64,000 nt of DNA from an uncultured Verrucomicrobiae bacterium (lineage in GTDB: Bacteria; Verrucomicrobiota; Verrucomicrobiia; Chthoniobacterales; UBA10450), in the NCBI GenBank assembly GCA_963834385.1, contig CAWIBO010000003.1, forward strand, positions 32,001-96,000, read 5' to 3'. The notes under the pieces were generated by a model, which saw nothing but the letters and a program-made list of their open reading frames with translations, was not told where the DNA came from and made no database searches. Position numbers and translations under genes: made by a program. The stretch's first letter is position 1; the number at the start of each line of letters is the position of its first letter. Positions 1-64,000 of this stretch are shown here, piece after piece.

Positions 1-555
1 GTAACCGACCCGATCGTCGAGCATCTGCGGCGGCGGGATCAGGGTGGCATTGGGCACGACGGTTTTGACCGCCCCTCCTTCATCCTCGACCGCGGCGAAA
101 TCGAAGTTCGCGCCGAGGACCACCTTGTCGCGATGGCGCTCGATGGCGGCGGCAAAGGCGGCGTCACCCTCGTTGGGATTGTTGAAGATCAGGTCGAACA
201 TGACGAGACGGGCGCCCGCGCCGATGACGCGGTCGAGGAAGAGGGCCCAGACCTCGCGCGACCAGGGGAAGGGCTTTGCTGCCATCAATTGCAGGGCGCG
301 GTTGTTCTCCAGCTGGGCTTCGTCGAACGGCTTGAACTCGAGCGAAGTTTGGTCGATGCCGACGAAGGTGAGCTCCGGCGGCGAATCGGTCTTGCGCCCT
401 TCGCGCTGCATCAGGTCGTAGAAGGCCTGTTCGCCCGACCAGACCGCGGAGAGGAAGGGAATCTGCGGAACTTTCTGGACCAGAAGAACGCCGCCGGTCC
501 AGAGCAGGCAAATGCCGGCAAGAAGCCAGAGCCGGTGTCGCATCATCCAGTGCAT
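1..555 (-). CDS. CHASE2 sensor-domain protein (N-terminal part; probably an adenylate/guanylate cyclase), runs off the window start
   Basis: Hand translation from ATG 555: MHWMMRHRLWLLAGICLLWTGGVLLV...FVGIDQTS...PFPWSREVWALFLDRVIGAGARLVMFDLIF, a typical CHASE2 pattern; not in the ORF track because it is truncated. Confidence 0.8.
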   Translation of the reverse strand, partial: MHWMMRHRLWLLAGICLLWTGGVLLVQKVPQIPFLSAVWSGEQAFYDLMQREGRKTDSPPELTFVGIDQTSLEFKPFDEAQLENNRALQLMAAKPFPWSREVWALFLDRVIGAGARLVMFDLIFNNPNEGDAAFAAAIERHRDKVVLGANFDFAAVEDEGGAVKTVVPNATLIPPPQMLDDRVGY

Positions 556-643
556 GTGAGGGCAGTTTAGGATGAAGGGCGGGGAGAGGAAGGGGAAACA
601 TCCTCCGCGGGCGAGGTCTTGCCGGCTGAAACCAGAAAAACGG

Positions 644-671
644 TTGCAGAGGCGGAGGCAGTGGCTATGGT
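644..671 (+). promoter_or_regulatory. Putative sigma70 promoter of the rplT-pheST operon
   Basis: TTGCAG(644-649)-16 nt-TATGGT(666-671) just upstream of a structured leader. Confidence 0.4.
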
Positions 672-679
672 GCCGGCCC

Positions 680-818
680 GTGACGCTGGCTACAGCGTCC
701 GTCAGGTCTGCCCACCTGCCCCGCCACGCGGGGCTCTTTCGCGAGTGAGGTCGGGGAGACCACCTGAAATAACAACCCGCGAAAAAAGGAGCCCCGGAGC
801 GATCCGGGGAATAACAAA
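680..818 (+). promoter_or_regulatory. Structured 5' leader of rplT, candidate L20 autoregulatory RNA switch
   Basis: Hairpins 682-699, 703-718, 719-733 and 792-809 (GCGA tetraloop); alternative long stem 730-743/778-795. Confidence 0.6.
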
Positions 819-1205
819 ATGCCCAGAGCAACCAACGCCCCGGCCAGCCGGGAGCGCCGCAAACGTGTCATCAACGCCGCGAAAGGCTATCGCGGCCGCC
901 GGTCCAAACTCTTCCGTTACGCGAAAGACGCGACGATGAAGGGGAAATACTGGGCCTACCGGGATCGCAAGACCCGCAAACGCAATTTCCGCATGCTCTG
1001 GGTGCAGCGTCTTAACGCCGCTGTCCGCGCCCAGGGTCTGACCTACAGCCGCTTCGCCGAGGGCCTCAAGGCCGCCGCGATCGGGCTCGACCGCAAGATT
1101 CTTTCCGACCTCGCCATCACCGACGAGAAGGCTTTCGCCACCATCGTGGAAAAGGTGAAATCCGCGCTGGAAACGAAGAATTCGGAGAAAAAGAAAGCCG
1201 CTTAG
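819..1205 (+). CDS. rplT: 50S ribosomal protein L20
   Basis: MPRATN...[13 protein letters not shown]...YAYRDR-like [24 protein letters not shown]...[10 protein letters not shown]. Confidence 0.98.
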
Positions 1206-1320
1206 CGGATTGCCGAAGCTTCCCGCGGGAGTCGTGCCCGCGCCGGGTTTGTCCCGCGCCGGGTCGTCCGCGCCGCTTTCAGAATTGCGACGGCCGGTGA
1301 CTGCCGTTACAGGATTGCCC

Positions 1321-2337
1321 ATGTCCCATCCGCTCGAGGAATTGCGCGAGACCGCCCTGCGCGACATCGCCGGGGCGGCCGACGCCCCCGCGCTGGATGC
1401 GGTCCGGGTGCGCTACCTTGGCCGGAACGGCACCATCACGGCCTGGGGCGAGCAGATGAAGTCGCTCGGGAAAGAGGAGCGCCCGGTGGTGGGCCGCCTT
1501 CTCAACGAAGCCCGCACGTCGGTGACGGCGGCGCTGGAAGAGGCGGCGGCAAAACTGCAGAGCCGGCAGGAAGAGGCGGAGCTGGCCGGGATCGATCTTT
1601 CCCTGCCGGGCACGCCCTTCGAGATGGGCGCGCTCCATCCGCTCACGCAAATGCTCGCGAGAGGCATCGAGATTTTTCGCCGAATGGGCTTTGCCATCGC
1701 CCATGGCCCGGACGTGGAGGACGAGTGGCACTGCTTCGATGCGCTGAATACCGCGCCTGATCATCCGGCGCGGAACGAGCAGGACACCTTTTATCTGCAG
1801 GATGGCCGGCTCCTGCGCACCCATACTTCCAGCGTGCAAATCCGCACCATGCAATCGGCCCCGCCGCCCATTCGCGTCATTGCCCCGGGGGCGGCCTATC
1901 GCCGCGACGAGGTGGACGCGACCCACAGCGCGCAGTTCCACCAGATCGAGGGCCTTTACGTGGATGAAAAGGTGAGCGTGGCCGACCTGAAAGGGACGCT
2001 CGAATTTTTCCTGCGCGAACTTTTCGGCCCGGATACCGCCGTCCGGTTTCGTCCCCATTATTTTCCCTTCACCGAGCCGAGCTTCGAGATCGATGTGAAA
2101 TCGAAGGCGCTCCGGAGCGGCGAAAAATGGCTGGAGGTTTGCGGCTGCGGCATGGTGCACCCGGCCGTTTTCGAGCAGGTGAACAAGACGCGGGGCGACG
2201 CGGCCTACGACCCGGAAAAATGGACCGGCTTCGCCTTTGGCCTCGGCATGGACCGCCTGGCCATGATCCTTTTCGGAATACCCGACATTCGTCTTTTCGC
2301 GCAGAACGACCTGCGTTTCCTGCGGCAGTTTGCCTGA
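1321..2337 (+). CDS. pheS: Phenylalanine--tRNA ligase alpha subunit
   Basis: HPARNEQDTFY, LLRTHTSSVQIR, FRPHYFPFTEPS, GFAFGLGMDRLAM; start moved to ATG 1321. Confidence 0.98.
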   Translation: MSHPLEELRETALRDIAGAADAPALDAVRVRYLGRNGTITAWGEQMKSLGKEERPVVGRLLNEARTSVTAALEEAAAKLQSRQEEAELAGIDLSLPGTPFEMGALHPLTQMLARGIEIFRRMGFAIAHGPDVEDEWHCFDALNTAPDHPARNEQDTFYLQDGRLLRTHTSSVQIRTMQSAPPPIRVIAPGAAYRRDEVDATHSAQFHQIEGLYVDEKVSVADLKGTLEFFLRELFGPDTAVRFRPHYFPFTEPSFEIDVKSKALRSGEKWLEVCGCGMVHPAVFEQVNKTRGDAAYDPEKWTGFAFGLGMDRLAMILFGIPDIRLFAQNDLRFLRQFA

Positions 2338-2358
2338 AATGCGCGCGCCCGAACCCCG

Positions 2359-4708
2359 ATGAAATTCTCCGTCAACTGGCTGCGTGAACTGGTGGAGCTG
2401 CCGCCCGGCGTGGAGGAACTGGCGGACCTGCTGACCCGGGCCGGGGTGGAGATCGAGGGAATGGCGCAGCGGGGCGCCGATTTTCCCGGGGTGGTCGTGG
2501 CGCAGATCAAGGAATCCGCCCAGCACCCGAACGCGGACCGGCTCAGTGTCTGCCAGGTGGATGACGGGTCGGGCACGTTGCGCCAGATTGTTTGCGGGGC
2601 AAAAAATTATCAGGTAGGCGACAAGGTGCCGCTGGCGCAGCCGGGCGCGAACCTGCCCGGCGACCTGAAAATTCGGGCGAGCAAGCTGCGCGGGGTGGAA
2701 TCGCAGGGCATGCTTTGCAGCGCGAAGGAGCTGAACCTGGCCGAGGAGGCCGCCGGGCTCCTGATTCTCTCCCCGGAGGCCTCCGTGGGCGCGCCCATTT
2801 CCTCGCTTTACCCGGCCGACACCATTCTTGATGTCGAGATCACGCCGAACCGGCCGGACCTGCTCAGTTACCGTGGCCTGGCCCGCGAGATCGCAGCCCT
2901 GACCGGCAAAAGGCTTGCCCAAAGCGGAGAACAAACCGCCGTCCCTGCGGAAACGGACGGGAAGGTGGTCACGATCTCGGCGACGGACGAATGCCCGTTC
3001 TTTTCCCTTCGCCGCATTGAGGGGATCACGGTGGGCCCGAGCCCGGAATGGCTGCGGCTGAAGCTCGAAGCCAGCGGCCTGCGCGCGATCAACAACATCG
3101 TGGACATCACGAATTACGTGATGCTCGAGCTGGGCCAGCCGCTGCACGCGTTTGACGCCGACAAGCTGGAGGGCGCGATCAGGGTGCGGCTGGCAAATGA
3201 AGGGGAAACTTTTCTTGCCCTTGATGGGCGCACCTATGCGCTGGCGCCGGAAGATCTCATGGTGACCGACCAGGCGCGGGCGGTCGGCATTGCGGGGGTG
3301 ATGGGCGGTGAAGAAACCGGCGTGACCGGTGAGACGCGAAACGTTCTTCTTGAAGCGGCCTGGTTTTTACCTGCGGCGATCCGGCGGACGGCGCGCCGCC
3401 TCAACCTGCCGAGCGACGCCAGCTACCGGTTCGAACGCGGAGTGGATCCGCAGGGGACATTGCGCGCCTCGGCGCGTGCCGCGGAACTGATGCGCGAAGT
3501 GGCCGGGGGCCGGCCGGTGGAGCGGGTGGCGGTGGCAGGCGCGCCCCTGCCGGATCCGGTGCCGGTGCGGTTGCGCGAAGCGCGCTGCGCCGAGCTGCTG
3601 GGGGTGCCTCTGGAGCGCGGGACGATCAAGCCGATCCTCGAGGGGCTGGGCTTGCACGCCGCAGAGGAGGAGAAAGAGGCGCTGGTCTGGAGCATTCCGA
3701 GTTATCGGCGCGACCTCCAGCGTGAAGTGGACCTGATCGAGGAAGTCATTCGTGTGCATGGGATCGACCGGGTCCCGGGAAGCGACCGGAGCCGTTTCAC
3801 GCCGGTGAGCGCGGCCGACCGCACCTTTGACCGGGAGAATGGGTTGCGCCGGCGCCTGGTGGCGCGCGGTTTTTTCGAGGCGCGCACCTCGGCCCTGGTG
3901 TCGCGGGCCTCGTTGCAGGAGGAGGAAGCGGTGCCGGTGCGCAATCCGCTAAGCGAAGACCACGTGGCCCTGCGGCCGAGCCTGCTGCGCGGGTTGCTCG
4001 AGGTTCTGCGGCATAACGCGGCCATGGGCGCGACCACCGTGCGCCTGTTCGAGGTGGGCCGGATCTTTCGCCCGCCCGGCGCGGCCGAGGAACGAACGCT
4101 CGGTCTCCTGCTTTCGGGCGCGGTGGTCTCGGGGCCGCACTGGCGCGGGGGAGAAAAGCGCCTGCTCGATTTCTATGATCTGCGCAGCGCGCTGGAGGTG
4201 CTTGGTCTCGATGATCTGGCCTGGGAGCGCGCCGGGCACGAGCGGTTCGCCCTCGCGGCGGAGGTGAAAAGCGGCGGGGTGGTGCTGGGCCTGGCCGGGC
4301 AACTGAGCGCGGCGGAGGCGGCGCCGTCTCGGGGCGCACGCGCCGGTTTACCTGGCGCAGATCAATCTCGAGGCGGCGGCCAGGGCGAACGAAAAACAGT
4401 TTGCGCCGATGGATCGGTTCCCGGCGGTGACGCGGGACATTGCGATGTTTGTGCCGGCGGCGGTGCGGCACGAGCAGATTGTTGCGAGCCTGCGCGGGGC
4501 GAAGGAATCGCTTCTGGAAGGGATCGAGCTGTTCGATCTTTTCGCGGGAAAGCAAGATGAAAATGGAAAAGAAACGCGCAAGTCGATGGCTTACACATTG
4601 ACATACCGCGACCGGAACCGGACACTGACCAACGACGAAGTCACCGCGGTCCACACGAAGATTCGTGAACGATTGCAGACGGAGCTGGGAGTGGAACTGC
4701 GGGAATAG
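2359..4708 (+). CDS. pheT: Phenylalanine--tRNA ligase beta subunit (one extra base near 4321, probably a sequencing error)
   Basis: HPNADRL, IVCGAKN, ITPNRPDLLS, DASYRFERGVD in ORF 2359-4560; FDX-ACB domain (RFPAVTRDIA...KSMAYTLTYR) in another frame to 4708; total length 3n+1. Confidence 0.95.
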
Positions 4709-4798
4709 TTCTTTGAAAGCGCGCGGGGAGTTGCCCGCTGAGGGCTGGGTTTGAAACCAGTGCTTTCGCTCAGCCTTCAACCGGCAAATTCCCGCAAA

Positions 4799-4980
4799 TT
4801 TACCCTGCGGTGTTCGAGATTACAGGTGTGAATCCCGAACCGATAATTCAGTTACCAGGAGGCTTGGCCGGTGGCGGAAGATGACATGCCTTAATTGGAA
4901 GTCAGACGCCGCGCCGGTGGTCATCCGCCCGTTACCGATAGGGAACGGGAGTTCCACCTAAACGGCATTGGCGGGGTAAA
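4799..4980 (+). ncRNA. ssrS: 6S RNA
   Basis: About 180 nt rod: TTTACCCTGCGGTGT pairs with GGCATTGGCGGGGTAAA, and GGTGTGAATCCCG with CGGGAGTTCCACC; central bubble; position just downstream of pheT; followed by a terminator. Confidence 0.8.
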
Positions 4981-4986
4981 AACCTT

Positions 4987-5018
4987 AAACGCCCCGGCAC
5001 CGGCCGCGGGCGTTTTTT
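4987..5018 (+). terminator. Rho-independent terminator after 6S RNA
   Basis: AAACGCCC...GGGCGTTTTTT stem plus T tract. Confidence 0.7.
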
Positions 5019-5085
5019 GCTTTTGTCCGGCACGGCCGGCAGATCGCGGGTTGAAAAGCTTCCACGCCGGAGGGACTGTCGCCCG

Positions 5086-6223
5086 ATGCGCGCCCTGCTT
5101 GTGCTCGAGGATGGACGATGCTTCGAGGGCGTTTCCTTCGGCGCCACCGGCACGGTCCTGGGCGAGATCTGTTTCAACACTTCCATGACCGGTTACCAGG
5201 AAGTGCTGACCGATCCCTCCTACCGGGGACAGATCGTGGCCATGACCTACCCGTTGATCGGCAACTACGGCATCAACCAGCTCGACCAGGAGAGCGCCTC
5301 GCCGCATGTGCGCGGGTTCGTCATTGAAGAGTTAAGCGAAGCGCCGAGCAACTGGCGGAGCGAGATGTCGCTCGATGATTATCTGCGCCAGTGGAACATC
5401 CCCGGGCTCCAGGGCGTGGACACGCGCGCGCTGACCCGGCACCTGCGGACCCGGGGAGCGATGAAAGCCTGCCTGACCACCGAGGAGATGACTCCGGAGG
5501 AAGCGGCCGGGCGCGCCCGGGAAGGCAAAGGGGTCGTGGGCATGGATTATGTGCACGAGGTGACGACAAAGGCGCCCTACCGCTGGGACGAGGGGGACAC
5601 GCTCAGTGCGCCCTGGTCGGTCGCCACGGGCGAGGCGAAACCCGGTTTGCCGCCGCTCCGGCACCGCGTGGTGGCCTATGATTACGGGATCAAGCAAAAC
5701 ATCCTGCGGCAACTCCGGCAGCATGGCTTCGAGGTCACGGTGGTGCCGGCCACGACCACGGCGGAGGAGGCGTTGCGCCATGAGCCCGACGGAATTTTTC
5801 TTTCCAACGGCCCGGGCGACCCGGGAGCGCTCGATTACGCGCACGAAGCCGTCCGGGGATTGATGGGCAGGAAACCGATCTTTGGCATCTGCCTCGGGCA
5901 CCAGGTGCTCGGGCTACGCCTTTGGCGGACGCACCTTCAAGCTGAAGTTCGGACACCGCGGCGGGAACCAGCCGGTGCAGGATTTGCAGACCGGGAAAGT
6001 GGCGATCACTTCGCAGAACCACGGTTTCGCCGTCGATCCGAAATCGCTCCCGACGAACGTGGAGGTGACGCACGTGAACCTGAACGACGGAACGGTCGAG
6101 GGGATGAAACACCGCGAGTTGCCGATCTTCAGCGTGCAATATCACCCGGAAGCCGCGCCCGGCCCGCACGACGCCAGCTATTTCTTCGAGGAATTCGCGC
6201 GCCTGATCGACCGTTCCCGTTAA
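5086..6223 (+). CDS. carA: Carbamoyl-phosphate synthase small subunit (extra G near 5911)
   Basis: [37 protein letters not shown], then [33 protein letters not shown] in the shifted frame. Confidence 0.95.
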
Positions 6224-6990
6224 TCCGCGGCGCGGGAGGGCGCGGTCGCGGCGGAGGCATTTGCCGGGCCGGTCCCGGTGCGCCCGCGGAGGGCGACGAT
6301 TTCCTTGAGCATGCGCAGGCTGTCCCGGGCAAAATCGACCTTGCTCCCCTCGCAATGGTTCCAGTGCACCGGCACTTCGCGCAGGCGCAACCCGGCCTGG
6401 TGGGCCAGGTAGAGAAGCTCCACGTCAAAACCGAATCCATCGGTGCGGGCGGCCTCGAAGAGCGGACGACAGGTGGACATCCGGAAAGCCTTGCAACCGC
6501 ATTGCGTGTCCCAGAAAGGCAGGCCGGTGGCGAGACGGACAATGAGATTGAAGATGCGCCCGCCCTGTTCCCGCCGCCAGGGCTGGCGATGGCCGATCAG
6601 GCTGCGATCCAGCGCGCGCGAGCCGAAGGCGACGTCGACCTCGCCGGCGGCAATCGGGTCAACCAGCCGCGAGATTTCCTCGATCGGGGTGGAGAGATCC
6701 GCATCGGTAAAGACCGCGATGGGGCGGCTGGCCGCGAGGAAACCGGCGCGCACGGCCGCTCCCTTGCCGCGGTTCGGGTAATTCTCGAGCAGGCGCGTCT
6801 GCAACGGGCTGCCAAGGGCAAAGGTGGCGTGAACCACTTCGCCGGTGGCGTCGGTCGAGCCGTCGTTGACCACGATCACCTCGGCCTCGGGGCTGTTGCG
6901 CTCGAGCCAGGCCATGATGATGTGCAGGGTCTGCCCGATGCGTTCCGCCTCGTTATAGGCGGGGATGACAAGGGAGAATCCCGGGGACAT
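6220..6990 (-). CDS. GT2 glycosyltransferase, dolichyl-phosphate beta-glucosyltransferase-like
   Basis: [51 protein letters not shown]. Confidence 0.9.
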
Positions 6991-7015
6991 GAAGGAGAAC
7001 GTGGCGCCGTTTTAC

Positions 7016-8038
7016 TCAGCGATAGATTGCGGTGGTTATCTTTCCGGAGGCATCAATGGAGCCGCGATACATGCCGTTGGTGTTGAAAGGCATGGCGATA
7101 TTCCCTTTGGCATCGAGCGCGATCAAGCCGCCGGTTCCGCCCAGCCGGCCCACCTCCTCGATCACCGCCCGGGCCGCCTCGGCCAGGGGCGTGCCGGCAT
7201 ACTGCATGCGCGCGGCCACATCGTAGGCCGCCACGGCGCGGATAAAGTATTCGCCGTCGCCGGTCGCGCTCACCGCGCAGCTCTCATTGGAGGCGTAGGT
7301 CCCGCTGCCCAGCACGGGTGAATCACCAATCCGCCCGGGTCGCTTGTTCGTCATGCCGCCGGTGGAAGTGGCCGCAGCCAGATTGCCTTCGGCATCCAGC
7401 GCCACCGCGCCGACCGTGCCATGGCGGTCTTCGTCGGAGACCATCTCCTTTTTGCCGCCGCCGGCGCCTTGCTCAACCTTCTCCTGCACGCGGCGCAGGG
7501 CCTCGCGGCGCTCCGGCGTGTCGAAAAAGGAGGGTTCCACCAGCTCCAGTTTGTTTTCACGGGCGAAAGCCTCGGCCCCTGCCCCCGCCATCATGACGTG
7601 CGGAGATTTTTCCATGACGGCGCGCGCCGCGGCGATGGGGTGGCGCACGCGGGTGAGACCCGCGACTGCTCCGGCCTGGAGGGTTTTTCCATCCATGATC
7701 GAGGCATCCAGCTCATGGGTGGCGTCGCGCGTGAAAACAGCCCCGCGGCCGGCATTGAAAAGAGGGTTGTCCTCCAGGACAAGCACCGCCGCTTCCACCG
7801 CCTCGAGGCTGCGGCCGCCGCGTTTAAGAATGGCGTGACCGGCGCGCAGCCCGGCTTCCAGGCCTTCGCGGTAGGCGCGTTCTTTTTCCGGCGTCATGCT
7901 CGCGGGGTCGATGGTGCCGGCGCCTCCGTGCACGACGAGGACGATGGACGGTTCAGGCATGGCTTTCGGCTCCGCCGCGGCCTGCGCCGCGCCCAGGGCA
8001 ACGGCAGCAAACGCCAGCGAAAGCAGAAACGGTTTCAC
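7016..8038 (-). CDS. iaaA: Isoaspartyl peptidase/L-asparaginase (Ntn hydrolase) with signal peptide
   Basis: [47 protein letters not shown] start overlaps the upstream stop. Confidence 0.9.
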
Positions 8039-8880
8039 TCGCGGGCAGGCCGGCCTTCCGCCGGCGACGACGGCGCGCTCTGGGGATCGGCATTGAGGAT
8101 CACCGGCAGCCCGTCCTTGCCGGCGCCAATGATGACGACCTTGGCGTTCTGGCTCAGGGCCAGTTCCTTGGTTGCCTCGATCCCCTTCCATTTCAGGAGA
8201 TTCTCGTTAATCCCCTCGGCCACGATTTTCTGAAAGCTGGAGATGCCTTCGGCCTCGATCTTCTTGCGCTCGGCTTCCTGTCGTTCCTTCGAGAGGACGA
8301 ACTGCATCCGGGAGGCTTCCTGCTCCGCGCCCAGTTTTTCCTGGATGGCCCGCTGCAGGCGCTCAGGCAGGGCAACGTCGCGCATCAGCATTTTTTCCAC
8401 GAGGATTCCGCGCGGTTCCAGGGAACTTTCGATCTGGTGGGTGATCTGCATGCTTAACTTTTCGCGTTCCGGCGAGTAAAGGGCCTTGGCCTCGTAGGAG
8501 CTGGTCACCTCACGCACCGCGCTCCGCACGGTCGGACCCACGAGGACGTCATCGTAGTTCATCCCGATGCTGCGATAAACCTCGGGCGCGCGTTTGGGGT
8601 CGAGATGAAAGAGCAGGCTGACGTCCAGATGAACGATCAGGCCTTCACTTGAGGGAGTATCCATCTTCTCCTTCACCTCGCGGGTCTGGACCGACATCCG
8701 GCGGATTTTGACCAGCGGATTGACCAGGTGCATCCCGGCCGGGATGGGGTTGTCCCGCACATTGCCGAAGAGATCGACCACGCCGACGTGACCGGCGGGC
8801 ACGGTGCGGACGGCGCGCAGGAGCAGAAAGGCGACCACGAGGAGGAGAACAAAGGCGACAGCGGGGAAACGGGATTTCAC
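8035..8880 (-). CDS. SPFH/prohibitin family membrane protein
   Basis: N-terminal TM helix, VPAGHVGVV, RSAVREVTS, AIQEKLGAEQE, EAERKKIEAEG. Confidence 0.88.
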   Translation of the reverse strand: MKSRFPAVAFVLLLVVAFLLLRAVRTVPAGHVGVVDLFGNVRDNPIPAGMHLVNPLVKIRRMSVQTREVKEKMDTPSSEGLIVHLDVSLLFHLDPKRAPEVYRSIGMNYDDVLVGPTVRSAVREVTSSYEAKALYSPEREKLSMQITHQIESSLEPRGILVEKMLMRDVALPERLQRAIQEKLGAEQEASRMQFVLSKERQEAERKKIEAEGISSFQKIVAEGINENLLKWKGIEATKELALSQNAKVVIIGAGKDGLPVILNADPQSAPSSPAEGRPARE

Positions 8881-8997
8881 ACAGGAAAGGTAGCGACGGG
8901 TGCGCGGCGTTGTCGACCGCATTCCTTTTCCCGGAGGAGGGGGGCGCGCGCCTTTTCGCTTTCGCCCGCCTGTTTCTGGAGCAAAATCCCTTTCGAC

Positions 8998-9843
8998 ATG
9001 GCCGACGAGGAGAAACAGAGCAACGGGGGAATCGAGACCAACGCGGTCGCGGTGGTCCAGGATGTCGGCAAACGGAGCCAGGACTTCTTCTTCCAGATCG
9101 GGAGCCTGTTCTGGTTCATCATCAACACCGTCACCGAGACGGTGGAGAACATGCGCCGGGGCCGGGCTCCCTTTAAGGCCTCCAGTTTTTTCCGGCACAC
9201 CGAGCGGGCCGGGGTCGGCTCCGTGCCCCTGGTCGCGATGGTTTCCTTCTTCCTCGGGCTGACCATGGCCCTGCTGACCGGCTACCAACTGGAACGCTTC
9301 GGGACGGAACGGCTCGTGCCGGGCCTGGTGGCCATCGCCTTTACCCGGGAACTGGGGCCGCTCCTGACCGGCATCATGCTGGCGGCCCGGATTGGCGCGG
9401 CCTTCACGGCGGAACTGGGCACGATGCAGGTCTCGGAGGAGGTGGAGGCGATTGAGGCCATGGGCATCAGTCCCCTGCGGTTCCTGGTCGCGCCCCGGGT
9501 CCTGGCTCTTTTCGCCCTCATGCCCTGCCTTGCGATCATCTCGAGCCTGGCCGCGATCATCGCCACCGCCCTGATCTCGCGGGCCTACTTCAATATTGTC
9601 TTCAGCTATTACAGCGAGCTGGTCCTGAACGCCCTCCTGATCCGCGACATCATCACCGGCATTGTGAAGAGCTTCCTCTTTGGCCTGCTGATCTCGTCCA
9701 TTGCCTGTTATCGCGGGCTGAATGTGAAAGGGGGCGCCGCGGGCGTCGGCACCTCCACCACCTCGAGCGTGGTCACGGCCATCACCACCGTGATCGGTTT
9801 CGACACGCTCTTTAACGTCGTTTACGTGGTCTTTTTCCCATGA
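8998..9843 (+). CDS. mlaE: MlaE family lipid ABC permease
   Basis: RELGPLLTGIMLAARIGAAFTAELGTMQVSEEVEAIEAMG, GGAAGVGTSTTSSVV. Confidence 0.92.
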   Translation: MADEEKQSNGGIETNAVAVVQDVGKRSQDFFFQIGSLFWFIINTVTETVENMRRGRAPFKASSFFRHTERAGVGSVPLVAMVSFFLGLTMALLTGYQLERFGTERLVPGLVAIAFTRELGPLLTGIMLAARIGAAFTAELGTMQVSEEVEAIEAMGISPLRFLVAPRVLALFALMPCLAIISSLAAIIATALISRAYFNIVFSYYSELVLNALLIRDIITGIVKSFLFGLLISSIACYRGLNVKGGAAGVGTSTTSSVVTAITTVIGFDTLFNVVYVVFFP

Positions 9844-10631
9844 GCGCCTCGACTCCCCCCGTGGTCGAGCTGCGCGACGTCGCGCTCACCTTTGGCGACA
9901 AGCACGTCCTGCGCGGTGTCAATCTCGAGGTCGAGCCGCTTGATCGCGTAGTCATCATGGGGCAGAGCGGCAGCGGCAAGAGCACCATCCTGCGGTTGAT
10001 CCTGGGGATCCTGCCGCCCACCGCCGGCTCCGTCTTTTTCAAGCAGTTCGAGATCGGTCGGCTTTCCCGCCGGAAACTGCAGCGGCTGCGCACCCAGATG
10101 GGCATGGTCTATCAGTATTCCGCCCTGCTCAGCTCGCGCAACGTGCACGATAACATCGCGCTCCCGCTGGAGGAACTGACCGACAAGACCAAGGCCGAGA
10201 TCAATGAGGTGGTTGAGGAAAAGCTGAGCCTGGTCGGGTTGAGCGAGGCCCGCGACAAGATGCCCTCCGAGCTTAGCGGCGGCATGCGCAAACGCGTCTC
10301 CCTGGCGCGGGCCCTCGTCATGGACCCCGAGCTCATCCTTTTCGATGAACCCTCCGCCGGTCTGGATCCCGTCATCAGCTCGGTCATCGACGAGCTGATC
10401 ATCAGCCTGACCGAGAACTCCAAGGTGACCTCCATCATCGTGACCCACGAAATGGACAGCGCCTTTCGCATCGGCACTAAAATGGCTATGCTTTACAAGG
10501 GCCAGATCATCGAAGCTTCTGATCCCGAGACATTCAAACAATCCAACAATCCCGTGGTCGCTCAATTTTTGAGCGGCAGCACCGAAGGCCCCATCCTGGA
10601 AGGAACAACTGATGCAATTGCGACGAAATGA
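9840..10631 (+). CDS. mlaF: MlaF family ABC ATP-binding protein
   Basis: GQSGSGKST, PSELSGGMRKRVSLARA, ILFDEPSAGLDP; lies between mlaE and mlaD. Confidence 0.92.
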   Translation: MSASTPPVVELRDVALTFGDKHVLRGVNLEVEPLDRVVIMGQSGSGKSTILRLILGILPPTAGSVFFKQFEIGRLSRRKLQRLRTQMGMVYQYSALLSSRNVHDNIALPLEELTDKTKAEINEVVEEKLSLVGLSEARDKMPSELSGGMRKRVSLARALVMDPELILFDEPSAGLDPVISSVIDELIISLTENSKVTSIIVTHEMDSAFRIGTKMAMLYKGQIIEASDPETFKQSNNPVVAQFLSGSTEGPILEGTTDAIATK

Positions 10632-11724
10632 AGTCCTGACCGGGCTGCTGGTCCTCGGCACGCTGGCTGTCCTGACCGGCATTCTGATCTTGCTGGGCGC
10701 GCCGGGGCTCTTCAAGTCGCTCGTAACCTACAAGATCTATTTCGACAACGCTTCCGGCATCAAGCAGGGCGCGCCCGTCCTCCTCGCCGGCCGCAAGATC
10801 GGCCAGGTGGTCAAGCTTTCCTCCCCGGTCACGGACGAGGAAGCCGCCCGCGCCCTGCAGGCCGCCAACGCGCCCCGGACCGACAAGGGCAAAGCCGAGA
10901 AGGAGCGGGTGGAGAAGGGTGAAACCCAGAAGGCGGCGAATGACGTCCTCGAGAAAAAGGAGATCGAGGTCCGGATCGACGTGCAGGTGGACGAGGATTC
11001 ACAGGTCTTCCGCGACGCCATCCCGCGCCTGGTCACCCTGGGGCTGCTGGGCGAAACCGCGATCGACTTCAGTGCCGGCAACCAGAGCGCGGGCCTCGCC
11101 ACCGACGGCGAAATCTTCCTCGGCGAACGCGTGCCCGATTTCGGCGAGGCGATCGCCGGCATGCTCGATATCATCAAGCCGGTGGCGACCGAGGCCACCG
11201 CGACCCTGAAGGAATTGCAGGTGACCGCCCAGAATTTCAGCAAGATCACGGACGAGACCTCCCAGTTGAACATGGCCATCGCGCAGTTCCGGACCTTTGC
11301 CGAGAACCTGACCAACCTGACGGCGCGGGACAGTTCGCTCTCGCTCGCCCTCAAGAACGTGGAGGAAATCAGTGCCAGCCTGACGGCCGATGACAATCTC
11401 AAGGTCACCCTGCAGAATTTCCGGGACTCGTCCGAGAAATTGAAGAATGCGATGGACGATCTTGGGCCCGACCTGCGGCAAACCGGCCGGAACGTGGCCG
11501 ACCTGACCGACACGGTGAAGCGGCAGCCCTGGCGGCTCGTCTGGCCCAGCACAAAATCCTATCCTGATGACGGACCGGATGCCGCGACCGAGATTTCCGC
11601 GCCGAGCCGGTTGCGCGCGCGGGGACGGGCCGACGAGACAATTACGGTGCGAAAAACGGCGCGTCGTCCCTCGGCCTCGCCGACGCCTTCCGCGCGCGGC
11701 GGACGTTTCCTGGAAACGCCCTAG
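10612..11724 (+). CDS. mlaD: MlaD/MCE family protein
   Basis: TM anchor, FDNASGIKQGAPVLLAGRKIGQV, LGLLGETAIDF, helical stalk, RQPWRLVW. Confidence 0.88.
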   Translation: MQLRRNEVLTGLLVLGTLAVLTGILILLGAPGLFKSLVTYKIYFDNASGIKQGAPVLLAGRKIGQVVKLSSPVTDEEAARALQAANAPRTDKGKAEKERVEKGETQKAANDVLEKKEIEVRIDVQVDEDSQVFRDAIPRLVTLGLLGETAIDFSAGNQSAGLATDGEIFLGERVPDFGEAIAGMLDIIKPVATEATATLKELQVTAQNFSKITDETSQLNMAIAQFRTFAENLTNLTARDSSLSLALKNVEEISASLTADDNLKVTLQNFRDSSEKLKNAMDDLGPDLRQTGRNVADLTDTVKRQPWRLVWPSTKSYPDDGPDAATEISAPSRLRARGRADETITVRKTARRPSASPTPSARGGRFLETP

Positions 11725-12821
11725 GCGGCTTTCTGCGTCAGGCGTTCCTGGAGAAAGGCCAGGACGGCGGCCTCGGCCGGGCGCAGGACCTCGAGTTTCT
11801 CCTCGAGCGCTTCCTCGGTTTTCTGTTTCAGGCCGGCGATGGCGTTGCCATCGAGATAATTTTCCAGCACGGCCGGGTGGATATAACACTTCCGGCAGAC
11901 CGCCGGGGTGTTCCCCAGCACGGTGGCCACCGCGCCAATGGCCGTCTTGATGTTCTTTTTCGCCTGGCTCTTGTTCTCGAACGGCTCCACCGCATGGAGC
12001 GCCATCGCGGCCAGGACCGTTCCCGCCCAGGTCCGGAAATCCTTGGCGGTGAATTCTTCGCCCGTGATCTCTTGCAAATACTCGTTCACTTCGTCGGAGG
12101 TGACGTCGCGGACCTCGCCGTCGTCATCGACGTAGCCGAAGAGTTCCTGCCCGGGCAAATCCTGGAGCCGGCGCACCACCCGGGCCAGGCGCGGATCTTC
12201 CAGGTCGACCTCGTGCCGGATGCCGCTTTTGCCGCGAAACCGGAAGGTCATGGTGCCGCCCTTTACCTGGACGTGCGTGTTGCGGATGGTGGTAAGCCCG
12301 TAGGATTTGTTGGTGCGCGCGTATTCGTCGTTGCCGATCCGGATGAGGGTGCGCTCCAGCAGCCAGACCACGGTGGCGAGCACTTTTTCGCGCGGCAAGC
12401 CGCGCTTTTTCAGATCGCGCGCAACCCGGGCGCGGATTTTCGGCAGCATCGAACCGAAGAGCGCCATACGCTCGTATTTGCTCTCGTCGCGCACTTCGCG
12501 CCAGCGTTCGTGGTAGCGGTATTGTTTGCGGCCGCGGGCATCGCGGCCGGTCGCCTGCAGATGGCCGTTCGTAGCCGGGCAGATCCAGACATCGGTGTAG
12601 GCCGGCGGAATCGCGAGCCGGCGCAGACGGAGAACACGCGTTTCGTCGCTGATTTTCTTGCCCTTGGTGTCGAAAAAATCGAAAGCGTCCCCCCGGCGTT
12701 TCCGGGTGTAACCGGGCTGGTCGTCACTGACGTAACGGAGGCCGGCCTCGGCCGCGGCCTTTTCGGGATCGTTTTCGACGAGAGCGGGCGTTTTCCGGCG
12801 GCGGGAAGATTTGGCGGGCAC
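11721..12821 (-). CDS. DNA topoisomerase IB (bacterial/poxvirus-like)
   Basis: IPPAYTDVWI, ATGRDARGRKQYRYH, IRIGN, FRGKSG, TAKDFRTW, LGNTPAVCRKCYIHP; start uncertain. Confidence 0.93.
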   Translation of the reverse strand: MPAKSSRRRKTPALVENDPEKAAAEAGLRYVSDDQPGYTRKRRGDAFDFFDTKGKKISDETRVLRLRRLAIPPAYTDVWICPATNGHLQATGRDARGRKQYRYHERWREVRDESKYERMALFGSMLPKIRARVARDLKKRGLPREKVLATVVWLLERTLIRIGNDEYARTNKSYGLTTIRNTHVQVKGGTMTFRFRGKSGIRHEVDLEDPRLARVVRRLQDLPGQELFGYVDDDGEVRDVTSDEVNEYLQEITGEEFTAKDFRTWAGTVLAAMALHAVEPFENKSQAKKNIKTAIGAVATVLGNTPAVCRKCYIHPAVLENYLDGNAIAGLKQKTEEALEEKLEVLRPAEAAVLAFLQERLTQKAA

Positions 12822-12861
12822 GTCTCTTATACGCGGCTCGTCCCGCCTTAGGCTGCCGCGG

Positions 12862-13302
12862 TCAGGCGCCGTAGCTCTTGGTGAACTTTTTGCGGGACTC
12901 GCCTTCGCCGGGGGCGGAGGGATTCCCGGTCGTGGGCTCGGCGGCGCCGGAGGCAGGGGCGGGAGCATCGTCGGGTGCCGGCGGGGCGGACGGGGAAGCC
13001 GGCACGGCGCCTCCTCCTTTTTGGGCCTGCGCCACTTCGACGAAGACCATCTGGAGATTGGAGAGGGCGTTGCGGAGGACGGTGGCTTCCTCCTGCGAAA
13101 GATTGCCGCGCGTCTTTTCCTGGATCATGCCGAGCTGATCCACAAACATCCGGGCCAGCTCGAGGTTGACCTCAGGCTGCCCGGTCTGTGGGTTCGGGAT
13201 CTGGCCAAGGAACAGGGCGGCGTTCTGCGCCTGCATCATGACGAACTCGATGAATCGCTGGGAAAGCTCGCCCGACTGGTTGGTGGTTTGGACTTCAGCC
13301 AT
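12862..13302 (-). CDS. DUF1844 family protein
   Basis: LGQIPNPQTGQPEVNLELARMFVDQLGMIQEKTRGNLSQEE. Confidence 0.85.
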   Translation of the reverse strand: MAEVQTTNQSGELSQRFIEFVMMQAQNAALFLGQIPNPQTGQPEVNLELARMFVDQLGMIQEKTRGNLSQEEATVLRNALSNLQMVFVEVAQAQKGGGAVPASPSAPPAPDDAPAPASGAAEPTTGNPSAPGEGESRKKFTKSYGA

Positions 13303-13306
13303 ATTT

Positions 13307-15901
13307 TTATTCCTCCGAAGCGGCCGCGCCGGCCGCAGGTGGTCGCACGACGGCTATCACATGGGGTTGCTGCCGGAAGTAGCGGGCCGCCACCTCCCTG
13401 ACCTGGGCCAGGGTCACGGCCTCGATTTCACGTTCCAGCTTCTGATGATGATCAAAGCCCAGGCCATAGAGCTCGTCCAGGGCGGATATGTAGCCAAAGG
13501 TTTCGTTGCTCTGGTTGCTGATCTGCTGCTGGCCGATGAATTTTTTCTTGGCCCGCGCCAGTTCCTCCGCGGTCAGGCCATCCTCCGCCAGCTTCCGGAT
13601 TTCATCGAGCAGTGCGGCTCGCACCGGCTCGATCTTTTGCGGATCGGTCCCGAGGTAAAAGGCAAAGAGACCCGGGGCCAGACCCTGGAGCTGGGTTGAC
13701 CCGACAAAGTAAGCCAGGCCCATCTCCTCGCGGATGCGGACAAAGAAACGCGAACCGAGATCGCTGCAGGCTTCGTTGATCAGCTCCAAGGCCGGCCGGT
13801 CGGGGCTGAAGAGATCGGCGCCGCGATAGCCTGCCATCAGGACCGCCTGGGCTTTCTCCTTCAGGCACTCGACCATGGCCGTCTCGAGAGGGGGCGGTGG
13901 GGGTGGCAGCTTTTGCAGGGCCAGATCGCCGGGAGGCAGAGCCGCCAACGCTTTTTCGCACAGGGCGCGCACCTCGGCGGCGCGGACGTTGCCGAAAATG
14001 GCGATGACGCCGTTGCGGGCCACCAGATGGCGATCGCGGAAGGCCACCAGATCCTCCCGGGTCAGGCGCGCGACGGATTCCGGCGTGCCGTTGCCGCGCA
14101 AGCCGTAGGGATGATCGCGGAAAAGCGCCTCGCGCATGGCGTTGCGCGCGACGGTGGTGAGGTGTTCGTCATCCTCCTTGATCCGGGCGAGCTGGATCTC
14201 CTTCTCGCGGACCACCGCCGCCTCCGGCAGGGTGGCATGGAGGAGAATGTCCGAGAGGAGATCGAGACCAAGGGCCAGGTCGGGCTGGGTCACATCAAGG
14301 TGAAGGGTGAACGAGTTGTTGCCGGACTCGATGGAAAGGGCGCCGCCGACCGATTCCAGTTCGTCGGCGATTTCTTCCGCGGTCCGGTTCGTGGTCCCCT
14401 TGGCCAGCATCTTGGCGGTTAACCGGGTGATGCCGCTGGTTGCGGGCGTCTCGGCAAGCAGGCCGGCGCGGAACACGGCGGAGATGGCCACCAGCGGAAG
14501 CCGGGGATCCTCGCGCACCAGGAGCCGCAAGCCATTCTCGAGGGTGAATTGTTGAATCTCCCCCACGGGCGAGGGGACAGGCCGGGTGCGGGTGTGATCG
14601 AGCGCCCCCTCAGGATCAAGCGAGGCCAGGGTCAGGTTCCGGTCGACCAGATAGGTGCGGGCGACCCGTTGAAGGTCTTCCAGGGTGACGCGCTGGAGAG
14701 CGTCAAGGTAGTCGCGGCTGAAATCGAGGTTGCGGGTGAAGAACCAGTTGGAGCCGAGGTCAGAAGCCTGGCCGCGCATGGTGGTGAGCTGGCCCAGGTG
14801 CTCGGCGACCGACATCTTCCGGGCCTTGACCAGCTCCTGCGTGGTGGCCATTCCGGTTTTCAACTCCTCCACCAGTTGCAGGATCAATTCCTGCACGGCC
14901 TCGCGGTTTTCCGGGTCAAGGGTGGCATCGATCCCGAAGATGCCCGGTTCGCCCGGGGTATAGGAAAAAGCGGAGACGCTGTGGGCCAGCCCGGCTTCCC
15001 GCACCCGCAGGTAGAGACGCGAACTGCGGCCCGCGCCAAGAACGGTGGAAAGAAGATCAAGCGCCGGAACGTCGGGATGGGTGACCCGCGGGATATGCCA
15101 GGCCAGGGCGAGGCGGGTCAGCTCGGTCTTGAAATCCTGGTGAACTTCACGGCGGCCCAACTGGGGCGGTTCCCCGGGGCGATAAACGGGCTGGAGCGAC
15201 CGGGCCGGAAATTTGGCGAAGGCTTCTTCGAGTTGCCGGCGCACCGCGGCGGTCTCGACGTCGCCCACGACGATGAAGGTGATGTTGTTGGGAACGTAGC
15301 GCGCCTTGTAATAGGCCATGACCTCGTCGCGCGTGAGCTGGTTGAAGATGTCGAGATGGCCAATGACCGGGAGCCCGTAGGGATGCCGCTGGTAGGCGGT
15401 GGCAAACATGAGCTGGCCGATCATCCGGTCAGGATCATCGAAGCCCATGGCGAACTCGCGCCGGATCACCTCCTGTTCCTTGATGAACTCGTCCCGGGGA
15501 AGGGTGGAATTCATGGTGGCGTCGGCCAGGAGATCGATCGCGGTCTCCACGCCGGCGCGGGGGACGTCGATCCAGTAGACCGTGCGATCGAACGAGGTGT
15601 AGGCGTTGATGTACCCGCCCACGTCCTGGATGCTTTGGGCGATGGCGTTGGCCGGGCGGGTCTCGGTCCCTTTGAAGAGCATGTGCTCGAGCAGGTGGGA
15701 CAGGCCGGACCCGAGGTGCGCGTCCTCATCGATGCTGCCGGTGGCGACCCAGGCCTGCACACTGGCGACAGGCGCGCTGTGGTCCTCCTGCACGATGACG
15801 TTCAGCCCGTTCGGCAGGGTCGAGCGGACGGCCGTGACCGGCGGAAAAGTGAGGACGGCGGATGGTTCCGGGCTGTTCCCGGAAAGCTCGGCGCTGATCA
15901 T
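13307..15901 (-). CDS. M16 family zinc protease (two-module fusion)
   Basis: Inverted Zn motif HLLEH, NAYTSFDRTVY; second module LENGLRLLV lacks HxxEH. Confidence 0.92.
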   Translation of the reverse strand: MISAELSGNSPEPSAVLTFPPVTAVRSTLPNGLNVIVQEDHSAPVASVQAWVATGSIDEDAHLGSGLSHLLEHMLFKGTETRPANAIAQSIQDVGGYINAYTSFDRTVYWIDVPRAGVETAIDLLADATMNSTLPRDEFIKEQEVIRREFAMGFDDPDRMIGQLMFATAYQRHPYGLPVIGHLDIFNQLTRDEVMAYYKARYVPNNITFIVVGDVETAAVRRQLEEAFAKFPARSLQPVYRPGEPPQLGRREVHQDFKTELTRLALAWHIPRVTHPDVPALDLLSTVLGAGRSSRLYLRVREAGLAHSVSAFSYTPGEPGIFGIDATLDPENREAVQELILQLVEELKTGMATTQELVKARKMSVAEHLGQLTTMRGQASDLGSNWFFTRNLDFSRDYLDALQRVTLEDLQRVARTYLVDRNLTLASLDPEGALDHTRTRPVPSPVGEIQQFTLENGLRLLVREDPRLPLVAISAVFRAGLLAETPATSGITRLTAKMLAKGTTNRTAEEIADELESVGGALSIESGNNSFTLHLDVTQPDLALGLDLLSDILLHATLPEAAVVREKEIQLARIKEDDEHLTTVARNAMREALFRDHPYGLRGNGTPESVARLTREDLVAFRDRHLVARNGVIAIFGNVRAAEVRALCEKALAALPPGDLALQKLPPPPPPLETAMVECLKEKAQAVLMAGYRGADLFSPDRPALELINEACSDLGSRFFVRIREEMGLAYFVGSTQLQGLAPGLFAFYLGTDPQKIEPVRAALLDEIRKLAEDGLTAEELARAKKKFIGQQQISNQSNETFGYISALDELYGLGFDHHQKLEREIEAVTLAQVREVAARYFRQQPHVIAVVRPPAAGAAASEE

Positions 15902-15935
15902 CGCAGGTGGCGTCGGTGGGCGCGCCCGGGCGGCC

Positions 15936-16370
15936 TCATGTGGCCCGGGGCGCGGGCAGGGGCAGCCCCGGTTTCGTTTCGGTGCGGCGGTTCGGCGCGA
16001 ACGGTTTCACGAACGCCTCCTCGAAATCGTAGATGTTCTTGAAGTCCTCGATCGAGTCCTGCTCGGTCTTCCCAAAGATGCCGGCGCCGATGAGATTAAA
16101 GACCATGTGGCCGATGTCCTCCGTGCGGGTGACGCCCCAGGAGGAGAAAACGGTCATGACCATCGGGCCAAATTCCCGCAGGGCATACTGGCGCACGCCA
16201 TCGAGCAGTTCCGGCCCGGAGACATGGCGGACCGTGGCCCCTTTGGTCTTCTTTTGCTGCTTGGTCGTGTAGTCGAGCGCGTCCCGCAAAAAGACGTAGC
16301 TGTCCCGGTGGTAACGCGGATCGGTTGTGACGATCGAGTCGAGAGCTTCCCCAAATCCAATTTTCTGCAT
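15936..16370 (-). CDS. PVC-restricted protein (Minf_1886-like)
   Basis: DPRYHRDSYVFLRDALDYT, HVSGPELLDG, FGPMVMTVFSSWGVTRTEDIGHMVFNL. Confidence 0.8.
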   Translation of the reverse strand: MQKIGFGEALDSIVTTDPRYHRDSYVFLRDALDYTTKQQKKTKGATVRHVSGPELLDGVRQYALREFGPMVMTVFSSWGVTRTEDIGHMVFNLIGAGIFGKTEQDSIEDFKNIYDFEEAFVKPFAPNRRTETKPGLPLPAPRAT

Positions 16371-16487
16371 GCAGGTAAGGCGGGCCGGGTTCAACCAGCG
16401 CGGTGGATATGATACTCAGCAACGTTCATGCGAGCAACCCCGGGCACAGAGGCGTCCCTGGTTGACCATGCTGATACGCTCACCGGC

Positions 16488-16895
16488 ATGACCTGGCTTC
16501 ACTCCCTCACGGGGACTTTCCTCCCGGCCCAGATTCTCCTGGCCGCCCTCCTCGCCATCCTTTTCCTCCAGTCAGGGCTCGACAAGCTCCTGCATTGGAA
16601 GGGAAACCTCGAATGGCTCACCGGCCATTTCTCGAAAACCCCGCTCGCCGGGCAGGTGCCCATCCTGCTCGCGCTTTTGACCGGGCTCGAGGTGGCGGCG
16701 GGCGCGTTCAGCGCCGCGGGCGTTCTTCTGCTCGTCGCCGGGTTCGGCAGTTTCGTCGCCTACCTCGGCGCCCTGCTTTCCGCCCTCGCCCTCCTCGCGC
16801 TCTTCTTTGGCCAGCGGGTGGCGAAGGATTATCCCGGCGCAGCCAGTCTGGTGCCGTATTTCCTGGTCGCGCTCCTCGGCCTTTTCATTCTCTAG
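16488..16895 (+). CDS. DoxX family membrane protein
   Basis: LFLQSGLDKL...WLTGHFSKTPL, LFFGQRVAKDYPGAA; four TM helices. Confidence 0.82.
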   Translation: MTWLHSLTGTFLPAQILLAALLAILFLQSGLDKLLHWKGNLEWLTGHFSKTPLAGQVPILLALLTGLEVAAGAFSAAGVLLLVAGFGSFVAYLGALLSALALLALFFGQRVAKDYPGAASLVPYFLVALLGLFIL

Positions 16896-17989
16896 GCCGG
16901 CTCGTCATTCAGGAAGCGGGCGAGCAACCGGTGAAAATGGTGCGTGCCCACTTCGCGGCGCGGTGAGTAACGGCCCCGGCGGGCCAGGCGCGATTTCACC
17001 CCGCGCTGGACCGATTCCACCACCGCTTCGTCTTCCATCTCCACCCGGTGCAGGTCGGTCCCCACGCCCTCCGCCCGCCGGGTTTCGTCCCAGACGTAAC
17101 TCAGGAAGGAGACACGGGTGCGATCGGGTCCGAGCGGGCAGACCACATTCACCGAGATGCCCCACGGATAAAAATTCAGCATCAGGTTCGGGAAGAGCCA
17201 GTAATAAAAAGCGGCCACGTGCTGTCCCGCCTCCGGGTGCCCCGGCGGCAGATCAAAGGTGCCGCCGGCCGATTTGGTCAGCCCCAGTTGCAGGCTCGCC
17301 AGGGGATAAAGTTCCGTGCGGTATTCCCCGTAGTCGAGCCCGGCCAGGCTGGTGCCGTGCACATGCGGGATGTGAAATTCCTCGAGGTAATTGTCACAGT
17401 AGAGCGCCCAGTTCGCCTTGATCAGGTAATCACGGCTCGAGGCGGGATCGAGCCGGGCCTCTTCCAGCGGCAGGAAGGCGACGCGCGCCGCCAGCGGCCC
17501 GATCCAGTCCGCCAGGCTGAAGGCCGGCGCCAGGCTGCTGAAGAGAAACGGCCCCCAGCGTTCCAGGGGAAGGCGCCGCAGGTCGTCCTCCCCGGATGGA
17601 AAATCCTTCACCTCCTCGAACTCGGGCATGGAGGTGAACCGGCCATCGAGGCAGAAACGGCGGCCGTGGTAGCGGCAGCGCAACGCTTTCAGGTGACCGT
17701 CTCCCTCCACCACCAGCGCGGCGCGATGGGTGCAGACATTGGAGAGGCAATGGACCTGCAGGGAATCGTCCACCGTCAGGACAAGCGGTTCATCCAGGCA
17801 GCCTTCGAGCAGGGTGAAGGGATGAACGTGGCCCGGGGCCTTCGCCTGGTCGGCGGGACCGACAAGGTGCCAGGAGCGGGCGAAGATTTTTTCCAGCGCA
17901 CGGGCGTGCCAGGCGGGATCGGCATAGACTTCAGGCGGGGGCGTGGAAGCCCGCGTGATGTCCCCGGCGATGACAAACTCCTGCGGCAT
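16892..17989 (-). CDS. Rieske oxygenase alpha subunit (choline monooxygenase-like)
   Basis: Rieske ligands NVCTHR...CRYHG; mononuclear Fe motif DNYLEEFHIPHVH; FPN. Confidence 0.9.
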   Translation of the reverse strand: MPQEFVIAGDITRASTPPPEVYADPAWHARALEKIFARSWHLVGPADQAKAPGHVHPFTLLEGCLDEPLVLTVDDSLQVHCLSNVCTHRAALVVEGDGHLKALRCRYHGRRFCLDGRFTSMPEFEEVKDFPSGEDDLRRLPLERWGPFLFSSLAPAFSLADWIGPLAARVAFLPLEEARLDPASSRDYLIKANWALYCDNYLEEFHIPHVHGTSLAGLDYGEYRTELYPLASLQLGLTKSAGGTFDLPPGHPEAGQHVAAFYYWLFPNLMLNFYPWGISVNVVCPLGPDRTRVSFLSYVWDETRRAEGVGTDLHRVEMEDEAVVESVQRGVKSRLARRGRYSPRREVGTHHFHRLLARFLNDEPA

Positions 17990-18000
17990 GGCGTGGTGGC

Positions 18001-19314
18001 TTAGCGCACCTGCGTTTCCATGGCCGAAAGATAATTCGAGATGGCGTCGCGCCGCGGCGCCACCAGTTCGTCGCGCTCGGCCGCGGCCTTCAGGTAACCG
18101 CGAAAATTGCCGCTCGCACTCTCGAGCCGGGTGGCTTCGAACCAGTTCAGGTAATCATCCATCGCTTCGGCCTGCGCGGAGAGCTGCTTCCGCATTTTTT
18201 CCGCCGCGGCGATTCGTTTCGCCATCCCGCCTGTCTTGCCACCGGCCAGGCGATCGACGATCGCCTGGTATTCCGCCACCAGCGGCTGGTAAAGCGGATT
18301 GGCCCGCACGGCCAGGCCCATCAGGGCCTGACGATGTTCCCGCAGAAGCCGGGTGCGACCCGGGCGCGCAACAAAACGCTCGAACTGGTCCAGCGCAAAA
18401 CTCTTTTCCTCACCCGGGAACTGCACCCGCAGCAAGGGCGCAAGACGCGCCTCGGATTGCGCCATGGTCAGCGGCTGGAATTGGCGGGAAGCGGCCATGC
18501 GTTGCACGGCCGCAGGCCACCAGGCGGGTCCTTCCCCGGCGGGGCTCGCAAAAAGACCGGGGAAAGCCGCGCGCAAAGCCTGCTCAGGATCCGCCGAAGC
18601 GCCCGGCAGTGCGGCAATAAACTGCGCCAGCGCCGCCCGGGCCGGTGCGGTTTTCGTCAGTTCCGTCACCAGCACCAGCGCGTAGGCCCGGTAGAGCTGG
18701 GCGGAAGGCCCGTCGAGCAGCTCCGGTTTCTGGCGCAGAAATTCGGCAAGCGGCAGGGTTCGCTCCGCCGTGGCCACAACCGCGAGCGCCGCCGGGAGGG
18801 CGGAGGAATGCCGGGTCTCGGCGGAAGCGAGGACACCGGTGAGCAGCCAGTCGGGCGGCTGGGCGTAACGTGACCCGACGGCGGCCAGGGGGCCACCGCG
18901 ATACATGCGCTCGAGCAACACGGCCCGCAACAGTTCGCGCTCGATGGCCCGGACGTCGATCTCCCTCTCGATGAGCAACTCGAGCTGAAGTTTCAAGCCG
19001 AACCCGGTCTGGCTTACCTGCAGCGAGGCCGGGGCTTGCGGCGCCATGTTTGCCCGGGGATGCCGCAGGCTGATCACGATCGGCGTTTCCCAGTGATCGG
19101 GCGTTTGCAACAGATCAAGCAGTGCCTTCTTTGTCCGCTCGCCCGCTTCCGCCATGGCGCCGCGCAAACGCATCTCCTCCCCGTAAACGATGAACTGGCG
19201 CGACGTGCTCACGCTGCGCGAAGGCGGGACTTCCGCATTCGCACCGCCCCACGGGTGGACGAGGAGACAGCAAAGAAGGAGGCGGAGCGGAAAAGCCACG
19301 GTGGGGGATGGCAT
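18001..19314 (-). CDS. Hypothetical secreted protein, possibly a degenerate peptidase-MA-like fold
   Basis: Signal-like N-terminus; ERELLRAVLLE...PPDWLLTGV. Confidence 0.6.
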   Translation of the reverse strand: MPSPTVAFPLRLLLCCLLVHPWGGANAEVPPSRSVSTSRQFIVYGEEMRLRGAMAEAGERTKKALLDLLQTPDHWETPIVISLRHPRANMAPQAPASLQVSQTGFGLKLQLELLIEREIDVRAIERELLRAVLLERMYRGGPLAAVGSRYAQPPDWLLTGVLASAETRHSSALPAALAVVATAERTLPLAEFLRQKPELLDGPSAQLYRAYALVLVTELTKTAPARAALAQFIAALPGASADPEQALRAAFPGLFASPAGEGPAWWPAAVQRMAASRQFQPLTMAQSEARLAPLLRVQFPGEEKSFALDQFERFVARPGRTRLLREHRQALMGLAVRANPLYQPLVAEYQAIVDRLAGGKTGGMAKRIAAAEKMRKQLSAQAEAMDDYLNWFEATRLESASGNFRGYLKAAAERDELVAPRRDAISNYLSAMETQVR

Positions 19315-19421
19315 AGCGGAAACGGGGCGCGGAAACGAGCGCGAAACTGGCGGAGGTGGCAAATTTTTCACGTAAAAATTCGCAACTTTTCCGTCTGGGC
19401 GGTGTCCAATGTAAGCACCCC

Positions 19422-19919
19422 ATGAAAACAAAATTCACACTTCTCCTGGCAGCGCTGGTGGCCCTGTCGACCATGGTTCCCGTGGCGGCCGAGGCCGGGC
19501 GGCGCGATCGCGGCGGGCATGGTTTCAAGAAAGGCGGTCATCATGGCCGGCATTTCGGGAATCACCGGCACCGCCATCATCGGCATCATCACCGGCATCA
19601 CCATCGCGGCGGAACCCGCTTTTATGTTGGCCTCGGTTTCCCGAGCTACGGCTACGGTTACTATCCTTACAACCATTACCCATACGCCTACTCGACCAGT
19701 TATTACCGGCCGGTTTACCAGGGCGGATATGTGGGACGCGGCGGCGTGGTCGCGCAGGTCCAGATTCGACTGGCGCGCGCCGGTTATTATCACGGCGCCA
19801 TTGATGGCATCATCGGGCCGGCCACGCGACGGGCGATCTATCGCTGGGAACAGCGGCATGGCCTTTACGCCGATGGACGCATCGACGGCCGGTTGCTCGC
19901 CCGGATGGGTCTGAGCTAA
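19422..19919 (+). CDS. Secreted His/Tyr/Gly-rich protein with C-terminal peptidoglycan-binding domain
   Basis: Signal peptide (AEA); VQIRLARAGYYHGAIDGIIGPATRRAIYRWEQRHGLYADGRID. Confidence 0.85.
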   Translation: MKTKFTLLLAALVALSTMVPVAAEAGRRDRGGHGFKKGGHHGRHFGNHRHRHHRHHHRHHHRGGTRFYVGLGFPSYGYGYYPYNHYPYAYSTSYYRPVYQGGYVGRGGVVAQVQIRLARAGYYHGAIDGIIGPATRRAIYRWEQRHGLYADGRIDGRLLARMGLS

Positions 19920-19942
19920 GTCACAACTTTCCCTGTGTGGGT

Positions 19943-19982
19943 GAAACGGGTCGCGGCCCCCGGGCGGCGGCCCGTTTTCTTT
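19943..19982. terminator. Putative terminator between convergent genes
   Basis: AAACGGGTCGC...GCGGCCCGTTTT stem plus T-rich tail. Confidence 0.55.
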
Positions 19983-19983
19983 G

Positions 19984-20727
19984 TCAGGGTCCCGGGGCGG
20001 TCAGCACCACGGCCTTGGACTCAATCCTGACGTCGGCCATCTTGCGCACCGCCGCCTGTTCGCGTTCGAGCGCCTTCTGGACATCGGCGAAGAGGAACCC
20101 GAGGTACGGCATCAGTTTGGCGTGGATGTTGAGGCGCCCAAGGCGTCCTCCCTTTTCGGCAAACGCGAATTTGCCCTCGGAAGAGACCGGGCTGTAGGAA
20201 GCCGAATGCGACAGGGGAAAACCCTGGACGGAGCGCATGACCGTGAAATGGAGCAAGCCATCCTCGAGGCCGACGAAAGCGCGCTCGAATTTCAGGCCGG
20301 GCTTGTCGAGGGCCTTCTGCTTGTTCTTGAGGGCGGAGAGGAGGAAGGCGTTGACCTCGGGCTCGGCGTAGCGGAGCTGGCCGCCGCGGCGGGCGAGGAG
20401 GGCGTTCTCGAGGTCGAGGGTAACCTGCGAGGCGAGCATGAGATCCTGCGACCGCTCGGGAGGGGCGGGCGAGAGGAGCATTTGCACGAGCGCGGCCAGG
20501 GCGACGGCCGCAAGGATGAGTTTGGCCACCTTGAAAAAGAGGTGCTGCATGGGCGACCAACGCGGCCCGAGCATGCGCCGCAGGCGTTTCTGCGTGGCCT
20601 GCGGCTGTTCCGGGCCTTCCTTGCCCAGCTTGATCTTGGAACGGTCCAGGCGGGTGCCGCACTCGTGACAATAAATTCGTTCCACCTCGTTCTCGTGGCG
20701 GCACTCCGGGCAGATGAGTTTGTTCAT
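19984..20727 (-). CDS. Zinc-ribbon membrane-anchored hypothetical protein
   Basis: CPEC...YCHECG, then one TM helix. Confidence 0.75.
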   Translation of the reverse strand: MNKLICPECRHENEVERIYCHECGTRLDRSKIKLGKEGPEQPQATQKRLRRMLGPRWSPMQHLFFKVAKLILAAVALAALVQMLLSPAPPERSQDLMLASQVTLDLENALLARRGGQLRYAEPEVNAFLLSALKNKQKALDKPGLKFERAFVGLEDGLLHFTVMRSVQGFPLSHSASYSPVSSEGKFAFAEKGGRLGRLNIHAKLMPYLGFLFADVQKALEREQAAVRKMADVRIESKAVVLTAPGP

Positions 20728-21074
20728 CCCGTGGAATCCTTCCTGGGCGCCGGGGTGGGAGCGGCGGGTGCGGCCGGTGCTGGCGCGACCTTTTTTGTTT
20801 CCTTGTTCTCCTTGCCGCCCGTGGGGGAGGAGGATGCCGTCTCTTTCTTCGCGCCTTCCTTGTAGGAATTGCTCCGGTAATCCGTGATGTAGAAGCCGGA
20901 CCCCTTGAAAATCAGGCCGGCCCCGGTGCCGAGCAGGCGTTTGACCCGGCCATGACCCCATTCGGCCATGCGGCAATGCGTCTGCGGACATTCGCGAAAA
21001 GCTTCGTCGCGCATGGACTGAAACGCCTCAAAGTTCTGCCCGCATTTTTCGCAGGAATATTCGTAGGTGGGCAT
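20724..21074 (-). CDS. FmdB family zinc-ribbon protein
   Basis: MPTYEYSCEKCG...FKGSGFYITDYR. Confidence 0.9.
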   Translation of the reverse strand: MPTYEYSCEKCGQNFEAFQSMRDEAFRECPQTHCRMAEWGHGRVKRLLGTGAGLIFKGSGFYITDYRSNSYKEGAKKETASSSPTGGKENKETKKVAPAPAAPAAPTPAPRKDSTG

Positions 21075-21246
21075 GAGAGGTCGCCGGGCGGTGGCGGCAT
21101 TGTGAAGGAAAAAAAGCAGAATTCAAGCCGCCCGGTCGGGCGGCTTGCGCCGCGACCGACGCCACCGCGGGAGAGACGCGACCGGGCGCCACCTTGACTT
21201 CACGGGGTGCGCGAAGTAGAGGACCAAAGCAGTTTCCCCCCTGATT

Positions 21247-21864
21247 ATGATGAAGATTTTGCAGTTTTCCCCACGGATATCCCTCATCGCCGCCGGCTTC
21301 TTCCTCGCTGGTTGCGCCATGGACGATCCGCGTTACAGCGCGGAGACCCAGTATCTCGGTGGCATTTATTCCGGTCACGCGGTCTCGGCCTCAGCCCCGT
21401 CCGACAGCATTTCCTACTGGGATGGCGACGGCGTTTCGGGCTCGCCCTCGGTCAAGATCAGCATCTCCGAACAGCGCGCTTATTTCTACAAGGGCGGCAA
21501 ACTGGTGGGCATCTCCCAGCTCTCGACCGGCCAGGAGGGACGCGACACCCCGGTGGGCAAATTCAAGATCATGCAGAAGGACAAGGACCATGCCTCGAAT
21601 CTCTACGGCGATTATGTCGACTCGACCGGCACGGTGGTGAAGTCGAACATTGGCATCAAGGAAGACCCGAAGCCGCCCGGCACCCGCTTCAAGGGCGCGC
21701 CCATGCCCTATTTCATGCGCATTACTTCCGGGGGCGTCGGCCTGCATGCCGGTTATCTCCCCGGGTATCCCGCTTCGCACGGGTGCATCCGCATGCCGGA
21801 ATACATGGCTGAGGCTTTCTTTGCCAACGTCTCCATCGGGACTCCGGTCACGATCGTCCGCTGA
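21247..21864 (+). CDS. L,D-transpeptidase (YkuD) lipoprotein
   Basis: Lipobox LAGC; STG...TPVGKF; LHAG...ASHGCIRM. Confidence 0.92.
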   Translation: MMKILQFSPRISLIAAGFFLAGCAMDDPRYSAETQYLGGIYSGHAVSASAPSDSISYWDGDGVSGSPSVKISISEQRAYFYKGGKLVGISQLSTGQEGRDTPVGKFKIMQKDKDHASNLYGDYVDSTGTVVKSNIGIKEDPKPPGTRFKGAPMPYFMRITSGGVGLHAGYLPGYPASHGCIRMPEYMAEAFFANVSIGTPVTIVR

Positions 21865-21890
21865 TGGCCACGGGCGGGGCGGGGCGAGTC

Positions 21891-21919
21891 TTGCATAACA
21901 CCGCGCCGGACGGCATTCT
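21891..21919 (+). promoter_or_regulatory. Putative sigma70 promoter of aroF
   Basis: TTGCAT-17 nt-CATTCT. Confidence 0.4.
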
Positions 21920-21940
21920 CTGGCGGGCTCAGGCCGCGCC

Positions 21941-22957
21941 ATGATGATCATTACCAAACCGCAGGCGACGGAGGAACAGATCGAGCAGATCGTCGCGCGC
22001 GTGCGCGAGATGGGTCTGCAGCCGCAGGTCAATCGCGAGGCGGCGCGCGTCAGCATCGGTCTTTCCGGAGCGGACGAACTCGTGCGGGAGAAGCCGCTCG
22101 CCTCACTCCCGGGCGTGGAGGCCATCGTGCCGTTCTCGCCCCCCTACAAACTCGCCGCCTCCGGCAACGGTCACGCCACTTCCTTTGTCTCGGTCGGCGA
22201 CGTCCGAATCGGGCGCCGCGAAAAGATTGTCCTTATTTCGGGGCCCTGTGCGGTGGAAAGCGCGGAGCAGATTGCTTCCATTGCCGGGACGGTGAAGGAA
22301 TCAGGCGCGCGCGTCCTCCGCGGGGGCGCCTTCAAACCCCGGACTTCGCCCTACACCTTCCAGGGATTGCGGGAGGAGGGCCTGCGTTACCTGGCCGAGG
22401 CGCGGGCGCGTACCGGCCTGCCGGTTATCACCGAGATCATGGACCCGCGCGACCTGCCTCTCCTGGAGCAGTATGCCGATTGTCTCCAGATCGGCGCGCG
22501 GAACATGCAAAACTATTCGCTGCTGCGCGAGGTGGGCCGGAGCCGTCTCCCGGTGCTGCTCAAACGCGGCTTCAGCGCCACCCTGAACGACCTCATGCTC
22601 AGCGCGGAGTATATCCTGAGCGAGGGCAACATGCAGGTCATGCTCTGCGAACGGGGCGTGCGCACCTTCGAGACGGCCACCCGTTACACCCTCGACCTCA
22701 GTGCCGTCCCCATTCTCAAGGCCAAGACCCATCTTCCTGTCGTGGTGGATCCCACCCACGCGGTCGGGTTGCGCGAGTTTGTTCCCGCCATGGCCCTGGC
22801 CGCGGTGGCGGCCGGTGCTGACGCCCTCCTGATCGAGGTTCATCATACTCCCGAGCTGGCGCGGAGCGACGGCGAGCAGGCCCTGGTGCCGGAGGCCTTC
22901 CAGGAACTCGTGCCGCGCCTGCGCGCGGTGGCCGAGGCCGTGGGTCGCGGCTTGTAG
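21941..22957 (+). CDS. aroF: DAHP synthase type I-beta with N-terminal regulatory domain
   Basis: [43 protein letters not shown]. Confidence 0.93.
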
Positions 22958-23015
22958 CCGCGGCAATTCCCCTCGCCACGGCGTTTTATCCCGGCGCCGT
23001 TGCAGTCGCCCGCAA

Positions 23016-26000
23016 GTGAAGGAACCGTCGCGCGTGTCCCATCCTCCCGACCTGATCGAACTGGCCGCAGCTTCCCCCGCGCTCGCGGGCAAGGTCGAGC
23101 AGATCAGGCTCGGCCAGACCCCCGTGCTTTTTTCGCACGTCACCGAATCGGCCCACGGTTTTTTGGCGGCCCTGCTGGCGCGCCGGCTCGAGCGGACGCT
23201 CTGGATCGTCTGCGCCAATGTCCGTTCCCAGGAGCTGCTCTTCGAGACGCTGATCAACTGGAAGCCGGACGCGCTCTTTCTGCCCGAGGCCGAGTTCGCT
23301 GCCGTCGAGACCGTGCTCCCCGATCCGGAAATCACCGCGGAACGACTGGCTCTGCTGGGCCGGTTGGAAAAGGAGAAGAGTCCGCAGCTCGTCGTTGCCA
23401 CCGCGGCCAGCCTTGACCAGGCTGCGCCGAAACCGGGAACGCTTAAGGCCGCCTCCCTTACCTTGCGCCGGCAGACCCGGCAGGAAATGGAGCAGGTGCT
23501 GGCACGGCTGGCCGACGCCGGATACGAGCGGGTCGCGCAGGTGACCACGCGCGGCCAGTTCGCGGTCCGCGGCGGCATCCTGGATCTTTTTTCCTGGCAA
23601 ACGGCCGTTCCTCTGCGCATCGAGTTCCTCGACGACGAGATCGAGTCGCTGCGCGAGTTCGACGTCGATGCGCAGACGGCCCTGCGCAACCTGCAATCGG
23701 CGGAAGTCCTGCTCGGCGGGAGCGACGATCACCGCGGGCGGGTCCGCGATTACATCGCGCCGAGTCATCTGGTGGTCGCGGTGGAAACGGAGGCGGTCGA
23801 GGCTGCTCCGATCCGGATCAGCGAAGGCTGGCTTGAGGGAGAGGATGGTCCGGAGGATTTCGCGGGCGCCTTCCAGGACTGCGCCGTCGGTGATTTTGCC
23901 GTGGGCGAGTTTCTCCTCGCGGAAGCGAAACGGGCTGATTTTTGCGCGCGCCTCCGGGATTGGCGAGAGGAGGGGGCGACCGTGGTCATCTATTTTCAGA
24001 CCGAGGGAGAGATTGAGCGGTTCCGCGAGATTTTCGAGACAGGGAAGGACGACCTGCAGGGGGCGGTCCTGAGCGAAGGTTCGCTCGCGCGAAGGTTTTG
24101 CCTGCCGGATGCCGGCCTGGTGGTTCTCTCCGGGGCGGAACTCTTCGGGCGCTCGCCCGCGCACGGGCGGCGCCGGTTGCAGCGGGCCGAGCGGCTGGGG
24201 CGGAACCGCGCCCAGATTGATTTCAGCGAACTGAACGAGGGGGACCACGTGGTGCACCTCGAGCACGGGATCGGCCGCTTCCTGCAACTGACGAAGATGC
24301 CGGCGGCGGGCGGGGCGGAACAGGAAGTGTTGGTTCTTGAGTTTGCCGAGGAAGCCCGGCTCTACGTGCCGCTGGAGCAGGCCTATCTGGTTTCGCGCTA
24401 CGTCGGCGTGGGAAAAAAGTCGCCGCCCCTCAGCTCACTGGCGGACGCCAAATGGGCGAAGGCCAAGAAGAACGCGGCCGCGGCCATTTTCGACTACGCC
24501 GGCAAGATGCTCGCCGTCCAGGCGGAGCGTGAGACCGAGGCGGGCTATACCTTCGGGCCCGACACAAAATGGCAGGAGGAGTTTGAGCACTCCTTTCTCT
24601 TCCGGGAGACGCCGGATCAGCTCAAGGCCATCGCCGAGACCAAGCGCGACATGGAATCGACCCGCCGATGGACCGGCTGATCTGCGGCGATGTGGGGTTT
24701 GGCAAGACGGAGGTGGCCATTCGCGCCGCCTTCAAGGCGGTCATGGACGGGAAACAGGTCGCCATGCTCGCGCCGACCACCGTGCTGGCGCAGCAGCACT
24801 ATCGAAACTTTCCGGCGAGCGCATGCTCGACTACCCGGTGCGGATCGAAATGCTGAGCCGCTTCCGCACGCCGGCCGAGCAGCGCGAGGTGCTGCGGCAG
24901 TTGCACGACGGCAGCGTGGATATCGTCATCGGCACGCACCGCCTGATTTCCGAGGATGTCGTTTTCAAGGATCTCGGCCTGGTCGTGATCGACGAGGAGC
25001 AGCGCTTCGGCGTGATGCACAAGGAGAAGTTCAAGGAGCTCTTCCGGCTGGTGGACGTGCTCACCCTCTCCGCCACGCCGATTCCGCGCACGCTTTACCT
25101 CTCGCTCGATGGGCGTGAGGGACATGTCCACCATCGAGACCCCGCCGCCGAACCGGCATCCCGGTCGAGACGATCATCTGCGCCTATGACGAGCGCGTCA
25201 TCCGCGACGCCATCGAGCGCGAGATGGAGCGGCAGGGCCAGGTCTTCTTCCTGCACAACCGCGTCGAAACCATCGAGCGCATGCGCGACCGGATCGCTGA
25301 GCTGTGCCCCGGCGCCCGGGTCGACATCGGCCACGGCCAGATGGACGAGGACGACCTGGAGGAGGTCATGGCCCGCTTCGTCGCGGGCGAGATCGATGTG
25401 CTGGTCTGCACCACCATCATCGAGAGCGGCCTCGATATTCCGAACGCCAACACCATCATCATCGATCGCGCCGACCGCTTCGGCCTGGCCGACCTCTACC
25501 AGCTGCGCGGCCGGGTCGGGCGGGCCGAGACACAAGGCCTACGCCTATCTCCTGCTCCCGCGCGAGATGATGACGGTGGGGGCGGCGCGCAAACGGATCA
25601 ACGCCATCAAGCAGTACACCTCGCTCGGAGCCGGCTTCAAAATCGCCATGCGCGACCTCGAGATCCGCGGCGCCGGCAATCCTTCTCGGCACCGCCGCAG
25701 AGCGGCCACATCGTCCAGATCGGCTTCGATCTCTATTGCCAGCTGCTGAAGCAGGCGGTGGCGCAGTTGAAGGGCGAGAAATTCAAACCCCGGCTCGAGG
25801 TCGAATTGCGCCTGGATTTCGTCGCCACCAACCAGGCCGAGTTCCTTGAGACCGACGCCGGACGGCGCCTCCCGGCCTTCCTTCCGGCCGGCTTCGTCAG
25901 CGACACCACCCTGCGCATCCAGGCTTACCGCGGCCTGGCCGAGGTCACCACCCGGGAACAGCTCGATCGCCTGCGCAAGGGGTGGCGGGACCGGTTCGGC

Positions 26001-26216
26001 CGATTCCCCGCCGCGGTTGACAATTTGCTTCTTCTCGCCGAAATCAGACTGGCCGCGACAAAGGCTGCTGTCAGCCGGGTCGAAGTGCGCGAGCGCAAGC
26101 TGATGCTGACGCGCCATGGGCATTTCATCCTTGTCGGCGGCAAATTCCCCCGTTTAGTTGCCGAGACCCTCGAACAGCATCTTTCTGAAGTGCTTGCCCT
26201 GATCAAAAAACTTTAG
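23016..26216 (+). CDS. mfd: Transcription-repair coupling factor (about six frame breaks, likely sequencing errors)
   Basis: [75 protein letters not shown] spread over several frames; breaks near 24665, 24810, 25108, 25160, 25530, 25685. Confidence 0.93.
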
Positions 26217-26221
26217 CTGCA

Positions 26222-27202
26222 ATGACCCGACCACTTCTTCTCGTTCTTGGCGCCATCCTGCTCTGGTCTTCTTCGCCGGTTTGCAACGGCGCGCTCGCCG
26301 CGCAACAGGAGGTGGTTGATGGCATCGCCGCCGTCGTGAATGGCGACGTCATTACCTTCTCGCAGGTGCGCGAGCTCGTGCTGCCGCGCGAGAAAGCCCT
26401 GCGCGCGCAATACACCGGCGAGGAACTGGCCGCCAAGGTCAAGGAGGTCCGGGTCGCCGCCCTGCAGGATTTGATCGACCGGCAGCTCATCATCCAGGCT
26501 TTTGCCAAGGAGAGCTTCCAGATCCCGGATATCTACGTCGATAACCACATCAAGACGATCATCCGCGAAAATTTCGGCGGTGACCGCCAGACATTTATCA
26601 AGGCCTTGAACGCGCAGAATTTCACCCTCGGCGAGTTCAAGAAACTGGAGAAAGAGAAGATCATCGTGCAGGCCATGCGCGGCCGGAATGTGCAGATGAA
26701 CACGATCATCCCCCCGACCAAGGTGGACGAGTATTACCGCACCCACCGCGAGGAGTTCTCGAGCAAGGAACGCGTCCGCCTGCGCCTGATCATGATCCCC
26801 GGCGGCGAGGACAGCGGCAAAACCGCGGCGCAAAAGGCCCTGGCCGAGGAGATCATGGCCAAGATCGTCAAGGGGTCCGATTTCGAGCGCATGGCCCAGA
26901 TGTATTCCGAGGACAGCACCCGCGATTCTGGCGGCGACTGGGGCTGGATCGACCGGAACACGCTGGCCGAGCCGCTCGAGAAAATCGCCTTTAATCTTCC
27001 GGTCGGGAAAATCAGCAACATCATCGAGCTCGGCGGCTCCTTTTACATCCTGAAGGTGGAGGAAAAAGAGGGCGGCGTGACCAAGCCGCTGGCTGAGGTC
27101 CGCACCGAGATCGAGAAAAAGCTGAAGCAGGAGGAATCGCAGCGCTTGCAGGAGCGCTGGCTCGCCAGCCTGCGCGAGAAGGCCTACATCAAGACCTTCT
27201 AG
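26222..27202 (+). CDS. surA: SurA-like peptidylprolyl isomerase
   Basis: Signal peptide, DGIAAVVNGDVIT, parvulin motifs FERMAQMYSED, GGDWGW; lies upstream of pdxA. Confidence 0.85.
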   Translation: MTRPLLLVLGAILLWSSSPVCNGALAAQQEVVDGIAAVVNGDVITFSQVRELVLPREKALRAQYTGEELAAKVKEVRVAALQDLIDRQLIIQAFAKESFQIPDIYVDNHIKTIIRENFGGDRQTFIKALNAQNFTLGEFKKLEKEKIIVQAMRGRNVQMNTIIPPTKVDEYYRTHREEFSSKERVRLRLIMIPGGEDSGKTAAQKALAEEIMAKIVKGSDFERMAQMYSEDSTRDSGGDWGWIDRNTLAEPLEKIAFNLPVGKISNIIELGGSFYILKVEEKEGGVTKPLAEVRTEIEKKLKQEESQRLQERWLASLREKAYIKTF

Positions 27203-27279
27203 GTTCGCCGGCGGCCCCCGCCGGAAAGAGTCCTTTTGCCGCGGCTTGCCGTGCGCTCCCCCTTTCGTGACAATGCGCG

Positions 27280-28161
27280 ATGCCGCGCATCGGAATCACC
27301 CTCGGCGACCAGGCCGGAATTGGCCCCGAGATCGTGGCGGCGGCCCTCCGTTCGCCCGAGGTTGCCACCCAGGCGGAGTTTCGGCTGATCGGCGAGAAGA
27401 TCGAGGCGATGCCGGGTCAGCCCACCCCCGACTCGGCGCGCGCCGCCCGGGCGGCGCTCGAGGAAGCCGTGGCGGCGGCCCGGGCCGGCGAGATCGATGC
27501 CGTGGTCACCGGTCCGATTCACAAGGCGCGCCTCTACCAGGCCGGATTCGAGTTTGCCGGTCAGACGGAGTTTTTTGCCGAACGCTGCGGCGTGGAGAAC
27601 TACGCCATGCTCCTGACCGGGGGCAGGATCACCGTTGCGCTGGTGACGACGCACCTGCCCCTGCGTGAGGTTGCCGGCCGCCTGCGGGAAAGCGAGATCG
27701 TCCGCGTCGGCCTTCTTTTGCGAGACTTTCTTCGACAGCGCGGCCATGCCCGGCCGCGGCTGGCCGTGGCTGGATTGAACCCGCATGCCGGCGAGGAGGG
27801 GGCGCTCGGCCGGGAGGAAATCGAAATCGTGCAGCCGGCGGTGGCAAAGCTGCAGGCGGCCGCGGGTCATCCCGAGAGCGCGTTCTGCGCCGGACCGTTT
27901 TCGCCCGACACCCTTTTTCACCATGCCGCCGAGGGAGCCTGGGATGGGGTGGTCTGTCTTTATCACGACCAGGGCCTGATTCCGCTGAAGCTGCATGCCT
28001 TTCATTCCGGGGTGAACGTCACCCTGGGCCTTCCTTTTCCGCGGACCAGCCCCGATCACGGCACCGCCTTTGAGATCGCGGGAAAAGGAGTGGCCCGGCC
28101 CGACAGCATGATTGCCGCCATCCGGCTGGCCATTGAACTGGCCGGAAGTCCGCAAAAATGA
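27280..28161 (+). CDS. pdxA: 4-hydroxythreonine-4-phosphate dehydrogenase
   Basis: GDQAGIGPE, GLNPHAGE, YHDQGLIPLK, RTSPDHGTAF. Confidence 0.95.
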   Translation: MPRIGITLGDQAGIGPEIVAAALRSPEVATQAEFRLIGEKIEAMPGQPTPDSARAARAALEEAVAAARAGEIDAVVTGPIHKARLYQAGFEFAGQTEFFAERCGVENYAMLLTGGRITVALVTTHLPLREVAGRLRESEIVRVGLLLRDFLRQRGHARPRLAVAGLNPHAGEEGALGREEIEIVQPAVAKLQAAAGHPESAFCAGPFSPDTLFHHAAEGAWDGVVCLYHDQGLIPLKLHAFHSGVNVTLGLPFPRTSPDHGTAFEIAGKGVARPDSMIAAIRLAIELAGSPQK

Positions 28162-28793
28162 AATCGCTGCTCCGCTCCGTTCCGTTATCGCATTTTTGTC
28201 TGCTCGGCCTGGTCCTGTTGGTTTTTGGATGGTCGGGCTGGCGGCCCCATGATCGCCTCACCTGGTGGCTCGAGACCGCCCCCACCATCGCGGGGGTCCT
28301 TCTTCTCCTGGCCACCTATCGCCGCTTCACTTTCACCACCTTCACTTACTTTTTTATCGCCCTGCACATGGTGCTTCTCTGCATTGGCGGCCATCACACT
28401 TATGCGCGCGAGCCTTTCTTCGGCTGGCTGCAGACGGAGTTCGACCTGGCGCGCAACCATTTCGATCGCCTCGGGCACTTCGTGCAGGGCTTCGTCCCGG
28501 CGCTGGTGGCGCGCGAACTTTTTCTCCGGCTTGGGGTTTTGCAACGGGAACGCTGGCAGCCGTTCCTGATTGTCTGCATCTGTGCCGCCATCAGCGCGGT
28601 CTATGAGCTGATCGAATGGGCGGCGGCCGAGCTGAGCGGGAGCGCGGCGGTCGAGTTTCTGGCCACCCAGGGCGACGTTTGGGACACGCAAAAGGACATG
28701 GGGCTGGCCATCATCGGTGCCGTCAGCGCCCTCGCGCTGCTGGCACGCTGGCAGGACCGGGCCCTGCGCCGGCGGCGGGAGGTGGAACCATGA
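28158..28793 (+). CDS. DUF2238 (YjdF) inner membrane protein
   Basis: IGGHHTYA, RNHFDRLGHF, YELIEW, QGDVWDTQKDM. Confidence 0.88.
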   Translation: MKSLLRSVPLSHFCLLGLVLLVFGWSGWRPHDRLTWWLETAPTIAGVLLLLATYRRFTFTTFTYFFIALHMVLLCIGGHHTYAREPFFGWLQTEFDLARNHFDRLGHFVQGFVPALVARELFLRLGVLQRERWQPFLIVCICAAISAVYELIEWAAAELSGSAAVEFLATQGDVWDTQKDMGLAIIGAVSALALLARWQDRALRRRREVEP

Positions 28794-29596
28794 ACCTGGC
28801 CAAGTACGGCACGGTCTTCAACATCGGGATCCAAAACACGTTTGTTTACCGCTGGAACTATTTCCTGCGCGCGCTTTTCGGCCTGATCCCGCTCGCCGGC
28901 ACGGTGTTTCTCTGGCGGGCCGTCTTTGCCGAGAAAGGGGGCGGCATGCAGGGCTACGACTACGCCTCCATGATTCACTATTACCTGCTGACCATCCTCG
29001 TCTCGAACCTGGTCACGCCCACCGAGGACGAATGGCAGATCGCCGCCGATATCCGCGAAGGACAGATCAACTCCTTCCTGACCAAGCCGCTGAACTACCT
29101 GGGTTACCGCTTTTGCATCTTCCTCAGCGGCCGGCTCGTCTACACCCTCGTCACCATTTTTCCGATCGCCCTGATCTTTTTCTATTTTCGCGATTACCTC
29201 AGCTTTCCGGAGCACGGGTCCACCTGGTTCTGGGCCCTGCTTTCCCTGCTCATGTCGGCCTGCATCCAGTTTTTCATCACCTACACCCTGGCCATGCTTG
29301 CCTTCTGGATTCTCGAAATTTCGACCATCGTCTTCATCGTTTATTCCTTTGAGTACTTCCTCGGGGGCCAGATGTTCCCGGTCGATATCATGCCGCCGGT
29401 GGTGCAGGCGGTGATGAAATGGCTCCCCTTTTATTACGAGCTCTTTTGCCCGATTGCGATCTACCTCGAACGACTCCAGGGCGCGGAGATGGCCGAGGCG
29501 CTTGTGATCCAGACCGGCTGGCTGGTCCTGACCGGCCTGGCCGCCCACGGCATGTGGCGTCGCGGGCTGAACCACTACCAGGCCGTCGGCGGCTGA
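28790..29596 (+). CDS. ABC-2 type permease (DUF990-like)
   Basis: IAADIREGQINSFLTKPLNY; six TM helices. Confidence 0.85.
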   Translation: MNLAKYGTVFNIGIQNTFVYRWNYFLRALFGLIPLAGTVFLWRAVFAEKGGGMQGYDYASMIHYYLLTILVSNLVTPTEDEWQIAADIREGQINSFLTKPLNYLGYRFCIFLSGRLVYTLVTIFPIALIFFYFRDYLSFPEHGSTWFWALLSLLMSACIQFFITYTLAMLAFWILEISTIVFIVYSFEYFLGGQMFPVDIMPPVVQAVMKWLPFYYELFCPIAIYLERLQGAEMAEALVIQTGWLVLTGLAAHGMWRRGLNHYQAVGG

Positions 29597-29605
29597 CCTT
29601 TCGTG

Positions 29606-30400
29606 ATGCGACGCTACCTCGACATCTACTCCATCATGCTGCGCAACTCCCTCATCCGGGAGATGAACTTCAAGGCCAACTTCATTCTCTGGCTCATCGT
29701 GGAAGTGCTCTGGTTCTGCGGCCAGATCTTCTTCTTCGGGATCATCTTCGGTCAGGTCGACCGGATTGGCGACTGGACGAAATGGGAGGTGGTGCTGCTG
29801 GTCGGGACGCACCAGATCATCGCCCAGCTTTTCCAGGCCTTCTTTTTCATGAACGTCTCGAACATCCCGGAACTCGTCCGGACCGGGAAGCTTGACACCC
29901 TCCTTGCGCTCCCGATCGACAGCCAGTTTGCCGTCTCCACCAAACAGTTCGGCCTCGACAGCATCATCAACGCTCTTCTCGGCGCGCTCGTGGTGATCGT
30001 GTCGCTGGTGCAGCTTCGCCTCACGCCGGGGCCCGGCGCCGTTCTTCTCTATTTCATCGCGCTCGGTTTCGGCGTGGCCGTGCATTACTCGATCATGCTC
30101 AGCCTCGCCGCGGTCAGCTTCTGGATCGTGCGGGCGCAGGGGCTCGTCTACGGCTACTTCAACTTCCTCCAGATCGCGCGCTATCCCGACGCGATTTTCC
30201 CCCGGCTTTTTCGCTTTGTTTTCGGCTGGATCATTCCGGTCATCATTGTTGCCAATATCCCCGCCCGGCTCCTGATAAAACCGCTGGAAAACCCGGCCGC
30301 CCTCATGTTTCACCTGGTCGTGGCCGCCTCAATTGCCTTCCTGCTTTCGCGCTTATTCTGGCGGTTCGCCCTCCGCCGTTACTCCAGTGCGAGTTCATAG
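29606..30400 (+). CDS. ABC-2 type permease (DUF990-like), partner subunit
   Basis: VRTGKLDTLLALPIDSQF, ARYPDAIFP, C-terminal RRYSSASS. Confidence 0.85.
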   Translation: MRRYLDIYSIMLRNSLIREMNFKANFILWLIVEVLWFCGQIFFFGIIFGQVDRIGDWTKWEVVLLVGTHQIIAQLFQAFFFMNVSNIPELVRTGKLDTLLALPIDSQFAVSTKQFGLDSIINALLGALVVIVSLVQLRLTPGPGAVLLYFIALGFGVAVHYSIMLSLAAVSFWIVRAQGLVYGYFNFLQIARYPDAIFPRLFRFVFGWIIPVIIVANIPARLLIKPLENPAALMFHLVVAASIAFLLSRLFWRFALRRYSSASS

Positions 30401-30532
30401 GCCGGTTTAATACCCTGTCGGGGAGGTGGTTAAACCCCGGGCAGGGAAGGGGAAATCTACCCTTGCGCGACAGGGGAATTGACCTTAATTATCGCTCCCT
30501 TTTTCGCGCCGCTCAGGGCGCTTGTTTCATTT

Positions 30533-31267
30533 ATGGCCCCGAAGAAATCCAAATCCCCCAAAAAAGCGGCTGCCGCCAAAGCGTCGCCGAAGAAAAAACC
30601 TGTTTCGGCGAAGAAACCGGCCGCGAAAAAGGCCGCCCCGAAGAAGGCTGCGCCGAAAAAAGCGGTGACAAAGAAGCCGGTCGCAAAGAAGAGCGCGCCC
30701 GCCAGGGCTTCGAAGCCGGCGAAGATCACCACGCGCCGGGAACTTCAGCAGGACCCGATGGCTTTCCTGGGGAACAATCACAAGGAACGCCGGCTCGATC
30801 CCTTTACCAAGGGCCAGAAGCAGAAGCTCCTGCACCTGCGTGACGCCATGGTCGATTCCATGGCCGGGGTTGCGCAGGACACCCTCCGCTCGCGCGCAGA
30901 GGGAAGTGAAGCTTCCGCCTTCGGCATGCACCAGGCCGACGCCGGCAGCGACGCTTACGATCGTGATTTTGCCCTCAGCCTTCTTTCCCAGGAACAGGAT
31001 GCTCTTTACGAGATCGACCAGGCGCTCAAGCGCATCGAGCTCGGCACCTATGGCGTTTGCGAAATGTCGGGCAAGAACATCCCGCATGCCCGCCTGGAGG
31101 CGATCCCGTTCGCCCGCTTCACCGTTGAGTGCCAGGCCCAGCTCGAGAAACAGAACAAGGCCTCGCGCGTTCGCCAGTCCGTCACCTCGCTTTTCGGCCT
31201 GACCGACGACGAGGGCGGCGAGGGCGAGGAAGAAGAATCAGCCACGCCGGAACCGGCCAAGGACTAA
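30533..31267 (+). CDS. dksA: DksA/TraR family protein with histone H1-like Lys/Ala/Pro-rich N-terminus
   Basis: (P/A)AKK repeats; [28 protein letters not shown]...[15 protein letters not shown]. Confidence 0.85.
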
Positions 31268-31272
31268 TCATC

Positions 31273-31446
31273 ATGCCACAGGAAATCATCACGCTGGAGT
31301 GCACCGAGGCCAAGGCGCTCGGGAAACCGGTTTCGCGCTACATGAGCACGCGAAACAAGAAGAGCCCGCGCACGCCCAACCGGCTCGAGAAAAAGAAATA
31401 CAATCCCTTCCTCAAGAAGCACACCCTGCACCGGGAGACCCGCTAA
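31273..31446 (+). CDS. rpmG: 50S ribosomal protein L33 (Zn-free type)
   Basis: [12 protein letters not shown]...RYMSTRNKK...[21 protein letters not shown]. Confidence 0.95.
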
Positions 31447-31449
31447 ATC

Positions 31450-31689
31450 ATGCAACCGAAAACCGCCAAACGCCGGTCCGCCTTTCGCCGGGCCAACCGC
31501 ACCATGCCCCGCCGCCGCATCGATATCGCGGCCGAGGCCATCGATTACAAGAACCCCGACCTGCTGAAAAAGTTCGTCACCGAGAGCGGCAAGATCCTCC
31601 CGCGTCGCGTCACCGGCATGCCGGCGCACATGCACCGGAAGATCACTCGCGAGATCAAGCGCAGCCGCTCGGTTCTCCTGATGAAGTAG
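31450..31689 (+). CDS. rpsR: 30S ribosomal protein S18 (Zn-free type)
   Basis: [26 protein letters not shown]. Confidence 0.97.
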
Positions 31690-31717
31690 CGGCAGACGCT
31701 GCCTGTTTCGTCCCGTT

Positions 31718-31744
31718 AAAACGCCGGCTCCGCCCGGCGTTTTT
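31718..31744 (+). terminator. Rho-independent terminator
   Basis: AAAACGCCGG-ctccgc-CCGGCGTTTTT. Confidence 0.75.
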
Positions 31745-31783
31745 GCTTTTGCCCGGTCCCGGGCAGGTGTTAGACCCGGCAAT

Positions 31784-32143
31784 ATGAGATTCTGCAGGTG
31801 CGGCGCCCTGCTGCTTTTCTTCTGGCTCGGAGTTCCCGTGGGCGGTTCCGAGGAGGTCACGCCTTTGGAGCGGCGCCACTCGAAGCATTATGGGAAAGCG
31901 ATGGCGGACGACGCTGCCGCTCTGAGGTGGCTCTTTCGTTTCACGACTTCGTCCGACATGGTCGGCGCCATGGGCGAGATCCATTCCGCCTGTCTGCTCA
32001 ATCTTTTACGCGGGCAGGGCGACCCGAAATTCGCGGCGCGGCTGGCCGGTGAGAACAAATCAGTGCGGCGCTCCGTGCTCTCTGCCTTGGATTATGCGGG
32101 CTGGGTTCCCGGACAATATCCGAAAACGGCTGCGCTGCGGTAA
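31784..32143 (+). CDS. Hypothetical small secreted protein
   Basis: ORF fills the intergenic gap; hydrophobic N-terminus. Confidence 0.5.
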   Translation: MRFCRCGALLLFFWLGVPVGGSEEVTPLERRHSKHYGKAMADDAAALRWLFRFTTSSDMVGAMGEIHSACLLNLLRGQGDPKFAARLAGENKSVRRSVLSALDYAGWVPGQYPKTAALR

Positions 32144-32165
32144 GGCGGGCGCGGAGCGCCCCCGG

Positions 32166-32528
32166 TTATTTTTTTCGCGTCTTCTCGCCTTCCTCGATCA
32201 GCTTCCAGAACTCGCGGTTCTTCGCCAGTTGGTCGTCTTCCGCCAGCGGCAGTTTGCTCCGGAAAAGGAAATCCCGGAAAGTGTTTTTGTGCAGGACGCG
32301 GTGAACCGCAATTCCTTCCGGCCGCTTCTCAAAGTAAATCCGGTAGTCCTTTGCCCGATAACGGAAAAGTTTCTTTCCCTCCCGCTTCACTGTCCCGAAA
32401 CGGCTTGCGTCCAGCTTCCCCATGTCGTCCGGCAGAACCTGAAACTCCGCCAGAAGCTCGAGCTGGAGGGTCTTGGGCAGGGCCGACATCTCCGCGGCGC
32501 TGATTTCGTTGAAAACGATCTGGAACAC
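32166..32528 (-). CDS. RelE/ParE-fold protein without an adjacent antitoxin
   Basis: FQIVFNEISAAEMSALPK...LFRYRAKDYRIYFE...VHRVLH; GTG start 2 nt after the alr stop. Confidence 0.7.
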   Translation of the reverse strand: MFQIVFNEISAAEMSALPKTLQLELLAEFQVLPDDMGKLDASRFGTVKREGKKLFRYRAKDYRIYFEKRPEGIAVHRVLHKNTFRDFLFRSKLPLAEDDQLAKNREFWKLIEEGEKTRKK

Positions 32529-32530
32529 GG

Positions 32531-33638
32531 TCAGGACAAATACACGCGGCGCACGCGGCTGCCAATGCCGGTGAAAATTTCCCAGGGAATGGTCCCGGCC
32601 CACTCCGCCACCTCGGAGGCCAGGATGGTCGTGTTTCCCTGCTCGCCGAACAGGACCACCTCATCGCCGACTGCCGCCTCCGGCGTTTCCGTCAGGTCGA
32701 CCATCAGCAGATCCATCGTGATGCGGCCCAGGACCGGGCACCGTTTTCCCGCCACCAGGAGATGCGCACCCCGATTGGAACAGGCTCGCGGATAACCGTC
32801 GGCATAACCGGCTCCGACCGTTCCCACCCGCATCGGCCGCGGCGTGATAAAGGTGCGTCCGTAACTGATGGAGGCGCCCGCCGGCAGATCGCGAATGAGA
32901 ACAAGGCGCGATTTCAACGACATCACCGGGCGGAGCTCTGCCTGAAAACTGGGCAGCGGGGAAATGCCGTAGAGCATCAAACCGGCCCGGACGATGTCGT
33001 AGGGCGTCCCGGCGAAAGCGAAGATGCCGGCGCTGAGAAGGGCGTGGATTTTGGTCGCGGATGGAAGGTCGGCGCGAACGTCCCCGACGAGGCGGGCAAA
33101 CCGGGCCAGTTCCTCGCGGGTGTAATCGGCGTCCTCGTCCGCCGCGGGAAGATGGGTGGAAATGCTGTGGAGTTCCGCTTGCGGGAGCGCGGCGATGCGC
33201 CGGATCATCCCCGGGGCGTCCGGTTCCGGCATCCCCATTCGTCCCATGCCGGTGTCGATCACCGCGTTGAGCCGTGCTTTTTGACGGCGCGCCGGCCGCC
33301 TCCGAGAAGGCCGCCGCCTCCGCGGCGCTGGAAACGGAGGCAATGAAGCCATGCCGAACGATCTCGGCCCGCTCGTCCGGCAGAGCCGGGCCGAGGATCA
33401 TGATCGGTTGGGCGACGGAATCACGCAGCTCGAGGGCCTCGGCCAGATTGGCCACACCATAAATGTGCGCCTGTTCCTTCAGCGCGGCCGCCACGGGCGT
33501 CATGCCATGGCCGTAGCCATTGGCTTTGACCACGGCCATGAGCGCGGCCTGGCCGATGCGCGCACGCGCCACCCCGGCGTTGTGCCGCAGCGCGTCCCCG
33601 CTGATCTCCGCCCAGCAACGATGATGGATCGTGCTCAC
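32531..33638 (-). CDS. alr: Alanine racemase (extra base near 33275-33292)
   Basis: AVVKANGYGHG (PLP Lys) in one frame; IDTGMGRMG, ISYG, GYADG, GRITMD in the next. Confidence 0.93.
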
Positions 33639-34240
33639 GGGTTGATGGGTCGCGGAGCGGTGATGTGCGGCGGTCGCAAATAAATCGGCTCCAGCGGCGG
33701 CCGGGCAAACTCCAAATCGGCACGTCCAACCAGGCCGGCCAGGAGGGAAGCCTGCGGATGCCGCAGCTCCGCGGCCGCAAATCCCGGCACGGGCGCCGGA
33801 CAAAACAGGGGCCGAACCGATTCGTGGGCCAGCAGCTCCGTGACCTCCCCGGTTTCGAGGAGCTCGGGTCCCCGGGAAAGGGCGTGTTCCTTCACGACGG
33901 CAAACATAAACGAATTTCGGCGGGCATCGGCGAGCACTCCATATTCGCCCACGGCCATTGCGCAAATGGAGGGATACCCAAGAAGGGCCGCCCCGGTGCC
34001 GAGGGAAAGGCCAAGAGCGGCGGAGACGGCGATCCGGCAGCCGGCGTAGGAGCCGGGACCCAGACCCACGACGATGGTTGAGCGGGCGTCGAGCCGGGCG
34101 GAATGTTTGCGCAGCTCCTCGAAGAATGCGCCGGAATCCTTGCGATCGTTCGGGAAGGTGGCCGAGGCCTCCATCGTCCCGCCGCACCGCACCGCGATGC
34201 TCCCGACAGGTGACGACAACTCGAGCGCGAGGACGATCAT
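33635..34240 (-). CDS. tsaB: tRNA t6A modification protein TsaB
   Basis: LALELSS, VGLGPGSYAGCRIA, DARR, LEPIYLR. Confidence 0.9.
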   Translation of the reverse strand: MIVLALELSSPVGSIAVRCGGTMEASATFPNDRKDSGAFFEELRKHSARLDARSTIVVGLGPGSYAGCRIAVSAALGLSLGTGAALLGYPSICAMAVGEYGVLADARRNSFMFAVVKEHALSRGPELLETGEVTELLAHESVRPLFCPAPVPGFAAAELRHPQASLLAGLVGRADLEFARPPLEPIYLRPPHITAPRPINP

Positions 34241-34653
34241 CGGTCCTCCGTGATGGTGCGGGCCGATTCGCCGGTGATGGCGAACCGAAGCCACCAGGCG
34301 CCGGTCGGCATGGCCTCCGGAAATTTGTCCGCCCATTCCACCAGGGAGACGCCTTCGCCGAAAATGTAATCGTCGAACCCGATCTGCATGAGCGCCGCCG
34401 CATCGGGCAGCCGGTAAAAGTCGAAGTGATAAACCGGGAGGCGTCCGCCGGCATACTCGTGCACCAGGGTAAAGGTGGGACTGGTGGCGGGCTCCGGGCT
34501 GCCGAGGGCGGTGAGGAAACCGCGCACGAACTGCGTCTTGCCCGCACCGAGATCGCCCTGCAACGCGAAAACGGCGCCCGGGCGCGCCGTCGCGGCGAAT
34601 CGTCCGCCCAGGGCGGCGGTCTCCTCCGGGCTATTTGAAGTGAACGTAGCCAT
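34237..34653 (-). CDS. tsaE: tRNA t6A ATPase TsaE
   Basis: GDLGAGKTQFVRG, SPTFTLVHEY, HFDFYRL, VEWA. Confidence 0.95.
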   Translation of the reverse strand: MATFTSNSPEETAALGGRFAATARPGAVFALQGDLGAGKTQFVRGFLTALGSPEPATSPTFTLVHEYAGGRLPVYHFDFYRLPDAAALMQIGFDDYIFGEGVSLVEWADKFPEAMPTGAWWLRFAITGESARTITEDR

Positions 34654-35515
34654 GGAGTTTCGCACCGCTGTTTTTGTCCCTGGTCAGGGTGCCGATCCGC
34701 GTAAGCGGAAGGCGGGGGAACCGGCCCTTCCAGCGACGCTCCAGGGCGGAAGACTCCTTTGGCGGCAGGGCGAAAAGCAGTTCGTAGTCTTCGCCATCGG
34801 AGAGAGCTTCTTCCACGGTGCAGCCGCGGTTCCTCGGCACGGCGGCGCGCTCGAGCCGGAATCCGACGCCGCTGGCCTGCGCCAGGCGCGGCAGATCGGC
34901 GCCCAGCCCGTCGCTCAGATCGATCATGGCATGAATCGAAAACCGTTCGGTCAGCCAGCGGGCTTCCTCGAGCCGCGGCACAAACCGGAGGTGTCGCCCT
35001 TTGCCCGACCCGCCCAGCCGGCCGGTGACGTAAAGAACATCGCCATTTCGTCCGCCGCGGCGGGTGGCCATGCGCTTCTCCGGGACGGTCCCGGTGAGGC
35101 TGATGGAGATGACGGCCGGGCCCTTGATGGCGCTTGTCTCGCCGCCGACAAGACCCACTCCGAATTGCCGGGCGGCCTTGCCGAGGCCCCGGTAAAGTCC
35201 GCGGACCCAACCGGCCTTGGTGGCGCCGGCGACCACGAGCGTGATCAATCCGTGCCCCGGCCTCCCGCCCATGGCCGCGATATCGCTGAGCGCGCGGGCC
35301 AGCGCCTTCCATCCGACTGCTTCCGGTTTTTCTCCGCGCCGAAAGTGGATCCCTTCCACGATGCAATCGGTCTTGAGCAAAAGCAGTTCCTGCGCGCCCG
35401 GGAGGCGCACCGCGGCGCAATCGTCGCCCGCGGTCACCACGGTTTGCCGGCCGCGGGGGAGGTCCGCCAGGAGCGAGCGGAGGAGCCGATCCTCGCCGAG
35501 CTCGCTCAGTTTCAT
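34631..35515 (-). CDS. thiL: Thiamine-monophosphate kinase
   Basis: GDDCA, EGIHF, LSDIAAMGG, GGET, IDLSDGL, GEDYELLF. Confidence 0.93.
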   Translation of the reverse strand: MKLSELGEDRLLRSLLADLPRGRQTVVTAGDDCAAVRLPGAQELLLLKTDCIVEGIHFRRGEKPEAVGWKALARALSDIAAMGGRPGHGLITLVVAGATKAGWVRGLYRGLGKAARQFGVGLVGGETSAIKGPAVISISLTGTVPEKRMATRRGGRNGDVLYVTGRLGGSGKGRHLRFVPRLEEARWLTERFSIHAMIDLSDGLGADLPRLAQASGVGFRLERAAVPRNRGCTVEEALSDGEDYELLFALPPKESSALERRWKGRFPRLPLTRIGTLTRDKNSGAKLHGYVHFK

Positions 35516-36306
35516 TGCGGGAAGATTTCCGGGAAGGCGAGGAAAACGAGCGCGGTCGAGTTGAAGAGCGCGTGCATGGTCATGGCCACAAGGATCGACC
35601 CGCTCCATTCGAAGGCAATGGTGAGACACATCCCGAGGACGAAAAGCGGGATAAACGAGGGACGATGCCCATGAACCGCGGCGAAGATGAGGGCGTTCCC
35701 AATGATGCCGGCCCAGCGCCCGGCAAACCGCTTGATCGTTCCGTGCAGGAAATACCGGAAAATGAACTCCTCCGCGATCGGGGCGATGGCCACGGCAATG
35801 ATGATGATGATCGCGCGTTCCTGCATGTTCTCGGAGTTGCTGAAGAGCTGGACGATGTCCTGCCGGCTGACCGTTTCGTCGAGAAACCGGCGGGTCAGGA
35901 AGTCCGCCAGCCCGACCAACGGGTAGGCGGCCAGGAGCAGGATCGCGCCCGTGCCGAGGGAACGGCCAAAGCCGAGGCGGGAGAGGCCGGCCGTTTCGGA
36001 CAGGTCAAAGCCGCGCAGGCGGAGAAAACCGACCAGGCCGAGAATCAGCGCAATGGAGAAAATGGCGGAACCGGCCGGATCCGGCAGGCGGTCCGATTTG
36101 CCGGCCGCATAGACGCTGGCCACGAAAAAGGTGGTGAGCAGCACCGCGATGATGACCTCGGGCCGCCCGAAGCGGCGGCGGGTCGGATCGGGGACCTCGA
36201 CCTCGCGCAGGGAGATCTGGCGGGCGAGCGAGCCGTAAACATAGACCGCCGCGAGAATGAAAAGGGCATTGAGGAGAAGCCCGAGCCCGGCATAGAAATC
36301 AGACAT
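35512..36306 (-). CDS. CPBP (CAAX/Abi) intramembrane metalloprotease
   Basis: APIAEEFIFR, FAAVH, MHALFN. Confidence 0.9.
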   Translation of the reverse strand: MSDFYAGLGLLLNALFILAAVYVYGSLARQISLREVEVPDPTRRRFGRPEVIIAVLLTTFFVASVYAAGKSDRLPDPAGSAIFSIALILGLVGFLRLRGFDLSETAGLSRLGFGRSLGTGAILLLAAYPLVGLADFLTRRFLDETVSRQDIVQLFSNSENMQERAIIIIIAVAIAPIAEEFIFRYFLHGTIKRFAGRWAGIIGNALIFAAVHGHRPSFIPLFVLGMCLTIAFEWSGSILVAMTMHALFNSTALVFLAFPEIFPQ

Positions 36307-36311
36307 TGCGC

Positions 36312-37310
36312 CTAGGGGGCATAGAAACCCGGCAGATAATAGGCGCGACCGGTCTCGAGCTGGGAAGTGAGGTTCTTCGGCAGAAGCTCGATTCGCGTCT
36401 CCTGCCCGAATACCTGCAGAATTCGTCCGAGGGCAAACGGCGGCCCATACTTGACCACGGCGGCGTTGGGCGCGTGGCCGAGTTCCCGCGCCTTGGCGTA
36501 GGCGTCCTCGATCTGCCCCAGGCCGTCGATCAATTTTTCCTGCAGCGCGATCTTGCCGGAAAGGATGCGCCCATCGGCCACGGTGGTGCGCAGAACGGTG
36601 GCGTCGAGCCGGCGTTCACGCGCCACCACGCCGAGAAACTTGTCGTAAGTTTCCATGACGAATCCCTGGATGTAATCGCGCTCCTCCTGGGTCATCGGCC
36701 GCGAGCCGCTCAGGATATCCTTGAACTTGCCGCTTTTGAAAACCACCGCGCCCAGGCCGATTTTTTCGAGCAACCCCTCGTAGTTCAGGGTTTGGATGAT
36801 GACGCCGATGCTGCCGGTAATGCTGGTCTCGCTGGCCATGAGATAGCCGCCCCCGCAGGCAACGTAATATCCGCCCGAGGCCGCGACTGAGTTCATGTAG
36901 ACGACCACCGGTTTTTGCGCCCGCGTCAGGGTGACGGCGTGGTAAATACTGTCGGAAGCGGTGACCTCGCCGCCGGGCGAATCGATCTCGAGTATCACCG
37001 CCTTGACGTTGGCATCGTCGCGGGCCTGCCGGAGGGCGGCGCGCAGGTCGTCCACCATGGATTCGCCGACGTTGCCGGAGATCGAGGAGCTGATCAGGCC
37101 GCGCAGCGTGATCAGGGCGATCTTGTCGCGACTGCCGCGCGACGCCTCTTCCAGGCGCACTTCACGAAAAAGAGGAAAGGGCACTTCTTCGGCGCGGGTC
37201 CCGCCGAAGCGGGCCGCCGCCGTCAGGCCAAGGAGGAGATTGACCGCGAGGCTGCCGCAGAGGGCCACGAAAAGAAAGATGCTGAGACATCCGAGTTTTC
37301 GGTTCGCCAT
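36312..37310 (-). CDS. sppA: Signal peptide peptidase SppA
   Basis: IDSPGG, AASGGYY, TGSIGV, KSGKFKD. Confidence 0.93.
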   Translation of the reverse strand: MANRKLGCLSIFLFVALCGSLAVNLLLGLTAAARFGGTRAEEVPFPLFREVRLEEASRGSRDKIALITLRGLISSSISGNVGESMVDDLRAALRQARDDANVKAVILEIDSPGGEVTASDSIYHAVTLTRAQKPVVVYMNSVAASGGYYVACGGGYLMASETSITGSIGVIIQTLNYEGLLEKIGLGAVVFKSGKFKDILSGSRPMTQEERDYIQGFVMETYDKFLGVVARERRLDATVLRTTVADGRILSGKIALQEKLIDGLGQIEDAYAKARELGHAPNAAVVKYGPPFALGRILQVFGQETRIELLPKNLTSQLETGRAYYLPGFYAP

Positions 37311-37426
37311 GAGGCCCGAACGTGGCGGAGAAGGTCCCGCCAGACAAGCCATTTCACCCCCGGCGCCCCGGGGCGGCGCGGCATCGGCCGCGGGCTTGGC
37401 CTGCAAGCTGCTTTTAACAGGCGAAC

Positions 37427-37651
37427 ATGAACTCAAGCGCTCATCTTCCCGTCAGCGAATCGGCTGCCCGCCGTGTTCGCCGGACCAAGGCGAGACGCGC
37501 CGCCGGCCGGGGCCGCCCCCGCGCTGTCGTGGAGAAGAATGGCGCGGCCAGGCCGCAACCGGCCGTGGGCACCCTGCAGCGGACCAAGACATTGCTCCTG
37601 GCCGCCCTCAAGGTCTGGGAACTGAAACACCGCGTCACCACCACCGAGTAG
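37427..37651 (+). CDS. Small basic hypothetical protein
   Basis: ATG ORF between sppA and the tRNA; GC3-rich codons in its C-terminal half; no recognisable motif. Confidence 0.35.
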   Translation: MNSSAHLPVSESAARRVRRTKARRAAGRGRPRAVVEKNGAARPQPAVGTLQRTKTLLLAALKVWELKHRVTTTE

Positions 37652-37704
37652 GTCCGGTCTTCCCGCTTGCGCCCCGCCGCACCGCGCCGCACCTTCGTCC
37701 CGTG

Positions 37705-37778
37705 GCGCCCGTAGCTCAGCCGGATAGAGCAACGGATTTCTAATCCGTGGGTCGGGTGTTCGAGTCACCCCGGGCGCG
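37705..37778 (+). tRNA. tRNA-Arg (anticodon UCU), CCA not encoded
   Basis: Acceptor GCGCCCG/CGGGCGC, D-arm GCTCAGCCGGATAGAGC, anticodon arm ACGGA-TTTCTAA-TCCGT, T-arm GGGTG-TTCGAGT-CACCC. Confidence 0.97.
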
Positions 37779-37825
37779 CTTCCTGATTTGCCCTGATGAG
37801 GTTCTGCCGACCCACAGGGAAAATT

Positions 37826-38066
37826 GAATTAGGAAACCAGGAAATCAGGAAAAGCGGGAATTGAATCAGGAAAGCAGGAACTGAGGAAGAAGCGGGTCTT
37901 TGGTTACCTTCCTGTTTTCCTGGTTTCCAAATTCGTTCTCTTTCTTCTCCTGTAGGGGGAGAGACCTCACGCAGAGATCGCGGAGGGCGTAGAGAATGGA
38001 ATCAGGCAGGAACTGAGGAAGAAGCGGTCTCAATCACCTTCCTGTTTTCCTGGTTTCCAAATTCGT
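37826..38066. repeat. Two composite palindromic elements built from 8-bp CAGGAAAN units, plus a 9-bp-period spacer
   Basis: AGGAAACC AGGAAATC AGGAAAAG arm versus TTCCTGTT TTCCTGGT TTCCAAAT arm; direct repeats 37874-37895/38006-38027 and 37906-37936/38036-38066. Confidence 0.85.
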
Positions 38067-38136
38067 CCTTCTTTCTTTTATGTGGATAAGCGGCCGCCAC
38101 TTGCGTCGTCGCCTGCTTCTGCTTCGGTGCACGACA

Positions 38137-39378
38137 GTGCTCCGTTTTCTTCTCATCCTGCCACTTGGTCTTGCCCTCTGTGGGTGCGCCCTGAAATCGG
38201 GCAGCGGCATCACCCAGGAGGTGACGCCGCTTTACTCCGCGGGTTCACCCAACTTCCAGCGGGCGGCCGGTTCGCTGCTCAAGCGGGAGTTTCTCGCCGG
38301 CAACGAGATCACCACGCTCGTGAACGGGAACGAAATTTTCCCGGCCATGCTGCGCGAAATTCGCCGGGCCCGTCGCTCGATCAGCTTTGAAACCTACATT
38401 TTTTCCCATGGCGAGATGGGCGAACAGTTCGCCGCAGCCTTTGCGGAGCGGGCCGCCGCCGGGGTTAAGGTCCGTGCCATTTTCGACGCGCAAGGCTCCA
38501 AGGCGGGGCGGGATGACATGCGGCGCATGGAAGCGGCCGGCGTGGAGGTGGTGAATTATCACCCGTTCTTTTATCCCGATCCGCGCCGGTTCAATAACCG
38601 GACCCATCGCAAGCTCCTGATCATTGACGGGAAGGTCGGTTTCATTGGCGGCGTCGGCATCGCCGATGAGTGGATGGGCGATGCCGCGGCGCCGGGCCAA
38701 TGGCGGGAGAATCATTACCGCGTGACCGGGCCGGTGGTGGCGCAAATGCAGGCGATCTTCGCGGAAAACTGGCTCAAAACCCGTGGGGAAGTGCTGCATG
38801 GCCCGGATCTTTTTCCGCCGCTGGCCGCCACCGGTTCCCTTGTCGCCTCCGCTTTTGGAAGTTCACCCCGCCAGGGGAATCGCGAGATGAACCTGATGTA
38901 TCTGCTGGCGATCGCCTCTGCGCAGAAGACGCTCCGGATCGAGAACCCCTATTTTCTTCCCGATGAATTGACCCGGGAGGCGCTCGTCGCCGCCGCGCGG
39001 CGCGGGGTCAACGTCGAGGTTCTGCTGCCGGGATCGAAGATCGATCAAAAGCTGGTCCGGCTCGCCTCGAAACGGCACTGGGACGAGCTGATCGAGGCCG
39101 GGATAAAAATCTATGAGTACCAGCCCACCATGGTGCACGTAAAGCTGCTCATCGTGGATGACGCCTTTGTCTCGGTCGGCTCCGCCAATTTTGATAATCG
39201 TTCGGTGCGCCTGAACGACGAGGCGAACTTGAATGTGCTCGACCGGGGCTTTGCTGCGCGCCAGATCCGGTTGTTTGAGGCGGACAAGGCCCGGTCGCGG
39301 CAGGTGATGGTGAAGGACGGCGACCTGCTCTCCGTGCCGTTGCAACAGGCGGCCGGCCTGGCGGCGCCGCAATTGTAG
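38137..39378 (+). CDS. cls: Cardiolipin synthase / phospholipase D family lipoprotein
   Basis: Two HKD motifs (RTHRKLLIIDG, HVKLLIVDD), GSANFDNRS; LALCGC lipobox-like; start uncertain. Confidence 0.88.
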   Translation: MLRFLLILPLGLALCGCALKSGSGITQEVTPLYSAGSPNFQRAAGSLLKREFLAGNEITTLVNGNEIFPAMLREIRRARRSISFETYIFSHGEMGEQFAAAFAERAAAGVKVRAIFDAQGSKAGRDDMRRMEAAGVEVVNYHPFFYPDPRRFNNRTHRKLLIIDGKVGFIGGVGIADEWMGDAAAPGQWRENHYRVTGPVVAQMQAIFAENWLKTRGEVLHGPDLFPPLAATGSLVASAFGSSPRQGNREMNLMYLLAIASAQKTLRIENPYFLPDELTREALVAAARRGVNVEVLLPGSKIDQKLVRLASKRHWDELIEAGIKIYEYQPTMVHVKLLIVDDAFVSVGSANFDNRSVRLNDEANLNVLDRGFAARQIRLFEADKARSRQVMVKDGDLLSVPLQQAAGLAAPQL

Positions 39379-39388
39379 GTCGCTTCCG

Positions 39389-39443
39389 GACCCGGACAGG
39401 ATTAACAGGATTCTGCAGGATGAAGGATTGAATCAGGAAAGCA
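39389..39443. repeat. Degenerate 9-bp ACAGGATTN array plus a TTGAATCAGGAAA fragment
   Basis: GGACAGGATTAACAGGATTCTGCAGGATGAAGGATTGAATCAGGAAAGC. Confidence 0.6.
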
Positions 39444-39452
39444 CGTTTCCAT

Positions 39453-39500
39453 GTAGGGCGTCTGTGCCAGACGCCATGGCGTCTCGCAGAGACGCCCTAC
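39453..39500. repeat. GTAG-type REP doublet (left of RAYT)
   Basis: GTAG-GGCGTCTGTGCCAGACGCC-AT-GGCGTCTCGCAGAGACGCC-CTAC. Confidence 0.9.
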
Positions 39501-39964
39501 AGGTCTTGTTCGTGGGTGCCAAGGGCGCCAGTTTCGCGGAAACCGGCCTGATAGGGCCAATCCATAACGTTTTGCACCAGCCCTGCCCGAACTGGATTCT
39601 CGCGGAGGTAAAGCCATTTCTCGTACGCAGATTCTTCGTGGCGGAGTAATCGATCAAAACCCCCTTCCTGCCACCGCCACTCTGGATGCTGATAGGTCTC
39701 GTTGAACCACCTTTTGAACCACTTCAAGAATTGAGAGACGCTGTGATCTCTCTCTCGCGGCGCCACTAAGAGGTGGAGATGGTCCGGCATCGCAAGCGCC
39801 GCAACCGCGGTCCAGCGCTCGAGCCGGGCAAGCGTGCAGGTGATGGCTTTCCAACATCCCGGGTTTGCCAGGACAGAGATGCGAGGCTGCACGGCGATGG
39901 TGAGAAAATAGATGATTTCAGAGCCGCTGGATAACAGGACAGGAATCCGAGGCGGCCTCGCCAT
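39497..39964 (-). mobile_element. REP-associated tyrosine transposase (RAYT, HUH Y1 family)
   Basis: YFLT, MPDHLHLL (HUH), WQEGGFDRLLR, YLRENPVRAGL, DWPY; flanked by REP doublets. Confidence 0.92.
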
Positions 39965-40008
39965 GAAGAAGTTTAGATGGCGGCGAAGTCGCCGCGCAAG
40001 CCCGCTTT

Positions 40009-40056
40009 GTAGGGCGCCTGTGCCAGGCGCCACGGCGTCTCGCAGAGACGCCCTAC
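40009..40056. repeat. GTAG-type REP doublet (right of RAYT)
   Basis: GTAG-GGCGCCTGTGCCAGGCGCC-AC-GGCGTCTCGCAGAGACGCC-CTAC; 45/48 identical to 39453-39500. Confidence 0.9.
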
Positions 40057-40077
40057 AGGCATGCGTCGAGAGCAGAG

Positions 40078-40185
40078 CCTCACGCAGAGATCGCGGAGGA
40101 GGGCGCAGAGAGGGGAGAGTTGAATCAGGAAATGAGGAAAATGCGGTTAATCACACTTTCCTGTTTTCCTGGTTTCCTAATTCGT
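40078..40185. repeat. Third copy of the composite 9-mer/8-mer palindromic element
   Basis: CCTCACGCAGAGATCGCGGAGG...TTGAATCAGGAAA...TTCCTGTTTTCCTGGTTTCCTAATTCGT; matches 37965-38066. Confidence 0.85.
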
Positions 40186-40214
40186 TTTTCTCTTCCTTCT
40201 TTTCAGGGTGCGCG

Positions 40215-40679
40215 TTACCAGCGGTGGAAGGCGGGGTGGCCTTCTTTCACGGCTACGAAGGTGCCCCGGCAGGTGGCGCACACTTTGCCTTTTGCGGTCA
40301 GGGTGCCTTCGATCACGGCCCGGTCATGGGCGACTTCAACCGCTTTCGCACTGAGCTGGACCGGACCGTCCGTCGGGCAGGGACGCAGCAGCTTGATCGA
40401 GTAATCAGCCGTGACGGTGCAGGGCGGCTGGTCCGCGCCCGCCTTTTGCATCAGGGTCCAGGCCGCGGTCCAGTTGCAATGACAATCGAGCAGGGTGCCG
40501 ATGATCCCGCCGTTGAGCACACCCGGGAACGCCTCGTATTTCGGCTGCGGCGTCCATTCCGCCACCACTTCGTCGCCTTGCGCGAAGCTTCGCACCCGCA
40601 CGCCCTCGGGGTTGGCCGGGCCGCAGCCGAAGCAGGCGTTGCCCGGCGCGAACTGTTCCTGGAGCGACTTCCCCTCCAT
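40215..40679 (-). CDS. PaaI-family (hotdog) thioesterase
   Basis: CFGCGPANPEG, GVLNGGIIGTLLDCH, VTADYSIKLLRP. Confidence 0.88.
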   Translation of the reverse strand: MEGKSLQEQFAPGNACFGCGPANPEGVRVRSFAQGDEVVAEWTPQPKYEAFPGVLNGGIIGTLLDCHCNWTAAWTLMQKAGADQPPCTVTADYSIKLLRPCPTDGPVQLSAKAVEVAHDRAVIEGTLTAKGKVCATCRGTFVAVKEGHPAFHRW

Positions 40680-40687
40680 TTGGATGG

Positions 40688-41839
40688 TCAGGCGCCGTTG
40701 CCGTTTTTCTTCGCTTTCGAACCGGGGTACGGCCGCAGTTCCGGACCGGCATAGAGCGAGCGAGGCCGGATCAACCGATTGTTATCGTGCTGTTCGACCA
40801 CGTGGGCGCACCAGCCGGCGATGCGGGAGGCGGCAAAGATCGGGGTGTTCAGGGCCGGGTCGAACCCGAACATGGTGAAGACCGGCGCGGCATAGAGATC
40901 GACGTTGGCGCAGAGCTGTTTCTCCTGCTCCATCGTCTGCTCGAGGTTCTCGCAGATCGGCACCCATTGTTCCTTGCCCACCCGTTTCCCGAGGTCGCGC
41001 GCGATCTCGCGCATGATCGGCACCCGCGAATCGCCTTTCTTGTAAACGCGATGGCCGAATCCCATGATCTTGGCCTTTTTCCCGAGCTGCTCCTTGAGCC
41101 AGCTCCCGGCGCGATCCGGCGACTTGATCTCGTCCAGCATCTTCATCGATTCCTCGTTGGCGCCGCCGTGCAGCGGGCCCTTGAGCGTCCCGCAGGCGCT
41201 GGTGACGGCGGCATACATGTCGGCCAGGGTGGAGGCGGTCACGCGCGCCGCGAAGGTCGAGGCATTGAATTCGTGGTCGGCATAAAGGATGAAAATCGTG
41301 TCCATCATCCGGATCTTCCAGTCCTCCGGCACTTCGCCGTCGAGTTTGTAGAAGAAGTTTCCGGCCAGGGTCAGGTCGGGCCGTTCCGGGAGGGGATCCT
41401 TGCCGTTCTGGATGCGGTAACCGTCGGCGATGAGGGTGCTCGTTTTGGCGATCAGGCGCATGGCCTTGCGCACGTTGGCCTCGTGCGAATGGTCGTTCAG
41501 ATCGGGGTCATGCGGTGCCAGCATGGAAACGCCCGTGCGCAGCATGTCCATCGGGTGCGTCTTCTTCGGCATCAGACGCAACGCTTCCAGCACTTCCTTC
41601 GGCACACTCCGCTGCTCCGCCATGTCGCGGGTAAAGGTGGCCAGCTGGCCGCTGTCGGGCAGCTCGCCTTTCAGGAGCAGGTAGGCGACCTCCTCAAAAC
41701 TGGCTTTCTCCGCCATCTCGTGGATGTCGTAACCGCGATACATCAGCCCGGCATTGGGATCGACCCAGCAGATCTTGGTTTCGCCTGCGATGACGCCGGC
41801 GAGGCCGGGACTGTAGGATGGTTTTTCGGTGGTGCTCAT
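40688..41839 (-). CDS. prpC: 2-methylcitrate synthase / citrate synthase
   Basis: GLAGVIAG, DHEFNASTF, KGPLHGGANE, MGFGHRVY, NVDLY; in an operon with prpB and prpD. Confidence 0.88.
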   Translation of the reverse strand: MSTTEKPSYSPGLAGVIAGETKICWVDPNAGLMYRGYDIHEMAEKASFEEVAYLLLKGELPDSGQLATFTRDMAEQRSVPKEVLEALRLMPKKTHPMDMLRTGVSMLAPHDPDLNDHSHEANVRKAMRLIAKTSTLIADGYRIQNGKDPLPERPDLTLAGNFFYKLDGEVPEDWKIRMMDTIFILYADHEFNASTFAARVTASTLADMYAAVTSACGTLKGPLHGGANEESMKMLDEIKSPDRAGSWLKEQLGKKAKIMGFGHRVYKKGDSRVPIMREIARDLGKRVGKEQWVPICENLEQTMEQEKQLCANVDLYAAPVFTMFGFDPALNTPIFAASRIAGWCAHVVEQHDNNRLIRPRSLYAGPELRPYPGSKAKKNGNGA

Positions 41840-41940
41840 GGATAACTTTCTCTTTCGGACGAAACCGGCCTCCCCGCGGGCCGGCATGGCGGCGGGTGTT
41901 TCGGCCAGGCTCAACATGACGAGCGCAGCCGGCTTCTCAA

Positions 41941-42780
41941 CTACTTTGCCGGATCGTAGTCCAAGAGCCGGTAAAGGTCCTGCCGGGTCTGCATCCGCTC
42001 CAGCCAGTCGGTCTGCCGGCCATGCTTGCGGAGATCGCGCAAAAAATTCTCCGTGGCGTGCATGGCCACACGCAGCGCGCTCTGCGGGAAGATGACCATG
42101 CGGTAACCGAGATCCTTCAGTTCCCCGAGGGAAAGCAGCGGGCTTTTGCCGAACTCGGTCATGTTGGCCAGGAGCGGCACCCGCACTTCCCGGGCGAAAT
42201 CGCGAAACTCCTCCGGGGACTGCAGCGCCTCCGGGAAAATGGCGTCCGCCCCGGCTTCCACATACTGTTGGGCCCGTTTAACCGCGCTGGCGAAATCTTC
42301 GACCCCGCGCGCGTCGGTCCGGGCGATGATGAGAAAATCGGGGTCGCGCCGGGCCGCGGCGGCCGCCCGCAGTTTGTCGCACATGTCCGCCGACTCAATC
42401 AGCGCCTTGCCCGCAAGATGGCCGCAGCGCTTCGGAAATTCCTGGTCTTCGAGGTGGCAGCCGGCCAGGCCGGCCCGCTCCAGTTCATCAATGGTGCGCG
42501 CCGCGTTCTCCGCCCCGCCGAAACCGGTGTCGGCGTCCACAATCGCCGGGATGGTCACGGCTTTGGCCGCGTAGCCCGCCAGCCGCGCCACCTCGGTCAG
42601 GGTGAGCAGGCCGATGTCGGGCACGCCGCCGGTGAAATTGGAGAGGCCGGCGCCGCTGATGTAAACCGCGTCGAACCCGGCCTGCTCCACCTGGCGGGCG
42701 AGCAGGGCATTGGGCACGCCCGGCATGGCCACGCAATCCTGCGCGATCAGTTCCCGGAGCCGGGCCGTTTTCGACTTCAT
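41941..42780 (-). CDS. prpB: Methylisocitrate lyase
   Basis: DADTGFG, EDQEFPKRCGHLAGK, ARTDA, LANMTEFGKSP. Confidence 0.93.
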   Translation of the reverse strand: MKSKTARLRELIAQDCVAMPGVPNALLARQVEQAGFDAVYISGAGLSNFTGGVPDIGLLTLTEVARLAGYAAKAVTIPAIVDADTGFGGAENAARTIDELERAGLAGCHLEDQEFPKRCGHLAGKALIESADMCDKLRAAAAARRDPDFLIIARTDARGVEDFASAVKRAQQYVEAGADAIFPEALQSPEEFRDFAREVRVPLLANMTEFGKSPLLSLGELKDLGYRMVIFPQSALRVAMHATENFLRDLRKHGRQTDWLERMQTRQDLYRLLDYDPAK

Positions 42781-42781
42781 C

Positions 42782-44179
42782 TTATTGCGCGGGCATGACG
42801 GCGAGCCGCATCAGCTCGTCGACCGATTTCTGTTTGTCGAGTTCCCAGGCATGCGTCATGAAAACGCGGCAGGAGGGCTCGCCGGCGAGCGGGCCGACCA
42901 GCTTGATGAACTTGGTTTCGAGCTGCTCGTCGCTCACCGGGTTCTTCGCGTTGCCGAGCGGATAATCGACCCGCTTGGAGAGGGTGCGCCCGTCCGCCAG
43001 GGTGATGTGGACGATGTTGGCGACGGCCTCGGCGTAAATCGCGCTCAGTTCATCGTTCCGGTCCACCTTCACGTTCTCGAGGAACTTGACGATTTTCGGT
43101 TCGGTGAAGCGGGCCGGCTCAAACTGCGCGTCGGTCACGTCGCCGTCGAAAAGCGCCACCGCCGTGATGTAAGGGAGGCTGTGGTCGGCCGTTTCCCGGT
43201 TCTGTGGCCGCCATTTTTCCGGTTCGCTTCCGATGATATCGACCGAGGCGTCGTGGCTTTCAATCCGCATCGATTTGACCTGGGAAAGGTCGCCGATCTG
43301 CGGCCGCAGGAAGAGGGCGGCCTCGATGGCGCTCTGGCTGTGGTACTCGGCCGGCCAGTATTTGATGCTGGTCTTGAGGATCATGGAGGCGGGACCTTTG
43401 CCCGGGACGGCTTCCGCCTTGACGTCGAAGACGCTGGCGACGTCGCCCAGCGAGACGCCGAGCTGTTTTTCAAAACCCATCTGGCCCTCGAAAATCGGGG
43501 CGGGCCCGGTCATGCCGGCGCGGGCCAGGAGGGCGGAGTAGACACCGTGCCGCGCGGCGTTGGCGAAGGCGACGCCTTTCCAGTGCGAAAGCTCACCCAC
43601 GCGCGACTGCCGCATCCCCATCCCGGCCACACCGGCGATGTTGACCGCGTGCCGCGTCTTTTCGGAATCGAGTTTCATCAATTTGGCCGCGGCCAGCGCG
43701 GTCGAGAAGGCGCCATAGGTGGGATGGTCCCAGCCGCGGGCGCGAATGCTGGCGGCATCGCAGAGACGGCATTGCACCTCGTAGGCGAGGGCGGCCGCCG
43801 CGATCACTTCCTGGCCGGTCGCGCCCACGCTTTCGGCCACGGCCAGGACCGCGGCGAGGTTGTCGCTGGGATGAGCCGGTTCCTTCGAGAGATAGGTGTC
43901 GTTGTAATCAAAATAGCGAATCCCGCAGCCGGAAGCGAAAGCGGCCCAGTCCGCCGGGGCCTTGTGCTTGGTGCCGATGATGGTGCCGCCCTCCTTGGCG
44001 GAGAAATCGAAGGCGACCTTGCGCGCGATCTGGAACGGTTCCTCGTTCCAGGCCCCAAGGGCGCAGCCGAAGGAATCGATCACCCGGCGTTTTACCTCGT
44101 GCACGACGTCGGGCGATAGATCTTCAAAGCGCAGGGCGCAGGCGTAATCGGCAAGCTGATGGGCGAGTGTGGTGGTCAT
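42782..44179 (-). CDS. prpD: 2-methylcitrate dehydratase (MmgE/PrpD)
   Basis: RYFDYNDTY...AHPSDN, GWDH, LSHWKG, RETADHSLPY. Confidence 0.92.
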   Translation of the reverse strand: MTTTLAHQLADYACALRFEDLSPDVVHEVKRRVIDSFGCALGAWNEEPFQIARKVAFDFSAKEGGTIIGTKHKAPADWAAFASGCGIRYFDYNDTYLSKEPAHPSDNLAAVLAVAESVGATGQEVIAAAALAYEVQCRLCDAASIRARGWDHPTYGAFSTALAAAKLMKLDSEKTRHAVNIAGVAGMGMRQSRVGELSHWKGVAFANAARHGVYSALLARAGMTGPAPIFEGQMGFEKQLGVSLGDVASVFDVKAEAVPGKGPASMILKTSIKYWPAEYHSQSAIEAALFLRPQIGDLSQVKSMRIESHDASVDIIGSEPEKWRPQNRETADHSLPYITAVALFDGDVTDAQFEPARFTEPKIVKFLENVKVDRNDELSAIYAEAVANIVHITLADGRTLSKRVDYPLGNAKNPVSDEQLETKFIKLVGPLAGEPSCRVFMTHAWELDKQKSVDELMRLAVMPAQ

Positions 44180-44236
44180 GATAAAGGGAAGCCTGCAATC
44201 TGGCGGGGAAAGCGCCGCGGGCAAGGGGGAGAGGGG

Positions 44237-44292
44237 AGCGGTGGATGGTGAGTGGTGAATGGTGAATGGTGAATGGTGAATGGTGAATGGTG
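44237..44292. repeat. Heptamer tandem array (AATGGTG)
   Basis: Five perfect AATGGTG units (44258-44292) preceded by three degenerate in-phase units. Confidence 0.92.
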
Positions 44293-44329
44293 CGTGACCG
44301 GGGGAAGCCGGGCTGGCACGATGCGCCGC

Positions 44330-46000
44330 ATGCGATTGCTTGGTGCGTTTTTTCTATTTGCTGCGGTGACGGTGTTTGGCCAGGGCGAATCCTACGATGT
44401 GATCATCCGGGGCGGGACTGTCTTTGATGGGACCGGGTCCGCCGGGAGACGGGCGGACGTGGCCATCCGGGGCGACCAGATCGCCGGGATCGGCGATTTC
44501 GCGGACGCGAAGGCGAAGAAGGTGATCGACGCCGCGGGCCTCGCGGTGGCTCCCGGTTTCATCAACATGCTTTCGTGGTCGACCGAGTCGCTCCTGGAGG
44601 ATGGCCGTTCCCAGAGCGAGCTGCGTCAGGGCGTGACCACCCAGATCATGGGCGAAGGTTGGTCGATGGGGCCGTTGAACGAGCGGATGAAGAAGCGGAT
44701 GCTCGACGAACAGAAAGACATTCGGTTCGAGATTGAGTGGACCACCCTGGCGGAATATTTGCGGCACCTCGAGAAGCGGGGCGTCTCCTGCAACGTGGCT
44801 TCGTTCCTCGGCGCCACCACCGTGCGCGAACATGTCATCGGCCTCGATAACAAGCCGCCCACGCCGGCGCAGCTCGAGCAGATGCGCGGCCTGGTCGAGC
44901 AGTCCATGCGCGAGGGCGCGCTCGGGATCGGTTCCTCCCTTATTTATCCGCCCGCCTTTTACGCCAGCACGGAGGAGCTGATCGAGCTTTGCAAGGTGGC
45001 GGCCAGATTCCAGGGCAAATACATCTCCCACCTGCGCAGCGAAGGGAACAAGTTGCTCGAGGCTTTCGAGGAATTGAAACGAATCAGCCGCGAAGCCGGC
45101 ATCCCGGCCGAGCTTTATCATATCAAGGCGGCCGGGAAAGAGAACTGGCCGAAGATGGACGAGTTGCTTCGGCGGATCGAGGCGGCCCAGCAGGAAGGGC
45201 TCAAGATTACCGCGAACATGTACGCCTACCCCGCCGCCGGCACCGGGCTCGATGCTTCCCTCCCGCCCTGGACCGGCGCCGGCGGTTACCCTGAGCTGTT
45301 CAAACGGCTGCGCGATCCGGCCACGCGCAAAAAGATCGCGGAGGAGGTGATGACGCCTTCGCAGGAATGGGAGAACTTTTATCTCGCGGCCGGTTCCCCG
45401 GAGCGGATCATCCCGGTCGGGTTCAAATCGGAGAAACTGAAACCGCTTACCGGGAAAACGCTGGCGGAAATCGCGAAAATGCGCGGGAAAGACCCGGTGG
45501 AGACGCTGATGGACCTGATCGCCGAGGACGAGTCGCGCATCGACACCATTTATTTTCTGATGTCGGAAGAGAACCTGACCAAACAGCTCGCGAAACCGTG
45601 GATCACCTTCGGATCGGACGAGGCGTCCCAGGCCCCGGAAGGCAACTTTCTCAAGAGCAACCCGCATCCGCGCGCTTACGGCAATTTCGCGCGGGTCCTG
45701 GGCAAGTATGTGCGGGAAGAGAAAGCGCTCACGTTGGCCGATGCCATTCATCGCCTGAGCGGCCTGCCCGCGGAACGGCTTGGGCTCGACCGGCGCGGTT
45801 TGCTCAAGGAAGGAAATTTTGCCGATGTGGCGGTGTTCGATCCCGCGACGATCCGCGACCACGCGACGGTCGATAAACCGCACCAGTACGCGACGGGCGT
45901 GAAACACGTCTTCGTCAACGGTGTACAAGTGCTGAAGGACGGCGAGCACACCGGCGCGAAGCCCGGCCGCGCCCTGTGGGGCCCGGGCCGGCGCGAATAA
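44330..46000 (+). CDS. N-acyl-D-amino-acid deacylase family amidohydrolase, secreted
   Basis: Signal peptide; IRGGTVFDGTG, VAPGFIN, SHLRSE, HPRAYGNFARVL, ADVAVFDP. Confidence 0.9.
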   Translation: MRLLGAFFLFAAVTVFGQGESYDVIIRGGTVFDGTGSAGRRADVAIRGDQIAGIGDFADAKAKKVIDAAGLAVAPGFINMLSWSTESLLEDGRSQSELRQGVTTQIMGEGWSMGPLNERMKKRMLDEQKDIRFEIEWTTLAEYLRHLEKRGVSCNVASFLGATTVREHVIGLDNKPPTPAQLEQMRGLVEQSMREGALGIGSSLIYPPAFYASTEELIELCKVAARFQGKYISHLRSEGNKLLEAFEELKRISREAGIPAELYHIKAAGKENWPKMDELLRRIEAAQQEGLKITANMYAYPAAGTGLDASLPPWTGAGGYPELFKRLRDPATRKKIAEEVMTPSQEWENFYLAAGSPERIIPVGFKSEKLKPLTGKTLAEIAKMRGKDPVETLMDLIAEDESRIDTIYFLMSEENLTKQLAKPWITFGSDEASQAPEGNFLKSNPHPRAYGNFARVLGKYVREEKALTLADAIHRLSGLPAERLGLDRRGLLKEGNFADVAVFDPATIRDHATVDKPHQYATGVKHVFVNGVQVLKDGEHTGAKPGRALWGPGRRE

Positions 46001-46012
46001 AGCGAATCCCGG

Positions 46013-46057
46013 GTAGGGTGGGCGTCCCGCCCGCCGGTTTCGGCGTCTCGCCGAAAC
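46013..46057. repeat. GTAG-type REP (second family) with adjacent hairpin
   Basis: GTAG-GGTGGGCG-TCC-CGCCCGCC, then GTTTCGGCG-TCT-CGCCGAAAC. Confidence 0.7.
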
Positions 46058-46101
46058 AATCTTTTCCGCCGCGACCCCGCCGAGTGGCAGAGTCAAAGTT
46101 C

Positions 46102-46180
46102 GTCCACAGATTTCGCAGATTTACGCAGATTTCTGTCGGGCTCTTCAAATCTGTGAAAATGGCTCCGGTAATCTGTGGAC
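46102..46180. repeat. Palindromic element of about 9-bp CRCAGATTT units
   Basis: GTCCACAGATTT CGCAGATTT ACGCAGATTT...AAATCTGTG...AATCTGTGGAC; perfect 11-bp terminal inverted repeat. Confidence 0.75.
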
Positions 46181-46415
46181 CGGTCCTCTATTTCCCAGAT
46201 CGGCATTCGGCGTTCGAAAATTAGAAATCTGTCGTGAACGCGCACCTCAACCGATCATGAAGGATGTTGTTGTGGCGGCTCTGGAGTGTAGCCTTCTCAT
46301 TGTCCCACCCATCGTCGGCGCCATGCGTCCCAAAGCTCATCCCTTTCCGAAGCGAGCAAGGTGGCTTTGTTGCGGCGCGTCGTAGTTTCTCCTTAGTCCC
46401 CAATCCTCCCTGACC

Positions 46416-47543
46416 ATGCGTTCAAAGACTCACTTCTTCCCGAAACGAACTGTGGCTTTCTGCGCCGTGGCCGCGGCGATCTGGCTGTGGCCGGTCGCGC
46501 CGGCCTTTGCGCGGTCCGGGGTTGAGGAGATCGGCTCGCTCCGGAATGCCAAGATCGCTCTCCCGGTTCCGGACAAGAAGACCGAGCTGACCTACTTCGC
46601 GGACTCCTTTTCGAAAGAAGAACTGGCGGAACTGGCGAAGCTCGCGCCCAACCTGCGCATCGTCACCGGGCTGAGCCCGGCGGAGGCGCTGGCGCGCGCA
46701 GAGGAGGCGCACGGTGTGGAAGCGGGCTACGCCACGCGCGAGTTTCTGGCGAAGGCGAAGAACCTGGTCTGGGTGCAGGCGATGAGCGCCGGGGTGGACA
46801 GGCTGACCGCACTGGAGCCGCTGGTGAAGAACGAACGCATCGTGCTGACGAATCATCGGGGCGTGCACGGCCCGGCGATCGCGGATCACGCCATGGCGCT
46901 GCTGCTTGTGCTCACGCGCGATTTGCGGTTTTACGAGGCGAACCAGGCGAAGAAAGTGTGGGACCGCGGGGATCCGGAGCTTGCCCCCATCGCCCTGGAT
47001 GGACGCACCATGCTCGTCGTGGGCCTGGGCGGGATCGGGAGCGAGATCGCGCGCCGCGGGAAAGCGTTCGGCATGACGGTATGGGCCACGCGCCGGAGCG
47101 AGGCGCCGAAGCCGGACTTTGTGGATCGGGTGGAGCTTTCCCCGGCGCTGTTTTCCATGCTGCCGCAGGCGGATGTGGTGGTGATCGCCGCGCCCCTCAC
47201 GCCGGAAACGCGGGGAATGTTTAACAAGGAAGCGTTCGCGGCGATGAAGAAAGGCGCGTTTCTGGTGAACATCGCGCGCGGGGCCATCGTGGTGCAGGAG
47301 GAACTCATCGCCGCGCTGCAAAGCGGCAAGCTGGCCGGCGCGTGCCTGGATGTGACCGACCCCGAACCGCTGCCCGCCAGCAGCCCGCTCTGGGGCATGC
47401 GCAATGTGGTGATCACGCCGCACGTGGCGGCGCAGGCGGAGGTGACAGAGACACGGCGCTGGGCGCTCTTGCGGGAGAACCTGCGCCGGTTCGCCGCGGG
47501 CGAGCCGCTCTATAACGTGGTGGATAAGCAGGCCGGTTATTAG
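46416..47543 (+). CDS. D-2-hydroxyacid dehydrogenase family protein with N-terminal signal-like peptide
   Basis: SAGVD, GLGGIG, NIARG, LDVTDPEPLP, TPHVA. Confidence 0.9.
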   Translation: MRSKTHFFPKRTVAFCAVAAAIWLWPVAPAFARSGVEEIGSLRNAKIALPVPDKKTELTYFADSFSKEELAELAKLAPNLRIVTGLSPAEALARAEEAHGVEAGYATREFLAKAKNLVWVQAMSAGVDRLTALEPLVKNERIVLTNHRGVHGPAIADHAMALLLVLTRDLRFYEANQAKKVWDRGDPELAPIALDGRTMLVVGLGGIGSEIARRGKAFGMTVWATRRSEAPKPDFVDRVELSPALFSMLPQADVVVIAAPLTPETRGMFNKEAFAAMKKGAFLVNIARGAIVVQEELIAALQSGKLAGACLDVTDPEPLPASSPLWGMRNVVITPHVAAQAEVTETRRWALLRENLRRFAAGEPLYNVVDKQAGY

Positions 47544-47573
47544 GGCCGCGCAACACAGGACCGCTGCGCGGTC

Positions 47574-47713
47574 AGCGTGAATCGTAAATCGTAAATTGTG
47601 AATCGTGGCTGTGACGTGAACACGGTCTCTCCTGCTCTCCCGGGAAGTAGGCGCCGCGTGGCTGCGTGGCTTCCGGAGATTTCATCTGTGTCGATCTGGG
47701 AATCTGTGGTTAA
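47574..47713. repeat. Mosaic of heptamer (AATCGTR) and about 9-bp (ATCTGTG) repeat fragments
   Basis: AATCGTA AATCGTA AATTGTG AATCGTG at 47580-47607; ATCTGTG TCG ATCTGGG AATCTGTGGTT at 47684-47711. Confidence 0.7.
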
Positions 47714-47724
47714 AGTCCTTCTCA

Positions 47725-49080
47725 ATGAGCAAGGTTTATTCTGATGCCACGGCCGCGCTCGACGGCCTTCTGCACGACAACATGACGATCGCCGCGGGCG
47801 GGTTTGGCCTCTGCGGGATCCCGGAAAACCTGATTGCCGCGTTGCGCGACAGCGGGGCCAAGGGGTTGACCATCGTCGGCAACAACGCCGGCGTGGATGG
47901 TTTCGGCATGGGCGTGCTCCTGAACACGCGCCAGGTGAAAAAGGTGATGGCCTCCTACGTGGGCGAAAACAAGGAGTTCGAGCGCCAGGTGCTCGCGGGC
48001 GAGCTGGAACTCGAGCTGATTCCGCAGGGGACGCTGGCGGAACGGTTGCGCGCCGGCGGCGCCGGCATCCCGGGCTTTTACACCCGGACCGGTTTTGGCA
48101 CCAAGCTGACCGAGGGAAAGGAAACGAAAAAGTTCGGCGACCAGGATTATGTGCTCGAACCGGGGATCAAGGCGGATGTCTCGCTGGTGAAAGCGTGGAA
48201 AGGCGACAAGTCGGGCAACCTGATCTTCCGCAAAACTTCCCGGAACTTTAATCCGATGATCGCAAGCTGCGGGAAGGTTTGCGTGGCCGAGGTGGAGGAA
48301 TTGGTCGAAGTCGGCGAACTCGATCCGGACCAGGTTCATACCCCGGGCATTTTCGTGGACCGGATCATGCAGGGGGCAAAGTACGAGAAGCGGATCGAGT
48401 TCCGCACCGTGCAGGGGAGCGGCGGCGCACAGAAGGAGAACCCGATGCGCGAGCTGCTGGCGAAACGAGCCGCCCAGGAGTTGCGCGAAGGGTTTTACGT
48501 CAACCTTGGCATCGGCATCCCGACCCTGGTGGCGAATTATATTCCGGAGGGGATGAACGTGACCCTGCAATCCGAGAACGGTTTGCTCGGGATCGGGCCG
48601 TTCCCGACGGAGGAAGAGGTCGACCCCGACCTGATCAATGCCGGGAAGCAGACAATCACGACCCGGCCCGGCTCGGCCTTTTTCTCGAGCGCGGATTCGT
48701 TTGCCATGATCCGGGGCGGCCACATTGACCTGGCCATCCTGGGCGCGTTCGAAGTGACGGACCGCGGCGACATCGCGAACTGGATGATCCCGGGAAAGAT
48801 GGTGAAAGGGCCAGGCGGCGCGATGGATCTCGTCGCCGGGGTGCAACGCGTGGTGGCGGTGATGGAACACACTTCGAAGGACGGCAGCCCGAAGATCTTG
48901 AAAGAGTGCACCCTGCCGATCACCGGCCTGGGCGTGGTCGATTTGATCATCACCGAGCTGGCGGTGTTTGAGGTGAAGGAGGGAGGCGGACTGGTCTTGA
49001 TCGAGCTGCAACCGGGCGCGGAGCTGGAGGAGGTGAAGGCGAAAACGGGGGCGGGGTTTGAAGTAAGAATTAAGAAGTAA
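47725..49080 (+). CDS. Succinyl-CoA:3-oxoacid CoA-transferase with A and B subunits fused
   Basis: [26 protein letters not shown] (A part); YVNLGIGIP, catalytic [13 protein letters not shown] (B part) in one ORF. Confidence 0.93.
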
Positions 49081-49116
49081 GAGTTAAGAACTAAGAAGTA
49101 AGAAGGCAGAATGCAG
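49061..49116 (+). repeat. Heptamer array AAGNNAG (8 units) upstream of the four-helix-bundle gene
   Basis: aagtaag aattaag aagtaag agttaag aactaag aagtaag aaggcag aatgcag. Confidence 0.9.
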
Positions 49117-49458
49117 AAGAATGACTTGCGCGAACGCACCAAGGCTTTCGCGTTGCGAATCATTCGCTTGTCCGAATCCTTGCCCAGATCGAGCGAGGCG
49201 CAGGTTCTTGTCCGGCAGATATTGCGTTCCGGCACTTCGATCGGAGCGAATTACCGCGAAGCGTCCCGCGCCCGCAGCAAAGCTGAGTTCATCTCAAAAT
49301 GCGGCGAGTGTCTCCGCGAAGTGGACGAAACAGCTTATTGGCTGGAACTCCTGGCGGAATCGGGGTTGGCGCCCGCCAGAAAACTGCAGCCGCTGCGCGC
49401 GGAATGTGACGAGATAACCGCAATTTTCGTCACGATCGTAAAGCGGGCCAAGGGCTGA
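49111..49458 (+). CDS. Four-helix-bundle protein (23S rRNA-IVP / Avd-like family)
   Basis: DLRERTKAFALRII, QILRSGTSIGANYREA, SKAEFISK, ETAYWLELL. Confidence 0.92.
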   Translation: MQKNDLRERTKAFALRIIRLSESLPRSSEAQVLVRQILRSGTSIGANYREASRARSKAEFISKCGECLREVDETAYWLELLAESGLAPARKLQPLRAECDEITAIFVTIVKRAKG

Positions 49459-49462
49459 TCTT

Positions 49463-49497
49463 TTTCCTTCAGCCTTCTCACTTCTTCCTTCTTACTT
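49463..49497 (-). repeat. Inverted heptamer array AAGNNAG (4-5 units) downstream of the four-helix-bundle gene
   Basis: Minus strand reads aagtaag aaggaag aagtgag aaggctg aaggaaa. Confidence 0.82.
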
Positions 49498-49502
49498 TCC
49501 CC

Positions 49503-50930
49503 ATGACTTCCCCTTCCCCCGAACGTCCGGGCCTGCTCGCGCGCATGGCTTTGGGCATGACGGCCTGGACCGAGCGCTGGGTGCCTGATGCGTTTATTTT
49601 TGCGCTGGTCGCCACGGTGATCGTGGTGGTGGCGGGGGTGGCGTTCACGCCCTCGAGCCCGGCGGAAGTGGTGGACGCATGGGGGAAAGGTTTCTGGGAG
49701 CTGATCCCGTTCACGCTCCAGATGGCGCTGATCATCATCACCGGCCATGTGCTCGCCACCTCGCGGCCGATCGGAAAGGTTATTCGCGCCATCGCCACGT
49801 GGCCGACGACGCCGCGGAACGCGGTTGCGCTCGTGGCCTTTTTCGCCATGACCAGCTCGTGGTTCAACTGGGGGTTCAGTCTCATCTTCAGCGCCGTCCT
49901 CGCCAAGGAGGTGGCGCGCCGGGTCGTCGGGGTGGATTATCGGGCGCTGGCGGCCGCGAGTTTTCTCGGGCTCGGCAGCGTCTGGGCGCAGGGCCTGAGC
50001 GGGTCGGCCGCGCTCCAGATGGCGACGCCGGGCGCGCTCCAGCCGCAGATCCGCGACATCGTCGCGGCGGGAGGGATCGTGCCGGACGGAATCATTCCAT
50101 TCCGCGACACCATCTTCCTCTGGCAGAGCCTGGTCTCGGTCGTGGTGGAGATCGTTATCGTGACGGCGGTGATGTGGCTGGTGACACCGCCGGCCGGACG
50201 CGGGAAGACGGCGGCTGATCTCGGGATTGAGCTGGGCCGTGGCGAAATGGAGCCGCCCGTGACCGTGGAGAAACCGGTGCCGGGCCAGTGGCTGGAGCAT
50301 TCCCCCATCCTGAACTGGCTCATCGTTCTCATCGGCGGGACCTATCTGGTCCGTTATTTCATGCAGGCGAGCGAGCCGTTGAACGCAATCAATCTCAACA
50401 TCGTGAACCTGACGTTCCTGCTGCTCGGTTTTCTTCTGCACAAAACGCCGGCCCGCCTGATGCACGCGGTGCAGGGGGCGACGCCTGCCGTCTGGGGGGT
50501 GATCCTGCAATTTCCGTTTTATGCCGGGATTGCGGGCATCATCGTCTCGACCGCGTTGAGCCAGCAGATCGCGCATGCTTTCGTCGGGATTTCGACGGCA
50601 CAAACGTTTCCGGCGGTGGTGGCGATTTACTCGGCGGTGCTGGGGGTGTTTGTGCCGTCGGGCGGCTCGAAATGGGTGGTGGAAGCGCCTTACGTGATGG
50701 CGGCGGCGCATGAACTGAAGGTGCACCTCGGCTGGGTGGTGGCGGCCTACGACCTGGGGGAGGCGCTGGCCAACCTGGTGCAGCCCTTCTGGATGCTGCC
50801 GATCCTCGGCCTGTTCAAGCTGCGGGCGCGCGACATCATGGGCTACACCTTTGTGGTTTTCCTGGTGCTGGTGCCGGTGGTGCTGGTCCTTGTCACCGTC
50901 CTCGGGGCGACGCTAAAATATCCGTTATAG
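49503..50930 (+). CDS. atoE: Short-chain fatty acid transporter
   Basis: ERWVPDAFIFA, WGKGFWEL, QFPFYAGI, FVPSGG, QPFWMLP. Confidence 0.92.
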   Translation: MTSPSPERPGLLARMALGMTAWTERWVPDAFIFALVATVIVVVAGVAFTPSSPAEVVDAWGKGFWELIPFTLQMALIIITGHVLATSRPIGKVIRAIATWPTTPRNAVALVAFFAMTSSWFNWGFSLIFSAVLAKEVARRVVGVDYRALAAASFLGLGSVWAQGLSGSAALQMATPGALQPQIRDIVAAGGIVPDGIIPFRDTIFLWQSLVSVVVEIVIVTAVMWLVTPPAGRGKTAADLGIELGRGEMEPPVTVEKPVPGQWLEHSPILNWLIVLIGGTYLVRYFMQASEPLNAINLNIVNLTFLLLGFLLHKTPARLMHAVQGATPAVWGVILQFPFYAGIAGIIVSTALSQQIAHAFVGISTAQTFPAVVAIYSAVLGVFVPSGGSKWVVEAPYVMAAAHELKVHLGWVVAAYDLGEALANLVQPFWMLPILGLFKLRARDIMGYTFVVFLVLVPVVLVLVTVLGATLKYPL

Positions 50931-51037
50931 CGCGCCGGCACGGGGGGCGGGACGTTGACGTGTTCCCGCCCCATCGTAGGTTCGGGCGCGCATCGTTCCG
51001 CCCACCGTGCGCGTATTTCAGGGGCCTCTCTTTTTCT

Positions 51038-52225
51038 ATGATCAAACTTGAACATCCGCTCGACGACGAATCACGCGCCTTTCTCAAAACCGTGGAGGAA
51101 TTTGCGCAGAAGGAAGTGGCGCCGCACGCCGACAAGTGGGATCACGACGAGCAATTGCCGCGCGAGATTTTCACCAAGGCGGGCAAGATCGGGATGATGG
51201 GGATGGTGGCGCCGAAGGAGTTCGGCGGGCGCGGCCTGAACTATGTCACCGCCGCCCTGGCGGTGAAGGAACTGGGGAAACACATGGCGGCGCTGTCGAT
51301 GGACATCGCGGCGCACAACGCCCTCGCTGTCGGCCAGATCAACATGTACGGCACGGCCGAGCAGAAGAAGAAATACCTGCCGAAACTGATCAGCGGCGAA
51401 TGGCTGGGCGCCTGGTGTCTGACCGAGCCGAACGCGGGGAGCGACACCGGCGGGATCGAGACGCGCGCGGAAGAGCACGGCGAACACTGGCACATCAACG
51501 GCCTGAAACATTTCATCACCAGCGGCCGGGTGGCTGATCTGCTGGTCGTCATCGCCACCACCGGGCGGAGCGAGAAGGGGAAGAACGAGATCAGCGCCTT
51601 TATCACCATGAAAGACCAGGTGGAAGGCGTGCGAAAGATCCACACCTACGGGATGCGGGCGAGCGAGACCTCGGAGTTGCGCTTCAATAATTCCAAGGCG
51701 GAAATCCTGGGCGAACGCGGCCGTGGCCGGGAACAGGCGCTTTCCGTGCTCGACCGGGGACGGATCAGCATCGCGGCGCTGGCCGTGGGGATCGCGGAGG
51801 CGGCCTTTGACCGGGCCAATTCCTACGCCAACGCGCGTAAACAGTTTGGGCATCCGATCGGAAGCTTTCAGGCGGTGCAATGGATGCTGGTCGACTCGGC
51901 CATGGAACTCGAAGCGTCCGAAGTGATGACGATGCACGCGGCGCACCTGCAGGATCTGGAGCAGAACACGACCAAGGAATCGGCCATGGCCAAGTTGTTC
52001 GCCTCCGAATCAGCGGTGAAGATTTGCGATCGCGCCATGCAGATCCACGGCGGTTACGGTTACAGCCGGGACCTGCCGATCGAGCGGTATCTGCGGGACG
52101 CGAAGCTTTGCACGATCGGTGAAGGGACCTCGGAGGTGCAGCGGCTGGTCATTGCCCGGCACGTCCTGAAGGAAGCCAAGCCGCTGGCGCTCGCGCATCG
52201 CGAACCGCGCCAGCCGAATGCCTGA
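51038..52225 (+). CDS. Acyl-CoA dehydrogenase (short/branched chain type)
   Basis: CLTEPNAGSD, NGLKHFITSG, RKQFGHPI, QIHGGYGY, IGEGTSEVQR. Confidence 0.93.
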   Translation: MIKLEHPLDDESRAFLKTVEEFAQKEVAPHADKWDHDEQLPREIFTKAGKIGMMGMVAPKEFGGRGLNYVTAALAVKELGKHMAALSMDIAAHNALAVGQINMYGTAEQKKKYLPKLISGEWLGAWCLTEPNAGSDTGGIETRAEEHGEHWHINGLKHFITSGRVADLLVVIATTGRSEKGKNEISAFITMKDQVEGVRKIHTYGMRASETSELRFNNSKAEILGERGRGREQALSVLDRGRISIAALAVGIAEAAFDRANSYANARKQFGHPIGSFQAVQWMLVDSAMELEASEVMTMHAAHLQDLEQNTTKESAMAKLFASESAVKICDRAMQIHGGYGYSRDLPIERYLRDAKLCTIGEGTSEVQRLVIARHVLKEAKPLALAHREPRQPNA

Positions 52226-52335
52226 ATAAGGGATGCGTCCCCGTGGGACGCCACAAGCGGTTCCCATCCTGGCCTTCCAAAGGACAACGTCGCAAATTCG
52301 GTTGAGCGCGCCCGTCCCGCTGGGGAGGCTGGGAA

Positions 52336-52812
52336 ATGAAGACCGACTTTATTCTCACCGCTCTGCCGAAGGAGACGTTCGAGCGGTTCTTCGCCCTGTC
52401 GGACGGGCAACTGGCGGCGGTTCAGGGCCGGAGGATGATCGCCGATGCGGCGCCGGGGTTCCCGTGCCGCGTCAGCCTCGAGGATGCGGCGATCGGAGAA
52501 ACCGTTTTGCTTTTGAATTTTCGCCATCAGCCGGCCGATTCGCCCTATCAGGCATCAGGCCCGATCTTCGTGCGGGAAAAGGCGCGGCAGGCGCAGCTGG
52601 CTCCGAACGAGGTGCCGGAGGCGATTCGTCGCCGCCTGCTCTCGCTGCGGGGTTATGATGACCGCGGTTTCCTGGTGGGGGCGGACGTGGTCGAGGGGCG
52701 GGAACTCGAGAAGGGGATCGCGCGTCTCTTCGCGGAAAAGCGCGTGGCCTATTTGCATCTGCACCATGCCAGGCCCGGATGTTACGCCTGCCGGGTGGAC
52801 CGGGTGGAATGA
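52336..52812 (+). CDS. DUF1203 family protein
   Basis: GFPCRVSLEDA, SPYQASGPIFV, LHLHHARPGCY. Confidence 0.85.
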   Translation: MKTDFILTALPKETFERFFALSDGQLAAVQGRRMIADAAPGFPCRVSLEDAAIGETVLLLNFRHQPADSPYQASGPIFVREKARQAQLAPNEVPEAIRRRLLSLRGYDDRGFLVGADVVEGRELEKGIARLFAEKRVAYLHLHHARPGCYACRVDRVE

Positions 52813-52834
52813 CGGAGAATGGTGTGAGGGCGTC

Positions 52835-53700
52835 TCATCGCGACGTCCCGCAGGTTGTCTCTCTCTGGAACTGCGGGTGTTGACGGATGGCGTGCGCGAA
52901 GTCGGCGTGATCCGACGGGTCGATCTCGTCGGGAAACTTCGCCTGGGAACGCTCCCAGCGCTCCAGCCAGGTGTGATCAAGCAATTCCCGGTCGTGCTGG
53001 GGAGCCGTCGGCGTCAGCGCGATGGTGGTCTGTTCCTTCAGGCCCATGGCGGTGCCGCGCGCGACAAAGAAACCGGCGGCGAGAAGGCGGGCGCGCACGG
53101 CGGTGGAACGGCTGTAGGTGAAAAGTTCGACGGCCCGGTGGCCGCAGACCGCAAAGAGTCGGCGGAAGGTGGCGAGCGTCCAGGCGTCCCCGGAAGTTTT
53201 TCCCGAGAACATGTCGTAAAAGATGAGGTCGGGTGGAGTTGCGGCCTCCGGGATGGTGGCCGGGAAGTCACCGGAAACGAGGGACCAGCTTACGCCGGGA
53301 TGATGTTTTGATTCCCAGGCGCCGTTTCCGAGGAGCGCGGGCGGCCCGGCATGGCGCAAATAGGGGAAAACGTTCCGGTGCAACAGCGCAAGCCGAAGCG
53401 AATCGAGATCGTTTTCGAAGCTCACGAGGTGAAGCGGACGGACCGGGCCGACCTGCGCCTGTTCCTCGTAACAACGGATCGCGGCCATGGCGTTGGCGGC
53501 GGCGCCGAGACCAACGTCCCAGATGACGAGCGGCTCGCCCGGTTCGCGCAGGCGTTCCGCCAGGCGGGCCTGGTCGACATAAAGGGTGCGCGCCTCTTCC
53601 ATCGGGTCGGAACGCGAATGCATGATCTCGCCGGAAGCGACGTGCCGGATGCTGGCGAAACCTTCCCAGGCCTGGTGCACCTCGTAGGCGCCGAGGGATG
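52835..53700 (-). CDS. MnmC/MnmD-like SAM-dependent methyltransferase domain (probable C-terminal half of a Tgt fusion)
   Basis: GEIMHS, IWDVGLGAAAN, VSFEND, DLIFYDMFS, TYSRSTAVRARLLAAGF. Confidence 0.8.
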
Positions 53701-54869
53701 GTGCGCCGCTTCTTGTTCGGCTTGGGCGCCACGATCGGATTGTCGAGGTCGTTCTCGTGCAGGAAGGCGCGCTTCTTTTCGTAAAGCTCGAGGAAACGAT
53801 CCTCCAGGATGCTGGCGCGGATCTCGCGCATGAGCTGGTGATAAAAGTGGATGTTATGTTTGCCGAGCAACTGCCAGCCGAGCGTTTCCGCGCTTTTCGT
53901 CAGGTGATGGAGATAGGCGCGCGAATAACGGGCACAGGTCGGGCAGCCGCATTCGGGGTCGAGCTTCTCCTCCGCGAACCGGTAAATGCCGCGCCGCATC
54001 TGCAGGAACCCGCGCGAGGTGAAAACAGCCCCGCGCTGCGCGAGCTGGGTCGGCATGATGCAGTCAAACATGTCCACGCCGCGATGGACCGCCTCGAGCA
54101 GATCGAGCGGCGTGCCCACGCCCATGAGGTAGCGCGGTTTGTCCGGGGGCAGCAGCTCGGCGGTGAAGGCGCAGACATCTTCCCGTTCGCTTTTGCTTTC
54201 GCCCACGGCCAAACCGCCGATGGCGTAGCCGTCGAAGGCCATCTCGCGGAGGGCGGCGGCGCTTTCGCGGCGAAGCTTGGGGAAGAGCGCGCCCTGCACG
54301 ATGCCAAAAAGGGCCTGGGGCGAATCGCCGCGGGCGGCGAGGCTGCGGGCGGCCCAGCGGTTGGTCACCTCGAGCGCCTCCCGCGCGGTCGCCTCGTCCG
54401 CGGTGGAGGCAATGCACTGGTCGAGCGCCATCATGATGTCGCTGCCGATGGCTTTCTGGGTCTCGATGCTCACCTCAGGGCTGAGCAGGATGGTTTTGCC
54501 GTCGAGATAGCTCTGGAAAAGCGCCCCCTCCTCGCCCAGCGAACGCGCGTGCGGCAGTGAGAAGATCTGGTAACCGCCGGAATCGGTCAGGACCGAGCGT
54601 TCCCAGCTCATGAACTTGTGGATGCCGCCGAGTTTCCGGAAGACCTCGACGCCCGGCCGGAGAAGAAGGTGATAGGTATTGGCGAGGAGGATCTGGGAGC
54701 CGGCCTCCTCGAGGGTCCGCGTGAGCTGGGCTTTCACGGTGCCTTTCGTGCCGACCGGCATGAAGAGCGGGGTCAGCACCTCGTTGTGCAGGGTGCGAAA
54801 ACGGGCCGCTCGCGCGCGGGAACCGGTGGCCTGCGCCTCCAGCCGGAAATCAAGCCGCGCCTCGCTCAT
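53701..54869 (-). CDS. tgt: tRNA-guanine(34) transglycosylase, bacterial preQ1 type (no stop at the normal C-terminus; frame break near 53695)
   Basis: TPLFMPVGT, NTYHL, TDSGGYQ, LDQC, GIVQG, GGLAVGE, YLMGVG, DMFDC, Zn site CGCPTC...H. Confidence 0.93.
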
Positions 54870-54885
54870 GGTTTGCCGCTCTGCG

Positions 54886-56196
54886 CTAGTCCCGGGTCGT
54901 GACCACCGTCTCATCCTCGGGCGCGACCGCGAGAAAAGGAGCGAAGAGATCGAGCGAACGCGCGGGGATGGTGGCCTGGACGAGGGTGAACCCTTCCTCG
55001 TAGGAGAGGTCGAGCACGGTCCCTTCCCGATGCAGCCGGGCGAGGAGGTCGCCCCGGTCGGACGGCACCCGGAGCGCAATGGTCATCGCATCGCGCGCGA
55101 CAAAGTCCGAGATGCGCTCGACGAGGACGTCGATACCGGCACCGGTTCGGACGGAGATGAAGAGGGCCTCCGGGAAATGACGGCGCAGCTCGGCCAGTTC
55201 GTCGGGGTTCGTCACCTTGTCGATCTTGTTGAAGACAACCAGCATTCGCTTGGTCTCGGCGCCAAGGTCCTTCAGGACCCGCATGGTGGTGTTGTAAAAC
55301 TCCATCACGGCCGGTTGCGAGGCGTCGAGGACGTGGATGAGAAAGTCGGAGAACGCGGCCTCCTCCAGGGTGGCGTTGAAGGCTTCGACGAGCTGGTGGG
55401 GCAGGTTCCGGACAAAGCCGACCGTATCGGTCAGGACGAGCGGCTGCTTGTTCGGCAGAGCGATTTTGCGGGTGGTGGTGTCGAGGGTGGCGAAAAGCTT
55501 GTCTTCGATGAATACGTCCGCGCCGGTGAGCCGCCGCAGGAGTGAGGATTTGCCGGCGTTGGTATAGCCGACGATGGCGGCGTTGGGCACGGGCGCGCGT
55601 TTCCGGTCCTTGCGCTGGGTGGCGCGGGCGCGGCGCACTTCCTCGAGCTCGCGTTTCAGACGATCGATCTGGAGACGGATCTTGCGTTTGTCCTGTTCGA
55701 GCTGGCTTTCGCCTTCGCCCTTGGCCCCGATGCCGCCGCCCTGCTGGCCAAGGTGGCTCCAGGCCCGGGTCAATCGCGGCATGGAGTATTGCATCCGGGC
55801 GAGGTCGACCTGGATGCGGGCTTCGCGGGTCCGGGCGCGGGCCCCAAAGATGTCGAGGATGATCTCGTGGCGGTCGGCCACCGTGATCCCGGAAAGTTCC
55901 TCCCAGTTGCGCTGCTGCGACGGGCTCAGTTCGTTGTCGAAAATGAGGACGTCGCATTCGTTCGCTTTCGCGAAATCGACGATTTCCTGCGCTTTGCCCG
56001 ACCCGATGAGGTAGCGGGCATGGTTTTCCCGGTGAGAGATGAGTTTCCGGGCGACGATGGGAATCCCAAGCGTTTCGACGAGCTCGGCCAGTTCCGCGAG
56101 GAGATCTTCCGCCTCCGGTTTCGCGAGGGGATCGATGTAGGCCCCGAGAAGGAGAGCCCGCTCCACCATCTTCTCCTTCTGTTTGATCTCAAACAT
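54886..56196 (-). CDS. hflX: GTPase HflX
   Basis: VGYTNAGKSS, LFATLDTT, TDTVGF, NKID. Confidence 0.96.
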   Translation of the reverse strand: MFEIKQKEKMVERALLLGAYIDPLAKPEAEDLLAELAELVETLGIPIVARKLISHRENHARYLIGSGKAQEIVDFAKANECDVLIFDNELSPSQQRNWEELSGITVADRHEIILDIFGARARTREARIQVDLARMQYSMPRLTRAWSHLGQQGGGIGAKGEGESQLEQDKRKIRLQIDRLKRELEEVRRARATQRKDRKRAPVPNAAIVGYTNAGKSSLLRRLTGADVFIEDKLFATLDTTTRKIALPNKQPLVLTDTVGFVRNLPHQLVEAFNATLEEAAFSDFLIHVLDASQPAVMEFYNTTMRVLKDLGAETKRMLVVFNKIDKVTNPDELAELRRHFPEALFISVRTGAGIDVLVERISDFVARDAMTIALRVPSDRGDLLARLHREGTVLDLSYEEGFTLVQATIPARSLDLFAPFLAVAPEDETVVTTRD

Positions 56197-56293
56197 GCGA
56201 GGGCAGTATAGCAGAGGACGCGGCGTTTGCCGGGGGTGAGGGGATGAACGCGGGAACGTGCGGAGCGAAACAGAAATGGTGGATCTGCTCCCA

Positions 56294-56364
56294 GGCTCGA
56301 CGGAGTCTCGCCCTACCGGGGGAGATGAGGAGCGTGAATGGAGGATGGTGAATCGTGAATGGTG
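56294..56364. repeat. GTAG REP (minus strand) next to a heptamer array
   Basis: Minus strand GTAG-GGCGAGACTCCGTCGAGCC (56294-56316); gagcgtg aatggag gatggtg aatcgtg aatggtg (56330-56364). Confidence 0.7.
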
Positions 56365-56379
56365 CAGCAGCAGGTGCCG

Positions 56380-58218
56380 CTACACCATCGGCCGGAAACG
56401 ACCGACGGATTCCTGCAGGCGGGCGGTGATCTGGCCGAGGGAACAGACTTCCACGGCCTCGAGCAGGGCGGGGAATGAGTTTTCGCCGCGCTCCACCGCG
56501 TCCGCGAGCTTGTCCAGGGCCGGGCCGGACTTGGCGGCATTCTTCTTCTTGAACTTCTTGAGCCGCTCAACCTGCAGCTTCTGTCGCGCGCGCGGGGTGC
56601 GGGCGAGCTCGAATTCCGGCATTTCCTCGTTTCCGTTCCGGTAGCGGTTTAAACCGATGATCGGGCGGGTTCCGTCGTAAATCTGCTGTTCGTAGCGGTG
56701 AGCCGCGCTCTGGATCTGGCTGCGCTGGTAACGATTCTCCACCGCGGCGAGGACGCCGCCGAGCCGCTCGATCTCGCGGAACTCGTCCAGGATGGCCTTT
56801 TCCACCGCGCGTTCGACCGCCTTCATGCCGGGCGATCCGCTGAGCATGTTCATGGTGTGCTTAAAGATGCCTGATTCCTCGAGCAGGATGGCCTGGCCAT
56901 GCGCGGCCAGCCGGATCCATTCCTCGCTCGGGGTGGTGAAGGGCTCGTCCGCGCTGTTTGAATGGCAGGAGTTGGTCCCGTTCATGTAGGCGAGCATCAA
57001 CTCGACCGCGGTGCGGGTAAGGTTATTCTTGAACTCGGCGGCGATGAGGGACCGGCCGCTCGTCTGCGTATGCAGCTTGAACATCTGGCCGCGCGGCCCG
57101 GCGCCGAAAACGTCACGCATGCCGATGGCCCAGATCTTTCGGGAAACCCGCGAGAGGGCGATGTATTCCACCTCGAGCCCGCAATCGAGGAAGAAGGAAA
57201 GACGCGGGGCGAACTGGTCGACGTCGAGACCGCGCGCCGCCAGCATTTCCGCGTAGGCGAATCCGTTCGAGAGGGTGTAGGCCGCCTGCTGCACCGGGGT
57301 GGAGCCGGCTTCCTGGATGTGATAACCGCTGATCGAGACCGGATACCAGCGCGGCATCTGTTCGCTGCTCCACTCGATCATGTCGCACAGGAAACGCAGC
57401 GACGCTTCCACCGGGAAGATGGTCTCGTTCTGCGCCTGCACTTCCTTGAAGATGTCGGCCTGGATGGTGCCGCGAAGTTTCGGGACCACGCCCGGGCCAA
57501 AGCGGCGTTTCGCGGCCGCGATATACATCGCCATGATGATCGGGGCCGGGCCGCTGATGGTCATGGAGGCGGAGAAATCGGGCGAGCCGACGTCGAACCC
57601 ATCGTAAAGCCGGACCATGTCCTCGACGGTGTCGACGGCCACGCCGCCCTCGCCAATTTTGCCGAAGACGCCGTCGGCATCCGAATCGATGCCGTAAAGC
57701 GTGGGACCGTCAAAAGCGGTGCTGAGGCGCTTGGATCGCTGGTGGGCGCTGAGAAAATGGAAACGCTTGTTGGTGTCCTCCGCCAGCATCAGCCCGGAGA
57801 AGAGGCGGGTCGGTTCCTCGGGCGGACGGGCCCCGTTTTTCGCTGCCGGCGCCGCGGCGGACTGACCGTTGCCGCCAGGGCGCGCCTTTTCCAGGCTGCC
57901 CTGTTCGATTGGCGGTTGCGGGAGCGGTTCCAGGTACATCTCGCGGTAGGCGCCGTTGAGGAAGGGGAATTCACCGGGCAAACCTTCGCTGAAAAAATAG
58001 CGGGCGATCTCGCCCGGTTCATCGATCTCAGGGAGGGCCAGGCGCGGCAGCTCGAGCCCGGTGGGGGCACGGGTGACCGGGGTTTCGGCCTTGATCTTTT
58101 CCCAGCGCGCCTGCAATTCGCGCGCGAATTTTTCGTCGGTCCGCGCTTTTTTCACCTGTTCGAGCACGAATTTCCCGTGCTGATCCACGGCTTCGATGAC
58201 AGCTCCGAGTTTGCTCAT
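56380..58218 (-). CDS. Acyl-CoA mutase catalytic subunit, IcmF C-terminal-like (isobutyryl-CoA mutase signature)
   Basis: EGLPGEFPF, PTRLFSG, RLSTAFD, GKIGEGGV, RGTIQADIFKEVQAQN, SISGYHIQEAG, HTQTSGRSL. Confidence 0.88.
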   Translation of the reverse strand: MSKLGAVIEAVDQHGKFVLEQVKKARTDEKFARELQARWEKIKAETPVTRAPTGLELPRLALPEIDEPGEIARYFFSEGLPGEFPFLNGAYREMYLEPLPQPPIEQGSLEKARPGGNGQSAAAPAAKNGARPPEEPTRLFSGLMLAEDTNKRFHFLSAHQRSKRLSTAFDGPTLYGIDSDADGVFGKIGEGGVAVDTVEDMVRLYDGFDVGSPDFSASMTISGPAPIIMAMYIAAAKRRFGPGVVPKLRGTIQADIFKEVQAQNETIFPVEASLRFLCDMIEWSSEQMPRWYPVSISGYHIQEAGSTPVQQAAYTLSNGFAYAEMLAARGLDVDQFAPRLSFFLDCGLEVEYIALSRVSRKIWAIGMRDVFGAGPRGQMFKLHTQTSGRSLIAAEFKNNLTRTAVELMLAYMNGTNSCHSNSADEPFTTPSEEWIRLAAHGQAILLEESGIFKHTMNMLSGSPGMKAVERAVEKAILDEFREIERLGGVLAAVENRYQRSQIQSAAHRYEQQIYDGTRPIIGLNRYRNGNEEMPEFELARTPRARQKLQVERLKKFKKKNAAKSGPALDKLADAVERGENSFPALLEAVEVCSLGQITARLQESVGRFRPMV

Positions 58219-58234
58219 GGTCTGGTTCTTTCTC

Positions 58235-59485
58235 CTAGCGGCGGGCGCGCCCGGCGGCCTGGGCGCGTTTCCTGGGGCGTGGTGAGTCCGCTCTGCGCGT
58301 CTTTGCCCGGGCCGGTCTGGTGCCGTTGCGATCGCTCGCGGCGGCCGATTCCTTTTCGGTCTTCCTGATCAGTTGATAAAGTTTATCGACCCCGGCGTCG
58401 CGGTGTCGTTTTGCCACGGTGGCGACGATCTGCTGTGCGCGCTTGTTCTGGGTCAGGCGCTGCTCGATCTCGGAGAGCGCAGCCTTGGCCCGGTCGAGGT
58501 CGGTCTTGTTCACCACCACGATATCGGCCACGTCGAGCATGACGATTTTCTGCAACTGCAGGCGCGCGCCGTAGTCGGGGTTCATCACGAGGATGGTCTG
58601 GTCGACCAGCCGGCTGCGGAACGGGAGGGCTTCCTGGCCGGTGCCGACCGTCTCGATGATGACGTAATCGAAACCGGAATGGGCGAGGAGTTCGAGACAG
58701 CTCTCGGTCGCCGGGGAAAGTCCGCCGGCCTGGCCGCGGGTGGCCATGCTGCGCATGAAAACGCGGTCGTCCTGCGAATTGATCATGGTGGCGCGGTCGC
58801 CGAGGAGGGCGCCCTCGCCCACCACGCTGGGATCATGCGAAAGGATGGCAAGGCGCGCCTTCGGTTCGTGCCGGAGAAAACGGAGGATCAATTCGTCGAT
58901 CAGGGTGGTCTTGCCGGCGCCGCCGGGGCCGGTGAAACCGATCACTTTGGTCTCGGCGGCTTTCGACTCCCGATTTTGAACTTTCGATTTCCCGGGGCGT
59001 TTGCCCCTGGCAAAGGCGTCCTCGATCTCGGTGAGCTGGCGCGGGAGAGCGAGCGCCGGTTTCCCGGCCGGCCGGCTTTTCCGGCCTTTGCCGTAGTGCT
59101 TGCGCACGTACTCGACCATGTCGGTGAGGGAGGTGCCGGCGAAAAAGATCTGGTCGACACCTTTCGCCTTCATCAGGCGGGCATCATCGTGCGTGATGGT
59201 GCCGCCACCGCCCCCGAAGACCTTGATGTCGCCGGCGCCGGCCTTGCGGAGCTGGCGCACGACCTCGGCGAAGAACTCGATGTGCCCGCCGTTGTAACTG
59301 GAGATGCCGACGGCGGCGACGTCCTCCTGGATGGCGGCGCGCACGATGTCGCTGACGTAGCGATGGAATCCAAGATAAACCACCTCGATCCCGTGCCGGA
59401 TAAACTCGAGGTTGATGGTGTTGATGGCACTGTCGTGCCCGTCACAGATCGGCACCGCGGTCAGGACGCGAATGGGAGCAGCCAT
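58235..59485 (-). CDS. Cobalamin-binding domain fused to MeaB/MeaI GTPase (IcmF N-terminal-like)
   Basis: DGHDSAIN, AAIQED, SSYNGGHIEFF, GFTGPGGAGKTT, ALLGDR, IIETVGTGQ, NKTD. Confidence 0.88.
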   Translation of the reverse strand: MAAPIRVLTAVPICDGHDSAINTINLEFIRHGIEVVYLGFHRYVSDIVRAAIQEDVAAVGISSYNGGHIEFFAEVVRQLRKAGAGDIKVFGGGGGTITHDDARLMKAKGVDQIFFAGTSLTDMVEYVRKHYGKGRKSRPAGKPALALPRQLTEIEDAFARGKRPGKSKVQNRESKAAETKVIGFTGPGGAGKTTLIDELILRFLRHEPKARLAILSHDPSVVGEGALLGDRATMINSQDDRVFMRSMATRGQAGGLSPATESCLELLAHSGFDYVIIETVGTGQEALPFRSRLVDQTILVMNPDYGARLQLQKIVMLDVADIVVVNKTDLDRAKAALSEIEQRLTQNKRAQQIVATVAKRHRDAGVDKLYQLIRKTEKESAAASDRNGTRPARAKTRRADSPRPRKRAQAAGRARR

Positions 59486-59546
59486 GGGAAGGCAAACTAC
59501 CGGCAAACGCTTGTCCGGCAACCTTTCGGGCCTAAGCTCGCGCGGA

Positions 59547-60414
59547 ATGCACCGGTTCGGACTTGTGGCCTGCGCCCGCTGGGAAAGCGCTCATGTGGCG
59601 GAGTGGCTCGGCTACCACCGGTCGATCGGTTTCGACCACGTCTATCTCTATTGCAATGACGATGACCCGCGGGAAATGGCGGAGGCGGTCCGGCCTTTTG
59701 GCGATGTTCTGACCTTCCGGCACTGGCGCGGCCAGGGCGAGCAGGTGCTGATGTATCACGATTTCCTGCGGCGCGACCGGGCGGAATGCGAATGGATCAT
59801 GTTCCTCGATCTTGATGAGTTTCTTTGTCTGCGCGGCCTGGATGATCTGCCCGCCTTCGTCGACTCGTTCGAGGAGCGGGCCGACGCGCTCTTCTTCAAC
59901 TGGCTGAACTTTGGACCCGGCGCCTTCCGGGAACGCCCGCCGGGAAGTGTCCTCGAGCAGTACACCCGGCGAACCCGCTGGGTTCATCCGTTCACCAAGG
60001 TGCTTCTCCGGAGCCGCGCGGTACCCGAGGCGGAGGCGGGGTTGCGTCGCGGTTTCTGGCATCATTGGGGGGCGGCGGCAGGCCGCAAAATCAACGTGCT
60101 CGGCGACGAGATGTCGCATTACTACGACGATTTCCCGCAGGCGGCGGAGGCGTATCTGGGCCGGCCGGGGGTGCACGAGCGGATCATCGCCACCGCGCAG
60201 GTCTGCCATTTCTTCATGAAGGCCGAGAGCGATGTTCATCGCCGGGTGGCGCGTGGGCTGCGGGGGGATTACGACGACCAGGGGATGTGGCGGGACGAGT
60301 TTGAGAAGGGGAACCTGGGCCGTGTTTTCGCAGAGATGAACGCGGTGGAGGATTTGTTATCTGCGCGATTACTGGCGGCGGCAAAAGAGCGCCGCGGGCC
60401 ATCTTCGCGGTTGA
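59547..60414 (+). CDS. Glycosyltransferase (GT2-like/GT92 type; probable extra T near 60357)
   Basis: EWLGYHRSIGFDHVYLYCN, WIMFLDLDEFL; removing one T gives EDLYLRDYWRRQK...stop at 60414. Confidence 0.78.
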
Positions 60415-60447
60415 CGGGGCGGGCCGGCTGCGCTGGGTGACGGAAGC

Positions 60448-61203
60448 ATGAACGATCCATTGAACTTCGAGGGGAAAACAGTGCTGGTGACCGGGAGTTC
60501 GCGCGGCCTGGGGGCGGCCATGATCCGGGCTTTCGGGGAACGCGGGGCGCGGGGGGTGGTGAATTACATCAGCGACCCGGAAGGGAAGAACAAGGCGGAG
60601 GCGGAAACGGTGGCGCAGGACCTGCGCAATCCGCTCCTGCTCGAGTGCGATGTGACCCAGCCGGAGAAGGTGGAGGCGATGATGCAGCAGATCGCCGAGG
60701 CGTGCGGCGGCCTTGATATTCTGGTGAACAATTCCGGGATCATCCGCGATCGGACGATGAAGAAGATGACCCTGGAGGAATTCGAGAGCGTGGTGCGGGT
60801 CAATCTCGCCGGCACCTTCAACGTGACCAGGGCGGCGGCGGGGATCCTGCGGCAGGGCGGGCGCGTGATCAACCTCTCCTCCGTGAGCGGGCAGATGGGA
60901 CTCTTCGGCCAGGCCAACTATTCCTCAAGCAAGGCGGCGATTATCGCGCTGACGAAAGTCTCGGCGCGCGAGCTGGCGCGGCAGGGGATCACGGTGAATG
61001 CGATTGCGCCCGGGTTTATTGATGTGGGCATGAGCAAGGGCATGCCTGATGAGGTGACGGAAAACTTCAAGAAACAGATCCCGCTGGGCCGGCTCGGTGA
61101 AGCCTCAGAGATCGTGGACGCCGCTCTTTTTCTCGCCTCACCGATGGCCAGCTACATCACCGGCCATGTCTTGAACGTGAACGGCGGCTTTTACATGGGC
61201 TAA
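60448..61203 (+). CDS. SDR oxidoreductase, 3-oxoacyl-ACP/CoA reductase-like
   Basis: TGSSRGLG, NNSG, GQANYSSSK, NAIAPGFI. Confidence 0.9.
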   Translation: MNDPLNFEGKTVLVTGSSRGLGAAMIRAFGERGARGVVNYISDPEGKNKAEAETVAQDLRNPLLLECDVTQPEKVEAMMQQIAEACGGLDILVNNSGIIRDRTMKKMTLEEFESVVRVNLAGTFNVTRAAAGILRQGGRVINLSSVSGQMGLFGQANYSSSKAAIIALTKVSARELARQGITVNAIAPGFIDVGMSKGMPDEVTENFKKQIPLGRLGEASEIVDAALFLASPMASYITGHVLNVNGGFYMG

Positions 61204-61245
61204 AGGCCCGCCCCCGCTTCTCGCGCGGGGAAGAAGCAGAAAGGC

Positions 61246-62151
61246 TCAGGGCGGATCGTTCGGATTCTTTTGCTTTTTCTTTCCGCGCGGCGAGGGGCCC
61301 GTCGCGGCACCGCTCTGCCCTGGCGCGTTCTGGTTGGGTTGCCCCGAAGCCGCCCCGGGACGCGGCCGGCCGGGGACAACCGGCCCCGGCCCGCCGCCAA
61401 CCGACCCGAACCCACCAAAAGTCGGAGTAAACCCGCCGGCCGTGCCGCCCACGGGACGTCCCTGATAAACCGGCCCCCCGGCAGCGCCGCCGCTTTGCTC
61501 ATCAATTGTCTGGGCAATGAGATCCTGGCTGGGCAGGGGCGCGAAGCCGACAATCAGCGGATGGGTGCGCATCACCTTTGCCACATCGATCTTTTGCACG
61601 GCAGGAAGGCGGGTGGCACCCGCGGGAACGTCCAGCATCTCGCCGCCTCGGACGGTGGCCGACTGGCGGGGATTCTTGCGCAGGGTCAGTTTGGACGTGC
61701 CCTCGAGCATCAGGAGCCGGCTGCGGCCGTTCCGCGGGCTTTCCAGGATAAGCGTGGTGCCGGTGACCCCGACGGTGACCGCGGGGGTGCGAATACTGGC
61801 GCCGCCGACGCCTTTCGGCACACGCAGGAGCATGGCCCCGCCGCCGAGGTCGGTGATGCGTCCGGCGGATTTGAAACTGAAGATCGAGTTCTCGCCCAGG
61901 CGGGTGATCGTGAAATCGGGGAAGGTCAGCTCCGACTTGGAGCGCGAACCGGTGCGCAGGGCGTTGGCTTCCGTGACCTGGTCGTTGACCGTGGCCGCCC
62001 GGCGGGAGGCGTCGCCTTCGAGGAGGTTGACCTCGCGGATGACGCGGGTGACGCGCGCTTCCTTTTTCGAGGCGGCGCTGTTCTCCCCGTGGGGGAGGAC
62101 AACGGCGGCCAGGACGAGGCCGGACGCCAGCAGGCGGGGCGCGCGTTTCAC
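61246..62151 (-). CDS. FecR-domain secreted protein
   Basis: Signal peptide; LRTGSRSKSELTFPDFTITRLGENS, IRTPAVTVGVTGT, MLEG. Confidence 0.82.
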   Translation of the reverse strand: MKRAPRLLASGLVLAAVVLPHGENSAASKKEARVTRVIREVNLLEGDASRRAATVNDQVTEANALRTGSRSKSELTFPDFTITRLGENSIFSFKSAGRITDLGGGAMLLRVPKGVGGASIRTPAVTVGVTGTTLILESPRNGRSRLLMLEGTSKLTLRKNPRQSATVRGGEMLDVPAGATRLPAVQKIDVAKVMRTHPLIVGFAPLPSQDLIAQTIDEQSGGAAGGPVYQGRPVGGTAGGFTPTFGGFGSVGGGPGPVVPGRPRPGAASGQPNQNAPGQSGAATGPSPRGKKKQKNPNDPP

Positions 62152-62195
62152 GGCGCGAGATTCTCAAATCGAAAGGCCGGCGTCGAGCCGGAAAT

Positions 62196-62663
62196 TCAGG
62201 CCTTGCGCCGGGGTGGCGGCACCGCGAGCGCGCGGTAGGCGATCGAGAAAAAGAGGCAGAACATGAAATGCGCCAGGAAAGTGTGCAGCTCGTTTCCCCC
62301 GAGGCCGGCGCCCATCGCGAAGATGAGATAGTTCACTCCGTAAAGGGGAAGGGTCAGGGCTGTGCCGAGCAGGATGCCGCCGCTGGTCGGCAGGCGATAA
62401 ATGGCGAGGGCAATGATCCAGGCGTAAACGAACGCGACCATGAAATGGCCGATCAGGTCGACCACCATGTTTTTGGTCAGGACCCGGCCCATGACGTTGG
62501 TGAAGGCTTCCGTCGACATCCAGGGACCACCGGTGGGGACTACGAAGACGAGGACGGCGGCAATGGCGGCGGCGCGGAGGAGGGCCCCCACCCGCAGGCG
62601 GCGGCGCGCCCGGGCTTCCTGTTCCTCGAACGACTCGAGCTTGGCGGGATCTTCCAGCTTCAC
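62196..62663 (-). CDS. Hypothetical membrane protein
   Basis: Four TM helices; fills the gap between co-oriented genes. Confidence 0.7.
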   Translation of the reverse strand: MKLEDPAKLESFEEQEARARRRLRVGALLRAAAIAAVLVFVVPTGGPWMSTEAFTNVMGRVLTKNMVVDLIGHFMVAFVYAWIIALAIYRLPTSGGILLGTALTLPLYGVNYLIFAMGAGLGGNELHTFLAHFMFCLFFSIAYRALAVPPPRRKA

Positions 62664-62749
62664 ACGGGAGATTTCGCAGCCGCGCTTCCCGGCGGTCGGC
62701 AGGAAATCGCGCCGGGATTGGAAGATTGCGGGGGCGAACCGGCCGCGCG

Positions 62750-63796
62750 CTATTTCAGCGAGGCCATGTCGATGACAAAGCGATATTTCACGTCGCTCTT
62801 GATCATGCGCTCGTAGGCCTCATTGACCTTGTCGATCGGGATCATCTCAATCTCGCTGGTGATCCCCTTCTCGGCGCAGAAATCGAGCATCTCCTGCGTC
62901 TCCGGGATGCCGCCGATGAGCGATCCGGAGAGGGTGCGCCGGCGCCAGATGAGCGGAAAGGCGGCCACCGGGATCGGCTCGGGCGGAACGCCCACCAGGG
63001 TGAGCTTTCCATCCCGCTTCAGGAGCTCGAGGTAAAGGTTGATGTCGTGTTTGGCCGAGACGGTATCGATGATGAAATCGAAGGTGCCGTTGTGCTTTTT
63101 CACCGCTTCCTCGTCCTTGGAGACGACCACTTCATTGGCACCGAGTTTCTTGGCATCAGCGGTCTTACCCGGCGACGTGGTGAAGAGGACAACTTCCGCG
63201 CCGAAAGCGTGCGCGAACTTCAGGGCCATGTGGCCGAGACCGCCGAGACCCACCACGCCGACCTTTTGGCCGGCCTGCACTTTCCAGTGGCGCATGGGCG
63301 AATAGGTCGTGATCCCGGCGCAAAGGAGCGGCGCGGTCGCGGCGAGATCGAGCTTGTCGGAAATGCGCAGGACGAAATCCTGGTCCACTACGATCCGCTG
63401 CGAGTATCCGCCGAAGGTCGGTCCACTGCTGTGCTTGTCCTCGCTGTTGTAGGTGAACACGGTGCTGTCGCAAAATTGTTCGAGGCCCTCCTCGCAGGAG
63501 GGGCATTTCCGGCAGGAATCGACCATGCAGCCGACGCCGGCGAGATCGCCTTCCTTGAATCGTGTCACCTTGCCGCCCACTTTCGTGACGCGCCCGACGA
63601 TTTCGTGCCCGGGCACGCAGGGATACATGGTGCCGCCCCATTCGCCGCGCGCGGTGTGGATGTCGGAATGGCAGACCCCGCAGAAGAGGATCTCGATCTG
63701 GACGTCGTTCGGTTTCGGGTCGCGCCGCTCAAAGGAGAACGGCTGGAGCGGCGAAGTGGCGGACTGGGCGGCGTAGGATTTGGTCGTGGAGGGCAT
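62750..63796 (-). CDS. Zn-dependent NAD(P) alcohol dehydrogenase (YahK/cinnamyl-ADH type)
   Basis: CGVCHSD, PGHEIVG, CRKCPSC...C, GLGGLG, DVKYRFVID. Confidence 0.94.
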   Translation of the reverse strand: MPSTTKSYAAQSATSPLQPFSFERRDPKPNDVQIEILFCGVCHSDIHTARGEWGGTMYPCVPGHEIVGRVTKVGGKVTRFKEGDLAGVGCMVDSCRKCPSCEEGLEQFCDSTVFTYNSEDKHSSGPTFGGYSQRIVVDQDFVLRISDKLDLAATAPLLCAGITTYSPMRHWKVQAGQKVGVVGLGGLGHMALKFAHAFGAEVVLFTTSPGKTADAKKLGANEVVVSKDEEAVKKHNGTFDFIIDTVSAKHDINLYLELLKRDGKLTLVGVPPEPIPVAAFPLIWRRRTLSGSLIGGIPETQEMLDFCAEKGITSEIEMIPIDKVNEAYERMIKSDVKYRFVIDMASLK

Positions 63797-63873
63797 AAGG
63801 AGTGTTCGGTTTCGCTTTCCAAGCGGACGCGTCTGCCAGTTACCACCATCTCGCGCAGCGCGCGAATTCCGTC

Positions 63874-64000
63874 TCAGGGCGAAGGCGCATGGAGGCGGCC
63901 CTCGAGATGGGTCAGCGCGCGTCCGCCCACGGCGATCCGCGCACCGCGGTCCTCGCAGAAGAGTTCGCCGCCCCGGGCGGAGAGCTGTCGGGCACGCAGG
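63874..64000 (-). CDS. PhzF family protein, C-terminal fragment (runs off the window end)
   Basis: Hand translation LRARQLSARGGELFCEDRGARIAVGGRALTHLEGRLHAPSP*. Confidence 0.75.
   Translation of the reverse strand, partial: LRARQLSARGGELFCEDRGARIAVGGRALTHLEGRLHAPSP

Follow-up and report, generated by a model that had tools for sequence, protein, structure and literature searches.

A Tgt paralog fused to an MnmD-like methyltransferase: a candidate route to N-methyl-preQ1 in RNA beside queuosine synthesis

Why does a Tgt gene run on, without a stop codon where Tgt ends, into a methyltransferase, and do the two enzymes act on the same base? The question is raised by a gene on the minus strand of a 64,000-nucleotide stretch of DNA from an uncultured Verrucomicrobiae bacterium (contig CAWIBO010000003.1), referred to here as the window. 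From its ATG at 54869 to the stop at 52835 the gene spans 2035 nt (3n+1). The original prediction described it as a Tgt followed by an MnmD-like domain, and the coordinates and motifs it gave are correct. The gene, its parts and its upstream neighbour are as follows.

53700 to 54869, minus strand: Tgt paralog domain, residues 1–390 of the fusion, with catalytic residues, preQ1-pocket residues and zinc ligands intact.
54036 to 54047, minus strand: clade signature Q-L-A-Q, which stands for R286-x-x-R289 (Z. mobilis numbering) of canonical Tgt.
53697 to 53702, minus strand: site of the surplus base, in the linker between the domains; the base most likely stems from an assembly error.
52835 to 53695, minus strand: MnmC2/MnmD-like class I SAM methyltransferase domain, running to the stop at 52835.
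53207 to 53215, minus strand: motif IV, which reads D-M-F and matches D193/F195 of Aquifex DUF752; the next P and N of DxFxP..N are missing.
54886 to 56196, minus strand: hflX, whose end lies 16 nt upstream of the fusion gene.

In profile searches, the Tgt part read from ATG 54869 scored 469 bits against PF01702 and 448 bits against TIGR00430, above the family cut-off of 307, which places it within bacterial Tgt. The methyltransferase part, read in the next frame, scored 42 bits against PF05430 and 73 bits against NF033855, the latter below the cut-off of 136.

The 3n+1 length had been explained by one surplus base in a single continuous protein, and coding potential does switch frame at 53697/53698. 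At 160 loci we examined how far an anchor in Tgt lies from one in the methyltransferase; 13 were not scorable, and at all of the 147 others the spacing is a multiple of three, so that 3n+1 occurs only in the window. The base at 53699 is also missing from one short-read contig of a close relative (97% identical, 178 nt, six other letters different), which is a single contig of low depth (2.2) and represents the relative rather than the window's own reads. Four further genes in the window are split by frame changes.

2350 to 4705, plus strand: pheT.
5119 to 6220, plus strand: carA.
23043 to 26213, plus strand: mfd.
32534 to 33611, minus strand: alr.

As the original prediction had it, pheT, carA and alr are each broken by a +1 shift, judged from frame coordinates, and mfd lies in three pieces; frequent indel errors are a property of the window's assembly. 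With the in-frame relatives and the contig lacking the base, these breaks uphold both the single fused protein and the view of the frameshift as an error: the fusion is almost certainly real and the frameshift an assembly error. A real frameshift in this strain, making the gene a pseudogene or a recoded gene, would leave the family-level question unaffected. The loss of either half in some relatives speaks for it, but with none of the 147 scorable relatives out of frame at the junction, key residues all kept in both halves, the same kind of break in pheT and carA and no extra base in the 97%-identical contig, we regard it as very improbable. Those 147 in-frame relatives likewise rule out a programmed frameshift or two separate genes.

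Full-length homologs, for which the original prediction called, proved to be abundant. A search of proteins of 502–2000 aa gave 2361 matches among 8000 scored candidates, and both domains were present in all 120 matches listed. At 80 GTDB loci we found 71 complete in-frame fusions, five in-frame fusions that run off a contig end, two that are broken within Tgt with the junction in frame, and two with the methyltransferase alone; at 80 metagenome loci the corresponding numbers were 59 fused, 16 fused but cut, four at a contig edge and one alone. The junction is thus in frame at 78 and 75 of the loci, respectively. The nearest relatives are labelled mostly Chthoniobacterales or Verrucomicrobiae, and more distant fused members come from Bdellovibrionales, Bacteriovoracia, Deltaproteobacteria/Binatia, Riflebacteria and Leptospira idonii, a cultured carrier (WP_135761645.1). 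The fusion family is large and extends across Verrucomicrobiota, Bdellovibrionota, Binatia, Riflebacteria and Leptospira idonii. Within the order Chthoniobacterales its spread is patchy, with 25 carriers in our sample of 81 genomes. In G220 there are two copies of the fusion, and the methyltransferase of the second (L159:3160-5175) has decayed.

The surroundings of the gene are not conserved. Besides the gene itself, the largest neighbour clusters cover 13 of 80 loci, and a search of the flanking loci returned no queA, queF or mnmG match, one queG match and one yajC match. tRNA genes were called at 8 of 60 loci, one call overlapping the gene itself, and no GUN tRNA was among them. The methyltransferase half had no match in phage or plasmid collections, which were searched for signs of a mobile element, and the neighbours of standalone methyltransferases were uninformative. 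hflX is likely to be co-transcribed with the fusion gene in the window; it adjoins 7 of the 80 related loci besides and is not a conserved neighbour. The region around the fusion (40691-58218) contains methylcitrate-type genes (PrpD-like, PEP-mutase/ICL family, citrate synthase), a fused two-domain CoA transferase, a short-chain fatty acid transporter, an acyl-CoA dehydrogenase and a methylmalonyl-CoA-mutase-family gene, which probably serve short-chain fatty acid use and are unrelated to the fusion. On the minus strand at 56380-59521, a B12-binding and MeaB GTPase gene is followed by a mutase gene, an arrangement that we take to resemble the split IcmF type. The window also encodes a bacterial type IB DNA topoisomerase (11724-12785, minus strand) and a 115-aa ORF (49111-49458, plus strand), presumably similar to the four-helix-bundle 23S rRNA intervening-sequence proteins.

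The original prediction placed the product of the fusion in tRNA instead of queuosine, and this part has to be abandoned. The window's genome holds a housekeeping canonical tgt followed by a gene labelled yajC-like after the known operon, together with queA, queG and queF, and all four GUN tRNA genes (Asp, Asn, His, Tyr) are present. Co-occurrence with a second tgt and queA, suggested as a check, was found throughout: a second, unfused tgt is present in all 25 fusion genomes of the order sample and in 12 of 12 further ones (37/37 checked in total), and queA in 25 of 25. Three of the second tgt copies are cut by contig ends and still show the canonical PTRxAR. Replacement of the queuosine pathway by the fusion is ruled out by the second tgt and queA in these genomes. 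Moreover, because the housekeeping tgt was never lost in the fusion genomes checked, it is unlikely that the fused Tgt is a mere substitute for it. A queF match was found in 12 of 25 fusion genomes and in 24 of 56 others, showing no link to the fusion, and is missing in the remaining 13 fusion genomes. As a separate observation, nine order genomes (G048, G216, G155, G168, G180, G192, G195, G204 and G219) have two queA-like genes, of which the second is in most cases divergent.

We set the fused Tgt against 30 canonical ones, each of them from the same order, with residues numbered as in Z. mobilis by alignment. The fused domains form a single clade (114 tips, support 0.97, stem 0.95). In 113 of 113 fused sequences D102, D156, C158, Q203, G230, L231, A232, V233, E235, M260, D267, D280 and the zinc ligands are invariant; for most of these residues roles in catalysis or preQ1 selection have been described (PMC5699537, PMC3660597, PMC6165067). 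The set contains the catalytic residues D102 and D280, the guanine pocket D156, Q203 and G230, and the preQ1 determinants L231/A232, C158 and V233, and the bacterial preQ1 pocket originally recognised from the Cys of DQC and the Val of GGLAVGE is indeed there. Judged by these invariant active-site residues, the fused Tgt should be an active preQ1-type transglycosylase. In contrast, Arg is found at position 286 in none and at 289 in one of the 113 fused sequences, compared with 30 of 30 canonical Tgts at both. A more distant fused set gave Arg in 4 and 6 of 114 sequences, respectively (118 examined, four without the motif). The canonical PTRxARNG thus becomes PxQxAQ[RQ]G in the fused Tgts, in which E157 is mostly Q or H. 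We take the contacts of R286 and R289 in the 1q2r complex to be U35 and the backbone of the anticodon, and, given that presumed RNA-binding role, their loss would suggest a changed RNA target. In the available text of the literature searched, PMC5395182 included, we found no statement on RNA contacts of the two arginines. As the fused Tgt is never a substitute, is catalytically intact and carries a family-wide change in one loop, it probably has a target of its own. The structural model of an intact homolog, P0004 (pLDDT 92.5, pTM 0.63), superposes on Z. mobilis TGT (1efz) with a TM-score of 0.94 and is consistent with two folded domains joined by a loose linker, without a fixed mutual orientation.

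For the methyltransferase domain, Aquifex MnmC2/DUF752 is the best sequence match (E 1e-12, 23% identity) and 3vyw the top fold match (Z 22.6, rmsd 3.1, 238 aligned). Motif I (GxGxxxN) and the equivalents of E133, D174, catalytic D193, F195 and Y225 (the motif VI Tyr) are kept, D193 and other functional residues of the DUF752 enzyme being described in PMC3527978. The domain therefore shows a class I DUF752 fold with motif I, the DxF Asp and the motif VI Tyr, and the fold match and the retained catalytic Asp support the MnmD-type assignment made originally. The DXFXP sequence and the following Asn (N200) of motif IV are not found: the window reads DMFSGK, and Pro occupies the DxFxP position in 9 of 118 distant fusions. 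The NF033855 cut-off of 136 was reached by none of the 62 relatives scanned, standalone ones included. A separate standalone MnmC2-like clade in Chthoniobacterales (L141–L158, e.g. L150:3472-4347) keeps DPYSPxxNP; it occurs in 18 of 81 genomes and together with MnmM in 0 of 10, and is a candidate MnmD, below the NF033855 cut-off. Other Verrucomicrobiota classes commonly have radical-SAM (YtqA/MnmL-like)–MnmC2 fusions of about 570–650 aa (L004–L013; 10/10 checked), which sit on a long branch separate from the fused methyltransferase. These ~600-aa MnmC2 proteins had been candidates for bifunctional MnmC, which the ten checked rule out.

The coupling of the two halves is proposed because the base that Tgt places at position 34, within a U33-x34-U35 loop, has the primary amine of an aminomethyl group, which is what MnmD methylates. 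In the available text of Jaroch et al. 2023 (bioRxiv 10.1101/2023.12.21.572861), TGT–MnmC2 fusions are listed in one sentence with no function proposed; these (PF01702 + MnmC2) are very probably the family studied here. The same preprint describes MnmC1–MnmC2 and YtqA/MnmL–MnmC2 fusions, in which the methylase's substrate, with its aminomethyl group at position 34, is shown or proposed to come from the partner, and this precedent favours coupling. It also lists MnmC2 fusions with the unrelated MqnD and YhdJ, which count against it. The literature search, with most subscription journals outside its scope, found no further study of the fusion and no methyl-preQ1 in tRNA, and in a term search of the available text of a 2026 review (PMC13602947) the term preQ1 was absent. 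The architecture has thus already been named in print, and no test of the fusion was found in the literature searched.

Our preferred reading, which we hold tentatively, is that the fusion is a dedicated second Tgt whose preQ1 is inserted at a changed or restricted RNA target and then N-methylated, alongside the normal queuosine pathway. Besides the precedent of substrate-making partners, it is favoured by the stability of the fusion and by a domain that keeps the DUF752 catalytic and SAM residues but has mostly lost the DxFxP Pro. A close alternative, which we judge somewhat less probable, is that two independent wobble modifiers share one chain: an MnmD that converts nm5(s2)U34 to mnm5(s2)U34, following the MnmEG ammonium route as in Aquifex, and an active spare Tgt making preQ1-34 for QueA/QueG. 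MnmC2 is the best match of the domain in sequence and fold, the nearest characterised enzyme is an nm5U34 methylase, and the fused Tgt lies above the TIGR00430 cut-off, all of which favours this alternative; the score far below the NF033855 cut-off speaks against it, though all 62 scanned proteins share that property. It leaves unexplained the retention of housekeeping tgt in 37 of 37 genomes and the family-wide loss of R286/R289.

We looked at which genomes hold another candidate nm5U34 methylase. In the window's genome (89.6% complete) both mnmE and mnmG are present, and searches for MnmC1, MnmM, MnmL and a further PF05430 protein gave no match; 15 of the 25 fusion genomes similarly have no other candidate. 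Both findings favour an MnmD role. However, an intact fusion coexists with a standalone MnmC2-like gene in 9 of 25 fusion genomes, the catalytic Asp and motif I being kept in 9/9, and with MnmM in G152 and G267, so that another candidate accompanies the intact fusion in 10 of 25 order genomes plus G267. This coexistence favours a new substrate. MnmM and MnmC are described as mutually exclusive (Cho et al., PMC9976899). In 35 of 81 order genomes neither an MnmC2-like nor an MnmM match was found, which also counts against the reading as MnmD plus spare Tgt; in these genomes the xm5U pathway may end early or rely on a novel methylase. MnmL, without a match in any of the 81 order genomes, is uninformative. 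Separately, G000 shows mnmE twice with near-equal scores (C4:2019-3320 and C2:864241-865542), and contig C4 (10.9 kb) may be a partial duplicate of C2.

Other observations lean towards nm5U34. Relative to its Tgt, the fused methyltransferase evolves faster where a standalone gene exists: the median methyltransferase/Tgt terminal ratio is 3.21 (n=8) with a standalone gene and 2.02 (n=13) without (p=0.064), a comparison of three families that are not independent, with very short Tgt branches dropped and G000 not included. The methyltransferase has been lost in G201, where L160 is a fusion-type Tgt without it, and truncated in G414, where the fusion (L262) ends near residue 556, and a substitute is present in both. 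Conversely, the methyltransferase survives without a fused Tgt in G204 and G209, neither of which has a substitute (G165, cut by a 1.1-kb contig, was left out of this count). The combination of fusion and second MnmC2-like match was found in 0 of 351 phylum genomes, where only the best candidates (at most six per genome) were scored and class is a confounder, and this too was counted against coupling, as were the absence of a queF link and the scarcity of pathway genes (one queG, one yajC) among flanking loci. Fisher tests across the order genomes were all non-significant (p 0.08–0.81), the genomes being kin and not independent. The genomic evidence on preQ1 versus nm5U34 as the substrate is thus split, and the reading as MnmD plus spare Tgt stays close because MnmC2 joins unrelated proteins too and because the loss pattern favours it.

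A further reading has the methyl group added first, to free (salvaged) preQ1 or to a related base, which Tgt then inserts already methylated; in another form of it, the pair acts on non-tRNA RNA. The 13 fusion genomes without a queF match would salvage preQ1, the domains of the P0004 model lack a fixed mutual orientation, and bacterial Tgt can modify mRNA in vitro (PMC5699537). On the other hand, the base pocket (C158, L231, A232, V233) is as in canonical Tgt, and MnmC2-family enzymes are described as tRNA-acting (PMC3527978). Taken together, these points make it an improbable reading. A further point against it is that the changes lie in the loop that we take to be RNA-facing.

In the preferred reading, that of a second Tgt with N-methylation, the Tgt domain would first remove guanine and insert preQ1, as its invariant active-site residues suggest. 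The changed R286/R289 loop would set its RNA target apart from the one that the housekeeping enzyme uses: it could be some of the GUN tRNAs only, or sites elsewhere, if the presumed role of the arginines is right. The tethered MnmD-type domain would then transfer the SAM methyl group to the primary amine of the inserted preQ1, and on chemical grounds the product would be 7-(methylamino)methyl-7-deazaguanine in RNA, with QueA probably blocked at that site. In genomes that lack another nm5U34 methylase, this domain may complete mnm5s2U as well, a side activity that would explain the methyltransferase loss pattern. A bolder version, which we think unlikely, is that loss of R286/R289 retargets Tgt to G34 of non-GUN tRNAs or to other RNA, the fused domain capping preQ1 as N-methyl-preQ1; on this view RNA would contain a new nucleoside, and several bacterial phyla would run two deazaguanine pathways in parallel. 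If the preferred reading is true, N-methyl-preQ1, so far reported in phage DNA, would be an RNA base as well, made by a tRNA uridine methylase that has come to use a guanine analogue as its substrate; the bacteria concerned live in soil and freshwater and belong to several phyla. The annotation Tgt would then also cover a paralog whose target is different. Even if the chain holds an MnmD and a spare Tgt, the fusion provides a candidate mnm5s2U methylase for Chthoniobacterales.

Finally, we compared the fusion with known systems. Like bacterial Tgt (Z. mobilis TGT, PDB 1efz/1q2r), the fused Tgt has the catalytic and pocket residues, the zinc site and the fold (47% identity, TM 0.94); unlike it, the fused Tgt is a second copy outside the tgt–yajC locus, carries a C-terminal methyltransferase, and has PxQxAQ[RQ]G for PTRxARNG and mostly Q or H for E157. 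With Aquifex MnmC2/DUF752 the methyltransferase shares the fold, motif I and the equivalents of E133, D174, D193, F195 and Y225, whereas DxFxP..N reads DxFSxK and the domain sits behind a Tgt. The DpdA/DpdM DNA systems are marked by a larger, arcTGT-like DpdA, a dpd cluster and a DUF3109 protein, none of which was found here: the fused Tgt is of the bacterial tRNA type, the methylase belongs to PF05430, and the 80 loci share no conserved neighbour cluster. The original prediction named N-methyl-preQ1 as a phage DNA base, and this was borne out, as mdPreQ1 in phage DNA is reported to be made by DpdA and DpdM (Cui et al., bioRxiv 10.1101/2023.04.13.536721); the enzymatic parallel goes less far, since DpdM is unrelated to the fused methyltransferase, being a DUF3109 metal-binding protein and not a class I SAM methyltransferase, and the phage target is DNA. 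What the phage pair and the fusion would have in common is the proposed base and the order of steps, insertion by a transglycosylase followed by N-methylation.
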